Assembly (NCBI GenBank): GCA_964556975.1 | Contig: CAZKYQ010000002.1 | Span: 1 to 58,555 of the forward strand | Reading direction: 5' to 3' | Length of the DNA: 58,555 nt | Origin: an uncultured Ignavibacteria bacterium | GTDB taxonomy: Bacteria > Zixibacteria > MSB-5A5 > UBA10806 | Shown here: in pieces, positions 1 through 58,555 of the stretch | How positions within the stretch are numbered: position 1 is the first letter of the stretch | How the letters are laid out: every line of letters begins with the position of its first letter | The notes under the pieces: generated by a model | What the model saw: only the letters and a program-made list of their open reading frames with translations | Database searches by the model: none | What the model was told of the DNA's origin: nothing | Translations under genes and position numbers: made by a program

Positions 1-328
1 CTAACCACGCTCTCAACAAACTTTTGTGAGCCTTGTATTTCCCGTATGGTTGCGTTATGCTGATGCGGGTGAAGGTCGTTGGAAAATAATTGCAGGCGAG
101 GGCGATACTCAACTTTATTTCCGCAATCTCTTGTAGAAAATCAACTCCGGATCATTTGGATCCAGGCGGACAACTGTATCGATCTCAATAAGTTTTTGCA
201 TATCAGTTGATTGGGCCTTCTGGATATTCATGTTATTCTCGCTTCTGACAGTCATCTGGTTTACGGCTTGGATTCTGTCAGGTTTTTCCCGGTTCTGTCA
301 TTTGCTATACCCAGCCTACTACTGCATT

Positions 329-1075
329 CTATCGATATTCCGGATTGGCGAAATCGAACCGACAGCCCGCGTCCCATTTGGATCGTTGATTCCCATGAGC
401 TGGAATACCTCCGACATCCTTCAACATTCGGGCAAGGTGCATCAGGTTCCAGGTCATAAAGGTCGTATTGCGATTTGTGAAATCGTTTTCAGGACCACCG
501 GAACCTTCATCCAAGTACGAGGGCCCCGGACCGGCTTCTCCAAGCCAGGCAGCATCGGCTTGAGGGGGAATAACGTATCCAAGATGTTGCAGTGAATACA
601 AAATATTCATAGCGCAATGCTTTGCTCCATCCTCATTTCCGGTGATCAGGCATCCGCCTACTTTTCCATAATCAGAATATTGCCCACTTTCGTTGAGCAA
701 GCCGGAATTAGCGTAGAGTCTTTCAATCAACATGGTGCAAACAGAGGTCTTCTCTCCGAGCCAGATTGCTGAACCGATAATGACGATATCAGCATTTTTG
801 ATTCTCTCATAAATCTGAGGCCACTCGTCTTGATCCCAGCCATGTTCGGTCATATCGCCCCATACGCCAAACGCAATATTGTGATCTACGATTCGTACCT
901 CATCAACCTGGATCTTGTTTTTTTCCAGAATAGCCTTGCTTATTTTCCACAGCCCTTCCGTGTGGGATAATTCAGGCGATCTTTTTAAAGTACAGTTAAG
1001 GAAAATCGCTTTCAAGTCTGAAAAATTCCATTTACTTGATGTGCACATCTCTTCCTGTTTCTTGTTTAATATCAT
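329..1075 (-). CDS. flavodoxin-like fold NAD(P)H-dependent FMN reductase family protein
   Basis: 248-aa ORF. Motifs IFLNCTLKRSP, ADIVIIGSAIWLGE and GGCLITGNEDG are typical of this oxidoreductase family. An AAGGAG RBS lies about 9 nt upstream on the minus strand. Confidence 0.7.
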   Translation of the reverse strand: MILNKKQEEMCTSSKWNFSDLKAIFLNCTLKRSPELSHTEGLWKISKAILEKNKIQVDEVRIVDHNIAFGVWGDMTEHGWDQDEWPQIYERIKNADIVIIGSAIWLGEKTSVCTMLIERLYANSGLLNESGQYSDYGKVGGCLITGNEDGAKHCAMNILYSLQHLGYVIPPQADAAWLGEAGPGPSYLDEGSGGPENDFTNRNTTFMTWNLMHLARMLKDVGGIPAHGNQRSKWDAGCRFDFANPEYR

Positions 1076-1414
1076 TTTATCTCTCTCCTTCTTGGCTTGT
1101 TTACAGACATTGGCTGCGGCATGATGGCAAATAGTTTAAAAAAAACAAACATAATCGGATAAGCAACTAAAATTATTGAACTTAAGTCGGATACCCCTTG
1201 TTCCACTTCATATTAACAATTTGATAAACAACGGCTTCAAAAAAATCCCATCTCTCCGCTCTTTTTCCTGAGATATCTAACCTTATATCTGACTTTAGTT
1301 TCGATGTCATAATAGGAAAACTCTTTGTTACCTTTCTTTTACAATAAAGCTGTTATCATTGTTTTTCATACTATTTTAATAGTGTTCACTCCCGTATAAA
1401 AACACTATATCGAC

Positions 1415-1443
1415 TTGACATATCCGCCGGTTTATGTTAATTT
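1415..1443 (+). promoter_or_regulatory. candidate sigma70-type promoter (TTGACA-N17-TAATTT)
   Basis: TTGACA at 1415-1420, a 17-nt spacer, then TAATTT at 1438-1443. An 8-bp inverted repeat ATAGTGTT/AACACTAT (about 1379-1408) lies just upstream. Such matches are common in AT-rich DNA. Confidence 0.3.
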
Positions 1444-1743
1444 TACTTTCAGGGAGAATTGTTTGGGTTTTTTGTATGCAACGAAACTGTTCGGACATAA
1501 TTGGGCTTCGCTAATTAAGCTTCGATGTTGGAGGTTGCGCTTTCAGTGATCTGCGGCATGAATTTTAAAAAACAATATTTTTAATTAGGAAACTTAAACG
1601 ATGTTTAAAAAAAGGAGGTTTTCCCAAAAACTTTTATTTAATTAATTGACAGTACGTGGACAACTTAACCGATTATTTGGAAATCAGGAAATTAATTAGT
1701 TTGTTAGTTTTTTTTTAACCTCACTAAACTAGGGGAAATAAAT

Positions 1744-4677
1744 ATGAAAAAACTCTTTCCTTTGTTTTTAATCCTGGCGTTTTTGGTTTTAGGGCTCTCG
1801 GCTAACGCTGATGTCACCGTTTCCAAAAAAGCTTATTTGGATCAGCTTTCAAATGTCGATCCGAATGGCGGTACGGTGATAATGAACGATGATCTTGAGA
1901 GATCTTACTATATGATGTCATCTCCTAATAGTTTCATTAGCTCCGATTATAAGCAGGACAAGCCGGCTTATACCGGTGCCAAAAACGTTCCGGATCAAAA
2001 CGTTATACTTCAGGGGGGCGATAACTGCGCGACCGCGACTGTAATCTCATCGCTGCCCTATTCAGATGCCGGTACTACAGCGGGCTATACTGATGACTAC
2101 GACATGGCCTGTCCCTATACCGGATCGACTTCGCCCGATGTTGTATATTCTTATACGCCATCTTCGAACGTGCTTGTTGATATTGATGTTTGCGAGTCCG
2201 CGTACGATACCAAGTTATATGTTTTCGATACCAACTGTACAAATGCTGATTCGGTTGCCTGTAATGACGATTTCTGCAGCAACAGTTCGGGTGATCCATA
2301 CCGTTCTCAACTTCCCAGCGTGCCGATGAACTCCGGTACTACCTATTATATTGTTGTTGATGGATACGGTGGTGAATCCGGCACTTACAATATCAATGTT
2401 GACACTGTCTCGGCTCCTCCTCCGGATACATTAATGGACTGCCCTGTTGGCGCGTTATTCAGCCAGGAGCCGCATCTTCCGGCAGACGCTTGGTCAGCGG
2501 GTACCAGCGATTCCGGTTTCCAGCCGGAGAATTACGCGGTATTTGAAAACTTCAGCGCCTCCGGTGAAATTTGTGATATTCATTGGTGGGGCTTGAGCCT
2601 CGAATATAACGCCGGCTGGTTCGATTGCGTCGGCGAAGCCATGGCATTCGATATCATTTTCTATCCGGATGCCGGTGGTTTGCCCGATACGGCCAACCCG
2701 GCTTGTATCTACACCAATGTCACGCCCACGATGACGAATACCGGTAATCTCTATTCCGCATATCCGCTATATAAATTCGATCTGGTGTTAAATCCCTGCT
2801 GTAACTTAACGTCGGGATGGGTAATGATTCAAGGCGTAAGTGTCGGAAGTCCGGATTGCCGATTCCTCTGGATGAGTTCGCCCACAGGCGATGCTGATTC
2901 ATATCAGCGCGCTTCAGGCGTGTTAAGCCTAACAGGATATGATCGCGCATTGTGTCTTACAGGTCAATATGTGCCTGTATTCGGCGCGTGCTGTGATGAC
3001 GCTACCGGAAACTGCGCCGACAATGTCGAGATGATCAATTGCCCGACTCCGCCCATGCGTTTTGCCCCGAACACGCTCTGCATCGACATGCAGCCGGCTT
3101 GCGGAACCGTATTCGGCGCCTGCTGTGATGACCAGGGCCTTTGTACGCAAACATCTCAACAGGATTGTCCCGGAACATGGTATCCCGATACGCCATGCGA
3201 TCCGAATCCTTGCCCAGTGCCTCCTCCATGTTCCTTGGTTTGTGTTAATCCACTGGAAGCCGAACCGGACTGTTACGATGATTATGTAGACCTTACTAAT
3301 ATGGGCTGTAACGCTGATACAGGACAAACACCTACATTTACAGCTATAACAGCTGGCGCTTCAATCTGCGGTACTGCCGGTAATTTCTTGGTCGGTGGAA
3401 CTACACAATCAAGAGATACAGACTGGTATAGAATTGTCGTTCCTGGCGACGCGATGTTAACGTGGTCTGGTGTCGCGGAATTCGAATTACTTCTTTTCAT
3501 AATTGACGCTGGTTCTGAAGATTGTGTGGATTACCAAATCTTAGATAACGCGTCCGCTCCGGCCTGTTCCACTGTGATAGTTTCAGTTCCTGTCGTGGCC
3601 GGTGTCTACTATCTATGGGCCGGTCCCGCGCAATTTACAGGAACAGCTTGTGGATCGATTTATGAGGCTACGGTCGATGTTGGCGCGGCCCCGACAGGCG
3701 CGTGTTGCGTAGGCGGTCAATGTGTCGCTACAAACACCGTGTCAGAATGCGCCGCCTTACAGGGCGATTGGTATATTGGCGAAGACTGCAGTAATTTCAC
3801 ATGTCCGCTTTCTTGCGATAATGCCATTTACCAAAATGGCCTGCCCACCGGTTTTGCCAGGGGTGCGCAGTGCGAACCTGTTTATCCGTTCCAAGCCGGA
3901 GTCGCCGATGACTTTATCTTACCTGGCGCTGATTCGGTTAATATCGCGTATGTTCTTTCATGGTTTGATCATTGGAACGGCAACGTTAACGGCCCGGCTG
4001 ATTACCTCGGTCTGAATGTCACTATTTATGAAAACAATACTACCACAACGCCGCCCAGCCCCGGCGGCAAGCCCATAGATGGCGATACGACTTGCGCTCA
4101 TACTGAAATAATACCAGGCGGCATAGTTTACACCATAGAACTTGCCCCGGGCAGTTTTTCATACGCCAATGAAGGCGCTGCATGGAAATTAACCGCCCCG
4201 GTCGATGTTGATTTGGCCGCCGGGACAACTTACTGGCTCGAAGTTGAACCGATTATGCTATTTGCCGACGCCGGTCAAGCCGGTTGGGTGAATACCGATA
4301 TCGTAACTGGTGAATTCGCGCAGCAAATCTTTGAGCTGTTAGGAACCGATCCATGGACGACTATGGATGATTCTGTTGATATGGCTTTCTGCCTGATTGA
4401 AGGCGGCGGCGGCGGTGGCGGCTGTGACTATGTTGTCGGTGACGTTAACGGCAGTACTAGCTATAACGGTTTGGATATTACTTATGGTGTTGCCTTCTTC
4501 AAAGGCGGCGCTGCTCCTCTGTGCGATCCTAACTGCCCGCCATGTGCAGGCTGGAACTATTGCGGCGATGTCAACGGAAGCTGCAGCTACAACGGACTCG
4601 ATATAACTTATGGAGTTGCTTACTTCAAGGGTGGCGCGGGACCAATTCCTTGCGCTGATTGCCCTCCATCCCCGTAA
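1744..4677 (+). CDS. secreted Cys-rich protein with PPC-like domains, three GACC Cys-knot-like repeats and a C-terminal dockerin-like double repeat
   Basis: 977-aa ORF with an N-terminal signal peptide (MKKLFPLFLILAFLVLGLSANA) and an AGGGGA RBS. DTDWYRIVV resembles a pre-peptidase C-terminal domain. The C-terminus carries 2x GDVNGSxSYNGLDITYGVA(Y/F)FKGG. Confidence 0.85.
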   Translation: MKKLFPLFLILAFLVLGLSANADVTVSKKAYLDQLSNVDPNGGTVIMNDDLERSYYMMSSPNSFISSDYKQDKPAYTGAKNVPDQNVILQGGDNCATATVISSLPYSDAGTTAGYTDDYDMACPYTGSTSPDVVYSYTPSSNVLVDIDVCESAYDTKLYVFDTNCTNADSVACNDDFCSNSSGDPYRSQLPSVPMNSGTTYYIVVDGYGGESGTYNINVDTVSAPPPDTLMDCPVGALFSQEPHLPADAWSAGTSDSGFQPENYAVFENFSASGEICDIHWWGLSLEYNAGWFDCVGEAMAFDIIFYPDAGGLPDTANPACIYTNVTPTMTNTGNLYSAYPLYKFDLVLNPCCNLTSGWVMIQGVSVGSPDCRFLWMSSPTGDADSYQRASGVLSLTGYDRALCLTGQYVPVFGACCDDATGNCADNVEMINCPTPPMRFAPNTLCIDMQPACGTVFGACCDDQGLCTQTSQQDCPGTWYPDTPCDPNPCPVPPPCSLVCVNPLEAEPDCYDDYVDLTNMGCNADTGQTPTFTAITAGASICGTAGNFLVGGTTQSRDTDWYRIVVPGDAMLTWSGVAEFELLLFIIDAGSEDCVDYQILDNASAPACSTVIVSVPVVAGVYYLWAGPAQFTGTACGSIYEATVDVGAAPTGACCVGGQCVATNTVSECAALQGDWYIGEDCSNFTCPLSCDNAIYQNGLPTGFARGAQCEPVYPFQAGVADDFILPGADSVNIAYVLSWFDHWNGNVNGPADYLGLNVTIYENNTTTTPPSPGGKPIDGDTTCAHTEIIPGGIVYTIELAPGSFSYANEGAAWKLTAPVDVDLAAGTTYWLEVEPIMLFADAGQAGWVNTDIVTGEFAQQIFELLGTDPWTTMDDSVDMAFCLIEGGGGGGGCDYVVGDVNGSTSYNGLDITYGVAFFKGGAAPLCDPNCPPCAGWNYCGDVNGSCSYNGLDITYGVAYFKGGAGPIPCADCPPSP

Positions 4678-4712
4678 TGAAACAGAATTACTGAGTTAAA
4701 TCAGTAATATTT

Positions 4713-4743
4713 CCGGGCCCTTTTTTGAGGGCCCGGTTTTTTT
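4713..4743 (+). terminator. rho-independent terminator
   Basis: Perfect 8-bp GC stem CCGGGCCC/GGGCCCGG with an 8-nt loop, followed by T7, 36 nt after the stop codon of the 977-aa gene. Confidence 0.8.
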
Positions 4744-4852
4744 GTGATCAAGAAACTAAATTCATGAATATATGACGCATATATTATTAAGGTCGTTTTT
4801 CTTAAATTATGAAGTTAAACAGATAAATATAGAATAAATTTTATTCCCGGTA

Positions 4853-4879
4853 TAAAACCCCATTCGAAACGACCGATAC
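4853..4879 (+). promoter_or_regulatory. candidate sigma28 (FliA)-type promoter TAAA-N15-ACCGATAC
   Basis: TAAA at 4853-4856, exactly 15 nt, then ACCGATAC at 4872-4879 (6/8 match to GCCGATAA). It ends 8 nt before the ATG at 4888, so the transcript would be nearly leaderless. Confidence 0.35.
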
Positions 4880-4887
4880 CATTATGG

Positions 4888-6213
4888 ATGGCTAATATAG
4901 ATATAAAAGAAAATATAACTTTATCTCAGAGTGATCTTGAGAAAAAAATATCTGATCTCGAGGACAATTTAGCCCAGCAGGCAAACAAGTTTACAGATAT
5001 TTCCAGGATTGGAACGGTAATAACCTCGATTTTTGATTTGGATCGAATATTGCCCATGGTTATGGAATCGGCATTGACACTCTCAAAAGCCGAAGTTGGG
5101 CAGATGATGGTATTCAACGATGATGGCTCTTTCGAGGACTCTGTCTGTTGGGGCATTTCGCAAGAGGTGACAAAACTAATTCAGAATAAGGACAATATGT
5201 GTCTTTGGGATTATATGAGAGCCAACGGGGAATGGCTGAAAATCGAGGATTTACGCGATAATCCCGACTGGGAATTGAAATCTGATAAAGCTCATATAAA
5301 ATCTCTAGTGGCCGCGCCGCTTTTTTCAAAAAAACGAATTGTAGGGGCCATTGCTATCGCTAATAAAATCGACGGAGATAATTTTACATCGGAGGACCTG
5401 TACATCCTGGAAATAATCGCTCGATACGCTACGGTTGCCGTTGAAAACAGCCATCTCCATGATGAAGCTCTTGAAATGCAAAAGCTTGAGGCCGATATTG
5501 ATATGGCCCGCCAGCTTCAAAGCATGATGATGCCTGAAAAAAGGATAGAATTCGATAGGTTGGAAATCAACGCCTATAATACGATGGCTAAACAAGTTGG
5601 CGGCGATTTTTATGATATTGTTCAATTATCCAGGAGTAAATATATCCTTATTATTGCCGATGTTTCAGATAAAGGATTCCCGGCATCGCTTCTAATGACT
5701 TCGTCGAGGAGCCTGCTAAGGGCTTATGCGATTGAAACCAGTTCCTTAAGTGAGATCATGGCCAATGTGAATGAACAGCTCTGCGGTGATTCCGGCGCCC
5801 TTAAGGGGATGTTTGTAACTTTGATTATGGTTTGTTTGGATTTCGAAAAGAATGAAATAAAAGCGGTAAACGCAGGGCATCCTCCGGGCTGGATCAGGTA
5901 TCCCGATGGCAAAATAACTGAGATGAAAACCGGGGGGCCTTTTGTGGGACAATTTTCGGGGCTTGAATACAAAGAACAAGTATTGCCGCTGGTTCCGGGC
6001 TCACGCATGTTTCTTTATACGGATGGAATTTTTGAGTGTGTCGATAATCAGGGAAATATGTTGGGCGTTTCAGGTATCAGATCATTTTTCGAGAATCATT
6101 TGAATGATACGCCGGAAGTGTTTGAAAGTGAAATTAAAAAACTAATGAAAGAATATTCGGTAGATCCTGAGAGAATAGATGATACAACCTATATCCTGGT
6201 GGATTTCAAATGA
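4888..6213 (+). CDS. GAF-domain PP2C-type (SpoIIE/RsbU-like) serine phosphatase
   Basis: 441 aa. The N-terminal half is GAF-like. The C-terminal half has the PPM/SpoIIE pattern (MARQLQSMMMP, VGGDFYD, ADVSDKG, LYTDGI). Confidence 0.85.
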   Translation: MANIDIKENITLSQSDLEKKISDLEDNLAQQANKFTDISRIGTVITSIFDLDRILPMVMESALTLSKAEVGQMMVFNDDGSFEDSVCWGISQEVTKLIQNKDNMCLWDYMRANGEWLKIEDLRDNPDWELKSDKAHIKSLVAAPLFSKKRIVGAIAIANKIDGDNFTSEDLYILEIIARYATVAVENSHLHDEALEMQKLEADIDMARQLQSMMMPEKRIEFDRLEINAYNTMAKQVGGDFYDIVQLSRSKYILIIADVSDKGFPASLLMTSSRSLLRAYAIETSSLSEIMANVNEQLCGDSGALKGMFVTLIMVCLDFEKNEIKAVNAGHPPGWIRYPDGKITEMKTGGPFVGQFSGLEYKEQVLPLVPGSRMFLYTDGIFECVDNQGNMLGVSGIRSFFENHLNDTPEVFESEIKKLMKEYSVDPERIDDTTYILVDFK

Positions 6214-6647
6214 ACAGATATTTCTTTTCATTCCCGAACACCGAAGAGGCGTTTAGAATATCTGATGATGTTTTCGGGCATGTTATTGATACGGTTGATG
6301 CCGATATCTCTGAACGCCAAAGAATGAAATTGATAGTTTCTGAACTGGTTATGAACGCGTATTTGCACGGTAATAAGTTTGATACTAAAAAGCGTATTGA
6401 AGTGGCTTTGGAAATAGATGCAAGCGATTTTATTGCCACAGTAAAGGACGAAGGGACGGGATTTACTAAACAGCGATTTAAAAATATGGTAGAGGCCATT
6501 TCAGATTTGGAGTCGGATTCCGGCCGCGGAATAAAAATTATCCACGAATTAAGCGATAAAATTAATGTATTTAAGGATGAAAAAGGTAAATTTTGCATTA
6601 GAGCTTTTAGGAAATTTAGAAAAAAACCGATTTTAATTAATGCATAA
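6210..6647 (+). CDS. RsbW/SpoIIAB-like anti-sigma factor serine kinase (HATPase_c)
   Basis: 145 aa. N-box SELVMNAYLHG, G1 DEGTGF, G2 GRGIKII. Its start overlaps the upstream stop codon by 4 nt. Confidence 0.8.
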   Translation: MNRYFFSFPNTEEAFRISDDVFGHVIDTVDADISERQRMKLIVSELVMNAYLHGNKFDTKKRIEVALEIDASDFIATVKDEGTGFTKQRFKNMVEAISDLESDSGRGIKIIHELSDKINVFKDEKGKFCIRAFRKFRKKPILINA

Positions 6648-6663
6648 TTGATTTGGAGGGAGA

Positions 6664-6996
6664 ATGGACATTTCAACAAAAATCGATGGCGATATTGCGG
6701 TCATAAATATGCATGGAAGATTAGATCTTTCCAGCGCCAAAGATCTAAAAGAGGCATCCCAACAATTTACTTCACAAGACAATTGCAAAGTGATCCTCAA
6801 CATGGAAAATGTAGATTTTATTAACAGTTCCGGACTTGGCGCTCTTGTATCTATTCTCAAAGAAGTCAGGTGTAATAAGGGCGCTTTAAAAATCTCAAAT
6901 CTCGCGAGTTACGTTAGAGAGATTTTTGATATAACTCAACTTTCAAATATCTTTGATATTTGCGAAGATGAGACGCATGCAAGGCAGGATTTTTAG
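6664..6996 (+). CDS. STAS-domain anti-sigma-factor antagonist (RsbV/SpoIIAA-like)
   Basis: 110 aa. DFINSSGLGALV carries the conserved phosphorylatable Ser context. GGAGGGAG RBS. Confidence 0.85.
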   Translation: MDISTKIDGDIAVINMHGRLDLSSAKDLKEASQQFTSQDNCKVILNMENVDFINSSGLGALVSILKEVRCNKGALKISNLASYVREIFDITQLSNIFDICEDETHARQDF

Positions 6997-7048
6997 GGGT
7001 CATTGCCCAAATTAATTTATCAGTCCAAATCCTAATAAATGCTATTAG

Positions 7049-7618
7049 ATGAAAAGTAATAATTCTGAACGCAAGCCTTTGAATCTCTTTGGGATGGATA
7101 TTTCCGATGCTGAGGGATTAAAAGCTATCATTGTCGACGATGATTCTTTGACGGTCGATTTTTTAAAACAGCTTCTCGAAGAATTAAAATTCATTGTTCT
7201 TACCGCCTTAACGGGAGAAGACGCGGTCGAAATTGTAGAAAAGACCTTTGACATTGATATTGCTCTTGTAGATTTTAGGATGCCTGGTATTAACGGCCTT
7301 GAAACCATAAAAAAGATATCGGAATTTTCTCCGGAAACGGTCACGATGATTATGACAGGACTGCCAACTTTGGATTCATCGATAAGGGCAATAAGGCTGG
7401 GGGCGTCAGATTATATTCTAAAGCCCTTTAATCTCGAAAATGTAATTGTTGCGTTAAAAAGAGCCGTTAAAGAAAGAAAAATCAGGCTTGAAACAAAACA
7501 ACTTCGCAAAAGAATATTGGATCTTGAAAACAATGTTTCTTCCCGCACAGAGATAAATATTAATGAAAACATCGAAAGTAACGGCAATTTCCACAGTTTC
7601 CCCCAAAACAGTCATTAG
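7049..7618 (+). CDS. response regulator receiver protein with C-terminal coiled-coil tail
   Basis: 189 aa. REC motifs IIVDDD, LVDFRMPGINGLE, MIMTGLP and KPF. Confidence 0.85.
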   Translation: MKSNNSERKPLNLFGMDISDAEGLKAIIVDDDSLTVDFLKQLLEELKFIVLTALTGEDAVEIVEKTFDIDIALVDFRMPGINGLETIKKISEFSPETVTMIMTGLPTLDSSIRAIRLGASDYILKPFNLENVIVALKRAVKERKIRLETKQLRKRILDLENNVSSRTEININENIESNGNFHSFPQNSH

Positions 7619-7760
7619 ACAGACAATATCCGCCAACGATTTTAAATAAATAACTGTTGTTTCATTTTGAATCATCTATAAAAAAAAGGTTGATAATTCT
7701 CTAATGTTGTTTTAAAAATATCTGGAGATTTGGGTTGATTTTTAATAGGCAAGAATTACT

Positions 7761-9005
7761 TTGGATAAAATGGCAAAAAAAAAGAACGAACTGGAAGAGC
7801 TTGAAAAGCTCGCGGAATCTCTTACGGGCATGGGTGCCTTAACCCAATTAGTGCGCAATTCATATTCCCAATTAGAGTCTAAAATCGATGATGAAAACAC
7901 AAGGCTGGCACGAGTTAATGGCCTACTGCGCGAATCGCTTAACGAAAGAAACCGTCTCGCGAATTATCTAAACAGCATCCTTGAAAGCATTGACTCCGGA
8001 GCCATAGTAACCGGTAAAAACGGACGTATTAATATTTTTAATACTGCGGCTGAGAAATTTACCGGCATTTCTGCGGAATCGGCATTAGGAAAAAACTATT
8101 CTGATATAATGAAAAACTCAGCGTCGCCGGAGGCTGAGTTGATTATCAGGGGCGAATTGTCAAGCGCTTCTGGCGAAAAAACGCTCAACCCCCGGAAAGG
8201 AATTGATATTCCGGTGGCTTATTCTTTATCAAAACTCCGCAGGTTCGGCGAAGATGAAATGGAAGGAATGGTGGAAATTATTTACAATCTTTCCGAAACT
8301 AAGAAGCTCGAAAAGGAATTGAAGCATGTGTCGACCCTCGCCGCTTTGGGCGAAATGGCGGCTACGGTGGCGCATGAAATTAGAAATCCGCTGATGGGAA
8401 TTTCCGGGTATACGTCTCTTCTGGCCAGAGACCTGGAGGACGATAAGAAAAATCTCGATACTGTCTCGAAAATTTCAAAAGGAGTGAGGGCGCTCAACGC
8501 AATTGTAGGTAATCTTCTTGATTTTACAAAACCTATAAATCCCAACAAAATGGGAATAAACCCGATCTCTGTCATTGAGGAGACAATTGCCGAGTTTGAA
8601 GTGGATTCAGAATCGAAAAATCATACTTTTGAGATAGAATACAAGACAAGAAATCTTCATGCGGAACTTGACCCGGACCTTTTCAGGCAGATTGTTTACA
8701 ATCTTGCCAAAAACGCGGTTCAGACAAACCCGAATGGAGGGCGCGTAAAATTAATATTGAAAAAGCCGCCCCACGCCCATCTCACGCTTAATGTTGAGGA
8801 TGACGGTCCGGGGATTCCCGATGATATTAAGGAAAATATCTTCACCCCATTCTTCACTACAAAAACCAATGGAATCGGGCTGGGGCTTGCCACCGTTAAA
8901 AAATTAATAGAGCTTCAAGGCGGCAGTATTACAGCGGAGAACAAACCGGGTGGCGGCGCGGTTTTCACAGCCGATTTTCCCGGCGAAAAAGGAGACATCT
9001 TATGA
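7761..9005 (+). CDS. soluble PAS-domain sensor histidine kinase (FlgS/FleS-like)
   Basis: 414 aa with no TM segment. H-box [10 protein letters not shown]-box [10 protein letters not shown]1 DDGPGI, G2 GIGLGL. An alternative ATG start lies at 7770. Confidence 0.85.
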
Positions 9006-10360
9006 AGCCTAAAATACTCATTGTTGATGATGATGAATCAGTGAGGGGTTATATTTCTGACGCTTTGATTGGGATGGGCCATGCTCCGTTGGCCGCGCCG
9101 TCAGGGGAGATGGCTGTAGAATATCTTGAAAAAAGCGAATTTGATCTGGTAATAACCGATTTTAAAATGCCCGGTCTTTCCGGTATGGACGTTTTAAAAA
9201 AAGCATTAGATAACTGGCCGGATTGCGCGGTTATTATGATAACGGCGTATGGAACAATCGAACGCGCCGTCGAAGCCATGAAAATCGGCGCTCTCGATTA
9301 TATAACCAAACCAATAGGTCTTGATCACCTTGAAGTTATTATAAATAAAGCCCTCGATTATAAAGCCTTGAAAGTTGAGAACAGAATCCTAAAAAGCGAA
9401 TTAAGCGATAAATATTCCTTTGAAAATATTATCGGAAAAGCCGCCGTTATGAGAGATGTGTTCGAGCTTATTAGAAGGGCAAGCCCATCGGATTCAACTA
9501 TCCTGATTAATGGCGAATCCGGTACCGGTAAGGAGCTTGTAGCCAAGGCTATTCATTTCAATTCCGCGCGCTCGGGCAATCCATTCATTAAAATGAACTG
9601 CGCGGCGCTGCCTGAAGGCTTAATCGAATCAGAATTATTCGGACATGAAAAAGGCGCTTTCACGGGCGCTATACGGGCGAATAGAGGAAGGTTTGAAATG
9701 GCGAACAGGGGTACTCTTCTTTTGGATGAAATATCTGAAATACCGCCGGCCCTGCAGGCAAAACTATTAAGGGTCCTTCAAGAGAAAGAATTTGAACGCA
9801 TAGGCTCAGGCCAGACAATCAAGATTGATGTCCGGGTAATAGCCACATCAAATCGAGATCTAAAAGACGAAATAGCCAAAGGCAATTTCAGAGATGATCT
9901 GTTTTATAGGCTGAATGTCATCCCCATAGACTTGCCTCCATTGCGTCAAAGACTCGAGGATATTCCGCTTTTATGTGAACACTTCCTGAATAAATATTGC
10001 CAGAAAATGGGCTTGCCGAATAAAAGGCTTTCAAACAAAGTTAGCCAAATGCTCCTATCATACTCATGGCCGGGAAACGTGAGAGAACTTGAAAACATTA
10101 TTGAGCGCGCAGTAGTTATTTCAAAAAACCAGGAATTAAAGATCGGCGATTTCCCGCCGGACATGACCGCCGGTATTCCCGCGTTAAGCAAAACTAATAT
10201 GGATGTCGGAATGAGCATCGGCGATGCCGAAAAGATCCTTATCCTGAAGACCCTTAAAGCACATGGCGGCAATAAATCCAAAGCTGCGGATGTGCTTGGA
10301 ATATCGACCAGGACATTGCGCAATAAGCTTCACGAATACGGGCTTGCCGGCAGCGGCTAA
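9002..10360 (+). CDS. sigma54-dependent (NtrC-family) response regulator, FlgR/FleR-like
   Basis: 452 aa. REC domain (DFKMPG). AAA+ domain with GESGTGKE and GAFTGA. C-terminal Fis-type HTH (AADVLGISTRTLRNKL). Confidence 0.92.
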   Translation: MKPKILIVDDDESVRGYISDALIGMGHAPLAAPSGEMAVEYLEKSEFDLVITDFKMPGLSGMDVLKKALDNWPDCAVIMITAYGTIERAVEAMKIGALDYITKPIGLDHLEVIINKALDYKALKVENRILKSELSDKYSFENIIGKAAVMRDVFELIRRASPSDSTILINGESGTGKELVAKAIHFNSARSGNPFIKMNCAALPEGLIESELFGHEKGAFTGAIRANRGRFEMANRGTLLLDEISEIPPALQAKLLRVLQEKEFERIGSGQTIKIDVRVIATSNRDLKDEIAKGNFRDDLFYRLNVIPIDLPPLRQRLEDIPLLCEHFLNKYCQKMGLPNKRLSNKVSQMLLSYSWPGNVRELENIIERAVVISKNQELKIGDFPPDMTAGIPALSKTNMDVGMSIGDAEKILILKTLKAHGGNKSKAADVLGISTRTLRNKLHEYGLAGSG

Positions 10361-10395
10361 ACAAGCGTTTTTTATCTGACTTCCTATCTTATTAT

Positions 10396-10422
10396 TAAAA
10401 AGGCATATCTGATTGCCGATAT
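10396..10422 (+). promoter_or_regulatory. sigma28 (FliA)-type promoter TAAA-N15-GCCGATAT upstream of motA
   Basis: TAAA at 10396-10399, exactly 15 nt, then GCCGATAT at 10415-10422. It lies 22 nt upstream of the motA ATG, with an AAAGGA RBS between. Confidence 0.7.
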
Positions 10423-10444
10423 CCATATATAAGAAAGGATACTT

Positions 10445-11206
10445 ATGGATATTGCGTCTATCGCCGGACTGTTAATAGGTATCGGCGCCATCGTTATCGC
10501 TTTTGTTTTGGAGGGCGGTAATTTTATGTCAGTTTTGCAGGTGCCTGCTATGATTCTCGTAATTTTCGGGACAATCGGAGCGGCGACTGTTACGACTTCA
10601 ATAAAAACGTTGGCCAATCTTCCCAATCTTTTTAAAATCGCATTTTTTGGAAAAGAGCAGGAACCGTCTAAAATAATTGCCACAATAGATATTTTGGCTG
10701 AAAGGGCGCGCAGAGAGGGATTGTTGGGACTTGAAGACAATTTAAAACGGACCGGGCACCCTTTCATGAAAAAGGCCTTACAGCTCGTAATAGACGGTAC
10801 GGAAGCTATGTCGCTTCGAAATATTCTCGAAACGGAAATGGTTTACATAGGCGAGAGGCATAAGACGGGACAAATCTTTTTTCACAAGCTTGGAGGGTTT
10901 TCCCCGACCCTGGGAATTATTGGTACTGTTCTTGGACTTATTAATACTCTAAGAACAACCGGCGACCCGAACACAATGGCGGCCCATATCGCCTCGGCGT
11001 TTATTGCGACGTTATGGGGAATATCTCTGGCCAACCTGATATACTTGCCCATAAGCGACAAGTTGAAATACCGCAACCGGGAGGAGATGCAAAGCCTCGA
11101 GCTTATTATTGAGGGAATGATATCCATCCAGTCAGGAGATAATCCCAGAATTATAAAAACCAGACTATTATCGTTCCTTACTCCCGAAGAACGATTAGTT
11201 AGATGA
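10445..11206 (+). CDS. motA: flagellar stator protein MotA
   Basis: 253 aa, four TM helices. The GIIGTVLGLI...ASAFIATLWGISLAN pattern is typical of MotA/ExbB. Confidence 0.93.
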   Translation: MDIASIAGLLIGIGAIVIAFVLEGGNFMSVLQVPAMILVIFGTIGAATVTTSIKTLANLPNLFKIAFFGKEQEPSKIIATIDILAERARREGLLGLEDNLKRTGHPFMKKALQLVIDGTEAMSLRNILETEMVYIGERHKTGQIFFHKLGGFSPTLGIIGTVLGLINTLRTTGDPNTMAAHIASAFIATLWGISLANLIYLPISDKLKYRNREEMQSLELIIEGMISIQSGDNPRIIKTRLLSFLTPEERLVR

Positions 11207-12012
11207 TATTCAGAAAACCAAAAGATGACGATGATCGAGAGAACCTCGAAAGGTGGCTTCTTACATACGCCGACCTGATGACTCTTTTACTCGCATTTTT
11301 TATAATTCTTTATTCAATATCACGCATTGATGCCGAGCAATTTGAAAATGTTTCCAGCGCTCTCCGGACAATATTACATGGAACGGCTGCGTCTTCGCTT
11401 CCCCATAAGACAATTATGATGGATGATCCCGGGGCCGGGCCCGTCAAAACAGGCGATCTGAATTATCTCAAGTCAAAGATTGAGAAAATATTGCTTGAAA
11501 AGGGACTTGCGGATAAAATTTCTGCGGAAATCGAAGATAGAGGGCTTGTAATTAGAATTTCCGAATCAACTTTTTTCGATCTGGGATCAGCCGATCTTAA
11601 GGAGCAGGCCAAAGGAATCCTCAATCTTTTTGGCGATATTATAAGTGATATACCTAATCATATTCGGATTGAAGGCCATACGGACAACCTTCCGATACAA
11701 AACTCCAAGTTTCCGTCAAACTGGGAGCTTTCAACAACCCGCGCGACCATTTGCATTAGATATTTAATCGAAAATTATGGTATGGTTCCTGATAGGGTTT
11801 CTGCTATGGGATACGGCGAGTATCGACCGGTGGCGGACAATAATAGCCCGGAAGGCCGCAGTATGAACAGGCGCGTTAATATCGTTGTGCTAAATTGGGA
11901 TGAAAAATACAAGGAACCGGCAATCAACCCCGAATATATTTCACAAAGCGTGGAAAAATATTCCGATTCAAATACCGGCCAAGAAACTATTGCTGCGGCT
12001 GTTCCTCAGTAA
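11203..12012 (+). CDS. motB: flagellar stator protein MotB (OmpA-like C-terminus)
   Basis: 269 aa. WLLTYADLMTLLLAFF contains the conserved Asp. OmpA-like region NWELSTTRA...NRRVNIVV. 4-nt overlap with motA. Confidence 0.92.
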   Translation: MIFRKPKDDDDRENLERWLLTYADLMTLLLAFFIILYSISRIDAEQFENVSSALRTILHGTAASSLPHKTIMMDDPGAGPVKTGDLNYLKSKIEKILLEKGLADKISAEIEDRGLVIRISESTFFDLGSADLKEQAKGILNLFGDIISDIPNHIRIEGHTDNLPIQNSKFPSNWELSTTRATICIRYLIENYGMVPDRVSAMGYGEYRPVADNNSPEGRSMNRRVNIVVLNWDEKYKEPAINPEYISQSVEKYSDSNTGQETIAAAVPQ

Positions 12013-12061
12013 CGTATTATGTTTTAACAGTTTAATCGCTTAAATATTCCATAGCTTATTA

Positions 12062-12077
12062 TGGCATACCCTTTGCT
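12062..12077 (+). promoter_or_regulatory. sigma54-type promoter TGGCAT-N5-TTGCT upstream of flgB
   Basis: GG at 12063-12064 and GC at 12075-12076, with exactly 10 nt between. Followed by a GGAGG RBS (12090-12094) and an in-frame TTG at 12103. Confidence 0.65.
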
Positions 12078-12102
12078 CATTCACCTGTCGGAGGAAGATG
12101 TT

Positions 12103-12519
12103 TTGACAATAGCAGGAAAAATATTTGATAAAGCTGGAATACCACTTTATGAGCGGCTTGTAAAAGTCGTATCATCTTCACAGAAGGCAACTTCCGCTAA
12201 TATCGCTAATGTATCTACCCCGGGTTACCGCGCGAAACAGGTTAATTTTAAGGAAGAAATGAACAGGCTTCTTGCGCCGCAAAAGACGGTAATACCGAAG
12301 TCAACAAATCCTCGCCATATTTCCGGCGGTGAACCTCATGAAGTTGTCAGGATAAAAGAGGTTAAAGGAGAGGATAACGCGAGCGGTGTTAATAACGTGG
12401 ATATTGAAAAAGAATTGATGAACCTTAGCGAAAACCAGGTGCTATATGAGTTTGGAGCGAAAAAACTGGCCCGGACATTTGGCGTGCTTCGCGCCGCCAT
12501 AAGAGGAAGAAGCCAATGA
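12103..12519 (+). CDS. flgB: flagellar proximal rod protein FlgB
   Basis: ANIANVSTPGYRAK motif. The ORF is open from 12061, but that ATG lies inside the sigma54 box. TTG at 12103 has a GGAGG RBS 8 nt upstream. Confidence 0.88.
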   Translation: MTIAGKIFDKAGIPLYERLVKVVSSSQKATSANIANVSTPGYRAKQVNFKEEMNRLLAPQKTVIPKSTNPRHISGGEPHEVVRIKEVKGEDNASGVNNVDIEKELMNLSENQVLYEFGAKKLARTFGVLRAAIRGRSQ

Positions 12520-13010
12520 GCGGAGTTTTCGGAATATTTCAGGTCAGTGGGACGGGCCTTTCTGCCCAACGTAGAAAGCTTAATGCCGTTGCGGAAAATA
12601 TCGCCAATGTTGAAACCACAAAGACTCCTGAAGGCGGTCCATATCGTCGAAAGCAGGTTGTTTTCAAGGAAAGTTCCAAACTTGGCAGTTTCACACGCAG
12701 CCTAAAAAACGCGGTTACACGTTTGGTTCGGACAAACGGCAAGCATATGTCTCTGTCGTCGGCAGGCGCTTCGGCCAGAAAAAATATTCCCGCCGTAGGT
12801 TCCGATGAAATTAGAATTGAGCCGGAATCTTTTAAGATGGTTTATGATCCGACCCATCCAGACGCCGATGAAAGCGGTTATGTAGCCATGCCGGATATTA
12901 ATATTATTTCGGAAATGGTTGATATGATGGCGGCCACCCGGGCATACGAGGCCAATATAAGTGTCGCAAAAGCAGCCAAATCGATGTATAAGGAAGCTCT
13001 GAACATCTAA
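12516..13010 (+). CDS. flgC: flagellar proximal rod protein FlgC
   Basis: 164 aa. SGTGLSAQRRKLNAVAENIANVETT and the C-terminal EMVDMMAATRAYEANI. Confidence 0.93.
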   Translation: MSGVFGIFQVSGTGLSAQRRKLNAVAENIANVETTKTPEGGPYRRKQVVFKESSKLGSFTRSLKNAVTRLVRTNGKHMSLSSAGASARKNIPAVGSDEIRIEPESFKMVYDPTHPDADESGYVAMPDINIISEMVDMMAATRAYEANISVAKAAKSMYKEALNI

Positions 13011-13021
13011 GAGGATTGATT

Positions 13022-13309
13022 ATGAAAATTAATATTGTGTCAGGCGCCACTTACTATCCAACTAAAATAAATAAGAATATCAATCGGGCAGCCGAAGCGG
13101 GCGGTCAAAAGAATATAGAGCCAAATAAAATATCGAATTTTGAAAAAATCCTCTTTGATAAGTTAAACGCTGAAGAAGCGACTGAAATCCAAAAGCTTTT
13201 TGGCGATTTTCATATTGATGAAGCCGGAAAGAATTTTGGCAAGAATAATTCGTTTGCGGGTAAGCTGGGGGCGATACCGCGCGGAAAGTTTGTAGATATT
13301 AAAATATAA
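13022..13309 (+). CDS. hypothetical protein inserted between flgC and fliE
   Basis: 95 aa from the ATG at 13022 (AAGAGG RBS); the ORF is open from TTG 13016. Its stop TAA overlaps the fliE ATG (TAATG). I recognise no family. Confidence 0.6.
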   Translation: MKINIVSGATYYPTKINKNINRAAEAGGQKNIEPNKISNFEKILFDKLNAEEATEIQKLFGDFHIDEAGKNFGKNNSFAGKLGAIPRGKFVDIKI

Positions 13310-13614
13310 TGACTAAAATTTTACCGGGATACCGTCCTTTTACTTTGCCGGATGGCAAAGCGCAGAAAATTGATACGGGCGAACTGAAAAAATCACAATC
13401 GTTCGGACAAGTTTTTAAAGATATGCTGACGGAAACAAACGATCTTCAGTTGGAAGCAGGCCGAATAGCCCAAAGTTTTTCCTTAGGCGAGGTGGCTGAT
13501 ATTCACGAGGTTATGATAGCGGCTGAGAAAGCAGGCGTTGCTTTTGAGCTTGTTATGGAAATAAGAAATAAGCTTGTTGAAGCTTACCATGAATTTATGA
13601 GAATGCAGGTGTAG
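13309..13614 (+). CDS. fliE: flagellar hook-basal body protein FliE
   Basis: 101 aa. FGQVFKDML...DIHEVMIAAEKA...IRNKLVEAYHEFMRMQV. Confidence 0.92.
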   Translation: MTKILPGYRPFTLPDGKAQKIDTGELKKSQSFGQVFKDMLTETNDLQLEAGRIAQSFSLGEVADIHEVMIAAEKAGVAFELVMEIRNKLVEAYHEFMRMQV

Positions 13615-13616
13615 AG

Positions 13617-15149
13617 ATGGATTGGCTGATAGAAGCATTTAATAGTAATTTCAAACCATGGTGGACATCCAAAGATAATGCCAGCAAAGTTATATTTGGC
13701 GCTGTTGGAGTCGCGGCCACGGTGGCGCTTATTGTATCGTTTGTGTTTATATTAAGGCCAAATTATGAAACTCTGTATTTGGGATTAGATACTCAAGAGG
13801 CTGGACAGGTTGTAGAAAAACTAAAAGAATACAAAGTACCCTACAAATTTGAAAACGGCGGCACAACAATCGCGGTCCCCAGAAAAGATATTTATGATGT
13901 GCGCCTTCGACTGGCCTCCGAAGGCCTTCCAAAATCAGGTTCGCTGGGCTATGAAATCCTTGACGAATCCAAGCTCGGAATGACTGAATTTTTACAAAAG
14001 ATAAATTATCGAAGGGCGCTTGAGGGAGAGCTTGCCAAATCGATAAGCGGCTTAAAATGCGTAAGAGCGGCGCGCGTACATATAGTAATTCCCGAAGCGC
14101 GGCTTTTCAGAGAAGACAAATTGGACGCTACTGCCTCGATTGTGCTGTCTTTATCCAGAGCAGGAGGAATTTCTGAAAATCAGGTAGAGGGAATATTATA
14201 TCTTGTGTCTTCTTCTGTTGAGGGATTGAACCCTGAAAATGTAACTATTTTGGATTCCTCTGGCAGAATGCTTTCGAGTAAGAAAAATAGCTCCAAGCTC
14301 GGCGCGCTGTCTTCCACTCAGTATGATCTTAAAAAAAATGTCGAGGAATATCTTGAAGGTAAGGCGCTAAGCATTCTCGATCCTGTTATGGGCAGGGGCC
14401 AATCGATTGTTAAAATTACGGCCCAGCTAAATTTCGAGCAGGTGGAGCAGACAATTGAGAATTATGATTCTGATAATCCCGCTGTCCGGTCCGAAGAAAA
14501 GACTACGGAATCTTCCACAGAGGAAAACAAGGCGGAAAGCGGAAAAGGGACATCTGTCAATAACAGCACCGAAAACGTTGTTACAAATTATGAGATTAAC
14601 CGCACGGTACAGCATATTGTCAATGAAATCGGCAATATCGACAGAATGTGGGTTTCAATCCTGGTAGATGGTTCCATGAAAGAAGTAGAAGGGGCGGATG
14701 GGGTTAGCGAGGAATATGTGCCCCGTTCACAGGAGGAGCTCGACCGCCTGGCCAATCTTGTCAAAGGGGCAATTGGTTTTGATTCTGATCGCAACGATGC
14801 TCTGGAAATCGCTAACGTAGAATTCCTGCGCGAGGACTATGATTATACTGAGAGTTATTTTACGAGAGAGAATCTTGATAAAATAATAGAAATCGGATAC
14901 AAGATATTATTGTTTATGATAGGTCTAATAATATTTCAAAAAGCTAGAAAAGCGATAAATTCATATATAAAAACCAAGAAAGCTGAGGCAACTAGAAAAT
15001 CGGTTGCGGCAGAAGCTGAAAGAAAACGGCAAGAACTTCTTCCCAAAATAAAAAATGAACCTCAACTTGTTGATCATATGAGAGATTTAGCCAAAGAACG
15101 GCCAAATGAAGTCGCCAAAGTTATAAAAACTATGCTTTCACAGGAATAG
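13617..15149 (+). CDS. fliF: flagellar MS-ring protein FliF
   Basis: 510 aa. N-terminal TM segment, YxxLY...LDxxEAGxVVExL...VPY motif, C-terminal TM segment. Confidence 0.93.
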   Translation: MDWLIEAFNSNFKPWWTSKDNASKVIFGAVGVAATVALIVSFVFILRPNYETLYLGLDTQEAGQVVEKLKEYKVPYKFENGGTTIAVPRKDIYDVRLRLASEGLPKSGSLGYEILDESKLGMTEFLQKINYRRALEGELAKSISGLKCVRAARVHIVIPEARLFREDKLDATASIVLSLSRAGGISENQVEGILYLVSSSVEGLNPENVTILDSSGRMLSSKKNSSKLGALSSTQYDLKKNVEEYLEGKALSILDPVMGRGQSIVKITAQLNFEQVEQTIENYDSDNPAVRSEEKTTESSTEENKAESGKGTSVNNSTENVVTNYEINRTVQHIVNEIGNIDRMWVSILVDGSMKEVEGADGVSEEYVPRSQEELDRLANLVKGAIGFDSDRNDALEIANVEFLREDYDYTESYFTRENLDKIIEIGYKILLFMIGLIIFQKARKAINSYIKTKKAEATRKSVAAEAERKRQELLPKIKNEPQLVDHMRDLAKERPNEVAKVIKTMLSQE

Positions 15150-15158
15150 TAGAACAAA

Positions 15159-16169
15159 ATGCAGTATGAAGAATTAACTAACGCTCAACGCGCCGCAATA
15201 CTTCTTGTTGCTCTTGGCGATAAGGTGTCTCCGGCGGTTCTGAAAATATTGACGGAAAACGAGATTGAGCTTTTGACTCTTGAGATAGCAAATATTCGGG
15301 ATATTCCTCCTGATATAGAGGAAAAAATCCTAAAAGACGCCTCCACAATTATGATGGCTCAAAATTATATATCTCAGGGAGGCGTTGATTATGCGCGCGA
15401 TCTGCTTGAAAAAGCCCTGGGACGCGATAGGACAAACGATATTTTAAAAAGACTGGAGGGTTCTCTCCAGACAACTGGTTTTGGAATGCTCCGCAATATT
15501 GACCCCAAACAGCTTATCAATTTCATTCAGAATGAACATCCCCAGACAATTTCGCTTATTATGACTCAGCTTCCGTCTCAATCGGCGGCGGCAATTTTAT
15601 CTGATCTTCCTTCAGAAGTACAGGCGGATGTTTCCTTTCGAATTGCAACTATGGAAAAAATATCGCCGGATGTTATTAATGAGCTTGAAGTAATGTTAGA
15701 AAGGCAATTTGAAGACGTTGGCACGGGTGATTTATCTTTTTCCGGAGGCGCAAAAACAATTGCCGAAATTCTCAACCTGGTAGAAGCGTCCGCGGAAAAA
15801 GGGATAATGGAAACGATGGAATCCGAAAACCCCGACCTGGCATCGGAAATAAAAAATCTTATGTTTGTATTTGAGGATATTATCCTGCTCGACAACCGCT
15901 CAATACAGCGCATATTGAAAGAGGTCGAGACCAAGGACCTTGCCATCGCGCTCAAAGCGGCTTCAGAGGAAGTTAAGGGAAAAATATTTACAAATATTTC
16001 CGAGCGTGTCGCCTCGATGATTAAAGAGGAAATGGAATTTATGGGGCCCATGCGGCTTTCGGATGTTGAGGCGGTTCAACAAAAAATCGTTGAAGTTATA
16101 CGAAGGCTCCAGGATGAGGGCCAGATTATTATTACGGGCCGCGGCGGCAAGGAAGAATTGGTTGTTTAA
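15159..16169 (+). CDS. fliG: flagellar motor switch protein FliG
   Basis: 336 aa. EHPQTISLIM, MFVFEDI and the C-terminal charged-helix region. Confidence 0.95.
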   Translation: MQYEELTNAQRAAILLVALGDKVSPAVLKILTENEIELLTLEIANIRDIPPDIEEKILKDASTIMMAQNYISQGGVDYARDLLEKALGRDRTNDILKRLEGSLQTTGFGMLRNIDPKQLINFIQNEHPQTISLIMTQLPSQSAAAILSDLPSEVQADVSFRIATMEKISPDVINELEVMLERQFEDVGTGDLSFSGGAKTIAEILNLVEASAEKGIMETMESENPDLASEIKNLMFVFEDIILLDNRSIQRILKEVETKDLAIALKAASEEVKGKIFTNISERVASMIKEEMEFMGPMRLSDVEAVQQKIVEVIRRLQDEGQIIITGRGGKEELVV

Positions 16170-16212
16170 AAAGGTTATAAAGAAAGAATCTGTTGCGCTT
16201 GATGAACCATTC

Positions 16213-16956
16213 ATGGATACAGCAAAATTACGCCGCATAATAAAGTCAATCGATATTGGCAAAAGTTCCAAAGCTGGAACTGGGAGCGCGACTCAAAAAA
16301 TATCTATAAAAAGGCTTCTTAAAAAGAATAGTATGCAATTAGTTGATAATACTTCCTTCCCCCAACAAATTGCAGCTCCAGCTCTCGCAATGGATCCCAG
16401 TGATAAAAATATTATGGTGGCAGAAAAAGCGCGGGAACTTGAAGAGAGATATAAGCAGGAAAAAGAGCAAGCTTATAGCGATGGGTATAATAAAGGCAAG
16501 ACGGACGGCTTTACGGAGGGCGCTTCATCTTTGGGAGAAATTGAGAATTTTCTTGATGCTATCAATAAAGAAGTAATTCTCTCGAAAGAGCACCTTTTAA
16601 AAAACGCCGAAGACATCATGGCGAAACTTTCTCTTGAAATTGCGGAAGCGGTTATTGGAGAAGCGGCTATGAAATCATCAAACGAGCTTTTGGAATATAA
16701 TCTTGAGCGTTGTCTTGGCATACTGGGCGGTTCAGGGAAAGTTCTTATTAGAGTAAGCCCGAACGATTACGAGTTCGCCAAAGATAAGACTGAAGTTTTA
16801 TTCAGACAAAACAAGGATAAGTTTAATTTTGAATTTGAGCCGGATACGAATATAACACCGGGGGGCTGTTATATCGAATCATCCGGCGGGGCAATAGACG
16901 GTCGAATTGAAAGCCAATTTGATCTCATAAAAGAGAATTTTCTGCAGATGCTCTGA
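16213..16956 (+). CDS. fliH: flagellar export ATPase regulator FliH
   Basis: FliH/YscL-like region (AYSDGYNKGKTDGFTEG...LSLEIAEAVIGE...GGCYIESSGGAIDGRIESQ). The ORF is open from 16063 but overlaps fliG. ATG 16213 or TTG 16162 is more plausible. Confidence 0.85.
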   Translation: MDTAKLRRIIKSIDIGKSSKAGTGSATQKISIKRLLKKNSMQLVDNTSFPQQIAAPALAMDPSDKNIMVAEKARELEERYKQEKEQAYSDGYNKGKTDGFTEGASSLGEIENFLDAINKEVILSKEHLLKNAEDIMAKLSLEIAEAVIGEAAMKSSNELLEYNLERCLGILGGSGKVLIRVSPNDYEFAKDKTEVLFRQNKDKFNFEFEPDTNITPGGCYIESSGGAIDGRIESQFDLIKENFLQML

Positions 16957-16957
16957 T

Positions 16958-18280
16958 ATGTCGGGACTTCTTTCAAATATCGATAAAATCACTGATAAAA
17001 TTAAACATGTCCAGGTGGTTCGTCAAAGCGGAATTGTAGAATCCGTTGTTGGACTCTTAATTGAGGCAAAGGGACCGCCAACTCGAATTGGCGAGCACCT
17101 CCAAATTGAATGCCCGGGCATGCCGGACGGAATGGTTATGGCTGAAGTTGTTGGCTTTAGGAATGATAAAGTTTTGATAATGCCCCTCGGGGAAATGGAG
17201 GGGATTTCCCCCGGGGCGAAAGTCTGGGCAACGGGGCGCCAGCTTTCCGTTCCAGTAGGAGACGAACTGCTTGGGAGGGTGGTTAACGGCTTTATTGAGC
17301 CAATAGACGGCAAGGGGCCGATACTGACTTCGGAAAAAAGACCATTGAATGCGGAGCCGCCGGGGCCTCTTCAGAGAAAACGAATTAAAGAGGCGCTATA
17401 TACCGGTATTAGAGCAATAGACTGTTTTACAACCTGTGGAAAAGGCCAGAGAATGGGAATATTCTCTGGATCGGGCGTTGGCAAATCAACATTGCTGGGA
17501 ATGATAGCAAGATCGTCAGAGGCCGATGTAAACGTTATCGGTTTGATTGGAGAACGAGGCCGCGAAGTGCTTGATTTTATTGAAAAGGACCTCGGCCCCG
17601 AAGGACTGAAAAGGTCGATAGTTGTAGCCGTAACTTCAGATAAACCGCCGCTATTACGCGTAAAAGCGGCCCTCGCCGCGACTACTCTTGCTGAATATTT
17701 CCGGGACCAGGGCAAAGATGTTGTCTTGATGATTGATTCCCTGACTCGAATCGGCATGGCCCAGCGCGAAGTCGGCCTCGCTTCGGGGGAGCCGCCTACC
17801 ACAAAGGGTTACACTCCTTCGGTTTTTTCTCTATTCCCAAAGCTTCTGGAACGGGCCGGATATTGTGAATCCGGCAGCATTACCGGCTATTATACCGTGC
17901 TTGTTGAGGGTGACGATGCCAACGATCCTATTGCTGATACAACTCGCGCTATTCTTGACGGTCATCTCTGGCTGTCGAGGTCTTTAGCCTCAAAAAACCA
18001 TTTTCCGGCGATTGAAATACCGAATTCAATTTCACGCCTTATGGTTGACGTTGGATCAGACGAGCTGCTGCAAGCTGCCGGAAAAGCGCGGAAAATAATT
18101 TCCGATTATACCGACGCCGAAGATCTTATCAATATCGGCGCTTATGCAAAGGGATCATCGGCCGAGATCGATTACGCTATCGAAAAAAACAGCTTACTAA
18201 ATAAATTTCTTCGGCAAGGTATTAATGAAACAACGGCCTTCGAGCAATCTTTCGCGGCGCTTACTGAAATTGTTTCATAG
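16958..18280 (+). CDS. fliI: flagellum-specific ATPase FliI
   Basis: 440 aa. Walker A GSGVGKST, Walker B VVLMIDSLTR, F1-ATPase beta-like fold pattern. Confidence 0.96.
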   Translation: MSGLLSNIDKITDKIKHVQVVRQSGIVESVVGLLIEAKGPPTRIGEHLQIECPGMPDGMVMAEVVGFRNDKVLIMPLGEMEGISPGAKVWATGRQLSVPVGDELLGRVVNGFIEPIDGKGPILTSEKRPLNAEPPGPLQRKRIKEALYTGIRAIDCFTTCGKGQRMGIFSGSGVGKSTLLGMIARSSEADVNVIGLIGERGREVLDFIEKDLGPEGLKRSIVVAVTSDKPPLLRVKAALAATTLAEYFRDQGKDVVLMIDSLTRIGMAQREVGLASGEPPTTKGYTPSVFSLFPKLLERAGYCESGSITGYYTVLVEGDDANDPIADTTRAILDGHLWLSRSLASKNHFPAIEIPNSISRLMVDVGSDELLQAAGKARKIISDYTDAEDLINIGAYAKGSSAEIDYAIEKNSLLNKFLRQGINETTAFEQSFAALTEIVS

Positions 18281-18288
18281 GCCGAATT

Positions 18289-18753
18289 TTGAAGAAATTC
18301 CAATTCAGGCTTGAAAAGGTCCTTAGATATAAACGCCAGATTGAGGACCGCAAAAAACAGACGCTTTCCGAGCGCAATGCGGAATTAAATATCCAAAAAA
18401 ACTGTTTGCTTGAGTTACATGAACAAAAAGGCTTATATCAAAATAAATATTCATCACTATTTAAGGGGAAAATAAATGTTTACGGCTTGGTTTTCTCCGC
18501 GCGATTTCTTGACAAGCTGAATAAGAATATCCTTCATCAAAGTGATCTGGTAAAACACTCCGAGGAAAAATTGGAAAAAGCAAAGCTTGAACTCCGGGAA
18601 GCCATGCGCGACAGAAAAAAATATGAACGCATTAAAGAGAAAAGAAAGCTTGATCACGAATATGAAATGGGACGCGAAGAACAGAAGGAATTCGACGAAT
18701 TTGGGAGCAGAAAAAATCGGGTAAAATTAGCTATGGGCAATTGCCCGAAATAG
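18289..18753 (+). CDS. fliJ: flagellar export chaperone/stalk protein FliJ
   Basis: 154 aa, coiled-coil. N-terminus MKKFQFRLEKVLRYKR (TTG start). Canonical position after fliI. Confidence 0.85.
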   Translation: MKKFQFRLEKVLRYKRQIEDRKKQTLSERNAELNIQKNCLLELHEQKGLYQNKYSSLFKGKINVYGLVFSARFLDKLNKNILHQSDLVKHSEEKLEKAKLELREAMRDRKKYERIKEKRKLDHEYEMGREEQKEFDEFGSRKNRVKLAMGNCPK

Positions 18754-21196
18754 GGGCGTTTCCTCCCTTGAAATAGCCTACAAGATATGTAACATCAAGT
18801 CCGTTAACATCGCAGCTCCCATTCGCGTCGCCTCCAAGATAAGGGTTGGGCGGAGGCCCGGTGCCTTTAAAATAATCTACAAGATATATTACGTCGAGGC
18901 CATTTACATCGCCGGAGTTGTTAGCGTCTCCGGGAATGTAGGACTGGCTTGTGTCAACAACGGTCATGGTTTCTGCGAATTCATTTTGGTTTTCTCTATT
19001 ACCGGCATTGTCATGGCAAAGCGCTTCAAAATAATATGTATAGCCATGAATTCCTGTGAATTGTGACGATATATTGGTAAAGTCATCAAGCCATAAATTC
19101 CATACTCCGCCATTTTCCCTAAGATAAATATCGTATATGCCGGAAAGTCCAGAGCCGCCCGTATCGTTTCCTTCGCTCCAATAGACTGTGAATGTACTGC
19201 CGCTCGACGTATCGGGCGATGATGCGATGGACCCGGAGGGGTTTGTAGTGTCAAGATTTAATATTACTGATACCGCGTTGAGATGATCGGCGTTACCGGC
19301 ATTATCCTCAAGCCAAACATATAAAGGCATTCCGCCCTCAGTTGCAATATATATGGTTTGAGGCGGGTTTGAGCTGAATGAACCGCTGGTATCGAAAGGA
19401 GAAGCAGGCGCGGAGCCGAGCTTAAACAGAGCTTTTTGAATTCCGCTCGTATCGGAAGGGTTAGCCCAATTTATTGAAAAGATATGATTATTAGTCCAGG
19501 CGCTTGGATTTGAGCCGTTGGCTGTAAGATTAATCGGAGAAGGAGGGGGCGTCCCATCGATAATTACCGTCCATGTACCGGACCATCCCGACCACGCAGA
19601 GCCGTTACCCGCCCGAACCCGCCAGTAATACAAATTGTCAATTAGATCAGAGGTCGGCGTATACTGCGAAGCGGATAAATAATCGACATTGAAGCTTGGG
19701 GAAGAAAAATCCGGATTATTATCAATTTGAAAATGATAAACAGATGCCCCGCTGGAATTCGTAAAGTCAAAAAATGGCCGCCTATTATTGGTCAGGGCGC
19801 CATTAGCGGGCAGAATAAGAATCGGGGGAGACGGAGCATTGTTGACCGCAAGGTCCGCGGTCATGCTTATGCCGTTATTTGAAATATTCGTTATGGCAAC
19901 GTATGTATTCGCGAAATTATATGATTGCGAATTGGGGGTTGAGCTGTTATTGAACGCATGGTTATTTGTTGATCCCGGATAGGGGTCTCCGCCATCGCCG
20001 GAATTTGTGTCGTGCTCTAAATCCCAGTCGCCGTCGGCCTGCTCAAGAGCGACTTTATAATGTCCGGAAGATGTATGACCGGGATACCATTGGTTGTTGT
20101 TGCCCGATTGGTTTTCGTCAACATGATAAATCATTAAACCCTCGCTGGGAAGCTGTGAATCGAAACCGACCTGCTGGCGGTTTTCGGCGAGAAAATATTG
20201 CGGGCCTCCCTGGCTGTTCGTCCAAAGCCGATAGATTGTTGGCGTGTTTTCAACGGCGGGAAAAGACGCTCCTGTGATATTGCCGGCCACATTCACAGGC
20301 GTAGCGAAACCGAGAAAGGCTCTGGACCACGCGTCAAAATGCGCCGGAGAATTGCCCGCGCTCCCGTTCCAGCTTCCTCCGGCCATAACGCTCCAGCGGC
20401 CGAGGCCTCTAGAATCATATCCATAATCATAGAGGTCAGGCAGCCCGAATACATGGCCAAGTTCGTGAACGTACACTCCGCATGTCATATCATTCGGATT
20501 TACCCAGTATTCCGGCTCCATAGAATATCCGTTTACCCAGACGCCGTCAACATACGGATCATTATAGCACGACCAGGCATGCGACCAGATATCATTTACA
20601 TTACCGGTCCATTCCGCTCCCGGCCCGGCATGTATTATATATATCGCGTCGACTACTCCATCGTTGTCATTGTCGTATTGTGAAAAATCTACATAAGGGT
20701 TCGCCGCGTAAACCGCATCCTCAGCCAGCCTTTGCGCGTTATTAGGATAATTACCAAAGCCGTAATCAGCGCCAACATAATATGCGTATGTTTGCGGCAT
20801 TGTCCTCCATCCTATCGAAGACGGCAGGTTAACGGTTACTATATCCAATGTATAGTAAGAAACTTCATCATAGAAGCTCCATACCGTGTTTCCCGAATTC
20901 CCATAAATAAGATTGTCAAAATAAGTTCCGGAAACCTGATTGGCGTTGTCAGAAAACTCGACAAGGATGGCAAGCACGTTTATTGGGCCGCTTGGGTTGT
21001 CTAAGAGGGCTGGTTTTTGTGGAAGGCCCTGATTAATTCCCTTAATCTTGAAAAAAGTCGGATCTTTTATAAAGATAGGCAATTTAATCGCCTCGGCTTT
21101 GATCATATCCAATACCCGCTGGTGCGGGGGCATCGAATATGCTATTGCCGAAAGCAGGAATATTGTCCCAACGGAGAAGATTGCTTTTCTCATCAT
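18731..21196 (-). CDS. secreted M6-family (immune inhibitor A-like) metalloprotease with C-terminal dockerin-like double repeat
   Basis: HELGHVFGLPDLYD (HExxHxxGxPDxY). ILVEFSD N-terminal M6 pattern. Signal peptide MMRKAIFSVGTIFLLSAIAYS. The ORF is open to 21235 (TTG). C-terminus GDVNGLDVIYLVDYFKG / CDVNGLDVTYLVGYFKGG. Confidence 0.88.
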   Translation of the reverse strand: MMRKAIFSVGTIFLLSAIAYSMPPHQRVLDMIKAEAIKLPIFIKDPTFFKIKGINQGLPQKPALLDNPSGPINVLAILVEFSDNANQVSGTYFDNLIYGNSGNTVWSFYDEVSYYTLDIVTVNLPSSIGWRTMPQTYAYYVGADYGFGNYPNNAQRLAEDAVYAANPYVDFSQYDNDNDGVVDAIYIIHAGPGAEWTGNVNDIWSHAWSCYNDPYVDGVWVNGYSMEPEYWVNPNDMTCGVYVHELGHVFGLPDLYDYGYDSRGLGRWSVMAGGSWNGSAGNSPAHFDAWSRAFLGFATPVNVAGNITGASFPAVENTPTIYRLWTNSQGGPQYFLAENRQQVGFDSQLPSEGLMIYHVDENQSGNNNQWYPGHTSSGHYKVALEQADGDWDLEHDTNSGDGGDPYPGSTNNHAFNNSSTPNSQSYNFANTYVAITNISNNGISMTADLAVNNAPSPPILILPANGALTNNRRPFFDFTNSSGASVYHFQIDNNPDFSSPSFNVDYLSASQYTPTSDLIDNLYYWRVRAGNGSAWSGWSGTWTVIIDGTPPPSPINLTANGSNPSAWTNNHIFSINWANPSDTSGIQKALFKLGSAPASPFDTSGSFSSNPPQTIYIATEGGMPLYVWLEDNAGNADHLNAVSVILNLDTTNPSGSIASSPDTSSGSTFTVYWSEGNDTGGSGLSGIYDIYLRENGGVWNLWLDDFTNISSQFTGIHGYTYYFEALCHDNAGNRENQNEFAETMTVVDTSQSYIPGDANNSGDVNGLDVIYLVDYFKGTGPPPNPYLGGDANGSCDVNGLDVTYLVGYFKGGNAPISGNCP

Positions 21197-21287
21197 GTTC
21201 TTTTCTCTTTTCTTTTCAATTATCGGCATTAACAAAAATAAATCATTGAGTTCTATTGTGCAGAAAAAAGCATTTTAGCCTTCCCAA

Positions 21288-24200
21288 TTAACGTTTTTCA
21301 AGCTGAGCAGGTTTCTCTTTCGTTCTGTTCTCAATAGCAATCAAAACGCCCGGCGGACAATCCTGGCACGGAACGGGCGCAGCCCCTCCTTTAAAATAGG
21401 ATACGCCGTAGGTTACATCAAGTCCGTTGAAGCTGCAGCTATTATTGACATCGCCGGAAACATACCACGTATTGCCCGGCGTGCATTCGCATTCAAATAG
21501 CGGCGAAGCGCCCCCCTTAAAATATGCGACGCTGTATGTGATATCGAGACCATTGTAACTGTCGCTTCCGTTTACATCACCCGGTAAATAGACGCAAGCG
21601 CCTCCGGCTTCCATAATTTCCAGCGTAACCGGAACAACAACAAGCGGATCGGCCGGGTCGTTAGAGGCAAGATTGATTTGTCCTGTATATGTATCCGGCG
21701 TCAATGTAACCGCGTTAAGAGCCACCTGTGCTGTCAAACTATCTCCCGGAGGGATAGCATCCGCTGACGGATTAATAAACAACCAAACATTTAATAAAAC
21801 GGGGCTGGCATCCTTGTCAGAATTAGAAAGAATTGATGGTTGATTATTTTTTGCGCCATTAAGTGGCCATTGATCATCACCCAGCTTGCCAAGAATAGTG
21901 TTTTCTATCGCTTCCAGATGAAGATCCAGTATCGCGCTGCCCTGATTTCTAATTGTCAAATCAACAACTATCTGATTTCCTTCGGTAAGAGTTTCTGATA
22001 TGGAATCGCTGGCAACATCAATATCGGCCGCCAGCACGTTTAGCGTAACTGGCAAGTCAATAGTAGGATTAACGGGATCATTAGTTGCCGTAATAATCGA
22101 GTCAATATAAGCGCCCGCCAGAAGTCCTGAAGCGTTAATTGTTGCTTCTATGAGCAAACTATCGCCGGGAACAATATCAAAAGGTCCTGTGGGAATACTC
22201 AGCCATGATGCGGCTTCAGAGAATGCAACGGTCAAAATCGCAGTACCTGTATTTTTAACTTCAATCGTATCGACCTTTGAGCCGCCGCTTTCAAGGGTTT
22301 CGGTTATACTGGACGGCGTTTGGAGTATCTCCGCAGTCCCTCCCGTTCCGACATTTAATGTTACCGCAATATCGATTTGTGGTGTGCTGGGATCATTGGA
22401 ATCGAGATCAATATTGCCTGTATAATTTCCTTCGGGAAGATCGGTAGCGTCAAAAGTAATTGTAGCTGATGTTGAATCGTTCGGCGGAATAATACCGGAA
22501 TTTGGTGTTGCCGATAACCAGCTTCCGCTTTTTATTCGAATGCTCAGGTTGCTATGCATATAATCGGCATTGTAAACAATCCCAAGACCGTCCGATGCGT
22601 TCGAGTTTTCGATTCCTATTGTTGAAAGATTTAACTGATCAGTTCCGGGATCCATCGTTGCGTAATTTAATTCAATATCTCCATCTGGGTAAAGTATAGC
22701 CTGAAAATTCAGGTTGCCGCCGTAGCTCCAATTGGGAATTCCATCATAGCTGACTATAAACCTGTTATTAGCTGAATCCTGATAATACCTGATTGTGCCG
22801 CCAACCGCGGGGTTTAAATCATCCCACCAGGCAGAGATGAAATTATCCGGCGTGTTCGCTCCCGGAATAGGATCGTTGGAATAATCAGTTGAACCGGCGC
22901 CAAATGTCAACATGCCGTTGGAGCAAATATAAAGTTGTGTATAATTATTATCGTAAAATGGAAAACTGAAACCTATATTGATTGGACTGCTGTAATCATC
23001 ATCGTTAAGATTCACGGAAGTGCCGCTGCCTGAAATATCAACCCATGTCAACGGAGGACCGCTTGGCTCATCGGAATCGATCCATTCATGTCCAAATATG
23101 TCCGGCCCGCCCTGTCCCGTTATTACCGGTGCGTAAATCGGTTCCATTTCCAAATCCTGTTTGGATATTTCTTCCTTATAATACTTGATCGGTTTTCGCT
23201 CGCCGAAAGAAATGGTTACTGGTATTTTCGTCCCATTATCAAGCAAAAGATTATTGGTAGTTGTGCCCAAAGAGAAAACCAATGGGCCGTTGCCGATGTT
23301 GCCTATATCAAGATCACGAGTTTCTATGTTTCCCGGCGCTGTGTTTACGCTAAAGAATTGTGGAGAGTAAGAAATATCCGGAGGTTCCGGAGGTGTTGAG
23401 CCTATTACGACTACGTCATCAATATACCAGCCGGCATCCGTAACCGAAACGTCACTGCCGAATCGCCATTTAAACCGTACGGTTTCGCCATAGTACGAGG
23501 AAATATCAAATACCGCGAGGGCCCAATCCGATGATCCGGTGTAGCCAGGTTCGTTGTCAAGTCCGGTAACGGAATTATCCGGGTAATTGCCCACAGGAGT
23601 AAGTAGAGTCCATGACGAGCCGCCGTTTGTGCTGATTGAAACATTGCCGCCATCCCAGCCGCTTTCAATAGCATACCACTGGTAAAATTCCAGGCGGGCT
23701 ATGGGACTTGATATTACATAATCAATGCTATAAAGAGGGTCGTCAACACCATTATTATAATCATTATCCAAATCGGTTCCCCAGAGCCTGATACCCGACC
23801 AGGCGTTAGAAGGCCCTTGAGTTGCGGTTCCCCATTCCCATTCGCCGGAACCGTTGAATCCCCCATTTGAAGCCTCAAAAGATTCAGCGGGCTGCAAGGA
23901 AAAATCTAATTCATTTGTTTGCCCATATTGTATAAAGATACTATCCGATCCCTGGCTGTATCCTATTGCCTTTGCTTGCACAAGATACGATGATCCGGAA
24001 GGAACAGCGGGAAATTGATAAAATCCCTGAGCGTCTGTTGTTTCCGGAAGAATTGGAGTATTAAGAATTGTTATCTCCGCATTACCTATCGAATCGCCTG
24101 AAAGACTGGTTACGGTTCCCTGCAAGGCCGCCGAAGGGGCAGGGGAGAGTTGGAAATCTTGAAAAACGGTATCGTCTTGAGAGATTGTGATAAGTTGTTC

Positions 24201-25832
24201 TTGAGGCAGGTATCCAAAATAAGATGCCCTGATTGTGCGCGCTAATGAATCGGCGGGTGCTGACATGAAATAATATCCGGACGAATTTGCTTGCATAGAA
24301 CGGCTTTCACCTACAAGCTCGATTGTTGCGGGAAGAGGATTAGAATTTCCGGCATCCGTAATATTTCCTTCAACAAAGCCAAATCCGGTACTCGCCAAAA
24401 TAACGGCATCCAAAAGATTAATATTTCCATGCCCGTAATCGTTGTCCTCGCCAGCAGAACCAAGGTCTGTCGCCGTTTGCATTAAAATATCTTTTATCGT
24501 TTCGACATCAAGATTAGGGTTGACCTGTCTTAATATTGCCACCGATCCCGTAACATGGGGCGAGGCCATCGATGTTCCGCTCATAGTCGTATAGCCGCCG
24601 CCCGGAATTGACGAACGCACGCTTACGCCCGGGGCTACAACCTCCGGTTTTATAACAGTTTCGCCATTTGGCCCGCAATTGGAAGGCCCCCGCGATGAGA
24701 AGCTTGCTATTGGCAAAGATGGGTTAGCGCCGTCAACAGCCCCAACCGCAAAACAATTATAGGGCGTAGTACCGCGATCTGCCGGACGCCTTAGTCCCGA
24801 TGTACCTTCGTTTCCTGCAGAAAATACTACGACTGAACCCGCAAGTTCGACATTATCTATGACCGTCCAAAATGTTTGATCGCAAGGAGGATAGCCATGG
24901 CTTGTAGTTACGCCCCAGGAATTGCCGATGGCGTCGGGGTTATCTTGAGTATTTGGATTGCCGTCCGGATCAACAGCCCATTGAAAAGCAAGTATCGCGT
25001 CCGCGACTGTGCGTGGAATTCCTCCTCCTCTGTCGATTGCCGCGGCGGCTATCCATTGCGCTTCAATTGCGACGCCGATAGTATCGCCACCGGCGGAACG
25101 GCCGCAAATTGTTCCCATGGTATGAGTTCCGTGGGACCCGCCATCTTGAGGAAATATCCAATGCGTATCGTAAGGATCGTACCAGCTTTCGTCAACATCG
25201 CCGTCCCCGTCAACATCGCCCCTGAATCTTGAAGCGAGGGCCGGATGATTGCCGTCAACTCCGGTATCAATATTCATAACGACTCTTCCGGCTCCTGTCC
25301 AGCCTAACGCCCAAACTGCGGGAGCGTTGATCCGATCCAGTCCGATCTCCCTGCTTGCAATTAGGTTCCCCTCGTTTCCTTTTTTTACAGGCTCAATATT
25401 TTCGATCTCATAGTTATAAAAAAGTTCGGCTATATCTTCCCGACTTGCGGCGGCCAGAATTCCTTGTGTATTGGCTTCTATACTGAACATATTAGCGATC
25501 CAGAACATTTCATACTTTACTATTATGCCTTGATTCAAGAGGTTGTCTAAGTAATCGATAATTTCTGGTTGCGTGCGTGTCGCTGTTTTCTGTAGCTCAA
25601 GCACAACCCTCCTATTTCTTTCTGCCAGTGTTGCATTATTTGCCTTTAGTTCCGTATCTAATTTGAGCAAATCAGCTTGCTCTCTAATATAGGCTATAGC
25701 ATGAACAGTCTCATTTTCCGATAAGACATCAAGACGTGATTGCAAAAACGGGGCAATCGTCGCGGCAAATCCATTTGATATCGCCAAACAGCACATTAGA
25801 ATTGTAATTAATAATAATTTTGTCTTACTCAT
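21288..25832 (-). CDS. secreted subtilisin-like S8 serine protease, multidomain, with C-terminal dockerin-like double repeat
   Basis: Catalytic triad contexts DTGVDGNHPAL, HGTHTMG and GTSMASPHVTG. I9-like propeptide. Signal peptide MSKTKLLLITILMCCLAISNGFA. The ORF is open to 25892. C-terminus 2x GDVNGSxS(Y/F)NGLD(I/V)TY.V.YFKGG. Confidence 0.9.
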   Translation of the reverse strand: MSKTKLLLITILMCCLAISNGFAATIAPFLQSRLDVLSENETVHAIAYIREQADLLKLDTELKANNATLAERNRRVVLELQKTATRTQPEIIDYLDNLLNQGIIVKYEMFWIANMFSIEANTQGILAAASREDIAELFYNYEIENIEPVKKGNEGNLIASREIGLDRINAPAVWALGWTGAGRVVMNIDTGVDGNHPALASRFRGDVDGDGDVDESWYDPYDTHWIFPQDGGSHGTHTMGTICGRSAGGDTIGVAIEAQWIAAAAIDRGGGIPRTVADAILAFQWAVDPDGNPNTQDNPDAIGNSWGVTTSHGYPPCDQTFWTVIDNVELAGSVVVFSAGNEGTSGLRRPADRGTTPYNCFAVGAVDGANPSLPIASFSSRGPSNCGPNGETVIKPEVVAPGVSVRSSIPGGGYTTMSGTSMASPHVTGSVAILRQVNPNLDVETIKDILMQTATDLGSAGEDNDYGHGNINLLDAVILASTGFGFVEGNITDAGNSNPLPATIELVGESRSMQANSSGYYFMSAPADSLARTIRASYFGYLPQEQLITISQDDTVFQDFQLSPAPSAALQGTVTSLSGDSIGNAEITILNTPILPETTDAQGFYQFPAVPSGSSYLVQAKAIGYSQGSDSIFIQYGQTNELDFSLQPAESFEASNGGFNGSGEWEWGTATQGPSNAWSGIRLWGTDLDNDYNNGVDDPLYSIDYVISSPIARLEFYQWYAIESGWDGGNVSISTNGGSSWTLLTPVGNYPDNSVTGLDNEPGYTGSSDWALAVFDISSYYGETVRFKWRFGSDVSVTDAGWYIDDVVVIGSTPPEPPDISYSPQFFSVNTAPGNIETRDLDIGNIGNGPLVFSLGTTTNNLLLDNGTKIPVTISFGERKPIKYYKEEISKQDLEMEPIYAPVITGQGGPDIFGHEWIDSDEPSGPPLTWVDISGSGTSVNLNDDDYSSPINIGFSFPFYDNNYTQLYICSNGMLTFGAGSTDYSNDPIPGANTPDNFISAWWDDLNPAVGGTIRYYQDSANNRFIVSYDGIPNWSYGGNLNFQAILYPDGDIELNYATMDPGTDQLNLSTIGIENSNASDGLGIVYNADYMHSNLSIRIKSGSWLSATPNSGIIPPNDSTSATITFDATDLPEGNYTGNIDLDSNDPSTPQIDIAVTLNVGTGGTAEILQTPSSITETLESGGSKVDTIEVKNTGTAILTVAFSEAASWLSIPTGPFDIVPGDSLLIEATINASGLLAGAYIDSIITATNDPVNPTIDLPVTLNVLAADIDVASDSISETLTEGNQIVVDLTIRNQGSAILDLHLEAIENTILGKLGDDQWPLNGAKNNQPSILSNSDKDASPVLLNVWLFINPSADAIPPGDSLTAQVALNAVTLTPDTYTGQINLASNDPADPLVVVPVTLEIMEAGGACVYLPGDVNGSDSYNGLDITYSVAYFKGGASPLFECECTPGNTWYVSGDVNNSCSFNGLDVTYGVSYFKGGAAPVPCQDCPPGVLIAIENRTKEKPAQLEKR

Positions 25833-25964
25833 CACATTTCCCTTTCCCGAATGAAAGATATTTTGATTTAAATCGAAATTTCCGAATGACACAATTCGTA
25901 TAGAGTTCTTAAATTCTTAATCTGGCAACCTTATGAATTCCCCGGAATTATCTTTGCTCCTTTC

Positions 25965-25991
25965 CCGCCCGATGAGATAACGGCGGTTTTT
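25965..25991 (+). terminator. weak terminator-like hairpin in the divergent intergenic region
   Basis: CCGCC (25965-25969) pairs with GGCGG (25982-25986) across a 12-nt loop, followed by T5. The loop is large, so this is weak. Confidence 0.25.
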
Positions 25992-26186
25992 GCAGTCACT
26001 CAAGAAGCAGACATTTGAATTATAGCAAAGATTTTTCAAAAATCAAGAGATGAAGGAAAAAAATGCCTGCCAAAATGAAAATATTACCCCTTGCCGAAAA
26101 AAGTTATAATCAGTAATCAAAAGATCAGCTCCGAAAACCAATTGGCAAATAACGATTTACGCCCCCCTTTAGTTATTTGAATCTTT

Positions 26187-26202
26187 CGGCATACATGTTG
26201 CT
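26187..26202 (+). promoter_or_regulatory. sigma54-type promoter cGGCAT-N5-TTGCT upstream of the ylxF-like/fliK/flgD/flgE genes
   Basis: GG at 26188-26189 and GC at 26200-26201, 10 nt between. It lies 29 nt upstream of ATG 26231, which has an AGGAG RBS. Confidence 0.65.
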
Positions 26203-26230
26203 TTTAACAATGCGGGAGATTGTAGGAGAT

Positions 26231-26752
26231 ATGTTTAAAATGATAGGACTAGGGGCACTTACATTGACTGGATTCATTGGTTACTCAATACTTTTCAGCT
26301 TTATTTTGGGTTTGCAACCTGTTGACGCTGTAAAGCTTGCGATTACCGGTCATCTTGAGACAAATCCTATGGAAATTTTTCAAACGGTTAAAGCCGAGAC
26401 GGATTCTCTGAATGCGGACATGAAAAGCCGCCTGAAGACAGTTCAAGACTCAGTTGCAATTGAATTGAGGAATATTAATACGGAAAAAACCGAACTGACC
26501 CAGTTACGTGATGAGATAAAAATTCTATTAGACGAAAAAAAGAAAATGGAGGACGCCAGCCTGTATAATCTCGCCAAAATTTATAATGATATGAACCCGG
26601 CACAATTGGCCAATATTATGATCGATCTTGATGACTCGGCAATAGTCGCAATATTGCCAAGAATGAAAAACCAAAAGGCAAGCAGAATACTTGAAATGCT
26701 TCCTCCTGACAGGGCGGCATCAATCTCGGCAATGTTATTGGGGAAAAAATAA
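26231..26752 (+). CDS. YlxF/MotE-like flagellar protein (MgtE_N-type domain)
   Basis: N-terminal TM segment, coiled coil, and C-terminal MNPAQLANIMIDLDDSAIVAILPRMKNQKASRILEMLPPDRAA. Same position as ylxF after fliJ in B. subtilis-type operons. The ORF is open from TTG 26177, which lies upstream of the sigma54 box. Confidence 0.7.
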   Translation: MFKMIGLGALTLTGFIGYSILFSFILGLQPVDAVKLAITGHLETNPMEIFQTVKAETDSLNADMKSRLKTVQDSVAIELRNINTEKTELTQLRDEIKILLDEKKKMEDASLYNLAKIYNDMNPAQLANIMIDLDDSAIVAILPRMKNQKASRILEMLPPDRAASISAMLLGKK

Positions 26753-28518
26753 TGGGCCATTTCTTTCAAAATGTAGGCCAAATGGCTGGATTTTTCCTTA
26801 ACGAGGCAGGGATTGACAAACCCCAAAAGGAAAATAAGCAGACTGCGGGAACTTTGCCATTTGAGTCGGTTCTTCAATCTCTAAGAGGCGCAAAACCTGA
26901 AAACATTACGGATTTACCGAATAATAATAGTTCAACGGCTGTTGATTTTATTGAAAGCAAAGAATCTGAAATAGAGCTTAAAGAAAAAATCGATCTAAGT
27001 TCTGAGGTTTTAAAACTCTGCATATCAAAAAGTAAAAATACGGTAACGCTTGAAATTCCACCCGAGATAAGCTCCCAAATTACGGATGGTCTTTTGGCGC
27101 CGCAAGTTAATAGAAAGGCGGGATGGTCATTTAATGGCAACCTTGCGGAAATAAAACAGAGTTTAGCTCGACCCCTCGATAATAACTCCGCCATCTACAA
27201 AATATCCTTCAAACCGGCGGATCTTCTCGCGACTGAGGCCACGATGAATAATCGAATGGCCCAAGCGACAATTTCCAATCCTATTTCAGCGGGAATTCCT
27301 CATCAAGTTGAAATATCGACTCTCATTCAACTTGTCAGCGAATATCCCGAGCCAATTCGTTTGGATGTGGAGATTCTTCCTGAAATAGAGGGAGAAATTG
27401 ATAAAGCTCTGCCTGTCTTGCCCAAGAATAGCGGCGTTAAGTCGTCATTTAAATTTGATCTAAGGAATTTGTTTGAAAACGGCTCAGCAAAAGATTCAGG
27501 ACTTACCGAAGGTATCAGAACCATAACAGGAAAAAACATTTCAAAAATTGAACCGGCAAATACGGGCTTAAAAAGTATTAAATCTGTCCAGGCCGCGGAA
27601 TTCAATAACCAAATATTTAATATTGATAAAGGCCAATCGATAACAGGCCATTCCAATTTCAATAAGATAATCCAAAATAATGGAAACGCGGCGGAGCCCA
27701 AGCTTGATTTTGGCGCCATTTTTCAAATGAATAAAAAGACAGCAGACTATTTCCTGAATAGTAATAATAAAAATTCTTTAAAGGAAAATAATAACGCAAG
27801 ACGCAATAATAATGATAAAGTAATTACGAAGACTCTTAGCGAAAAGCAAAAGGCCGGGGCCGGCGAAAGTAAAACCAATGCAAAGGATAATTCCTCCGCG
27901 TTATCCAAAATTTCTGCCGGCTCCGAACCTGTTTCTGAAAATATGCCCTTAAGCAAAGATGGGGTAAAGATATCAAGCGAGCTTACGGCAGCTAACCCAA
28001 ATAACACTATAACGGCAGAGTCAAAGCTGCCCGAAACGGCCATTTCCATGGCAAGAGCAATTGAAAACATCGAAGAGATAAAATCTAATATTCTAAAAAC
28101 CTCAAAGATGGGCCGGACAACTGTTAAAATGAGGCTTCATCCCGAAAATCTGGGGGATATGCGCATTAAGCTAACATGGAATGCGGGCAAGCTATTAGTC
28201 GATTTCAATGTTGAAACCAGAAAGGCCGGCGAAGTAGTTTCGGCGCTTTTGCCGGAATTGAAAGCAAGCCTTGAAGAGAGAAATCTGAAAATTAATAATA
28301 TCAATCTTCTTGTTGATGAAAATAAAGAACCAATGGCTTTTGGACAGGATCGACAATTTTTTTCGGGATCAACAGATGACTATGACAATAAGCAATTTCA
28401 ATTCTCTGAAAAAGAATCGCCGCCGGATGAAATAAATATGCCGGATGAAGATATAGGATCGATTGAAAAAGATAGGCCCCAATCAGTTCAAAACGGTTGG
28501 GTAGACCTTAAAGCATAA
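26752..28518 (+). CDS. fliK: flagellar hook-length control protein FliK
   Basis: 588 aa. Low-complexity N-terminal and middle regions. C-terminal Flg_hook-type domain (VKMRLHPENLGDMRIKLTWNAGKLLVDFNVE). Confidence 0.85.
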   Translation: MGHFFQNVGQMAGFFLNEAGIDKPQKENKQTAGTLPFESVLQSLRGAKPENITDLPNNNSSTAVDFIESKESEIELKEKIDLSSEVLKLCISKSKNTVTLEIPPEISSQITDGLLAPQVNRKAGWSFNGNLAEIKQSLARPLDNNSAIYKISFKPADLLATEATMNNRMAQATISNPISAGIPHQVEISTLIQLVSEYPEPIRLDVEILPEIEGEIDKALPVLPKNSGVKSSFKFDLRNLFENGSAKDSGLTEGIRTITGKNISKIEPANTGLKSIKSVQAAEFNNQIFNIDKGQSITGHSNFNKIIQNNGNAAEPKLDFGAIFQMNKKTADYFLNSNNKNSLKENNNARRNNNDKVITKTLSEKQKAGAGESKTNAKDNSSALSKISAGSEPVSENMPLSKDGVKISSELTAANPNNTITAESKLPETAISMARAIENIEEIKSNILKTSKMGRTTVKMRLHPENLGDMRIKLTWNAGKLLVDFNVETRKAGEVVSALLPELKASLEERNLKINNINLLVDENKEPMAFGQDRQFFSGSTDDYDNKQFQFSEKESPPDEINMPDEDIGSIEKDRPQSVQNGWVDLKA

Positions 28519-28530
28519 GGGGAGCTAAAT

Positions 28531-29259
28531 ATGTCCAGCATTCCAACCTTAGGAAATATCCCTACTCTCAATGGAACCGTTACTGGGAGGGGCAAATCAG
28601 AACTGGGAAAGAATGACTTTCTAAATCTGCTGGTTACGCAGTTGCGTTATCAAGATCCAATGGAACCAATGAAGGATTCGAATTTTATAGCGCAACTCGC
28701 CCAGTTTTCGTCTCTTGAACAGCTTTCAAGTATCAACACTTCGCTGGGCAATTCGACGGAACTTGATTACGTCTTGAGCCAGACCATTGCAAATACTATG
28801 GCGACTACAATTATAGGTAAAGAGATTGTCGCTGAAGGCAATAGCTTACATCACACCTATGAGGACGATGAAACCGTGCATTTTAATCTTGCCGCGGATG
28901 CCAAAGATGTCAAGGTGAAAATTTATGATGAGTCAGGAACATTGGTCAGAACGATAACAGTCCAAAACCTTGAAGAAGGCAAAAACTCAGTTGGCTGGGA
29001 TGGAAAGGACGATTCCGGTTCGAAAATCGCAGGGGGAGATTATACATTTGAGGTCGAAGCCAAAAACTCCGCGGATGAAAACATTGATGTAAGTACCCGG
29101 ATAGTCGGTGTTGTAGACTCCGTTCGTTATGAGAATGGTCGAGGATATTTGGTTATTAACGGGCAGCTGATAGATATGTCAGACATTCTTGAGGTTAATT
29201 TGCCGAGCAGTTCTGAAGGCGGCGGTTCCGATGAAGAAGGCAGTCCATATTGGAATTAA
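28531..29259 (+). CDS. flgD: flagellar hook assembly/capping protein FlgD
   Basis: 242 aa. [35 protein letters not shown], and a FlgD Ig-like C-terminal part. Confidence 0.93.
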
Positions 29260-29293
29260 AAATAATAATTAGAAGTCTTTTAAGGAGGTGGTA

Positions 29294-29683
29294 ATGGAAA
29301 ACTATCGGATCGGCGGCGTGAGAGTCGATCAAATCAAGCAAAGGGCAGAGGTCGGTAAAACTCCGGCCAAGGCTAAGGTACAAAATAAAGATTTTGTAAA
29401 ACAGCTTGATAATTCCTTGAAAAACATCGCGAGCCTGAAATTTTCCGGACATGCCATTGAAAGATTGGCCGGCAGGGGTGTTGAGATAACAGGCGAAACA
29501 GCCCAGCGTCTTGAAAACGCTATAGATGTCGCCCAACAGAAGGGTTCCCGGGATTCTTTGGTGCTTTTGGATGAATTGGCGTTTGTGGTTTCCGTAAAAA
29601 ACAGGACGGTTATCACCGCATGCAATACTCAGAGCATGAAAGACGGAGTTTTTACAAAAATTGATAGCACAATACTTGGATAA
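29294..29683 (+). CDS. flagellar operon protein of unknown function (TIGR02530-like, found between flgD and flgE)
   Basis: About 129 aa. FSGHAIERLAGRGVEIT...AFVVSVKNRTVITA pattern. AAGGAGG RBS 5 nt upstream of ATG 29294. Confidence 0.65.
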   Translation: MENYRIGGVRVDQIKQRAEVGKTPAKAKVQNKDFVKQLDNSLKNIASLKFSGHAIERLAGRGVEITGETAQRLENAIDVAQQKGSRDSLVLLDELAFVVSVKNRTVITACNTQSMKDGVFTKIDSTILG

Positions 29684-29782
29684 TTTAAACGGCTGGACCC
29701 CCATAGGGGAAGCCATTACCCGCGCCCGAATGGCGCGAAATACCGTTCATGCCAAATTTGAGCGGTTTGGAGGGAATTTATT

Positions 29783-32086
29783 ATGATGGCATCACTTTTT
29801 GCCGGCGTCTCAGGCCTGAAAAATCATCAGGTCAGAATGAATGTTGTCGGCGATAACATCGCTAACGTCAATACTATTGGATATAAAGTCGGACGCGCGA
29901 CATTCCAGGAAGCTCTTGTGCAGACTATGAGGGGCGCAAGCAGGCCTTCAAGCACAAAGGGCGGGACTAACCCGATTCAGCTCGGGCTGGGAATGAGCGT
30001 CGCTACAATCGATAACCTTTTTCTTCAGGGGGGATTGGAAACTACCGGGCAGGTAACAGATCTTGGTATTCAAGGTTCAGGATTTTTCGTTGTTTCTGAT
30101 GGACGACAAAACTACTACACACGGTCCGGCGCTTTTGGTTTTGATGCCGAGTCAAATATGGTAGGCTTATCTACAGGATATGTTTTGCAGGGTAAAATGG
30201 CAGACGTTAACGGAAGCATACTGGCCAGTTCGCCTATTGGAAATATCGTAATGCCCTTTGGCCAGCAAGATCCCGCCCGTGAGACATCCGAAATCGAAAT
30301 GGGAATGAACCTTGACTCTGCCGCTACTGATTCCGAAGCAACCCTGGTTTCTGCAGGCAACTCTAATATTATTTCAGTCTCCGGAGACGCTACAAACGGT
30401 TCCGGCGGACAGCATGTAGTTACCATTTCAGGAACTAATGCACAGTACTCGGAGCTTTCGGGCGCGCATATTAATACCCTTGATGATGTTGTAGCCGGCG
30501 ATGTCGGCACAGTCGTAGGGGGAGCGGGCTCGGGGACCTTGCCGGCAGACAACTATGTTTATACTGTTATAGCGGTGAACTCGCTAGGGCAATCAACCGG
30601 AGCCGAGATTACGGTAAATGGCGTGCTCGCGAACGGTTCTGTGGATCTAACAATCAATTACGCGGACCCCGATGTTGCTTCTATTCAGATATACAGGCGT
30701 CAGGCAGGCGGAACCTACGGCGGGACCCTTGGCGGAAAAATCTATGATAACGCCTATGCGGCTCCCGGCCCCCTAAACTGGACTGATGATGGCGCCATAT
30801 CCGGCGATGGAACTTCTCCTCCTACTGTAAACGCCACTCTGACTTTGACCGCCAATAGTAAGCTTTCTGACATTGGAGTAACAGATGTTTCCGGTTTCAG
30901 GATGTCGGTTGATGGCGGTACGTGGATAACCTTTCCAACATTGACTACAGGGTCGTCAGTTGGTGAATTAATTTCGGCAATTAACGCCGGCGCTCCGGGC
31001 GTGACGGCATCTTTGCTAAACGGTGAAATTAATATTAAGCGTGATTATGCGGGCGCTTCTACAGCGTATAATATTGATTTTGAGGATTCAGGTACTTCCG
31101 ATATAAGCGCGCAGGTTTTCGGCGCGGGGACTTTCAATGTTAATAATGGGGCCGCGTCAACATTGCAGGCATCAGATGTTTTTACTCCCACAGACCAAAC
31201 AGCGCTGGCAGCAGAAGCTTTGACGTTAGAATTTGATTCAAACACCGGCATTGTAACAGGTTTTTCAGGTTTAGGCGGCGGGGGAGTAACAATTCAAACA
31301 GGCACCGGCGGTCTTGTTGGCGATCCTGATGGCGCCGGACCTGAAGTTTCTTCAATAGTAACAATTGATACGGCCGAAACTCAGCACGCTACGTCTATAA
31401 CAGTCTATGACTCGCAGGGAGGGAAACATAATCTTTCCATAACTTATACGAAATCATGGCTTCCAAATCAATGGTTCTGGGAGGCGTCATTATCTGGTGG
31501 CGAAACAGTCCGCTCGGGCGGAACTGGCGTTGTGAATTTCAACTCAAATGGCTCGCTTGCCTCGTTTACTTATGATAGCGGAGCGTCAAGCCTGAACATT
31601 GATCCCAATAACGGCGCTGACGATTTAGATATCGACCTTTTGGCTGGAACGGCGGGGCTTTTTGATGGTTTGACAGGTTTCGCTTCGGTCGCGACAGCAG
31701 CCGCCAGATCGCAGGATGGATACGGCATGGGTATTCTTTCAAATATAAGCATAGACACTTCAGGGTTGATTACCGGAATATTCACTAATGGAGTCTCCAG
31801 AACATTGGCCCAGATCTATATGGCGGAATTCAACAATTCCGGAGGCTTATTGAAAGCGGGCCAAAGTATTTACAGGGAAACTGCAAATACGGGCTCCGCG
31901 ATAATGAGCATTCCCGGAGAAACAACGGCTTCGACTATTACTTCCGGAGCGCTTGAAATTTCCAATGTTGACCTGGCACAGGAATTCACGAGCATGATAG
32001 TATCTCAACGCGGCTTCCAGGCCAACGCTCGAGTTATAACCACATCGGACCAGATGTTAAACGAACTCGTTAATTTGAAGAGTTAA
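29783..32086 (+). CDS. flgE: flagellar hook protein FlgE (oversized, about 767 aa)
   Basis: N-terminus SLFAGVSGLKNHQVRMNVVGDNIANVNTIGYK. C-terminus SGALEISNVDLAQEFTSMIVSQRGFQANARVITTSDQML. A large central insertion separates them. Confidence 0.93.
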   Translation: MMASLFAGVSGLKNHQVRMNVVGDNIANVNTIGYKVGRATFQEALVQTMRGASRPSSTKGGTNPIQLGLGMSVATIDNLFLQGGLETTGQVTDLGIQGSGFFVVSDGRQNYYTRSGAFGFDAESNMVGLSTGYVLQGKMADVNGSILASSPIGNIVMPFGQQDPARETSEIEMGMNLDSAATDSEATLVSAGNSNIISVSGDATNGSGGQHVVTISGTNAQYSELSGAHINTLDDVVAGDVGTVVGGAGSGTLPADNYVYTVIAVNSLGQSTGAEITVNGVLANGSVDLTINYADPDVASIQIYRRQAGGTYGGTLGGKIYDNAYAAPGPLNWTDDGAISGDGTSPPTVNATLTLTANSKLSDIGVTDVSGFRMSVDGGTWITFPTLTTGSSVGELISAINAGAPGVTASLLNGEINIKRDYAGASTAYNIDFEDSGTSDISAQVFGAGTFNVNNGAASTLQASDVFTPTDQTALAAEALTLEFDSNTGIVTGFSGLGGGGVTIQTGTGGLVGDPDGAGPEVSSIVTIDTAETQHATSITVYDSQGGKHNLSITYTKSWLPNQWFWEASLSGGETVRSGGTGVVNFNSNGSLASFTYDSGASSLNIDPNNGADDLDIDLLAGTAGLFDGLTGFASVATAAARSQDGYGMGILSNISIDTSGLITGIFTNGVSRTLAQIYMAEFNNSGGLLKAGQSIYRETANTGSAIMSIPGETTASTITSGALEISNVDLAQEFTSMIVSQRGFQANARVITTSDQMLNELVNLKS

Positions 32087-32098
32087 TGAAATAATGGA

Positions 32099-32123
32099 TC
32101 AGGGGAGAAGAATTCTCCCCTGA
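32099..32123 (+). terminator. strong stem-loop after flgE (attenuator or mRNA-stabilising hairpin; no T-tract)
   Basis: TCAGGGGAGAA gaa TTCTCCCCTGA forms a perfect 11-bp palindromic stem 13 nt after the flgE stop. No downstream U-run follows. Confidence 0.4.
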
Positions 32124-32277
32124 CCGTAACTTTGGAAAGTTGAACTGATAAACATGACCCGATTAGGCAAAAACGGACTTGCGATAAACTGCAGCATGAT
32201 TTTTCAAAGTCCGCAGAATTTTGGGAAAAAGTCTCAGAGAAATGCTGTCAAATGGGTCAAAGAAGGACTGGTGAGCA

Positions 32278-32886
32278 ATGCCTGAAACAGCCCCGCCTGA
32301 AGCGGTAGAAGAAATAAAAGAGCCTTTGGAGGAAGAGGAATCTTCCGAAGCGGCTCCTAAGAAGGCCAAATCAGGAGGCCTGATGCAGACCATAATAATC
32401 GTAGTAGCAAGTCAGATTATTATGGCCGTTGGAGCGTTTTTCTTTGTCAAACTATATCTGGTGCCTCTCTTAAGCAATGAAACCGCTAAAATTGAGGAAC
32501 AGGTAATTGAAATTGAAAGAGAACCCGCAGAATGGTTTATGATTGAAGACCTTGTAGTCAATCCCGCCGGAACCAAAGGCAAGAGATATCTTTCGGCATC
32601 CATAGGGTTTGATTATGCCAAAGCAATTTTGTCAGAAGAAGATCAGGAGGAATCTTCAGGAGGGGGCGGCCACGGCTCGGCAACAGAATCATCAGGTGGT
32701 TCTGATAAGAGGACGCGGGTGGTCCGAGATTTACTAATCAAGATTCTAACCGCGAAAACAATTGAGCAATTAAGCTCAATCGAAGGGAAGGATTCGCTCA
32801 GAACAGAAATTATGTCAACCCTTAATCACGAAATGGCGCCGGATACAATCTACAAGGTTTATTTTGTAGATTATTTGCTGCAGTAA
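32278..32886 (+). CDS. fliL: flagellar basal body-associated protein FliL
   Basis: 202 aa. Single TM segment. YLSASIGFDY...LRTEIMSTLN...VYFVDYLLQ. Confidence 0.88.
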   Translation: MPETAPPEAVEEIKEPLEEEESSEAAPKKAKSGGLMQTIIIVVASQIIMAVGAFFFVKLYLVPLLSNETAKIEEQVIEIEREPAEWFMIEDLVVNPAGTKGKRYLSASIGFDYAKAILSEEDQEESSGGGGHGSATESSGGSDKRTRVVRDLLIKILTAKTIEQLSSIEGKDSLRTEIMSTLNHEMAPDTIYKVYFVDYLLQ

Positions 32887-32888
32887 TT

Positions 32889-33878
32889 ATGGCACAGGTA
32901 TTATCACAAGACGAAATTGATGCTCTGCTCAGTAACGTCGAAGTAGAAGAGGAATCGGCTGCTCCGGTTGCGGCCGCGGTTCAATCAAGACATGTTGAAA
33001 GCGGGCGCAAAGCTGTCCTATACGATTTTAAACATCCGAATAGAGTATCGAAGGATCAGCTAAGGTCGTTGGAATCATTACACGATAATTTTGCCAATCA
33101 ATTCGGTTCCGCCCTTTCCGGCTTCACCCGCTCAGTGGTGGACGTGGACCTGATCTCTGTAGATCAGATTACCTATTCTGAGTTCGTTATGTCTCTCGCG
33201 ACCCCGTCATGTACTTATGTTTTTGCCCTTAGCCCCATAGAGGGCGCGGGAATCCTCGATTTCAATCCGTCGGTAGCGTTTTCATTTGTTGACAGGATGT
33301 TCGGGGGCAAGGGTAAGGCCCTGACGACGGAGCGAGAATTGACGGGAATTGAAAGATCGATAATGTCGAAAATTATTGCCAGAGCATTTCAAGGATTGGG
33401 AAAATCATGGGAACATGTAGATAAGCTTGAATTCAAACAATCCGCCTTTGAGAGCAACCCGCAATTCATTCAAATTGTGCCGCCCGGCGAAACAGTGATT
33501 GTAGTCTCGCTTCAAATTAAGATGCTTTCGTCTTCAGGATTAATAACTTTATGCTATCCATATCTCACATTGGAACCAATAATGGAAAAGCTTTCCGCTC
33601 AACATTGGATCGAGGCAAAAAAAAGAAGCGATGAAGGCAACCGATTTGAATCTAATACTAAAAGCATCTCTGAGGTCAAGACGAAAATCACGGCTTTTCT
33701 GGGAAACACAACGCTTACCCTTAAAGACTTTATTGGCTTAAAACCGGGCGATGTAGTCCGTTTGGACGAGAGCGAGAGCGATGATAGCGTAATATTCATC
33801 GGAGATAGCAAGAAATTTGTGGGCAGGCCGGGCATCATGGGAAGAAATAAAGCTGTGAAAATAACTAATATAATCTAA
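32889..33878 (+). CDS. fliM: flagellar motor switch protein FliM
   Basis: 329 aa. N-terminal CheY-P docking motif LSQDEIDALL. GGKG-type motif MFGGKGK. Confidence 0.95.
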   Translation: MAQVLSQDEIDALLSNVEVEEESAAPVAAAVQSRHVESGRKAVLYDFKHPNRVSKDQLRSLESLHDNFANQFGSALSGFTRSVVDVDLISVDQITYSEFVMSLATPSCTYVFALSPIEGAGILDFNPSVAFSFVDRMFGGKGKALTTERELTGIERSIMSKIIARAFQGLGKSWEHVDKLEFKQSAFESNPQFIQIVPPGETVIVVSLQIKMLSSSGLITLCYPYLTLEPIMEKLSAQHWIEAKKRSDEGNRFESNTKSISEVKTKITAFLGNTTLTLKDFIGLKPGDVVRLDESESDDSVIFIGDSKKFVGRPGIMGRNKAVKITNII

Positions 33879-33889
33879 AGGGGAGTACT

Positions 33890-34660
33890 ATGCCGGATGA
33901 AGAACTGAATGAAAGCAATCCTGAAGAGAACGGCCCGGCGCCGGATAATCCTGCTGATGAAAATAGCAGCGAGGAAAAAACGCCCGATCCGGAATCTACA
34001 GATGATTCAACCGCCGACAATATAAAAGAGCCTTCAATGGAAAGCCCAGCATCTGATTCGCCCGAAGATGTAAAGACTTCTGAGGCGAGCGAACCATCAA
34101 GCGAAGATACTAAAACTGAAGCCTCTAAAGATGATTCGGGCGATCTGTCCCAGGATGAAATAGACGCCGCGTTTAATTCGGTAAACGGCGCTCCAAGCGA
34201 AGAGAAAAGTTCGTCTGGAGATGCGGCGATTGAATTGTCTCAAGATGAACTTGAGACCGCCTTGAATGGAGAGGCATCGGCGCCCGAATCGCGTCCGGAA
34301 CCGGACAATGCCGGCCTGCAGCAATCAGCGGACGATAATATCAATATTGTAAAGCCGAAGAAGTTTGAAGACTTTAGCGGCATTGAGAAGAGCGGGGAAG
34401 AACAAAATATAGATATACTTCTGGATGTAACCCTTCCCGTCGCAATCGAACTTGGAAGAACTTCGATGCCAATCCAAGATATACTTAATCTCGGCCCCGG
34501 CTCTGTTGTAGAATTAAACCGCCTTGCCGGAGAACCGGTTGATCTTTTGGTCAATGATAAGCTGATTGCCAGGGGCGAAGTTGTAGTTGTGGACGAGAAT
34601 TTCGGCGTAAGAATAACCAGCATGGTTTCCCCAGAAGAACGTTTGAAAGGCCTTGTATAG
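33890..34660 (+). CDS. fliN: flagellar motor switch protein FliN with about 170-aa acidic N-terminal extension
   Basis: C-terminal SpoA/FliN domain (LLDVTLPVAIELGRTSMPIQDILNLGPGSVVELNRLAGEPVDLLVNDKLIARGEVVVVDENFGVRI). The N-terminus is D/E/S/P-rich. Confidence 0.92.
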   Translation: MPDEELNESNPEENGPAPDNPADENSSEEKTPDPESTDDSTADNIKEPSMESPASDSPEDVKTSEASEPSSEDTKTEASKDDSGDLSQDEIDAAFNSVNGAPSEEKSSSGDAAIELSQDELETALNGEASAPESRPEPDNAGLQQSADDNINIVKPKKFEDFSGIEKSGEEQNIDILLDVTLPVAIELGRTSMPIQDILNLGPGSVVELNRLAGEPVDLLVNDKLIARGEVVVVDENFGVRITSMVSPEERLKGLV

Positions 34661-35127
34661 TGCCGAGTTTACCGGCTAAAGTATCAGGATTGCTGATAGC
34701 GTTATGCTCGGCATGTTTCGCTCAGACCGCGGATATTGACAGCCTGACAAGCCTGCCCCAATTGGATTATTCCCCCTCTCTGATCGGTATTATATTCAAG
34801 CTGCTGCTTTCTATGGTTCTGATAGTCGGCCTGATTTATCTTTCGACTTTTTTAATTAAAAAAGTAAATACTCGCGCGGCAGGCGGCGGGACAGTCGGAG
34901 ATACTATTAAAATTATCGGGAGGACATTTTTATCGCCCAAGCAGGCGCTTTATCTTGTGAAAATCGGAGAACGATACGCAGTCCTCGGCGCTACGGAAAA
35001 CAATATTAATATGATAAGGGAATTAAGCGGCAGCGAAGCCGAATATTTTAAAAATACAAAAAAAAATCCGGCAGGCCCGGCCGGTTCGAAATTCGCCGCC
35101 ATTTTTAAAGGTCTGATAAAGCAGTGA
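34660..35127 (+). CDS. fliO: flagellar biosynthesis protein FliO/FliZ
   Basis: 155 aa. Single TM segment (LLLSMVLIVGLIYL). RYAVLG-type motif. Located between fliN and fliP. GTG start. Confidence 0.8.
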   Translation: MPSLPAKVSGLLIALCSACFAQTADIDSLTSLPQLDYSPSLIGIIFKLLLSMVLIVGLIYLSTFLIKKVNTRAAGGGTVGDTIKIIGRTFLSPKQALYLVKIGERYAVLGATENNINMIRELSGSEAEYFKNTKKNPAGPAGSKFAAIFKGLIKQ

Positions 35128-35873
35128 AAAACTTTCTATTGCTATTTGTTTTATGCGCCATAGTGATTATGGCCGTTCCCGAAAGCGCTTCGGCGCAGGG
35201 AATTCCAAAAATCTCGATAGGGTTTGACCAATCAGATAAAGCCGAGGACATGTCGGTCGCTTTGCAGATCCTTCTTCTGCTTACCGTCTTATCGCTTGCC
35301 CCTGCTGTAATAATTTTATTAACATCATTTGTTAGAATAATAATTGTATTTTCATTTTTGCGCCAAGCGGTTGGGACCCATCAAATGCCGCCCAACCAGC
35401 TTTTAATCGGATTGGCACTGGTTCTAACCGTGTTTATTATGGCGCCGGCAATTGAGCAGATTAACAATAACGCATTACAGCCTTATCTCGCGGGTGATAT
35501 AAATCAAAGCGAGGCATTCAACGCCGGAATGGAGCCGCTAAGAGAGTTTATGTTAAGGCAAACAAGGGAAAAAGACCTGGCGCTTTTTGTCTCTCTCGCG
35601 AATATTCCTCAGCCGGAATCGCCTAAGGAGCTGCCAACGCATTTAATCATACCGGGCTTTGTAATCTCGGAAATGAGGATAGCTTTTCAGATCGGCTTTC
35701 TGCTATACATCCCGTTTCTTGTCATAGATATGGTTGTCGCTTCGGTATTAATGTCTATGGGCATGCTCATGCTTCCGCCGATTATGGTGTCATTGCCTTT
35801 TAAAATATTGCTTTTTGTTCTCGTTGACGGATGGTATTTGATTATCAAATCTGTCGTGATGGGCTTTCATTAG
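35124..35873 (+). CDS. fliP: flagellar export apparatus protein FliP
   Basis: 249 aa. TSFVRIIIVFSFLRQAVGT and FQIGFLLYIPFLVIDMVVASVLMSMGM. Confidence 0.96.
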   Translation: MKNFLLLFVLCAIVIMAVPESASAQGIPKISIGFDQSDKAEDMSVALQILLLLTVLSLAPAVIILLTSFVRIIIVFSFLRQAVGTHQMPPNQLLIGLALVLTVFIMAPAIEQINNNALQPYLAGDINQSEAFNAGMEPLREFMLRQTREKDLALFVSLANIPQPESPKELPTHLIIPGFVISEMRIAFQIGFLLYIPFLVIDMVVASVLMSMGMLMLPPIMVSLPFKILLFVLVDGWYLIIKSVVMGFH

Positions 35874-35901
35874 TTTATTTGGTCTTATGGGAATTTAGAA
35901 A

Positions 35902-36168
35902 ATGGAAACTCAATATATTGTAGATATTGCAAGAGAATCAATCTATACGGTTTTATTAGTTTCGGCGCCAATGCTGTGTCTTGCGCTTGTTGTCGGCTTA
36001 TCGATTTCTATCTTGCAGGCCGTCACACAAATACAGGAAATGACACTCACTTTTATACCCAAAATTGTAGCTGTCGCAATTGCGCTGGTTATTTTTTTGC
36101 CGTGGATGATTACCACAATTGTCAGTTTCGCGGGCGGTCTTTTTCAAATGATCCCCGGCCTTAGCTAA
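35902..36168 (+). CDS. fliQ: flagellar export apparatus protein FliQ
   Basis: 88 aa, two TM segments. LLVSAPMLCLALVVGLSISILQAVTQIQEMTLTFIPK. Confidence 0.95.
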   Translation: METQYIVDIARESIYTVLLVSAPMLCLALVVGLSISILQAVTQIQEMTLTFIPKIVAVAIALVIFLPWMITTIVSFAGGLFQMIPGLS

Positions 36169-36301
36169 GAGGGCATTTTTTTTACACTTACAGGGAATTA
36201 TTTTCCGGCCTCGGAGTTATTTTTTTAGTTTGTTACAGTCTTCACACCCATAACCTCTTAACAATCAAGAATATACGCGCATTCTATACTGACCGGCATG
36301 A

Positions 36302-36317
36302 CGGCATAAGCATTGCT
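36302..36317 (+). promoter_or_regulatory. sigma54-type promoter cGGCAT-N5-TTGCT upstream of fliR
   Basis: GG at 36303-36304 and GC at 36315-36316, 10 nt between. It sits in an unusual 178-nt fliQ-fliR gap, 30 nt upstream of the fliR ATG, with a GGAAGGA RBS. Confidence 0.55.
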
Positions 36318-36346
36318 TTAATTGAGCGTCGGAAGGAATTGAAAAT

Positions 36347-37135
36347 ATGCCGATACTCGAAATTCAAACAATTCAATTTGAGACTTTTCTCTTTATTCTC
36401 CTCAGGGTAGGGGGAATAATGACAGTCGCGCCTCTTTTTGGCCATAAGAATATTCCTAAAACGGTAAAAATCGGTTTCATAAGTATTATATCGCTAATAC
36501 TTGTCCCAATTGTTCCCGCTCCGGAAATAGGATTATCCGCTGGGCTTGGTGAGATTTTCATCATAGCAGTCAAGGAAGTGTCTATGGGGCTTCTCTTGGG
36601 CTTTGTATCGAAAATCCTGTTCATGGGAGTCCAGATGGCTGGCCATTTGATGGGATTTCAAATGGGGTTTATGATTGCCCAGGTTATAGATCCCTCAAGC
36701 GGACAACAGGTATCCATAATAGGACAATTCAAATTTATTCTGGCTATTTTAATTTTCCTGGCTATCGACGGCCATCACATTCTAATCAACGCCGTCGTTG
36801 GGAGTTTCAATGTCGTTGCTATCGGAAAAATGGTTTTTACCGAAGCAAGCGCGAACCTGCTAATCAGGTCTTGCGTCGATATATTCCTGATAGCGGTCAA
36901 ATTGGGTTCGCCTGTTATCGTAACCTTGTTTCTTACTGACGTCGCTTTGGGCATCATTGCCCGCACCGTACCGCAAATGAATATATTCATAGTCGGATTT
37001 CCAATTAAGATCAGCGCGGGATTCTTGATCCTGGCCGTATCGTTTCCGTTTATCAGCTATCTCCTTATCAGGCTTATGAATCACATGGACACTGATTTGA
37101 CAAAACTAATGATTGCTCTTTCCGGGAGGATATAG
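36347..37135 (+). CDS. fliR: flagellar export apparatus protein FliR
   Basis: 262 aa, polytopic membrane protein. FLFILLRVGGIMTVAPLFG N-terminus. Confidence 0.93.
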   Translation: MPILEIQTIQFETFLFILLRVGGIMTVAPLFGHKNIPKTVKIGFISIISLILVPIVPAPEIGLSAGLGEIFIIAVKEVSMGLLLGFVSKILFMGVQMAGHLMGFQMGFMIAQVIDPSSGQQVSIIGQFKFILAILIFLAIDGHHILINAVVGSFNVVAIGKMVFTEASANLLIRSCVDIFLIAVKLGSPVIVTLFLTDVALGIIARTVPQMNIFIVGFPIKISAGFLILAVSFPFISYLLIRLMNHMDTDLTKLMIALSGRI

Positions 37136-38200
37136 TTGGCTGATTCATCATTCCAGGAAAAAACCGAACAACCAACTGATAAGAAAAAACGGGACGCCCG
37201 CCAAAAGGGGCAGGTTGCCAAATCTGCCGAGCTTAACTCCGTTGCTATTCTCGGTTTTGGATTGTTGTCGCTTTTCATGTTTTCAAGCTGGATGCTTCAA
37301 CATATTACCGGTGCGTTTACTTCCAATTTTGAGCTTATACCGAATGTCAATCTTACCATTTCATCCGCAAGAGATGTTTTCGTGGAGAACGGCCTTAGGG
37401 TCGTCTGGACAGTTTTACCAATGATGGCTGTGATTATTTTTGCGGGAATTGCCGTAAACTTCGTCCAGGTAGGCGCTAATATCTCTGTCGAGTCCATAAC
37501 GCCAAAAGGGGAGAAGCTTGATGTTATCAAGGGTATCAAGAAAATATTCTCCCAAAAATCTGCGGTTGAATTAGCCAAAAACATCTTTAAATTAATTATA
37601 GTTGGAACAATTGCATATTATACAATAAAAGCCGAACTGGGTAACATTTTTATTCTTCCCGATATGACGGTTGAAACAATTATAAAACTTTGCGCTGGCG
37701 TGGCTTTTAAGCTTGGGCTGCGAGTTGCCTTGGCGCTGTTGTTTTTGGCGGCGCTCGATTTCGCGTTCCAGAAATACGACCATACAAAGAGCCTTAAAAT
37801 GACAAAACAGGAAGTCAAAGAGGAATTCAAGGAACATGAAGGCGATCCCCAGATTAAAGCGCGGGTAAAGAGGATCCAGCGCGAAATGGCGCAAAAACGC
37901 ATGATCAAGGAAGTTGAAACGGCCGATGTCGTCCTTACGAACCCGACCCGTATCGCGGTCGCTTTACGATATGATATGGAAAAAGATTCCGCTCCTACCG
38001 TAGTGGCCAAGGGCGAAAGGCTCATCGCTGAGAAAATAAAAGAAATCGCGGCGAAATTCGACATCCCTGTTATTGAAAACAAGCCGCTCGCCAGGGCATT
38101 ATTTGAAATCGCTGACATCGGCATGATGATACCTGCCAAACTATACAAGGCGGTCGCCGAAGTTCTTGCGCATGTCTATAAAATGAAGGGTAAAATCTAA
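37136..38200 (+). CDS. flhB: flagellar export switch protein FlhB
   Basis: 354 aa. N-terminus QEKTEQPTDKKKRDARQKGQVAKS. MTKQEVKEEFKEHEGDPQIK. The autocleavage-site region reads NPTR. TTG start directly after the fliR stop. Confidence 0.95.
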   Translation: MADSSFQEKTEQPTDKKKRDARQKGQVAKSAELNSVAILGFGLLSLFMFSSWMLQHITGAFTSNFELIPNVNLTISSARDVFVENGLRVVWTVLPMMAVIIFAGIAVNFVQVGANISVESITPKGEKLDVIKGIKKIFSQKSAVELAKNIFKLIIVGTIAYYTIKAELGNIFILPDMTVETIIKLCAGVAFKLGLRVALALLFLAALDFAFQKYDHTKSLKMTKQEVKEEFKEHEGDPQIKARVKRIQREMAQKRMIKEVETADVVLTNPTRIAVALRYDMEKDSAPTVVAKGERLIAEKIKEIAAKFDIPVIENKPLARALFEIADIGMMIPAKLYKAVAEVLAHVYKMKGKI

Positions 38201-40287
38201 TGGCAACCCTTAATAATGCGATGGCGGAAAAACAGCCGTTTCTGGTAAAGATTACCCGGCATTCGGATATAGTTCTCGCATTGATGATCGTTTGTATCAT
38301 CGGTATTTTGGTGCTTCCGTTGCCTCCGACCGTACTCGATTTCCTGCTGGCTTTTAATATTACTCTTTCTCTGGTTGTATTGCTTGTTACAATGTATATA
38401 ACTCGGCCGCTGGAACTATCGGTTTTTCCTGGCCTGCTATTGGTTTTGACGCTTTTCAGGCTGTCGCTAAACGTCGCGTCAACAAGGCTTATACTTGGCA
38501 CGGCTTATGCGGGCGAGGTAATTGAATCGTTTGGCAATTTCGTTGTTGCCGGCAATTATGTCGTTGGTTTTATAGTATTCGCGATCCTGGTCATTATCCA
38601 ATTTGTAGTTATCACAAAGGGCGCCGGAAGGATCGCTGAGGTAGCGGCCCGGTTTACCCTTGACGCCATGCCGGGCAAGCAGATGGCTATCGACGCCGAC
38701 TTAAACGCCGGTCTCATCTCCGAAAGTGAAGCTCGCATCCGCAGGGAAAAAATATCCATGGAAGCCGATTTTCACGGAGCGATGGACGGCGCTTCCAAGT
38801 TTGTGCGGGGCGATGCCATAGCCGGCATATTAATAACTATCATTAACGTAATCGCGGGAATAGTAATTGGCGCGCTGCAGATGGGAATGCCCATTAGCGA
38901 AGCGTTAAAAACATATACGATACTTACAGTCGGTGATGGCCTTGTAACTCAGATCCCCGCGCTAATAATAGCGACATCAGCCGGTATTATCGTAACGCGC
39001 ACATCGTCTGATACAAACTTGGGCAAAGACCTAACCAAACAGATTATGTCTCATCCTAAAGCGATATTAATATCGGCAGTGCTGGTTTTTGGTTTCGGGC
39101 TGGTTCCGGGTCTGCCGACTTTGCCGTTTATGGTTCTTGGAGGCATTGTTGCCGCGGCTGCATTTTCTGCAATGAAAACTCAAAAAGCCGAAGAAGATTC
39201 AGAAGATACTCCATCGGAAGAAACCGCCGAACCGGAGGAGAAGATTGAGGATTATCTTAAGGTCGATACGCTCGAAGTTGAAATAGGCTATGGTTTGATA
39301 CCATTAGTCAACTCATCCGGCGGAAATGATCTGTTAGACAGAATAACGATAATCAGACGTCAAATGGCCGGCGAGATGGGAATAATCGTTCCTCCGGTAA
39401 GGATCAGAGATAACGTAAGCCTGAAGCCGAACCAATACCAGGTAAAAATACGAGGCCTCGCAATATCATCATCAGGTCTATATCCCGGACAGCTTCTTGC
39501 CATAAACCCGGGAACTATCACAAACCCCATAGCAGGCATGGAGGCCGTAGAGCCTGCTTTCGGCCTGCCCGCGGTTTGGATCGAGGAAAACCAGAGGTCC
39601 ATTGCGGAAAAACGAGGTTATACGGTGGTAGAACCGACTGCTGTGCTGGCAACTCATCTTACGGAGATCATTAGGTCGCATGCCGCGGAATTAATTACGC
39701 GGCAAGAGGTTTCCAAACTTATCGATAACGTCAAAACAGACCACGAGGCTCTTGTGGATGAGCTAATTCCCAATCTTTTGAATGTCGGCCAGGTCCAGCA
39801 TGTGCTGCAAAACCTGCTTACTGAAAAAGTACCAATTAAAGACCTTCCGACGATACTCGAAACACTCGCGGATTACGCGCCCAATATAAAAGAACCCGAT
39901 ATCCTCTCCGAATATGTGCGACAGGGCCTCGCGCGAACGATTACGACATTGTGTCTGGACGATGACGGAGGCATGAAATTGGCGACTCTTGATGCTGACC
40001 TTGAGAAACTGATTGCCGATTCGATTCAGAGCTCAAAGCAGGGTATCCTTGCGGTCTTACCGCCCGAGATAGCCCAGAATATTATAAACGAAGTTGCAGA
40101 AATAACGCAGGAGATGGCTATAGCCGGATACAGCCAAGTCATTCTGACAAGTCCGAATATAAGATTGGCGTTCAGGCGGTTAATTTCGGCGGCGTTGCCG
40201 AAAGTAATAGTCATTTCCTTCAATGAGTTAATGCCGGATGTAGAGATTGAAAGCATAAAAACAGTGAGGTTAACAAATGGTGATTAA
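38200..40287 (+). CDS. flhA: flagellar export gate protein FlhA
   Basis: 695 aa. FHGAMDGASKFVRGDAIAG. Eight-TM N-terminal domain plus a cytoplasmic domain. Confidence 0.97.
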   Translation: MATLNNAMAEKQPFLVKITRHSDIVLALMIVCIIGILVLPLPPTVLDFLLAFNITLSLVVLLVTMYITRPLELSVFPGLLLVLTLFRLSLNVASTRLILGTAYAGEVIESFGNFVVAGNYVVGFIVFAILVIIQFVVITKGAGRIAEVAARFTLDAMPGKQMAIDADLNAGLISESEARIRREKISMEADFHGAMDGASKFVRGDAIAGILITIINVIAGIVIGALQMGMPISEALKTYTILTVGDGLVTQIPALIIATSAGIIVTRTSSDTNLGKDLTKQIMSHPKAILISAVLVFGFGLVPGLPTLPFMVLGGIVAAAAFSAMKTQKAEEDSEDTPSEETAEPEEKIEDYLKVDTLEVEIGYGLIPLVNSSGGNDLLDRITIIRRQMAGEMGIIVPPVRIRDNVSLKPNQYQVKIRGLAISSSGLYPGQLLAINPGTITNPIAGMEAVEPAFGLPAVWIEENQRSIAEKRGYTVVEPTAVLATHLTEIIRSHAAELITRQEVSKLIDNVKTDHEALVDELIPNLLNVGQVQHVLQNLLTEKVPIKDLPTILETLADYAPNIKEPDILSEYVRQGLARTITTLCLDDDGGMKLATLDADLEKLIADSIQSSKQGILAVLPPEIAQNIINEVAEITQEMAIAGYSQVILTSPNIRLAFRRLISAALPKVIVISFNELMPDVEIESIKTVRLTNGD

Positions 40288-41680
40288 AAAATTTGTGGCG
40301 AATAGCCTTCCCGAGGCCCTCACAAAAATCAAAAAGGATTTCGGGGATGAAGCGGTGATTTTGAAAACCCGCTTTAACAATAAAGGTACTGCGGGCGCAA
40401 ACGCGAAAGTCGTGGAAGTAACGGCCGCTATTGACAATAAGGCCGTAAAAACAAAGAGGTTTAAAACCGAGACAGCGGCTCAAAAGAGCATCCGCGATGA
40501 AAAGTTAAATAACAGGATAAACCGAATTAAGTCCGGCGTTGAAAGCGCTCCCCAAAAGGCCGCAGGAAATGGCGCAGGGCAAAGCAAGGCTGTTGCCAAA
40601 CCTGAAAATTGGTTGAAGACTGAGGACTTGAAAATTCCGAAACCTTTGGAAACAGATGATGAAGCCCCATTCAGCAATCTGGAGGACCGCCCACTGCCCA
40701 GCGAGATTTTGGCGGAAATTAAGAAAGAGACAGGTGAAATAAATAGAAATTTAATTCACAGCATTAAAGACCGGAATGAAATAGAACCTCTTTTAAAATT
40801 GTATGAAAAGTCACTTGGTGAAATAAGACAGGAAATATCTCTTATTCGCAAACAGAACGATGAGACTGTTTTCGGACAGCCGAAAGGTGTTGTTCTTGCG
40901 TTAATCCGCATGTTAGTGGGCTCCCACCTTCCCGAAGATGTAGCGATTGAATCAGTCAAAAACATTTCTCAATTAAGATTAAACTCTGAAAATATTGACG
41001 CCGTATGGGAACACCTTTCAGATAGGCTGTCCGCATTGCTAAATCCGGGCGAACCGATCAAAATGGTTGATAGCGGCCCAACTGTTATCATGCTTATAGG
41101 GCCTACCGGAAGCGGAAAATCATCCGCTGCCGCCCGCTTGGCTTTCAAATACAGCCTTGAAGAAAACATTGCTGTTTCTCTGGTATCCACCGATACATTC
41201 AGGGCCGATTCAAAAGAACAACTCGCGTCTCTGGCTAATGTTATCGGTTGTTCATTCGCGTCGGCGTCATCGCCGGAAGAATTAACAGTTCTTATGAAAA
41301 CATTTAAAGACGGGCTGGTTATTATCGATACGAGCGGTGTTTCAACCATGCAGGATATGGACGAACTTTCAACCTTGATAGCCGCGTCAAATCCGCATGA
41401 GGTTCATCTTGTAGTTCCCGCGGATATTTCAGCGGCAGATCTTCATAATTTGGCGCAAAACTGCCCGATTATATCCGTGGATAAACTGCTTATCACAAAA
41501 TCCGATCAAAGCCGGAATCGTGGCGGAGTTATCGGCGCGGCGGCCCAATTGGGTTTGAGGTTTTCTTTCGAAAGCTCGTCGCGAGAACTGCCCGGACAAT
41601 TTGGCATTTTCGATCCGAGTGCTTTTGTCTCCGCAATAAAACCTATCGGCTGCGATAATAAGGTCCAGCTAACGGAGTAA
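40277..41680 (+). CDS. flhF: flagellar SRP-type GTPase FlhF
   Basis: 467 aa. G1 GPTGSGKSS, DTFRA, G3 DTSG, G4 TKSD. Confidence 0.9.
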   Translation: MVIKKFVANSLPEALTKIKKDFGDEAVILKTRFNNKGTAGANAKVVEVTAAIDNKAVKTKRFKTETAAQKSIRDEKLNNRINRIKSGVESAPQKAAGNGAGQSKAVAKPENWLKTEDLKIPKPLETDDEAPFSNLEDRPLPSEILAEIKKETGEINRNLIHSIKDRNEIEPLLKLYEKSLGEIRQEISLIRKQNDETVFGQPKGVVLALIRMLVGSHLPEDVAIESVKNISQLRLNSENIDAVWEHLSDRLSALLNPGEPIKMVDSGPTVIMLIGPTGSGKSSAAARLAFKYSLEENIAVSLVSTDTFRADSKEQLASLANVIGCSFASASSPEELTVLMKTFKDGLVIIDTSGVSTMQDMDELSTLIAASNPHEVHLVVPADISAADLHNLAQNCPIISVDKLLITKSDQSRNRGGVIGAAAQLGLRFSFESSSRELPGQFGIFDPSAFVSAIKPIGCDNKVQLTE

Positions 41681-41690
41681 CATCGAGACC

Positions 41691-42503
41691 ATGAATAATC
41701 AATCGAACGCATTGGGTTTGACATTACTTTCGGGCTCCGGAGGATCAGGAAGGACATCGGCCGGAATGGGAATCGCCGCGGCCCAGGCTCGCAACGGGTT
41801 GAAGACTTTGTTTATGGATTTCTGCTTTGGCTGGGGCGGGTTGAACATCAACAAAGGCGAATCACCTGATTTTCAGGATATCTTTTCAAGAGAATCCCAT
41901 TTTGGCGAACTTACAACACAATGCAGCGGTGGTTATGATATTTTCACATGTGCTCCTCCGGAAATTTTCGAATTTGGAAAACTCGAAATCGAGCATCTTT
42001 CAAAATGTGTTTACGAGTTAGCGTCGCATTATGAGCTTCTCATCATAGACCCGCCATCGGGCGCGCATCCTTTAGCTCTGCTTGCGGCCGGAATGTGTGA
42101 GGAAATAATTCTGATGATTAAACCCGAAGCGTCGGCGGTTGCTTCGTCATATTGCCTTTTGAAAACCCTTTTTGGGGAGGAGATTGGATCGAAAGTAAGT
42201 ACGGCGTTTTCATTTGTTGACAGTCCGGAGCATGCTCAATCGCTAAAAAACAGGTTTGACGCGCTCACCGGAAAGTTTTTAAAATTAATGCTTTCCGACG
42301 TAGGGTTTACTTATCGCTGGACAGAAAACGAGCGCGAAGAATTCTTTGTCGGGCGAAATTTCCGGCAATCAATCGATTTTGTAAAAAATATTAAATTGCA
42401 TAGGCTTAATGCGTTACATCCTGAAACAGGTTGGAGCCCAATGTCTAAAGACTGTCCAGTTGCCGTTTTTCGGGACGATAATTTACTGGATAACCAAAAA
42501 TAG
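41691..42503 (+). CDS. flhG: FlhG/YlxH (MinD/ParA-fold) homologue with degenerate Walker A
   Basis: 270 aa in the canonical position after flhF. The P-loop reads SGSGGSGRTS where SGKGGVGKT(S/T) is expected. Walker B-like LIIDPPSG. Confidence 0.7.
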   Translation: MNNQSNALGLTLLSGSGGSGRTSAGMGIAAAQARNGLKTLFMDFCFGWGGLNINKGESPDFQDIFSRESHFGELTTQCSGGYDIFTCAPPEIFEFGKLEIEHLSKCVYELASHYELLIIDPPSGAHPLALLAAGMCEEIILMIKPEASAVASSYCLLKTLFGEEIGSKVSTAFSFVDSPEHAQSLKNRFDALTGKFLKLMLSDVGFTYRWTENEREEFFVGRNFRQSIDFVKNIKLHRLNALHPETGWSPMSKDCPVAVFRDDNLLDNQK

Positions 42504-42519
42504 AGGCGGGATAAAGATT

Positions 42520-43278
42520 ATGACAACATTAGAAGTGTGGGTAAAATATAAAGAAACTAATGATACCGAAACAAGAGATAAACTCCTCAACAATTACATA
42601 CCTCTGGTAAAGAATGTCGCCGGTCGGATGGCGGCCGGTTTTCCAAAATCGGTAGAATTAAATGATCTCGTAAACACTGGCGTTATAGGGTTGATTGAGG
42701 CGTTTAATAACTATGATCCCGGCCGGGGCGTAAAATTCGAGACATTCGCCGTGCCAAGAATAAGAGGAGCGATTCTTGATGAGCTGCGCATGCTTGATTG
42801 GGTGCCAAGGTCAACCAGGTCAAAAGCCAGGAATATAGACAGGGCCACAACCAAGCTGGAAAACAAATTGGGTAGGGGCGCTTCCAATAATGAAATTGCC
42901 AAATTACTTGACATCTCATTACATGATCTTTTTTCCGCGCAAAAAGACGTTTGCTTTTCGTCTTTAATCTCTCTCGACGATACGATCTGCCGCGAGGACG
43001 ATAATCGGCAGGTACCGAGAATTGAAACAGTACAAAACAAAGACACCGTAGATGTACTGGAAGTTATGGAAAAAACCGAGTTGAAATCGTTTCTGATGAG
43101 ATCCATAAGCGCGCTCACCGAACAGGAACGATTAGTTGTATCCCTCTATTATTATGAAGAGCTCACTCTTAAAGAAATTGGCGAAATCATGCTTATCTCT
43201 GAGTCAAGGGTTTCACAAATCCATACTCGAGCGGTAAGCCGCCTTAAAGGTTTGATCCGCGATAATTTTGCGATTTAA
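42520..43278 (+). CDS. fliA: flagellar sigma factor FliA (sigma28)
   Basis: Region 2 (NYIPLVKNVAGRM...DLVNTGVIGLIEAFNNYDP...FETFAVPRIRGAILD). Region 4 (LTLKEIGEIMLISESRVSQIHTRAV). The ORF is open from 42409 but overlaps flhG; ATG 42520 is preferred. Confidence 0.93.
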   Translation: MTTLEVWVKYKETNDTETRDKLLNNYIPLVKNVAGRMAAGFPKSVELNDLVNTGVIGLIEAFNNYDPGRGVKFETFAVPRIRGAILDELRMLDWVPRSTRSKARNIDRATTKLENKLGRGASNNEIAKLLDISLHDLFSAQKDVCFSSLISLDDTICREDDNRQVPRIETVQNKDTVDVLEVMEKTELKSFLMRSISALTEQERLVVSLYYYEELTLKEIGEIMLISESRVSQIHTRAVSRLKGLIRDNFAI

Positions 43279-43303
43279 TAAACATTAAAAACTGGAGCGT
43301 TTT

Positions 43304-43621
43304 GTGATGGAACGGGTGGAAATTAATAAGGACCTCACCCGCAGCGAACCAATCAGGGAAGTTCGACAGACAAAAGATACGCGCACCGGAGAAGCTACCA
43401 AGAAACAGTTCGTAGCGGAACTTGAAGAAAAGCTGGCCCGCAAAAAAAAGAAAAAACGGGAAAACAAGAAAGATGAAATTATCCTTCACGATAAGGATGA
43501 AAAAAAGAAGAATAAGACAGATTTTGAGGAAAAAGAAAAAAACAATGAAAAAAAGATTAATGGGCAGCATGTCCCTTCGCCTGATGGTTCAAAGGGAAAT
43601 GAGGTTGATTTCATTGCCTAA
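43304..43621 (+). CDS. hypothetical highly charged K/E-rich protein
   Basis: 105 aa, predicted disordered or low-complexity (KKKKKRENKKDE...). GTG start 26 nt after fliA. No family recognised. Confidence 0.5.
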   Translation: MMERVEINKDLTRSEPIREVRQTKDTRTGEATKKQFVAELEEKLARKKKKKRENKKDEIILHDKDEKKKNKTDFEEKEKNNEKKINGQHVPSPDGSKGNEVDFIA

Positions 43622-43633
43622 GCAGGAGGTATC

Positions 43634-44026
43634 ATGTTTGTAGAAGTTGCGGTTCTGACAATTTCCGTACTAAATATCGTAGTTGTCTCAACGCTTTTAA
43701 TTGTCTTGATGAGATATCTTAAAGCAAATAAAAACAGCTATGCCGCGTCGGACGACCGGGCCGAACAATATTATGGCGATTTGCTGGAGCGGATTAAAAG
43801 GATAGAAAAAGAAAATCCTTCAAAGGTATTGGCTAAATTTGAAAGCCGGGATCTGAATATTATCAACGCTGGAACCAACCGCATTAAATCAGCTGTCAAA
43901 AGACTTCGCGAGGGGAGCCTCCCGGATGAAGTCCGTCGGGAGTTTGGTTACTCACACTCTGAGATCGGGATCATCATGGCCTCTGCAGGATTAAAATCAG
44001 AATTGAATGACAATAAGTCCCTTTAG
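43634..44026 (+). CDS. hypothetical single-pass membrane protein (positional analogue of SwrB after the sigma28 gene)
   Basis: 130 aa. N-terminal TM segment (VAVLTISVLNIVVVSTLLIVLM). C-terminal HTH-like segment AVKRLREGSLPDEVRREFGYSHSEIGIIM. GGAGG RBS. Confidence 0.6.
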   Translation: MFVEVAVLTISVLNIVVVSTLLIVLMRYLKANKNSYAASDDRAEQYYGDLLERIKRIEKENPSKVLAKFESRDLNIINAGTNRIKSAVKRLREGSLPDEVRREFGYSHSEIGIIMASAGLKSELNDNKSL

Positions 44027-44048
44027 GAAATTGGGGTATTGCCGATAA
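44022..44048 (+). promoter_or_regulatory. sigma28-type promoter (perfect -10 GCCGATAA, weak -35 TTTA at N15)
   Basis: GCCGATAA at 44041-44048 in the 58-nt gap upstream of the DUF2225-like/PilZ operon. A GAAGAGG RBS and ATG 44085 follow. Confidence 0.55.
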
Positions 44049-44084
44049 ATAAAAATGAAAAAACAATCATAGAAGAGGCGGATA

Positions 44085-45272
44085 ATGACAGATAAACAAA
44101 TACCCTACTTTATAAGCAAAGTTGATTGCCCGATTTGCGGTTTTGCCAATTCGTTCGAAATTATCAAACAAGGCTCTTACATGGAATCAGGCCGGGATAC
44201 CGACTTTGCTCCCATTGGAAGAGTTTGGAAAAATCCGGTATTTCAGGGAATTAACCCTCTTTTGTATTTCACAGGCTCTTGTTTAAATTGCCATTATACA
44301 AGAGAAGTAAATTCTCCCTTCAAAGAATGGAAAAGTGACATCAATTTCAAAACATATCGCCTTCCCTCGCAAAAGAAAAAACATCTAAATGAAATCGCTG
44401 ATGATGACTGCGTTATCAAGAGACTTGGAAAGTCCATAGATCAGAAGAAATACCCTGTTGAGTCGTCTATAATAAAATTGTTATTAGCCATCTATGATGA
44501 AAAACTAATGGACAAACCAACCTCTCTTGACATTGCCAGATTTTATATTCGAATAGCCTGGATATATCGCGAGATCAATGGCGGAGGAAAAGACGAAAGC
44601 GCATCTCCGGCGAATATGATGTTAAGTAAAATTCAAATTGAAATTGATAGGCTCAATAATGATGTGCAGGGTTTCTCCGGTCATATAACGCCCTTGAGGA
44701 ACATGATTGTTGATGATTTTGATCCGGTTATGGCAAAGGGTAATGATCGAGCTGGCATGTCGTCAATGATAAAGACCGCTGTGGATAGTGTTTATAAAGT
44801 CTGGAACTCCCTTAAAAAAGATGTTGGCAATCTTCAGACTGAGTTTAATAAAGTCAAACAGGAAATAGTTCTTCTAAATCCCGATGCTGAAGAGTCGAGC
44901 GGATTTTACGAATATCCGACCTTTGTTGACTTTCTATATGGCGTAAAGGAAAAATGGCAGGATGTTCCGGTAATAGAGTCGGAAGCTCTTAATTACGCGC
45001 TTCAATACTATCTCAAGTCATATCAGAATAGCAGAGAAATAAAACCCGGCCTTCAACAGATCCAGGCATCTTACATGATCGGTGAGCTGTCCAGGCGGAT
45101 CGGCAACAGCAAACAGGCATTGGAGTATTTTACAATTACATCGAAGCAAGCGCATGAAATGATGAACAGCAATAGAAGCAATAAAACAATATTCTCTAAT
45201 GCGCAGAAAATTCTTCAAATGACTCTTGAACAAGCCCGTTTATTAAAAAAGCCTGAACAAGTAAAAGCATGA
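44085..45272 (+). CDS. DUF2225-like zinc-ribbon protein with helical (TPR-like) C-terminal half
   Basis: 395 aa. CPICGF...DTDF...NPLLYFTGSCLNCHYT matches the split zinc-ribbon pattern I associate with DUF2225. Confidence 0.6.
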   Translation: MTDKQIPYFISKVDCPICGFANSFEIIKQGSYMESGRDTDFAPIGRVWKNPVFQGINPLLYFTGSCLNCHYTREVNSPFKEWKSDINFKTYRLPSQKKKHLNEIADDDCVIKRLGKSIDQKKYPVESSIIKLLLAIYDEKLMDKPTSLDIARFYIRIAWIYREINGGGKDESASPANMMLSKIQIEIDRLNNDVQGFSGHITPLRNMIVDDFDPVMAKGNDRAGMSSMIKTAVDSVYKVWNSLKKDVGNLQTEFNKVKQEIVLLNPDAEESSGFYEYPTFVDFLYGVKEKWQDVPVIESEALNYALQYYLKSYQNSREIKPGLQQIQASYMIGELSRRIGNSKQALEYFTITSKQAHEMMNSNRSNKTIFSNAQKILQMTLEQARLLKKPEQVKA

Positions 45273-46012
45273 AAAAGAGAATAAGCACAAAATATGACAA
45301 TCTTTCCCTCTGGGATAAGCTAACTGTGTTTCTTGTTAAAGAGGGGGCCCGCTCCGAATTCATCAGCCGCATAGAAAACATAAAACGAAATTCCTATAGT
45401 CTTGAAATGCCGGTGCGAAAAAGCGGAAAGTCTAATTTACAAAAAGGAGATGTTGTGGAAATTCGGTATAATAAGCATGATGCCGCATATACGTTTAAAG
45501 CAAGTATAAAAGACTTGTTTGTAGACAGTTCAGGCTCGATTGAGATTAACCGAGAAGGCGCTACAAAAAGAGACCAAAAAAGAAAATATGTTCGGCTTGA
45601 TATTTCAGAAGATATTAATTTTAGAATCATCGAATCTCCTGAAGATAAGTATGCTGGAATGAGCCCGGAATTTCATGGGGCGCTGTTAAATATTTCCGCA
45701 GGGGGTTTTCTTTACGAAACAGATAAGGAATTGCAAACAGACTCCCTTTTGATAATTAATTTCAGTCTTAAAGGACATCATAAGCTTGAAAATATCCTGG
45801 CTGTTGTTAAACGAGTTGAGTGTGCTGAACAGGGGAAATTTCTTATAGGGGCAGAATTTGTTACAAAAGAAAACCGGTCCGATTATGGGCTGGAAAAACT
45901 TAGCGACTATCTGCCTCATGGCTCAGGTACATTTGATGAAAACCTCCAAAGGCTTATCGTGCAGTACATTTATCAGCAGCAAGTAAGAATTCGAAAAGAG
46001 GGCCGTTTGTAA
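45269..46012 (+). CDS. PilZ-domain c-di-GMP receptor, YcgR-like (putative flagellar brake)
   Basis: 247 aa. RxxxR motif (RKYVR) and (D/N)xSxxG motif (NISAGG), with an N-terminal YcgR-N-like beta region. 4-nt overlap with the upstream gene. Confidence 0.75.
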   Translation: MKKRISTKYDNLSLWDKLTVFLVKEGARSEFISRIENIKRNSYSLEMPVRKSGKSNLQKGDVVEIRYNKHDAAYTFKASIKDLFVDSSGSIEINREGATKRDQKRKYVRLDISEDINFRIIESPEDKYAGMSPEFHGALLNISAGGFLYETDKELQTDSLLIINFSLKGHHKLENILAVVKRVECAEQGKFLIGAEFVTKENRSDYGLEKLSDYLPHGSGTFDENLQRLIVQYIYQQQVRIRKEGRL

Positions 46013-46567
46013 ATGCGCGCAATATTATTGTCAATTTTGAAAACTTTGATTTCCGCGCTGTTGTTAATCAATTTCGCCTCAGCATCTCGAATACCTTCCA
46101 CCAATCTTGCAATTATGATACAAACCGAAAATGCGGCCTTCCCAGAGCAAAATATATTGCTTATTTCCGCCCTTAAAAAAGAGATGAAACTAAAGGGGTT
46201 CATGGGGCGAACCAGAATACTTGATCAAGAGAAGCCGTTGCCGGTCGCAGGCGAAACTGTTATAAAAATCACAATCACGGAAAATTGCTGGAAGACAAAA
46301 AAACTTTTATCAATACCTTATTTTCTTAACCGATATGCCCGCGAATTTACATTGGAAACGTTTGTTGAGATCCCGGAAGGCCGCAAAGGAATGTCAATAA
46401 AGAGAATGAAAGCAATAAGTTCAACGCCTGCCAGCGCACAGTATAATTACAACGATAAATTTGATCCGGGCCTGTTTCCAATTCAGGCGGAGCGGCTTGA
46501 AATGGAGGAAAAAGCAAGACGTTTACTGGCAAAGAAACTAGCGGGACATCTATTTAACCAGCTATGA
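46013..46567 (+). CDS. hypothetical secreted protein
   Basis: 184 aa. Signal-peptide-like N-terminus (LLSILKTLISALLLINFASAS). Starts directly after the PilZ gene stop. No family recognised. Confidence 0.5.
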   Translation: MRAILLSILKTLISALLLINFASASRIPSTNLAIMIQTENAAFPEQNILLISALKKEMKLKGFMGRTRILDQEKPLPVAGETVIKITITENCWKTKKLLSIPYFLNRYAREFTLETFVEIPEGRKGMSIKRMKAISSTPASAQYNYNDKFDPGLFPIQAERLEMEEKARRLLAKKLAGHLFNQL

Positions 46568-46693
46568 TAAAAAATAATGAGAGCAATTTCAGAAAGCGAA
46601 AGAATTAGCGCGTCGAAGAATCGTGCTTAAGTTTAAATTGGCCTAACGCCGTTATTTATGTCTGATTGCAGGCAAGGTTCTGGCGTTAAGTGA

Positions 46694-47551
46694 ATGAAAA
46701 TGGAGGGAACAGTGCCTCGTAGATTAGACAAGAGTGATATTAACAGCCTTAGCAATGAATTAAAGACGCTTTATGAAATTTCAAAAGTCGTTCAGGAAGC
46801 TGCGGTCTCCAGGGACTCATTTGAGAGCATTTTAAAATCAGTTGAAGAAATAATAGATTTTCGCTCTGCGTCCCTGTTTATGTTCTCGAAGAAAACTAAA
46901 TCATTAGATGAAATTTGCAGCATTGGACGAAAAGTGGACCTTATAAATTTTGTGGAATTTGATATGGGGTCGGGTATTTCGGCATGGGTGGCCCAGAAAA
47001 AGAGGCCGATACTCCTCAACAATCTAAGAAAATCCAAAGGCGGGAACCATACCAAATCATTTCTTTCTGTTCCGATTGTTTTTAATAATGAAATTATCGG
47101 GGTGATTAATCTCGCCCACGATGAACCGGGATCGTTTACAAAAGAGGACGTGAATATACTGGGAATTATCTCTACGATTTTTGCGCTCTTGTTTGAAAGA
47201 GTCAGTTATCAGGAATTAGAAAACGAAACCCGGCTCGCGATAGATGAATTAAACCAACAAATAAGATCGACCAGAAATGAAATTACCAAGATTGAAAATG
47301 TTCAAACGGGTGGAACAGCCTCCGAATCGCTGTGTAAGCAAATAGGGAATCCGTTGGCCATAATTGCCGGCAACGCTCAATTTCTTATAATGATGATGAA
47401 AAATTCAAACAATTCAATTATCAGAAGATTGAAAGCGATAGATAAGGAAGCCGCAAACATTATGCTAATTACAAATCAATATTTATCATCCGGCCCTTAT
47501 GGTGAAAGTAAATTTACTGTTAGCCATAATGATAGCTTCAAGGGCAATTAG
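46694..47551 (+). CDS. GAF-domain protein with His-less DHp-like helix and no catalytic domain (pseudo-histidine kinase)
   Basis: 285 aa. GAF pattern (FLSVPIVFNNEIIGVINLAHDEPGSFTKED). The H-box position reads CKQIGNPL rather than xHEIRNPL. The protein ends about 65 aa later. Confidence 0.7.
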   Translation: MKMEGTVPRRLDKSDINSLSNELKTLYEISKVVQEAAVSRDSFESILKSVEEIIDFRSASLFMFSKKTKSLDEICSIGRKVDLINFVEFDMGSGISAWVAQKKRPILLNNLRKSKGGNHTKSFLSVPIVFNNEIIGVINLAHDEPGSFTKEDVNILGIISTIFALLFERVSYQELENETRLAIDELNQQIRSTRNEITKIENVQTGGTASESLCKQIGNPLAIIAGNAQFLIMMMKNSNNSIIRRLKAIDKEAANIMLITNQYLSSGPYGESKFTVSHNDSFKGN

Positions 47552-47574
47552 TCCGCGAAAGCGTTGACGACAGA

Positions 47575-49299
47575 ATGACCGCTGCTACTGAAAAGAAAAC
47601 GCAGGACCTCGAATTTGAAAGGCCCGCGGTTTATTTCACTCTCGATAGAAATCACTCTATCAGCAATCTGATATGGCAAGGGCCGATAAATTGCGGGGTC
47701 GATGATTATAGCCGCAGGCCTGATTTCGGCAATATTTTTAGTATTAATGATCCAAAAGTTAAGAATGCCGTTGGAAACGCGTTTGACGGCAAGCCATCGC
47801 AAGCCCGTTTTCAGCGCGCAAACGGCAAAAGAGATTATTACTACGATCTTTATTGCTTTCCCAATTTCGGGCATGACGGCTCAAATGTTGATTGTTTCCT
47901 TGTTGACAGGAGCAAGGATGAGGAGATGTCGAGAGTTCTTCGCCTGAAGATTGATGGGCTTGATATAATCAATCAGGCCGTCAGGGCGTTTGCCGAAACA
48001 AATAATCTCTCCGAAATCCTGGAGATAATATTGCTTGCGGTTACATCGGGATCAGGACTCGGATTTAACAGAGGGTTTATTCTATTAGCCGATGAGACAA
48101 ATTCTTTCCTTCATGGTTGCCTTGCGAAAGGGCCGTCATCCCCTGAAGAGGCAGGGATTATTTGGCAAAGTCTTTCTGAAAAGCCGCTTTCGCTTGCCGA
48201 AGTTTTAAGGCTTTATAAAAATGAAGAGAATCAAACCGATAGCTACGTAAACAAGCTTGTTGAATCCCTGAAAATCACCCTTAAAGATGAAACAACATTT
48301 ATAACAAGGTCTTTCGAGGAAAGACAAGCGATTGTTATCGGCTCCGATACTGTTCTTAATGATATAGAAAAAGATTTCATAGGCAAATTCGGAGCAAAGA
48401 ACTTTGCTGTGGCGCCTCTTATCTCTCGCGAATCCCGACTCGGTGTGATCATGGCGGACAATTATATTACTGATAAGCCTATCACTTCGGCAGATCTTAA
48501 GCTCTTGGAGATTTTTGCCAGATATGCCTCTGATGCCATCGAGAACACTCACTTGCATGGAAGTTTACAGCGAAAAATTACGAAATTAAAAGAAGCCAAT
48601 GAAAAAATCATAAGAACCAGAGAAACCCTTGTTAAAGCGGAAAAATTATCCAGCGTCTCCAAAATGTCGCTTGAAGTCGCGCACGAAATACGCAATCCGC
48701 TAACTATAATCGGCGGCCACGCAAATGCCCGATTAAGAAATATCGATGTTAACGATCAATCTTGCAAAGTCCTGAAAATAATCTCAAAGCAGGCAAGCCG
48801 CATTGAACAAACGCTTGATCGTTTTACCAGTGTCATTTCACTTAGTGAAAAAACGGAAAACGCTTACGATTTTTGTGATCTCATTCTTGAGACATTAAGA
48901 ACGCTTTCTTCGGTTGAATCTCAAGAAATACCCATGATCACGATTGACGCGAACATTGAAAACGGCAAAATATTTATTGACCAGGGCCTGTTCTACAAAG
49001 CTATGATGGTTATTTTCAAAACGGCTTCAAAAATTGCGGGGGGGCTATCAAAAGTCCGAATAGAAATAATGAAACATCGTGAATCCGCCATGGTTCTAAT
49101 AAACAGCTGCGATAAAAGCGAAAATTTCTCAGAGGAATTTTTCTATTTTATGCGCGCTGGCCGCGGAGAATCAGAATCTCAGGAAATGACAGTCGCCTTG
49201 GAAATACTTAGACATTATAAAGGCGATTTAGGTATCGGCTCGCCTGAAAAAATGCAGGGCGGCCTATCAATAGAATTTCCGTTAAGCAGGGAGGAATAA
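47575..49299 (+). CDS. GAF-domain histidine-kinase-like protein with intact H-box but degenerate ATP-binding domain
   Basis: 574 aa. GAF (GVIMADNYITDKPITSADLKLLEIFARYASDAIEN). H-box VAHEIRNPL. The CA-like region has no recognisable N, G1 or G2 boxes (VIFKTASKI; NSCDKSENF; EMTVALEIL). Confidence 0.75.
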   Translation: MTAATEKKTQDLEFERPAVYFTLDRNHSISNLIWQGPINCGVDDYSRRPDFGNIFSINDPKVKNAVGNAFDGKPSQARFQRANGKRDYYYDLYCFPNFGHDGSNVDCFLVDRSKDEEMSRVLRLKIDGLDIINQAVRAFAETNNLSEILEIILLAVTSGSGLGFNRGFILLADETNSFLHGCLAKGPSSPEEAGIIWQSLSEKPLSLAEVLRLYKNEENQTDSYVNKLVESLKITLKDETTFITRSFEERQAIVIGSDTVLNDIEKDFIGKFGAKNFAVAPLISRESRLGVIMADNYITDKPITSADLKLLEIFARYASDAIENTHLHGSLQRKITKLKEANEKIIRTRETLVKAEKLSSVSKMSLEVAHEIRNPLTIIGGHANARLRNIDVNDQSCKVLKIISKQASRIEQTLDRFTSVISLSEKTENAYDFCDLILETLRTLSSVESQEIPMITIDANIENGKIFIDQGLFYKAMMVIFKTASKIAGGLSKVRIEIMKHRESAMVLINSCDKSENFSEEFFYFMRAGRGESESQEMTVALEILRHYKGDLGIGSPEKMQGGLSIEFPLSREE

Positions 49300-49655
49300 T
49301 GAAGAACATTTTAATCGTTGATGATGAAGAAGACATTCGCAGCCTTTATGAAAGCGAATTCGAAGTAGAGGGATATCAAACATCCTCTGTTGAATCAGGC
49401 AGTGAGGCCATAAAATTCATTGATGAAAACTCAGACCTGGACCTGATTATTCTTGATATCAAAATGGAAGATGTGGACGGTCTTGAAGTGCTCGAAAATA
49501 TCAGGGCGAAAACGGGGAAGATGCCGGTGATTTTGAATTCTGCCTACAATACTTACAAGAATAATTTCACTTCATGGCTTGCGGACGCTTATCTTGTAAA
49601 ATCATCCGATCTCTCCGAGCTAAAAAACAAAGTCAGGGAGCTATTGTCGGTTTGA
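49299..49655 (+). CDS. stand-alone response regulator receiver (CheY-like)
   Basis: 118 aa. ILIVDDEED, IILDIKMEDVDG, LNSAY, YLVKS. 1-nt overlap with the upstream gene. Confidence 0.88.
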   Translation: MKNILIVDDEEDIRSLYESEFEVEGYQTSSVESGSEAIKFIDENSDLDLIILDIKMEDVDGLEVLENIRAKTGKMPVILNSAYNTYKNNFTSWLADAYLVKSSDLSELKNKVRELLSV

Positions 49656-50020
49656 GGGCTGATAAGAATGTAAACAACGAGGGCCTGCTGAATTATATTG
49701 AAACGGTATCCAGCGAAATTCAGCTTCTTGCTCTTAATATTGCTGTTGCCGCGGCAAAATTGGCTCACAATCAAAAAATCGGGGTAGAAGTAAACCAAAA
49801 CCTTTCAAATCTTGTCAATCAAGCAACGCAAGCCGTAAAGCAGATGAACCTGGTAATAGATGCCGCCAAAACGGATAAAAAACCGACTAATTTCTTCGCT
49901 GATATCAAGGCCGAACCGGTGGATCAAGAGCTAATTGAAGATATTGAAATCGCTATGGGCCTTATTGTAAAAAATTCTGAGAAAATTGTGCGCCTATTAG
50001 CTGAAGTAAAAACAAAGTAA
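49652..50020 (+). CDS. small protein resembling only the hairpin-tip signalling region of methyl-accepting chemotaxis proteins
   Basis: EIQLLALNIAVAAAKL resembles the MCP tip [16 protein letters not shown]. TTG at 49652 overlaps the upstream stop, with an AGGGAG RBS. The ORF is open from 49574 inside the REC gene. Confidence 0.55.
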   Translation: MRADKNVNNEGLLNYIETVSSEIQLLALNIAVAAAKLAHNQKIGVEVNQNLSNLVNQATQAVKQMNLVIDAAKTDKKPTNFFADIKAEPVDQELIEDIEIAMGLIVKNSEKIVRLLAEVKTK

Positions 50021-50027
50021 TAATTGC

Positions 50028-50402
50028 ATGGCTTCCAACTCAGTATTATTAATTGAAGATTCTCCTGAAGTTAGAGATGTTGTTTCCGAGATTTTAGCCT
50101 GTTATGGCTATGATGTTACTTTAGCTGACAACGGTTATGAGGCATGGGAAAAAGTGAATGTCAGACCTTTTGACCTCGTAATAGCAGATTTGGGTCTTCC
50201 TGATATGGATGGAGAAGAGTTTTTTAGGAAAATGAGGCGGAATTCAATAAAAACCCCCGTTCTTTTGACAACTGGTGTTGATATGAAAAAAAGCCGCATA
50301 AAATGGGATGATTTCTCAAATTACAGATTACTCCTGAAGCCATTTAATATTAGCGAGATTGAAACGGCAATTTCTGAGCTTTTAGAAAAAAAAATCGCAT
50401 AA
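50028..50402 (+). CDS. stand-alone response regulator receiver (CheY-like)
   Basis: 124 aa. VLLIEDSPE, LVIADLGLPDMDG, LLTTG, LLKPF. Confidence 0.88.
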   Translation: MASNSVLLIEDSPEVRDVVSEILACYGYDVTLADNGYEAWEKVNVRPFDLVIADLGLPDMDGEEFFRKMRRNSIKTPVLLTTGVDMKKSRIKWDDFSNYRLLLKPFNISEIETAISELLEKKIA

Positions 50403-50498
50403 AAAGTAATATCCGAATTTTTTATTTCGATAATATCTGTATGCACTATGGCTCTCATAGTCATAATTTGAACTTATGAAAATAAAAAGGAGATAATC

Positions 50499-50927
50499 AT
50501 GAAAGAATATGTAAAAATTCTTATAGTTGATGATGAACCGATGATGCGAAATCTATTGCTGAAAATATTGGAGTCAGAGGGTTATAAAATTACTTTAGCG
50601 GCTTCCGCTCTTGAAGCCTTGGACAGGCTCGATGAAGACAAGTTCGATTTGATGTTGTCTGACGTTAAAATGCCGGGAATGAACGGTTTTGAGTTGCTGG
50701 AAGAAGTTAAAAAGAAATGGAACGATATGGCCGTCATAGTCATGACAGGCTATGGGGATGCTTTCACCATAAAAGAAGCCCTCCTTAAAGGGGCATATGA
50801 ATATTTGTCCAAGCCGTTCAAGAGCCATGAAGTTTCGCTGATAGTAGAAAGAGCTTACTGGAGATTGCTTTCTGTACGAAATTCTGTAGAGGGTATCAAG
50901 GAAACTATTGCGGCAACACAAAACTAA
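50499..50927 (+). CDS. stand-alone response regulator receiver (CheY-like)
   Basis: 142 aa. ILIVDDEP, LMLSDVKMPGMNG, VIVMTGYG, YLSKPF. AAGGAG RBS. Confidence 0.9.
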   Translation: MKEYVKILIVDDEPMMRNLLLKILESEGYKITLAASALEALDRLDEDKFDLMLSDVKMPGMNGFELLEEVKKKWNDMAVIVMTGYGDAFTIKEALLKGAYEYLSKPFKSHEVSLIVERAYWRLLSVRNSVEGIKETIAATQN

Positions 50928-51157
50928 GCTCTGAAATTCATGGCTTTCTGTAATTGGCCCGGTTATCGCCGAGTTCTCTTCAAAGAAAATATTTCAAGGT
51001 AAATAAGAAAGAATTTCCTCTGTAAATTCTATTACATCAAAAATATATTATATCTGCTTGTAGGCATACAATACGGCCCCGCCACAACTCATTGTCTGGC
51101 AATAGATTGCGGATGGCACCCTTGTGGCATTGGAGATTCTTTACCAATTTTATGAAT

Positions 51158-51173
51158 AGGCATGCCAATTGCT
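51158..51173 (+). promoter_or_regulatory. sigma54-type promoter aGGCAT-N5-TTGCT upstream of flgF
   Basis: GG at 51159-51160 and GC at 51171-51172, 10 nt between. It lies 39 nt upstream of ATG 51212, with a GGAGG RBS. A second box, TGGCAC-N5-TGGC, lies at 51114-51128. Confidence 0.65.
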
Positions 51174-51211
51174 TTATAAATGGCGGGTTCTAATTTTGAA
51201 TTGGAGGAATA

Positions 51212-51943
51212 ATGATTAAAGGAATTTACACTTCGGCCTCCGGGATGCTTCCGCGGATACTTAAACAGGAGACCTTCGCCAATAATATGGCAAATGTAAA
51301 TACTCCCGGATATAAAAAAGATGGAGTATTCCTGCAGGTCTTAAGCGAAGCCGCTCAAAAAGAAATCATAACAGATCATCCATGGGAAGTTCCTATGGTT
51401 GATGATATATATGTAGATTTTTCGCAAGGGGACCTCGAAAAAACCGGAAGCGACACAAACATCGCTATCGACGGGGACGGCTTTTTTGCCATTCAAACAA
51501 GCTCGGGGCTAATGTATAGCAGGTCGGGCGATTTTTCCCTTTCACCCCAGGGCCAATTGATAGATCGAAATGGCAATTCAGTTATGACCGATTCGGGGCC
51601 GCTAACAATACTCGCCGATTCATTTATGGTAGGCGACGACGGAACGGTTACAGTTGACGGGTTTGCGGTTGGCCGCATTAAAGTGGTTGATTTTGAGAAA
51701 CCCTATGAACTCAATAAGGCCGGCAACTCGTACCTTGTCCCGAAAGACGCGACCGTGGTAGAAAAACCGGCAAATGATTTTCAGGTTCGGCAGGGATATC
51801 TGGAAAAATCCAATGTCAATGTTATTGAAGTTATGGTTGATATGCTTTCATCTTTCAGAGCGTATGAAGCGGGGCAGAAAGCGATACAATCGCAGGACGA
51901 GACCCTTGATAAAGCAATTAGCGATCTCGGAAGAACAGCTTAA
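51212..51943 (+). CDS. flgF: flagellar rod protein FlgF (FlgF/FlgG family)
   Basis: 243 aa. IYTSASGMLPRILKQETFANNMANVNTPGYKK. C-terminus EVMVDMLSSFRAYEAGQKAI. Confidence 0.85.
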   Translation: MIKGIYTSASGMLPRILKQETFANNMANVNTPGYKKDGVFLQVLSEAAQKEIITDHPWEVPMVDDIYVDFSQGDLEKTGSDTNIAIDGDGFFAIQTSSGLMYSRSGDFSLSPQGQLIDRNGNSVMTDSGPLTILADSFMVGDDGTVTVDGFAVGRIKVVDFEKPYELNKAGNSYLVPKDATVVEKPANDFQVRQGYLEKSNVNVIEVMVDMLSSFRAYEAGQKAIQSQDETLDKAISDLGRTA

Positions 51944-51956
51944 CGGGGAGGAATAG

Positions 51957-52745
51957 ATGATTAAGGCGATGCGGACAGCGGCCTCTGGAATGGTCGCGCA
52001 ACAGCTTAATGTTGATACAATCGCAAACAATCTCGCAAACGTAAATAGCACTGGTTATAAAAAATCAAAGGTTGAATTTCAAGACGTTTTATACCAGAGA
52101 TTGCGCGGATCAGGCGCCGAATCGGCGGCGGGAACCAGTACGCCGGTTGGCCTCGATGTCGGATATGGCGTTAGGCCTGCAGCGACACAAAGAACTTTTA
52201 CGCAAGGAACTTTGCAGGCATCGGGTAATTCTCTCGATCTTGCTATTGATGGGGACGGATTCTTTCAGGTTCAGTTACCTACCGGCGAAATCGCTTATAC
52301 TCGCGACGGCGCCCTTAAGCTGTCTGCGGACGGCCAGCTTGTCACTTCCGATGGATTATTTGTACAGCCGGGAATTACAATTCCGGCAGACGCGAATTTG
52401 ATAATGGTTAGCGATGACGGGCTTTTTGCGGTAAGGGTGCCCGGCGACCCGGAAGCGCAGGAAGTTGGACAGTTAGAGCTTGCCAAATTTGTCAATTCAT
52501 CCGGTCTTGAAGCCATTGGGCATAATATGTTTGTCGAAACACCCGCGTCCGGAGGCCCGCTTTTGGGTAACCCGACCCTGGAAGGCTTTGGCAGGATAAA
52601 TCAAGGGTATCTCGAAATGTCAAACGTAGAGATAGTTGATGAAATGGTAAATATGATTATCGCCCAGAGGGCTTATGAAATCAACTCCAAGGCAATTCAG
52701 ACATCAGAACAAATGACGGAAATAGCCAATAATCTAAAGAGATAA
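51957..52745 (+). CDS. flgG: flagellar distal rod protein FlgG
   Basis: 262 aa. MRTAASGMVAQQLNVDTIANNLANVNSTGYKK. C-terminus EMVNMIIAQRAYEINSKAIQTSEQM. Confidence 0.94.
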   Translation: MIKAMRTAASGMVAQQLNVDTIANNLANVNSTGYKKSKVEFQDVLYQRLRGSGAESAAGTSTPVGLDVGYGVRPAATQRTFTQGTLQASGNSLDLAIDGDGFFQVQLPTGEIAYTRDGALKLSADGQLVTSDGLFVQPGITIPADANLIMVSDDGLFAVRVPGDPEAQEVGQLELAKFVNSSGLEAIGHNMFVETPASGGPLLGNPTLEGFGRINQGYLEMSNVEIVDEMVNMIIAQRAYEINSKAIQTSEQMTEIANNLKR

Positions 52746-52746
52746 G

Positions 52747-53421
52747 ATGAAGATATTCCTCATTCCGATCGTCTTATTTTCAATCACAACGGCTGATGTC
52801 GAACAAGCGGTTTTAAACCACTTAAACGCGCATTATCCGGTCTTTGACGCCGAATATGTCTGCGATTTTTCCCGGATTGATTTATCGAAAATCCCGGAAT
52901 ATGACAGCGTATCTGTTGACGGGTACGGCAAGGAAAATCCTAAAGGACAGGTTGTTGTTTATTTCTCCTATTTCAAAAACGGAAGCAACGTCTATAAAAC
53001 AAATGGTACGGTCAGAGTAGGCGTATTAAAAAAGGTCCTGACCTCGACTGTCCCGGTTAAATCCGGCATGCCTTTTTCATCTGATAACATAAAATATGAA
53101 ACCAGGGATATCGCCAGGGTATATGAAGAACCGTTCAGTTCCGAAGAAGAGCTTTTGGGAATGGTCGCTTCAAAATATATACCGTCAGGGAGAATTATTA
53201 CGAAATCTCTGGCGAAAATAACACCGGTCGTTTCCAAAGGCGAAATGCTTCGGGTCCTGTATAGAAAAGGGGCGTTAAATTTGGAGGCCAGCGGCGTGGC
53301 CAAACAAAAGGGCGCGAAAGGCGACAAAATAAAAGTCATGAACGTTGATACGAGGAAAATAATTTATGCCACTATTGTTGATTCAACGACAGTGGTAATA
53401 TCCAACGAGGAGGGGATATGA
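52747..53421 (+). CDS. flgA: flagellar P-ring assembly chaperone FlgA
   Basis: 224 aa. Signal peptide. SAF/FlgA C-terminal pattern (VSKGEMLRVLYRKGALNLEASGVAKQKGAKGDKIKVMN). Confidence 0.85.
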   Translation: MKIFLIPIVLFSITTADVEQAVLNHLNAHYPVFDAEYVCDFSRIDLSKIPEYDSVSVDGYGKENPKGQVVVYFSYFKNGSNVYKTNGTVRVGVLKKVLTSTVPVKSGMPFSSDNIKYETRDIARVYEEPFSSEEELLGMVASKYIPSGRIITKSLAKITPVVSKGEMLRVLYRKGALNLEASGVAKQKGAKGDKIKVMNVDTRKIIYATIVDSTTVVISNEEGI

Positions 53422-54002
53422 AAAGATATATCCCGATAATATTGTCATCCATAATCTTATTGTGGAGCGTTGTGAACGCGGGGCCGTTCACTGAGGCGAA
53501 AAACATATCAATGTATACTGATATTAAGGCGCATAATATCGGCGATATTATCACCGTGATAATTTCCGAAAACGCCCGGGCCTCAAATAAGGCAAAAGCC
53601 ACAACAAAAAAATCCACCAGTTCAGAAATTGAAGGCGGCCCGGGGGTAGGAGGGCTTGATTTCTTCGGCGCTTTCGGCATGTCGGGCTCGAACGACAACC
53701 AATTTGACGGCGAAGGCAGGGTCGAGAAAAACGGGAGCCTTTCAGCAAGAATGACCGTGAAAGTAATCGGACTCAATCCCAACGGCGGTCTTATAATAGA
53801 GGGAAGCAGGATTCTCGATATAAACAGCGACCAGGAAACGCTTTTTCTATCCGGAGTAATCCGCGAAAAAGACATCTCTCCATCCAATTCCATATTTTCA
53901 TTCCAGATTGCCGACGCGGAAATTTCGTTTAAGGGTAAAGGGCAAACTCACGAAGGAGCGCGCCCCGGTATTTTCACAAGAATAGTTAATTGGATATTTT
54001 AA
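53418..54002 (+). CDS. flgH: flagellar L-ring protein FlgH
   Basis: 194 aa. DIKAHNIGDIITVIISE, and GNLVI-type region LIIEGSRILDINSDQETLFLSGVIR. The signal peptide has no lipobox Cys. Confidence 0.9.
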   Translation: MKRYIPIILSSIILLWSVVNAGPFTEAKNISMYTDIKAHNIGDIITVIISENARASNKAKATTKKSTSSEIEGGPGVGGLDFFGAFGMSGSNDNQFDGEGRVEKNGSLSARMTVKVIGLNPNGGLIIEGSRILDINSDQETLFLSGVIREKDISPSNSIFSFQIADAEISFKGKGQTHEGARPGIFTRIVNWIF

Positions 54003-54004
54003 TC

Positions 54005-55117
54005 ATGGGAAACATAAAAAAACTGCTTCTGTTATATCTTGTAGCGTTATTACTGTGCGGGCAATTATCGCTGGCTGGTGTTAGGCTTAAAGATATTGCC
54101 TCATTTCAACTTGATAACGATTTACAACTGATAGGATACGGACTTGTTGTCGGTCTTGACGGCACAGGCGATTCCAAAAGCACAATATTCACGCTGCAAT
54201 CGCTCACCAATATGATGGAGAGAATGGGGATTACCCTGTCTCCGGATAAAGTCAAAGTAAAAAACGTCGCCGCAGTTATGGTTACGGCTCGCCTGCAGTC
54301 TTTTGTGCGCCAAGGCTCAAAAATCGATTGCACCGTATCATCATTAGGTGATGCCGGCTCCTTACAAGGTGGAATGCTCCTTATAACGCCGCTATCGGCT
54401 ATGAACGGGGGCGTATATGCCTCGGCGCAGGGGCCAATTTCTATTGGCGGTTTCAATGCCAAAACGACCGGAGGCGATAAAATAACCGAGAATTATACTT
54501 TGGTTGGGAGAATACCCGGAGGCGCTATTGTTGAGAAAGAAAGGCCCTCGGATACTAACCCCGAATTTCTATCAATAAATCTCTTAAGCCCGGATTTTAC
54601 GACTTGCCGCAGGGCCGCGGATAAAATTAACGCCGTTATAGGGCCCGGTATTGCCGTAGCCAGAGACGAAGGAAACCTGGCTGTTAAAATTCCGGACCCT
54701 TTTAGAACGCCGGGGGGGATGGTTAATTTAATATCGAGGATGGAAACGCTGGAGATTATTCCGGACGCCGTAGCCCGAGTAGTAATCAACGAAAAAACGG
54801 GCACGATTATCGCTGGCGAGCATGTAACAATTTCAGCTGTAGCAATAGCGCACGGCAATCTAAAAATTGAAATAAAGGCAGAACCTCAAGTATCTCAGCC
54901 CGGAGCATTCTCAAAAGGAAGGACCGTCCTCACGCGAGACTCAGAAATTACAGCGGAGGTCGAAGAAGCCAGGATTATCAATTTTGAGGAGAAAGCTAAT
55001 ATTGGAGATCTTGCCGAGGCGCTTAACGATATCGGAGCTACGCCGAGAGATATTATCGCGATTTTTCAGGCCTTAAAATTGGCAGGAGCGCTAAGGGCGG
55101 AACTGGTTATAATGTGA
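54005..55117 (+). CDS. flgI: flagellar P-ring protein FlgI
   Basis: About 370 aa. VRLKDIASF...NQLIGYGLVVGLDGTGD, SLGDAGSLQGGMLLITPL, and C-terminus PRDIIAIFQALKLAGALRAELVIM. Confidence 0.95.
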   Translation: MGNIKKLLLLYLVALLLCGQLSLAGVRLKDIASFQLDNDLQLIGYGLVVGLDGTGDSKSTIFTLQSLTNMMERMGITLSPDKVKVKNVAAVMVTARLQSFVRQGSKIDCTVSSLGDAGSLQGGMLLITPLSAMNGGVYASAQGPISIGGFNAKTTGGDKITENYTLVGRIPGGAIVEKERPSDTNPEFLSINLLSPDFTTCRRAADKINAVIGPGIAVARDEGNLAVKIPDPFRTPGGMVNLISRMETLEIIPDAVARVVINEKTGTIIAGEHVTISAVAIAHGNLKIEIKAEPQVSQPGAFSKGRTVLTRDSEITAEVEEARIINFEEKANIGDLAEALNDIGATPRDIIAIFQALKLAGALRAELVIM

Positions 55118-56013
55118 TGAAAATATACAATCCCAACATTACGCGGTTCTTATCACAGTCCAAATTGGATTCTCTTTCAAAACCGGAACCGCAGAGTGAA
55201 AAGCAATTCCAGTTACAGAAGTTGAAAAAGGCATGCAGCGAATTTGAGGCGATTTTTATCTCATATATGCTTAAATCAATGAATAAGACTACGGAAAACT
55301 CGGATCTTTTTGGCGATGGTCTCGGCGGAGATATTTATAAAGAGATCTTCAATGAAAAACTAGCCGATCATTTATCTCAAACCGGCAGGTTCAAAATAGG
55401 GGATATGATATTTGAGAACTATTCCCGAATGTTGAATATCAATGAAGAGGAAATTTCCCTGGATCAAACTGTTCCGCCGCGGGCCTCTATCAAGCGAAGC
55501 AATGACGATAATGTAAATCTTTCTACAGTTAAACCGGAGCCGGACAGAACAAAAGTAAATAATTCTACTTCGATACTTAATAATGGCAATATGCCAATTG
55601 AAACTCACAAACCCGCAAAATTAGGCGGATTACTGGCCCAGTACGATGATACGATCAAAAAGGCCGCAAAGGAATTTAAAATCAAGCCGGCCCTGATAAA
55701 GGCTGTAATAAAACAGGAATCGGCAGGCGATCCAAACGCGGTGTCAAGCAAGGGCGCGAAAGGCCTAATGCAGCTGATTGACTCAACGGCGTCGATGCTT
55801 GGGGTTAAAGACCCCTTCAATCCGATTCAAAATATCATGGGCGGGGCCAAATATCTTTCAATGCTCCTAAAGCGGTTTGAAGGCGATCTTAAGAAAGCCT
55901 TAGCTTCTTATAATGCCGGACCATCCGCGGTAGAGAAATATGGCGGGATACCTCCTTATCCTGAGACGCATGAATATGTCAGCAAAGTAATGGCGGGCTT
56001 GAGCTCAGAATAA
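55114..56013 (+). CDS. flgJ: FlgJ-like protein: rod-binding domain fused to an SLT-family lytic transglycosylase
   Basis: N-terminal ACSEFEAIFISYMLKSMNKT (rod-binding domain). C-terminal IKQESAGDPNAVSSKGAKGLMQL...YNAGP (SLT catalytic Glu context). Confidence 0.85.
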   Translation: MMKIYNPNITRFLSQSKLDSLSKPEPQSEKQFQLQKLKKACSEFEAIFISYMLKSMNKTTENSDLFGDGLGGDIYKEIFNEKLADHLSQTGRFKIGDMIFENYSRMLNINEEEISLDQTVPPRASIKRSNDDNVNLSTVKPEPDRTKVNNSTSILNNGNMPIETHKPAKLGGLLAQYDDTIKKAAKEFKIKPALIKAVIKQESAGDPNAVSSKGAKGLMQLIDSTASMLGVKDPFNPIQNIMGGAKYLSMLLKRFEGDLKKALASYNAGPSAVEKYGGIPPYPETHEYVSKVMAGLSSE

Positions 56014-56034
56014 AATGTAATGATATAGTGAGTT

Positions 56035-56556
56035 ATGCCGATGAAAATTATGATGGATAGAGAGATTAACGAACTCACAGAAGTTCTTAAAGCTGAACAG
56101 AAACTGTTCACCAGCTACCTTGAGAAGTTGACCGAACAACAAAACAATCTCATTGAAAACAATCTTCAAGGTTTAAAAGAAAGCATTAAGAAAATAAATC
56201 TATTAGCTCAGGAAGCCATGACTCTCGAAAGCGGCAGGAAAAATATCATAGATAGGATTTCCAAGAATTTTAACATTGATGAAGACAACGCCACATTGAG
56301 CGATTTGCTTGGACGTTTCAGGGGCCATAATTTCGATGAGCTCGAAAAGCTGAAAGATGCCATACTGGATATTCATCTGAAAGCCACGGCTCAAAAGGAA
56401 CGTAATGAGTTATTAATCAATCAGTCGATGAGTGTTATAAAACAGACAGTTGATTATATGAACGAACGTAAAAATCCTAAGGCAATATATGAAAACCCCG
56501 CGAAAAACGGCTGTTACGCATCGAATCAGGGCGGGATGTTGACAAGGACGGCTTGA
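56035..56556 (+). CDS. flgN: FlgN-family flagellar export chaperone
   Basis: 173 aa, helical. LTEVLKAEQKLFTSYLEKLTEQQNNLIENNLQGL pattern. Located directly upstream of flgK. Confidence 0.7.
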   Translation: MPMKIMMDREINELTEVLKAEQKLFTSYLEKLTEQQNNLIENNLQGLKESIKKINLLAQEAMTLESGRKNIIDRISKNFNIDEDNATLSDLLGRFRGHNFDELEKLKDAILDIHLKATAQKERNELLINQSMSVIKQTVDYMNERKNPKAIYENPAKNGCYASNQGGMLTRTA

Positions 56557-56557
56557 T

Positions 56558-57949
56558 ATGTATGGAGCGAACATAGGGCTGGAAATCGGCAGAAGGGCAT
56601 TGCTTGCCCAGCAATTATCGCTGAATTTAACAGGCCATAACATCGCTAATGTCAACACGCCCGGCTTTAGCAGGCAGGACGCTATTTATTCCACAGCGGA
56701 GCCAATGAATCCCGGTTTTGGTAATGTGGGTACGGGAGTGAGTATAGATGAGATTCGCAGAATAAGGTCCTCGTTCTTAGACCAGCAATTTCGAAGCGAA
56801 TCACATCGTTTGGGGAAATGGCAATTTCTCGCGAGCACCTGGCAACAGGTCGAAGGAGTATTTCAGGAGCCGGGGGATACGGGCTTGTCAGCTCAAATGG
56901 ACAAATTTTGGAATTCATGGCAGGACCTTGCCAATAACCCCGAAAGTGAATCCGCAAGGGTGGCATTGAAAGAGCAAGCTTCGCTGCTTGCAAATTCGTT
57001 TCACCAGCTTTCAAATCAATTGGAAGACTTGCAAGACTCGCTCGACGCCGATATCGTAACGCTATCATCTCAAATCAACGGGACTGCTCAGCAGATTGCG
57101 GAGCTTAACGGCTCTATCGCGGCGGCTGAATTAACCGGCCATTCCGCCAATGACCTTCGCGACAGGCGAGATTACCTGGTTGACCAGCTTTCGCAATGGG
57201 TCAATGTTAGCGTACTCGAACAGCCATCGGGATCGTATACCGTATTGATGGGAGGAATGGCAATTGTAGACGGCACATCTAATCTTGAGCTTGATACTGA
57301 AGTGCAGTCTGGAGGCTCCGGTGTAGCGCACAGATTGTTTTTCAAGGGCACAGGCATTGATGTTTTAAACCCCGGCGGTACTTTAGAAGGTATTTTAGAG
57401 GCGCGAGATACAGTTGTCGTGGAACGGCAGGCAGAACTTGATTTGATGGCAACGGAGCTTGTTAGCGCCGTAAACAATATCCATAGGCAGGGCTACGGAT
57501 TGAATGGAGAAACAGATATCGATTTCTTCGATCCGAATACAACAGGCGCAAAAAATATACAGCTCAATTACCTGATATCGTCGGATGTCAGCAACATAGC
57601 CGCCGGCCTTAACGGTGAAACTGGCGATAACTCAAATGCTCTTGGAATGGCGGCGTTGCGGGACCAGTTAATTATGAGAAACGGGCAAGTAACTTTTAAT
57701 GAATATTACGGTGCGATAGTTGGCAAGGTCGGAGTAAAAACTAATGAGGCAAAGAACAAAGAGACCAACCAGATTGCGCTTGTTTCTCAAATTATGAATA
57801 CAAGAGAATCCTTAAGCGGTGTTTCTCTCGATGAGGAAATGGCGAATATGATTCAATTCCAGCATGCTTATGAGGCGGCGGCCCGCGTTATAACGGTTAT
57901 GGATTCAGCTTTGGATACAATAATCAACCAAATGGGCGTCGGGTTTTAG
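56558..57949 (+). CDS. flgK: flagellar hook-associated protein 1 FlgK
   Basis: 463 aa. N-terminus GLEIGRRALLAQQLSLNLTGHNIANVNTPGFSRQ. C-terminus SLDEEMANMIQFQHAYEAAARVI. Confidence 0.94.
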   Translation: MYGANIGLEIGRRALLAQQLSLNLTGHNIANVNTPGFSRQDAIYSTAEPMNPGFGNVGTGVSIDEIRRIRSSFLDQQFRSESHRLGKWQFLASTWQQVEGVFQEPGDTGLSAQMDKFWNSWQDLANNPESESARVALKEQASLLANSFHQLSNQLEDLQDSLDADIVTLSSQINGTAQQIAELNGSIAAAELTGHSANDLRDRRDYLVDQLSQWVNVSVLEQPSGSYTVLMGGMAIVDGTSNLELDTEVQSGGSGVAHRLFFKGTGIDVLNPGGTLEGILEARDTVVVERQAELDLMATELVSAVNNIHRQGYGLNGETDIDFFDPNTTGAKNIQLNYLISSDVSNIAAGLNGETGDNSNALGMAALRDQLIMRNGQVTFNEYYGAIVGKVGVKTNEAKNKETNQIALVSQIMNTRESLSGVSLDEEMANMIQFQHAYEAAARVITVMDSALDTIINQMGVGF

Positions 57950-57976
57950 AGTAATATAAAGGGTCAAGGAGGTCCC

Positions 57977-58234
57977 GTGTTAGTATTGACAAGGAAGTCG
58001 GGAGAGGCAATAGCAATTGGGCATGATATTAAAATATCGATTTTGGGGATTTCGGGAAAACAAGTAAAGATAGGGATCTCTGCCCCTGAAAGGGTGCTGG
58101 TTTATCGGGATGAAATTTACAGAAAAATCCAGAGCGAAAACATTAAAGCCTCAATGTCGCTTAAAGAAGATATAATCGAAATGACCAGGATAATTAAAGA
58201 GAAAAAAAGCAGCAAGAGCGGAAGAAAGACATGA
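57977..58234 (+). CDS. csrA: carbon storage regulator CsrA (long C-terminal tail)
   Basis: 85 aa. [51 protein letters not shown] start with a GGAGG RBS. Confidence 0.93.
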
Positions 58235-58431
58235 TGCCGCAAACCAAACATTTTTGTTCGCCGGTTTATACCGTTTGGGAAAATCAAAAAGATTATTGGC
58301 AGCACATGGGCGGCCGATTCAACTGGAAAATATCCGGCGATAATGTTAGTTCGTCATGCGCCGCGCTTGACGTCAATATAATAATCTGGCCGAATGCCAT
58401 CGAAAATATAGCGTCTGGAGGAGGAAAATGA
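58231..58431 (+). CDS. hypothetical Trp-rich 66-aa protein, translationally coupled to csrA and flgL
   Basis: ATGA overlaps at both ends (csrA stop with its own start; its own stop with the flgL start). No family recognised. Too short and too dissimilar to be FliW. Confidence 0.5.
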
Positions 58432-58555
58432 GAATTACTTCCAATATGATTTTGAATACTGTGACGCAAAACCTCTCGCTATCGCAGTCACGATTTCTGC
58501 GATTGCAGGCAATGGCAAGTTCCGGACGGCGGATCAACCGGCCTTCGGATGACCC
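58428..58555 (+). CDS. flgL: flagellar hook-associated protein 3 FlgL (5' fragment, runs off the window)
   Basis: [43 protein letters not shown] is a typical FlgL/flagellin-N start. GGAGGAGG RBS. Confidence 0.85.
   Translation, partial: MRITSNMILNTVTQNLSLSQSRFLRLQAMASSGRRINRPSDD

Follow-up and report, generated by a model that had tools for sequence, protein, structure and literature searches.

What does it mean when a run of flagellar genes is interrupted by genes read from the opposite strand? In the Zixibacteria genome fragment analysed here (the window, 58,555 nt), two minus-strand protease genes, M6 then S8 by coordinate, occupy the interval between fliJ and a ylxF/flbB-like gene. The original prediction saw in this a co-transcribed core operon split by proteases inserted into it or recruited to it. 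The evidence below points instead to a two-gene unit that is probably an old, vertically inherited resident of a gap between separately promoted sigma-54 flagellar operons, most likely with an extracellular role.

Gene identities and domain architecture

The final gene of the upstream flagellar operon, fliJ (18289-18753, +), matches Pfam FliJ (1.6e-14) and TIGR02473 (72 bits, cut-off 50); look-up of its product returned no exact database match, probably as a result of start-codon choice. On the opposite strand lies the gene for an M6 (immune inhibitor A-like) metalloprotease of 821 aa (18731-21196, −), whose maximal open reading frame spans 18731-21235 (−), with the ATG at 21196 as the likely start. 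Its product, identical to database cluster representative P0241, is assigned to the M6 family by its scores against TIGR03296 (201 bits, cut-off 110.8) and PF05547 (75 bits, cut-off 22), and its translation includes the motif HELGHVFGLPDLYD, with the HEXXH zinc motif present as HELGH. A 91-bp spacer without a terminator-like site (21197-21287, −) separates this gene from that of a 1514-aa S8 subtilase (21288-25832, −), which is identical to cluster representative P0121, scores 163 bits against PF00082 (cut-off 21.8) and contains the D (NIDTGVD), H (HGTHT) and S (GTSMASPH) motifs of the S8 catalytic triad. The layout and family profiles agree with the predicted pair of antisense M6 and S8 genes between the end of fliJ at 18753 and the start of the ylxF-like gene at 26231. 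The protease island was given an end at 25892, but this is the upstream GTG that opens the longest S8 reading frame (21288-25892, −); translation more probably begins with the ATG at 25832.

As also predicted, the N-termini of M6 and S8 (MMRKAIFSVGTIFLLSAIAYS... and MSKTKLLLITILMCCLAISNGFA...) look by eye like Sec signal peptides, which suggests that both enzymes are secreted. In S8, the catalytic domain is followed by two CarboxypepD_reg domains, an InhA-like MAM domain, Ig-like domains and a type I dockerin-like module (about 21291-21590); a module of the same kind (about 18734-18940; repeat family D1) also ends M6. Although a single such sequence stays below the Pfam cut-off (19 versus 22.9 bits), a profile built from 14 of them finds dockerin chains and nothing else in the PDB (best E = 8e-6), and the duplicated calcium-binding loop/helix that defines a dockerin is thus recognisable by profile. 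The tag is not specific to proteases, because it also terminates a Cys-rich, secreted-looking protein of 977 aa without a Pfam match (1744-4677, +), whose dockerin-like module shares 69% identity with the S8 module. The window proteins that were scanned included no cohesin. Carried by two proteases and a third protein nearby, these tags suggest surface display in the cohesin-dockerin style outside cellulolytic bacteria.

Downstream of the proteases, the first gene of the next flagellar operon (26231-26752, +) is ylxF/flbB/flgY-like. Its profile matches are both weak and below cut-off (MgtE_N, 24.4 bits against 25.9; NF047368 FlbB, 23.9 against 110), and its position directly upstream of fliK, which starts at 26752, fits the E-ring family. 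Proteins of this family (FlbB/FlgY/MotE/YlxF, COG3334) have an N-terminal transmembrane segment or signal peptide, a coiled coil and then a C-terminal MgtE_N/ARM-like domain, and occur in a flagellar context (PMC13023049).

The fliJ–ylxF junction

A single operon of the fla/che type would have neither promoter nor terminator between fliJ and ylxF, and at the level of sequence this junction departs from such an arrangement. Sigma-54 promoters were recognised by a −24 GG/−12 GC element with 10-nt spacing (TGGCAC-N5-TTGCW), accompanied by an upstream activator site and an activator gene. Within the window the exact motif has four copies, at 12063, 26188, 36303 and 51159, all on the plus strand, in intergenic DNA and 5' of flagellar genes. 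The copy at 26188-26202 (+; GGCATACATGTTGCT), predicted to be the promoter of the ylxF-fliK-flgD-flgE... operon, bears out the claim that the distal flagellar genes have a sigma-54 box of their own. A dyad 133 bp upstream of it (GGAAAAAAATGCC, 26055-26067, +) is its putative enhancer (UAS), and the window also encodes an FlrC/FleR-like enhancer-binding protein, a response regulator that contains a sigma-54 activator domain (9002-10360, +; Pfam Response_reg, Sigma54_activat at 237 bits and HTH_8), so that motif, dyad and activator gene are all present. The activator, whose gene is kept at the same position in relatives, is a candidate binder of the dyad sites.

Synteny was compared across ten Zixibacteria loci, eight of which have ylxF. 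In each of these eight, the ylxF promoter is found with the dyad 124-134 bp upstream, and its GGCA/TTGCT elements are invariant; among them is L089, in which only a terminator and a 420-bp spacer come after fliJ and nothing is inserted before ylxF. Because promoter and dyad are conserved in all eight loci, even the insertion-free one, the fliJ–ylxF junction is, on this evidence, an inter-operon gap in Zixibacteria rather than the interior of an operon, and the notion of a split co-transcribed unit is not supported. A matching pair, made of the dyad GGAAAAATATTCC (11952-11964, +) and the predicted sigma-54 promoter GGCATACCCTTTGCT (12063-12077, +), precedes the flgB-fliJ operon and recurs in 10/10 genomes (spacing ~110 bp in most, range 90-111 bp). 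A sigma-28-like sequence, GCCGAAAA at 26093, was dropped from consideration because relatives do not conserve it.

At the other end of the interval, the convergent 3' ends of fliJ and M6 overlap by 23 bp (18731-18753), with a palindrome, GGGCAATTGCCC, at 18735-18746; the overlap is 20 bp in L082 and L086, and no intrinsic terminator was found between fliJ and M6. Read-through from fliJ could therefore cover M6 and S8 with antisense RNA, and read-through from the proteases could do likewise to the flagellar genes, setting motility and protease expression against each other by convergent transcription. Such interference would be consistent with the lack of a terminator-like hairpin plus T-run at the three overlaps, by contrast with the strong bidirectional terminator 3' of fliJ in L091 and L089. 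However, Rho-dependent or weak terminators are possible and a terminator scan gave no enrichment either way, and we regard this antagonism as unlikely.

Inheritance of the protease genes

The content of the gap varies between relatives. Both proteases are present in L086 (FliI 70% identical to that of the window), M6 alone in L082 (80%), S8 alone in L083 (81%) and a 2050-aa S8 in L091 (61%), and in L085 and L087 the gap is occupied by other sorted exoproteins, unrelated ones of the IPTL-CTERM type, together with an exosortase. That the IPTL-CTERM proteins might be fragments of a long S8 was considered and rejected, as they share no significant similarity with it. Protease divergence tracks that of FliI: M6 is 74% identical to its counterpart in L082 and 64.5% to that in L086, and S8 is 71% identical to that of L083, 54% to that of L086 and 51% to that of L091 (colinear over 1400 aa). 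Moreover, deletion scars are visible in the sister genomes L082 and L083 (FliI 91%): in L083 the 3' end of M6 survives as ~25 nt behind fliJ, and in L082 the S8 promoter and ~80 nt of leader persist, joined to M6. As judged from these alignments, orthologues of M6 and S8 keep their position in relatives as distant as about 61-70% FliI identity, with losses in particular lineages; orthologous inheritance together with deletion scars accounts for their patchy presence.

How far back a single S8 gene can be followed is less clear-cut. In a neighbour-joining tree built on the first 720 aa, T9SS-tailed paralogues separate the clade of the window, L083 and L086 from that of L091, and the S8 of L085 groups elsewhere; because of these intervening paralogues and the separate L085 branch, one ancestral S8 at the gap is likely but not proven. 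A close homologue, P0130 (54%), adjoins dnaA/dnaN and not flagellar genes. Metagenome contigs yielded no M6 orthologues, only distant M6 proteins at 49% identity or less.

A recent horizontal insertion, in which a genomic island landed within a flagellar operon, would account for the orientation of the proteases against ~50 kb of plus-strand genes. It would also agree with the contiguity of these genes in other phyla: a FliI search of genome contigs returned 80 loci, all from other phyla and at 60% identity or less, which were reused as a cross-phylum baseline, and 0/52 non-Zixibacteria loci were interrupted between fliI and flgD, with flgD 1.7-4.5 kb after fliI. Composition, one of the comparisons by which insertion was to be judged, gave a divided answer. 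Third-position GC matches the rest of the window (GC3 0.478 for M6 and 0.415 for S8, versus 0.437 ± 0.040 in 48 other genes) and the codon-usage distance of both genes is as low as that of other long genes, which speaks against insertion; the strand-symmetrised tetranucleotide deviation of 18731-25832 is modestly raised (0.207 versus a mean of 0.141, s.d. 0.026; reached by 2/52 windows of 7.1 kb), which speaks for it, and probably reflects amino-acid composition (GC2 0.45-0.46). The interval holds the two protease open reading frames and nothing else: no tRNA, integrase or transposase reading frame, or bracketing direct or inverted repeat was found for it, and an Rfam scan of the window gave no match. 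It thus lacks both the mobility genes, tRNA and att-like repeats of a mobile element and the combination of deviant composition with patchy empty sites, in keeping with the earlier view that it is no mobile island of the classical type. Since relatives retain orthologues at the same site, co-diverging with the flanking genes down to 61-70% FliI identity, and synonymous-site composition is flank-like, the outcome that the original prediction itself named as arguing against a recent insertion, such an insertion is effectively refuted by synteny.

The same comparison bears on whether the proteases are flagellar accessory enzymes, whose substrates during assembly might be, for example, flagellar, sheath or cell-envelope proteins. 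Their lasting location in the flagellar supercluster is what such a role would lead one to expect, but one or both genes are missing in L082, L083, L087 and L089 despite complete flagellar operons, and the unrelated genes in L085 and L087 occupy the same gap. The paralogue family to which S8 belongs is furthermore large in Zixibacteria and has members elsewhere than beside flagellar genes, and the dockerin tag is shared with an unrelated protein; a part in flagellar assembly is accordingly very improbable.

We thus favour long residence of the proteases in a gap flanked by two sigma-54 flagellar operons, flgB...fliJ and ylxF/flbB...fliQ. S8 was probably in this gap already in the ancestor of lineages that are ~57-61% identical in flagellar core proteins, and M6 likewise in the ancestor of the 66-80% clade, after which the gap would have been altered by clean deletions and by replacement of cassettes. 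With intact catalytic motifs, both enzymes are most likely extracellular or surface-tethered and would serve protein degradation and peptide acquisition rather than form flagellar parts. What seems a split operon would then be a phylum-specific operon boundary that has long been home to exoprotein genes, a reading of use in annotating Zixibacteria flagellar loci and in reducing false genomic-island calls.

The shared control region and comparison with known systems

Upstream of S8, a predicted sigma-70-like promoter (TTGATT-16-TATAAT, with TG; 26019-26046, −) reads towards the proteases, and its position implies a transcript 5' leader of ~180 nt (predicted, 25833-26012, −), the promoter-proximal part of which is homologous in L082 and L083. 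As the spacer between the genes has no terminator-like site, S8 and M6 are probably one transcription unit, read in that order from this one promoter. The locus was detected in one DNA run (the source mat metagenome) and in no RNA run. The exact sigma-54 motif is absent from the minus strand on the protease side in every locus, nor did that side show a promoter for a flagellar sigma factor. The sigma-70-like element is conserved in the window, L082, L085, L086 and L087; L083 and L091 have a weaker version, and only L089, the locus without a minus-strand gene, has a degraded one. Its −35 box lies 9-12 bp from the dyad across loci (9 bp in the window), and the sigma-70/dyad/sigma-54 geometry is kept whichever gene follows, be it S8, M6 or a small open reading frame and then an IPTL-CTERM gene.

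This adjacency of promoter and enhancer-like dyad offers a plausible route for co-regulation of proteases and flagella, one of the options raised in the original prediction. An FlrC-like activator bound at the dyad might drive the ylxF promoter and also stimulate or occlude that of the proteases, so that surface protease display would be switched with, or opposite to, flagellar assembly; such coupling is compatible with long residence as an addition to it. The dyad centre lies ~49 bp upstream of the presumed protease transcript start, the same dyad recurs before the flgB promoter, the activator gene is in the window, and the promoter–dyad geometry is conserved, as noted. Conserved divergently transcribed gene pairs often share regulation, and in Bacillus subtilis the S8 protease gene epr depends on sigma-D and is required for swarming. 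On the other hand, there are lineages that have lost M6 and lineages that have lost S8 with their flagellar genes intact, the adjacency may merely reflect a compact intergenic region, and the dyad is itself a putative binding site; we therefore hold the coupling to be a tentative possibility. The fuller proposal, that the protease and ylxF promoters share one enhancer through which the flagellar activator switches dockerin-displayed surface proteases with, or reciprocally to, flagellar assembly, strikes us as rather doubtful. If true, it would mean that an order of Zixibacteria has conserved a hard-wired foraging switch of the swim-and-digest (or swim-versus-digest) kind. The back-to-back arrangement of sigma-70 promoter, enhancer-like dyad and sigma-54 promoter in any case hints at possible coupling of motility to extracellular proteolysis in an uncultured, protein-degrading lineage.

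A literature search on Zixibacteria peptidases, flagella and dockerins, and on proteases in sigma-54 flagellar clusters, returned nothing relevant, and the locus is best placed by comparison with better known systems. Like InhA and other M6 peptidases, the M6 enzyme is secreted-looking and has a catalytic domain with HEXXH; unlike them, it has a long C-terminal extension that ends in the dockerin-like module. Its full-length orthologues form a narrow group (~22 clusters, 58-75% identity), past which only the catalytic domain matches. The S8 enzyme shares with bacillopeptidase F-like proteins and Zixibacteria S8 paralogues a catalytic domain with D/H/S followed by CarboxypepD_reg, MAM-like and Ig-like domains, an architecture common to hundreds of Zixibacteria homologues. 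It differs from the other paralogues in its C-terminal tag, which is dockerin-like here and a T9SS Por_Secre_tail or IPTL-CTERM elsewhere, and in being positionally fixed beside ylxF in several lineages. The tags themselves resemble cellulosomal type I dockerins (PDB 4fl4, 6kg9, 1ohz) in their two ~22-residue D-x-N-x-x-G-x-x-x-G-x-D calcium-loop/helix repeats, but are carried by proteases of a non-cellulolytic phylum and have a conserved Cys and a C-x-D-C-P-P tail.

The flagellar genes follow the order fliI-fliJ-ylxF/flbB-fliK-flgD-flgE of the B. subtilis or spirochaete-type fla operon, with the difference that they are divided among sigma-54 operons, every one of which has an enhancer-like dyad to itself. 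In this division, of which fliJ–ylxF is one boundary, it resembles the sigma-54 hierarchies of Vibrio, Pseudomonas and Campylobacter. Finally, the S8 enzyme recalls B. subtilis Epr as an S8 protease with a possible tie to the motility regulon; unlike that of Epr, its predicted promoter is sigma-70-like, and any coupling would go via the neighbouring enhancer.

Two antisense proteases and their dockerin-like tag

Downstream of fliJ (18289-18753, + strand) lie two large minus-strand ORFs, beyond which the plus-strand genes resume with a ylxF/flbB-like gene and fliK. The first ORF encodes an M6 metalloprotease (18731-21196; likely ATG at 21196, 821 aa; TIGR03296, 201 bits against a cut-off of 110.8; PF05547, 75 bits) that contains the motif HELGHVFGLPDLYD; the second encodes an S8 subtilase (21288-25832; likely ATG at 25832, 1514 aa; PF00082, 163 bits) with DTG, HGTH and GTSMASPH motifs, in which CarboxypepD_reg, InhA-like MAM and Ig-like domains come after the S8 domain. 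ORFs, profile scores and motifs thus bear out the layout put forward in the original prediction. Judged by eye, both N-termini resemble Sec signal peptides; both products are identical to database cluster representatives, and both proteases are ordinary members of known families, whose role is most likely extracellular or surface-tethered proteolysis. Full-length orthologues of M6 are confined to a narrow group (~22 clusters, 58-75% identity) outside which the catalytic domain alone matches, across many phyla. The S8 protein belongs to a very large family of Zixibacteria paralogues that have catalytic and middle domains in common, with a C-terminal tag that is interchangeable (dockerin-like, T9SS Por_Secre_tail or IPTL-CTERM).

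A 68-nt unit, present in two copies at the 3' end of each protease gene, encodes a common C-terminal module in which the segment GD(A/V)N-x-S-x-x-x-NGLD(V/I)TY-x-V-x-YFKG is duplicated. When compared with the PDB, a profile of this module built from 14 sequences matched type I dockerins only (best E = 8e-6). The double module recurs, at 69% identity to the S8 copy, in a 977-aa Cys-rich protein (1744-4677, + strand) with a signal-peptide-like N-terminus and no match in a Pfam search. Its presence there points to the tag being a general surface-display or anchoring device of the organism, not one specific to the flagellar locus, and three proteins so tagged in 58 kb are a hint that Zixibacteria have a display system of the cohesin-dockerin kind.

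Contents and history of the fliJ-ylxF gap

The best named FliI relatives of the window are Candidatus Zixiibacteriota. Across 6959-28279, a microbial-mat contig (L081, JGI 3300002231) differs from the window by 33 mismatches and 2 gaps (99.84% identity); gene calling splits its fliF in two and leaves its M6 13 aa short of the window's, suggesting frameshifts from assembly or at strain level.

Ten Zixibacteria loci, retrieved via FliI homologues (60-81% identity), were compared. The gap between fliJ and ylxF holds M6 and S8, as in the window, in L086 (FliI 70% identical to the window's), M6 only in L082 (80%; complete genome CP070742.1), S8 only in L083 (81%) and a single S8 of 2050 aa in L091 (61%). 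L085 (72%) has a shorter, IPTL-CTERM-tagged S8 together with a 983-aa IPTL-CTERM protein and a small ORF (12486-18319), L087 (72%) a 977-aa IPTL-CTERM protein along with an exosortase of the EpsH family and an XrtH-associated protein (11930-16055), and L089 (61%) an empty gap. Sorted exoproteins or their sorting machinery recur in the gap. Gene order after fliJ is rearranged in L088 and L090; in the latter, a cytochrome c gene and a XerC/phage-integrase-family recombinase (12140-13812) follow fliJ in place of ylxF, making the fliJ/ylxF junction also a rearrangement breakpoint.

Identity to the window's M6 is 74% in L082 and 64.5% in L086, and to its S8 71% in L083, 54% in L086 and 51% in L091, colinear over ~1400 aa; this divergence parallels that of the flanking genes, as gauged by FliI. 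In the FliF+FliG+FliI tree, given as (((L082,L083),W),(L085,L087)),(L086,L090)),(L089,L091)),L088 with W as the window's locus, L082 and L083 are sisters (FliI 91% identical) that have each lost a different protease gene: ~25 nt of the M6 3' end remain past the fliJ stop in L083, and the S8 promoter and ~80 nt of S8 leader remain, fused to M6, in L082. On the simplest reading, S8 would be ancestral to the whole clade and M6 would go back to the ancestor of the 66-80% clade, deletions and cassette replacements having come later. In a neighbour-joining tree built on the first 720 residues, T9SS-tailed paralogues come between the two S8 clades resident in the gap, and the S8 of L085 falls elsewhere; the S8 homologue P0130 (54% identical) adjoins dnaA/dnaN. 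With these reservations, a single ancient residence of S8 in the gap is likely, short of proof.

GC3 is 0.478 for M6 and 0.415 for S8, against 0.437 +/- 0.040 in 48 other genes, and synonymous codon-usage distances are low and comparable to those of other long genes. The slightly raised overall GC of the proteases follows from a GC2 of 0.45-0.46, that is, from a secreted-protein-type amino-acid composition, and FlgE and the 977-aa protein have the same GC2 pattern. Tetranucleotide usage of the interval is modestly deviant (0.207 versus 0.141 +/- 0.026, a deviation reached by 2 of 52 segments), which is attributed to amino-acid composition and counted as contrary evidence. No tRNA was found in the interval and no repeats bracket it, the only notable repeat being the 68-nt unit; an Rfam scan of the window gave no match. 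Host-like GC3 and codon usage, together with orthologues in the same gap of relatives down to 61% FliI identity, tell strongly against the recent insertion that had been considered, the original prediction having itself named this combination as grounds for rejecting it; its view that this is not a mobile island holds. The window's most tetranucleotide-deviant and AT-rich stretch lies at 43000-51000 between fliA and the flgF operon, and contains DUF2225, a YcgR-like PilZ protein and GAF/histidine-kinase genes.

Sigma-54 units and a possible link to motility

The window is a flagellar supercluster led by a PAS histidine kinase and a sigma-54 activator response regulator, followed by motAB, flgB-fliJ, the proteases, ylxF-fliK-flgD-flgE-fliLMNOPQ, fliR-flhBAF-fliA and flgFG...flgK. 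The exact motif GGCAY-N5-TTGCT occurs at only four sites in the window (12063, 26188, 36303 and 51159), all on the + strand, intergenic and directly upstream of flagellar genes. A sigma-54 promoter precedes flgB in 10/10 loci, with the dyad GGAAAAAAATTCC mostly ~110 bp upstream (range 90-111 bp), and ylxF in all eight loci bearing that gene (26188-26202 in the window), with the dyad GGAAAAAAATWCC 124-134 bp upstream. In L089, whose gap is empty, a strong T-run hairpin comes directly after fliJ, and a 420-bp spacer then leads to the dyad and the ylxF promoter. Since promoter and dyad are kept even there, the cluster in this phylum is divided into sigma-54 units, and the proteases occupy a gap between such units, not the interior of an operon. 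The distal half has the sigma-54 box originally noted; the idea of a co-transcribed core operon split by the proteases fails, the fliJ/ylxF junction being an operon boundary.

Dyads of the form GGAA-N5-T(T/N)CC recur ahead of flagellar sigma-54 promoters, at a distance of 90-134 bp, in all ten Zixibacteria loci (L082-L091) and, in the window, at 11952-11964, 26055-26067 and 36194-36206; they are candidate targets of the FlrC-like activator, whose gene lies at 9002-10360. The exact sigma-54 motif at 36303-36317 (+), with the dyad GGAATTATTTTCC 109 bp upstream, falls between fliQ (35902-36168) and fliR (36347-37135), and the predicted promoter would break the export-gate genes fliPQR, as a rule transcribed together, into two units.

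A sigma-70-like promoter (TTGATT-16-TATAAT with TG; 26046..26019, - strand) points towards S8. It is kept in the window, L082, L085, L086 and L087 irrespective of the downstream gene, weaker in L083 and L091, and degraded solely in L089, the locus without a minus-strand gene. Its -35 box starts 9-12 bp from the putative ylxF enhancer dyad, whose centre lies ~49 bp upstream of the inferred protease transcription start, and with the two elements side by side the flagellar activator could also act on protease transcription. A required link is opposed by the loss of each protease in lineages with intact flagellar genes and by the unrelated exoproteins that occupy the gap in some relatives. Dyad function, protease promoter activity and any coupling to motility are inferred. 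A search of sequencing runs turned up the locus in no RNA run.

At the opposite end, the window, L082 and L086 have a convergent fliJ/M6 overlap of 20-23 bp that lacks any terminator-like structure, so that transcriptional interference between the two sides is conceivable; a bidirectional terminator follows fliJ in L091 and L089. A perfect 12-bp palindrome, GGGCAATTGCCC (18735-18746), lies within the overlap, is only partly conserved in L082 and L086, and results in Gly-Asn-Cys-Pro at or beside the C-terminus of both products (M6 ...GNCP, FliJ ...GNCPK). The conserved back-to-back promoter/enhancer arrangement and the dockerin tags alone are worth following up.

Comparison with other flagellar clusters

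A GAF-SpoIIE (RsbU-like) phosphatase and then a small ORF (6210-6647) occupy 4888-6647; the latter should match the STAS (anti-sigma antagonist-like) gene just upstream in L081-L084, in which case a partner-switching module would lie directly upstream of the flagellar two-component system. Between flgC and fliE, a 97-aa ORF (13016-13309, +) gave no match in a Pfam search; 10/10 Zixibacteria loci have an ORF of 85-110 aa at this position, possibly an unrecognised flagellar component.

Among 80 loci from other phyla, 52 have flgD downstream of fliI, at a distance of 1.7-4.5 kb (median 2.8 kb) against 10.25 kb in the window, and none of these 52 has a large antisense ORF between the two genes; the occupied fliJ-ylxF gap is therefore specific to the Zixibacteria lineage. 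In summary, the proteases are a unit of long standing, inherited vertically and labile in evolution, that occupies a gap between operons in a flagellar cluster organised by sigma-54. This cluster retains the Bacillus-type order fliI-fliJ-ylxF-fliK and differs from the Bacillus-type fla operon by its division into sigma-54 units.

Follow-up and report, generated by a model that had tools for sequence, protein, structure and literature searches.

Six co-directional signaling genes, g1 to g6, lie at positions 46694-50927 on the + strand of the 58,555-nucleotide stretch analyzed here (the window), which comes from an uncultured Zixibacteria genome. The cassette is flanked by two flagellar operons, being found 3' of flhA-flhF-flhG-fliA and a YcgR-like brake gene and 5' of flgF. 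An initial annotation, made from the sequence alone, had listed six same-strand genes in this order; all are present where it placed them, and its domain calls proved correct item by item when examined by Pfam, profile searches, and alignments.

Upstream of the cassette, on the + strand, a pattern search finds a sigma28-like site (44022-44048), followed by genes for a DUF2225 protein (44085-45272) and a YcgR-like PilZ protein of the motor-brake type (45269-46012), both assigned by Pfam, and for a signal-peptide protein (46013-46567) with a hydrophobic N terminus and no family match. These same three genes precede the cassette in its relatives. Downstream, a pattern search gives a sigma54-like -24/-12 site (AGGCATGCCAATTGCT, 51158-51173, + strand) ahead of flgF (51212-51943, + strand), which, like flgG, was assigned from its synteny with a related locus, L001, and the Pfam hits of that locus; flgF-flgK further downstream are identified by synteny with L001 only. 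The switch proteins are encoded on the same strand: FliM (32889-33878; Pfam FliM) carries an N-terminal 'LSQDEIDALL', and a long FliN of 256 residues (33890-34660; Pfam FliMN_C) carries both 'LSQDEIDAAF' and 'LSQDELETAL', giving three LSQDE[IL] motifs of the CheY-docking type between them. Such motifs of FliM bind CheY-type receivers, and from their sequences FliM and FliN are possible targets of the cassette receivers.

The Pfam scan covered 50 ORFs of the window, including every large ORF as far as flgF. No CheA, CheW, or MCP was detected among these 50, and no Pfam DNA-binding or enzymatic output domain was detected in any of the six cassette proteins, in keeping with the earlier description of a cassette without a functional-looking kinase, CheA, CheW, or output domain. 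A convincing transmembrane segment was found in none of the six.

A kinase-dead histidine kinase homolog and its truncated paralog

The largest protein, g2 (47575..49299, + strand, 574 residues), comprises a PAS-like domain, a GAF domain, a DHp domain with its histidine at H370, and a pseudo-CA domain. Its Pfam matches are GAF and HisKA; HATPase_c gave no Pfam match, and about 100 clusters of homologs, roughly 570 residues long, lack PF02518. The initial annotation saw an intact H-box and no ATP-binding boxes. Both observations stand, but a CA-like alpha/beta domain does exist, at residues 428-569 of the AF2 model, and Foldseek matches g2 to the kinase cores of ZraS, CckA, ThkA, and RetS. No intact ATP-binding domain had been missed by eye in g2, whether judged by HMM, structure model, or alignment. 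The protein aligns without gaps to its nearest HATPase-positive homologs and keeps the length of their CA domain, and the F-box region is retained in part ('F..F'); relative to these homologs, substitutions have removed both N-box Asn as well as the G1 DxGxG and G2 GxGLG. Across 28 orthologs, the N-box Asn and the G1 and G2 glycines are gone in 27, the boxes being intact only in the deep relative L090, and the residues standing at ATP-ligand positions differ from ortholog to ortholog. The H-box 'VAHE[IVL]RNPLT' is found in 27 of the 28 (L090 has Q at H+1), and its His, R, N, P, L, and T are invariant in all 28. Mean pairwise identity is 35% for the CA-like domain versus 57% for the DHp domain, making the former the least conserved part of the catalytic core. 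The pseudo-CA motif 'ALEIL.HYGG.IG' is nonetheless conserved in the family and could reflect a new function for this domain. By its sequence, then, g2 is kinase-dead yet retains a phospho-competent His.

The first gene, g1 (46694..47551, + strand), encodes 285 residues with a GAF_2 match (E=9e-15) and a sub-threshold HisKA match (12.5 bits against a Pfam cut-off of 26.9). It is collinear with residues 260-419 of g2 (BLASTP E=1e-8), with Lys216 opposite H370, and ends after the DHp helix pair with no further domain. Pfam and this K216/H370 alignment thus agree with the reading of g1 as a GAF protein with a His-less DHp and no CA domain, and identify it as a truncated paralog of g2 that corresponds to the latter's GAF-DHp part. 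In 17 of 24 orthologs another residue stands where the phospho-His would be (H 7, Q 8, K 3, D 2, R 2, E 1, A 1), and 'NPLAIIAGNAQFL' in the DHp helix is near-invariant.

Three single-domain receivers and a mini-chemoreceptor

The three stand-alone receivers recognized at the outset are borne out by their Response_reg matches, the sole Pfam domain in each, and their active sites are intact, with no substitution of the phospho-Asp, the acidic pair, or the Lys among 40 g3, 31 g5, and 25 g6 sequences. The start of g3 (49299..49655, + strand, 118 residues, E=6e-24) overlaps the g2 stop by 1 nt. Its best solved relative is TrrA (3A0R_B, E=3e-27; next match 2e-15), and DD, D53, S81, and K100 are invariant in its 40 orthologs. 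On these matches, g3 is classed as a TrrA-type receiver and not a recognizable CheY; since its TrrA-like relatives lie in non-flagellar contexts, homology does not imply a motor target. In the case of g5 (50028..50402, + strand, 124 residues, E=5e-23), the Thr/Ser switch position varies between A, T, and S in 31 orthologs, and identity to orthologs is 31-53%, the lowest among the three receivers. The NtrC/Spo0F-like g6 (50499..50927, + strand, 142 residues, E=2e-32) is preceded by a 96-nt spacer, has its own ribosome-binding site, and ends in a helix with a conserved 'ERAYWR'. Its best PDB relatives are the receivers of Spo0F and NtrC, and DD, D55, T83, and K105 are invariant in 25 orthologs. 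Across the clades carrying each, g3 is 53-81% and g6 51-79% identical, a conservation similar to that of FliA and FlgF.

Between g3 and g5 lies g4 (49652..50020, + strand), a protein of 122 residues consisting of an MCP signaling tip only, whose TTG start overlaps the g3 stop. The mechanical ORF start, ATG at 49574, is wrong; TTG at 49652 fits an identical 122-residue database protein and the lengths of homologs, of which almost all in 107 clusters have 117-131 residues, a few truncated sequences aside. The window protein alone has a weak MCPsignal match (E=0.005), while the family profile finds the tip region of the Thermotoga MCP 2CH7 (E=2.7e-8), Tm14 (3G6B), and Tsr (1QU7), supporting the earlier impression that g4 resembles only the MCP hairpin tip. 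In the AF2 model, helices span residues 8-39, 45-74, and 92-121, and 75-91 are disordered. An exhaustive profile search returned only a few dozen clusters of mini-proteins (about 115-155 residues) and some fragments, followed by full-length MCPs. Named family members are from Zixibacteria, bar one partial sequence from a 'Bacteroidetes' MAG.

Conservation and descent of the cassette

The synteny expected of a genuine cassette is strong. Of about 40 related loci from across the phylum, every one of sufficient length has the order g1-g2-g3-g4-g5-g6, even where g2 identity is as low as 32%, so the arrangement is not a product of chance, and these loci are nearly always within a flagellar cluster. 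In the deep relative L090, whose flagellar context is the same, the kinase is intact and the cassette consists of a four-gene core, g1-g4, with no g5 or g6; all kinase-dead loci with enough downstream sequence carry extra receivers 3' of g4. The association of an active kinase with the lack of extra receivers thus has L090 as its one clear case; a short contig, L123, on which g3 and g4 are followed by flgN, may be a second. Some relatives have an additional receiver, g0, whose phospho-Asp position is variable. Among the roughly 40 loci, a CheW gene adjoins the mini-chemoreceptor in one clade only, CheA is found in none, and a FapA/DUF342 gene lies directly 3' of the cassette in two clades.

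Among solved structures, g2 is nearest to ThkA (E=3.7e-8) and g3 to TrrA (E=3e-27), which are likewise neighbors in Thermotoga maritima (PDB 3A0R), and TrrA and g3 share the signature 'SAY..YK...SW.AD.Y.VKS'. Pairs of this kind, a kinase followed by a receiver, are present in several phyla, with intact kinase/TrrA-like receiver pairs in loci of Gemmatimonadota, Acidobacteriota, and Thermotogota. These likenesses point to descent of g2/g3 from a ThkA/TrrA kind of two-component pair. In ThkA and the pairs of other phyla the N, G1, F, and G2 boxes are intact, whereas in g2 none is; g2 has also gained a GAF domain relative to ThkA, and the g2/g3 pair, unlike ThkA/TrrA, shares a flagellar cluster with g1, g4, g5, and g6.

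Comparison with known systems

The initial annotation could match the cassette to no described system. This holds for the combination in the searchable literature but not for the parts, which have clear relatives in ThkA/TrrA, in kinase-dead ChpT/PhyK-type relays, and in MCP tips. Another likeness is to DivL of Caulobacter, a pseudokinase in which the phospho-His is replaced and which still docks a receiver, much as Lys stands for His in the g1 of the window. However, DivL retains its CA domain alongside several PAS domains, while g1 is GAF and DHp alone and keeps the His in some orthologs.

ChpT, also from Caulobacter, is a kinase-fold phosphotransferase that shuttles phosphate between receivers (PMC3433190). 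As predicted for g2, ChpT and Spo0B combine a DHp bearing a phosphorylatable His with a CA-like alpha/beta domain unable to bind ATP. No sequence relationship to g2 is detectable, so g2 arose independently. In ChpT, structural remodeling eliminated the ATP lid, and there are no sensor domains, whereas g2 keeps the length of its active relatives, has lost only the ligand residues, and carries PAS-like and GAF domains. A hub in which the single-domain receiver MrrA feeds PhyK/LovK uses kinase-fold proteins as phosphotransferases/phosphatases and extra receivers as sinks, and includes PhyP, with a degenerate CA domain (PMC5964349). The cassette likewise has single-domain receivers, and its kinase-fold protein would similarly act as a phosphotransferase or phosphatase. 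It differs from that hub, which belongs to the HWE/HisKA2 lineage and the alphaproteobacterial general stress response, has a partner-switching sigma factor output, and has neither a chemoreceptor-like component nor a flagellar context.

The truly unusual component of the cassette is the mini-chemoreceptor g4. It aligns without gaps to the MCP hairpin tip 'LLALN.A..AA', including that of the short soluble Tm14 (PDB 3G6B/3G67), but has 122 residues against 213 in Tm14 and at least 500 in typical MCPs. Methylation helices, HAMP, and membrane or ligand-binding parts are all lacking relative to MCPs, the U-turn 'GRGF' has become 'NQKIG', a third helix is folded back in the model, and the partner is of the HisKA type rather than CheA. 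The slot after fliA holds che genes in many polar flagellates. The cassette shares this slot with the canonical MCP-CheW-CheA-CheY system, along with single-domain receivers, a chemoreceptor-derived protein, and CheY-docking-type motifs in FliM/FliN; unlike canonical chemotaxis, CheA is absent from the window and about 40 related loci, and CheW occurs in one clade only.

A possible phosphotransfer hub for the flagellar motor

We tentatively favor the explanation that the cassette is a His-Asp phosphotransfer/phosphatase hub, fed from outside and tuning the flagellar motor, a reading based on sequence comparison; its proteins would most likely be cytoplasmic. Most likely, g2 would be a phosphotransferase and/or phosphatase whose activity is gated by ligands at its PAS-like and GAF domains, since ATP binding is predicted to be lost while an invariant acceptor His is kept together with the H-E-x-x-N phosphatase/transfer motif. 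From this we infer the direction of phosphate flow: g2 would move phosphoryl groups among g3, g5, and g6, or remove them, the source being external to the cassette (another kinase, CheA, or acetyl phosphate). A phosphorelay or phospho-sink without a kinase, as suggested at first, fits the anatomy, given the g2 His (28/28), the lost ATP boxes (27/28), the invariant receiver Asp, and the missing g5/g6 of L090. For the FlgS-like kinase at 7761, offered as a possible power source, no link to the cassette was found, and its own NtrC-type partner adjoins it. With its His dispensable in most lineages, g1 would most likely be a non-catalytic modulator that docks receivers or heterodimerizes. The chemoreceptor-tip remnant g4, which always accompanies the g1-g3 core, is probably a scaffold or regulator by guilt of association only, and may bind CheW in loci that have it. 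At least one phosphorylated receiver would act on the motor or switch.

An unlikely alternative is that g1 and g2 pass no phosphate and form a DivL-like reverse-signaling pseudokinase scaffold, reading receiver phosphorylation on their DHp surfaces and relaying it allosterically to g4, to a CheW/CheA array elsewhere, or to the motor. DivL is an established precedent, the near-invariant DHp helix of g1 beside its so often replaced His is the pattern left by a docking surface retained without chemistry, and the g2 pseudo-CA retains conserved motifs. However, DivL itself has no His, and it is difficult to account for the invariance of the g2 His and adjacent RNPLT if no phosphoryl chemistry takes place there. 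Equally doubtful is control of flagellar gene expression, assembly, number, or placement instead of rotation, which could operate via FlhF/FlhG/FapA or through a checkpoint set between the sigma28 and sigma54 operons. The absence of an output domain from all six proteins speaks against this, as do the neighboring PilZ motor brake and the extra docking motifs of the switch proteins, even though the cassette does sit between the fliA-containing operon and the sigma54-type flgF operon, is directly followed by FapA/DUF342 in two clades, and has TrrA-type receivers that are not CheY orthologs. FapA is tied to polar flagellum formation in Vibrio.

That g2 is still an active kinase, using a non-canonical nucleotide pocket or another phosphodonor in an ordinary self-powered multi-receiver two-component system, is very improbable: its CA fold and indel-free length are kept, as is part of the F-box, but every known Mg-ATP ligand (N-box Asn, G1 Asp and glycines, G2 glycines) is substituted, and differently in different orthologs, which argues for relaxed constraint on the pocket. 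Least credible of all is a decaying, functionless relic of a chemotaxis or two-component operon, for although the ATP boxes and g1 His are degenerate, the MCP truncated, and the g0 Asp of relatives variable, the evidence for purifying selection is already strong, with all frames open, order and lengths maintained over deep divergence among about 40 loci, g3 and g6 well conserved across clades, and the receiver catalytic residues and g2 His invariant.

On the favored explanation of an externally fed phosphotransfer/phosphatase hub, the cassette would belong to the flagellar regulon of Zixibacteria and would have originated from a self-powered two-component pair of the ThkA/TrrA type.

Genomic setting of the cassette

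A flagellar supercluster occupies nearly all of the 58.5-kb window. At its head is a partner-switching set, in which a GAF-PP2C/SpoIIE phosphatase (4888-6213) is followed by an RsbW-like HATPase_c_2 kinase (6210-6647) and then by a STAS protein (6664-6996). Directly downstream come a stand-alone receiver (7049-7618), a kinase with PAS, HisKA and HATPase domains (7761-9005) and then an NtrC-type sigma54 activator (9002-10360). These are followed by motAB, flgBC, fliE-J, fliK, flgD, flgE, fliL, fliM, fliN, fliOP and fliR, all identified with Pfam, and then by flhB, flhA, flhF, flhG, fliA and, later, flgF-flgK, assigned by synteny with the related locus L001. The cassette itself comprises six genes, g1 to g6, on the + strand at 46694-50927, with a group of DUF2225, YcgR-like PilZ and signal-peptide-protein genes on one side and flgF on the other. 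Elsewhere in the window, Pfam assigns nothing at E<=0.001 to a 977-aa ORF (1744-4677), and two large secreted-protease genes lie on the - strand between fliJ and fliK (18731-25892), amid the flagellar cluster. They encode an M6/InhA-like peptidase of 834 aa and a 1534-aa S8 subtilase that also carries CarboxypepD_reg, MAM and Ig-like domains; S8 genes of a similar kind adjoin the flagellar cluster in loci L086 and L087. An Rfam scan of the window returned no match.

Pattern matching alone places sigma28-like sites at 4853 and just upstream of motA (10396), DUF2225 (44022) and flgN (56018), and sigma54-like -24/-12 sites at or just before flgB (12062), the ORF at 26177 (site at 26187), fliR (36302) and flgF (51158). 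This distribution suggests a two-sigma hierarchy. Transcription of the cassette may run on from the sigma28-like site at 44022. A sigma28 promoter belonging to g1 itself was considered in the 126-nt gap that precedes the gene and was rejected: the match seen by eye was weak, with 16-nt spacing, the pattern search did not return it, and the region cannot be aligned between relatives. Scans for sigma70 promoters and terminators gave match counts not above those of shuffled sequence.

Conservation of the cassette

About 40 related loci were gathered from genome and metagenome assemblies. Carriers of the cassette include closed Zixibacteria genomes, namely CP070742.1 of GCA_020348065.1 and the 3.83-Mb genome that contains P0018. 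The six-gene arrangement picked out by the initial annotation recurs among them, in the order g1-g2-g3-g4-g5-g6, wherever the contig is long enough, usually flanked by the same upstream genes and flgF. By its homologues, the organism is a Candidatus Zixiibacteriota. The receivers g3 and g6 retain 53-81% and 51-79% identity, respectively, among the clades in which they occur, a level similar to that of FliA and FlgF. Given the conserved order, these identities, and the invariance of the g2 phospho-acceptor His and the receiver phospho-Asp residues described below, the cassette is, as judged by comparison of sequences, a system under selection and not debris. The loss of an ATP site might suggest a functionless relic, an idea that this conservation leaves barely credible.

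Some loci depart from the usual arrangement. In a sub-clade (L086, L097, L098, L104, L109 and L113), the cassette is followed by flgN-csrA instead of flgF, and in L086 neither DUF2225 nor g6 was detected, so in this locus the flagellar cluster has been rearranged or reduced. When a genome collection was scanned with a g2 profile, generic GAF/HisKA kinases dominated the matches, and L004 and L005 were the only orthologues. The latter (CAZTNJ010000091.1) is labelled 'uncultured Ignavibacteria bacterium' and carries a Zixibacteria-type cassette with its neighbours and a FliA 70% identical to that of the window; the probable cause is a mistake in binning or labelling, the alternative being that the cassette occurs outside Zixibacteria.

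The g2 pseudokinase and its partner g1

The initial annotation had described g1 as a GAF protein with a His-less DHp (the His-bearing helix pair) and no catalytic ATP-binding (CA) domain, g2 as having an intact H-box and no recognisable ATP boxes, g3, g5 and g6 as receivers, and g4 as resembling only the hairpin tip of a chemoreceptor (MCP), with CheA and CheW absent. This composition stands throughout, with the addition that a CA-like fold is nonetheless present in g2.

The 574-aa g2 protein has GAF and HisKA matches in Pfam, the latter at 33.5 bits (cut-off 26.9). HATPase_c was not found by Pfam in g2 or in about 100 homologue clusters of about 570 aa. An AlphaFold model built with 24 homologues (mean pLDDT 75) assigns residues 18-111 to a PAS-like fold, 145-295 to a GAF domain, 305-424 to a long signalling/DHp helix pair and 428-569 to an alpha/beta domain. 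The presence of a CA-like domain follows from Foldseek, in which the g2 core matches the solved kinase cores of ZraS, CckA, ThkA and RetS. This region aligns without indels to the nearest HATPase-positive relatives; both N-box Asn residues, the G1 motif DxGxG and the G2 motif GxGLG are all substituted, and the replacement residues differ among orthologues. On the DHp side, H370, R373, N374, P375, L376 and T377 are invariant, the His and the RNPLT being identical in all 28 of 28 orthologues. Thus, of the features of a class I sensor kinase, g2 has the H-box DHp and lacks the N/G1/F/G2-box catalytic ATP-binding domain, the fold of which is kept. ATP binding by g2 is not to be expected from these substitutions, and a phospho-acceptor His with the H-E-x-x-N motif is kept. 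A cryptically active kinase could draw on the retained fold; with the N, G1 and G2 boxes all altered, we regard it as very improbable. An exact-sequence look-up of the window's g2 returned no database record.

The neighbouring g1 protein (285 aa) carries a GAF domain and a HisKA match below threshold in Pfam and ends after the DHp. It is collinear with g2 residues 260-419, and its Lys216 aligns with the g2 phospho-His. Of 24 g1 orthologues, 7 keep the His (L002 and L087 included) and the other 17 have Q, K, D, R, E or A in its place, and the stretch 'NPLAIIAGNAQFL' beside the His position is nearly invariant among the 24. With its conserved DHp and dispensable His, g1 resembles a modulator that works by docking or heterodimerisation. 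It differs from DivL, which keeps a CA domain that g1 lacks; the phospho-His position of the window's g1 is occupied by Lys.

Receivers and chemosensory components

Pfam finds only a receiver domain in g3, g5 and g6, and their active sites are complete in the window proteins. Orthologues show no variation in the acidic pair, phospho-Asp, Thr/Ser or Lys, apart from the Thr/Ser position of g5, which can be A, T or S; the phospho-Asp is identical in 40 orthologues of g3, 31 of g5 and 25 of g6. All three neighbours of g2 are, by their active-site residues, chemically competent receivers. Neither PDB nor NCBIfam similarity singles out CheY for any of them. A c-di-GMP-binding tail was considered for g6, where 'RAYWR' resembled RxxxR. 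Cle-type c-di-GMP-binding CheY-like proteins have an Arg-rich C-terminus with a tandem [Y/F]xGP[D/E][R/K]R motif (PMC5677366). The g6 tail, 'ERAYWRLLSVRNS...', is missing this published Arg-rich motif, in its tandem form, and the candidate was rejected.

None of the 50 window ORFs scanned with Pfam is a CheA, CheW or MCP, and no Che pathway is recognisable among them. CheA is found in none of the approximately 40 related loci, and CheW occurs within the cassette in only one clade (L087/L088). A convincing membrane segment is present in none of the six cassette proteins; by prediction, all six are cytoplasmic, with the PAS-like and GAF folds as sensor domains.

A chemoreceptor reduced to its tip

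The least expected component of the cassette is g4. Its true start is a TTG at 49652, overlapping the g3 stop, which gives a protein of 122 aa that matches an identical database protein and 107 homologue clusters, almost all of 117-131 aa. Alone, g4 scores 17.1 bits against MCPsignal (Pfam gathering score 34.6), and precomputed PF00015 matches exist for some family members. For the family profile, the match to the Thermotoga MCP 2CH7 has E=2.7e-8 and is centred on the hairpin tip; 3G6B (Tm14), 1QU7 (Tsr) and 6S18 are matched as well. The model consists of three short helices, the last of which is preceded by a disordered stretch. Homology to the kinase-control tip is accordingly present, and g4 is without a full MCP signalling domain, any other domain or a transmembrane segment; it is not a full-length MCP. 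When 1.8 billion representative proteins were searched exhaustively with a profile, only a few dozen g4-type clusters (about 115-155 aa) came up, followed by full-length MCPs. The named g4-type members are all from Zixibacteria but one, a partial sequence from a 'Bacteroidetes' MAG.

Origin and variants

The best solved match of g2 is ThkA (3A0R_A, E=3.7e-8) and that of g3 is TrrA (3A0R_B, E=3e-27, twelve orders of magnitude ahead of the next), the kinase and receiver of one Thermotoga maritima crystal structure. Like a ThkA/TrrA-type pair, the cassette places a kinase-like gene beside one for a receiver of 116-120 aa, with the g2 and g3 genes overlapping by 1 nt. Gemmatimonadota, Acidobacteriota and Thermotogota also have loci with a pair of an intact-ATP-box kinase and a TrrA-like receiver, and the neighbouring genes there are not flagellar. 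Therefore, g2 and g3 descend from an ordinary, widespread two-component pair. Two further HATPase-positive candidates, P0104 and P0120, were rejected as ordinary kinases in unrelated contexts.

A metagenomic locus, L090, whose FliA is 65% identical to that of the window, holds an active-kinase form (cassette core at 4781-8609) in the order FliA, DUF2225, PilZ, His-less g1, g2, TrrA-like receiver and 132-aa mini-MCP, followed directly by flgN; g5 and g6 are absent. Its g2 keeps the N, G1, F and G2 boxes ('NIFRNA', 'DTGFGIP', 'CGLGL'), with Q replacing E at H+1 of the H-box, and its His-less g1 is longer, at 353 aa. The deep L087/L088 clade has a kinase-dead g2, a His-containing g1, a CheW-domain gene right after the mini-MCP and before the next receiver (L087 12536-13321; L088 10001-10528), two receivers and FapA; the L087 CheW has a Lys-rich N-terminal extension of 120 aa. 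Many relatives, from several clades, carry g0, an extra receiver before g1 (for example L002 8695-9123; L084 8690-9112; L085 8665-9105; also L111, L114, L122, L004, L106 and L118), in which the phospho-Asp position is D, G, E or A and the acidic pair is degenerate. In two clades, the gene after g6 encodes FapA/DUF342 (L002 13481-14932; L084 13457-14890; L085 13441-14874; L087 14291-15736), the g0 loci concerned being L002, L084, L085, L111, L114 and L122. The window lacks g0, as does L001, and its clade lacks the FapA/DUF342 gene. Across these variants, including those in the g1 His, the constant core is g1-g4. Loss of ATP binding by g2 appears to go with further receivers, a comparison whose active-kinase side rests on essentially one locus, L090.

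Proposed function

The g2 locus combines the prerequisites of a phosphotransferase: a kept His, a lost ATP site and several intact receivers alongside. We infer that g2, gated by ligand, would be a phosphotransferase and/or phosphatase acting on these receivers, with phosphoryl supply entering from outside the cassette. ChpT provides a precedent for a kinase-fold phosphotransferase (PMC3433190), and the MrrA-PhyK/LovK hub another, in which PhyP is a phosphatase candidate with a degenerate CA domain (PMC5964349). The target may be the flagellum, as suggested by the position of the cassette after fliA and a YcgR-type brake gene and before flgF, and by docking motifs: FliM carries LSQDEIDALL, of the CheY-docking type, and an unusually long FliN (33890-34660, 256 aa) has two more, LSQDEIDAAF and LSQDELETAL, in its acidic, low-complexity N-terminal half. 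The complete reading, an outside-fed g2 phosphotransfer/phosphatase hub with g1 as modulator and a flagellar target, is tentative, and we give it a little short of an even chance.

Two alternatives should be weighed. The cassette could be a DivL-like docking scaffold with no phosphate flow, a role to which the dispensable g1 His lends itself; the invariant g2 His speaks for phosphoryl chemistry at that site, and we consider the scaffold unlikely. Alternatively, the cassette could control flagellar assembly or expression, not rotation. Its place between the fliA-containing operon and flgF would suit this, the CheY-docking-type motifs point to the motor, and we find this option equally unlikely.

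As for g4, it could work specifically with a TrrA-type receiver and its class I (HisKA-type) kinase or pseudokinase, giving Zixibacteria a CheA-independent, chemoreceptor-derived control of the motor; a chemoreceptor tip would then regulate a class I kinase lineage in place of a CheA. This is suggested by the co-occurrence of g4 with g2 and g3 in every locus examined, the active-kinase core of L090 included, and by CheW without CheA in one clade; we hold it as a doubtful proposal. If true, the g4 module would be a hybrid, of an undescribed kind, between a chemosensory array and a classical two-component system.

Novelty and significance

Flagellar steering in uncultured phyla is, to our knowledge, essentially unknown. 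Literature searches turned up no account of the cassette and none of chemotaxis in Zixibacteria, and the founding genome of the phylum, RBG-1, is described as non-flagellated. Each kind of component is known by itself: kinase-fold phosphotransferases, pseudokinases, phosphate-sink receivers and short soluble MCPs. As the initial annotation had supposed, their combination matches no system described in the searchable literature, which also has no account of the tip-only MCP family or of such a cassette holding a fixed position within a flagellar cluster.

If the favoured reading holds, the cassette would be an independent natural case of a sensor kinase turned into a kinase-dead phosphotransfer/phosphatase hub. 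Living intermediates exist: one form has four genes and an active kinase, another contains CheW, and the g1 His is present in some forms and missing from others. The evolutionary route is thereby directly testable. The minimal chemoreceptor-tip proteins would form a new family that could show what the tip can do alone, including any regulation of partners other than CheA. The same reading suggests that, in these bacteria, cytoplasmic PAS/GAF sensing, not transmembrane chemoreception, would be coupled to the flagellar motor.
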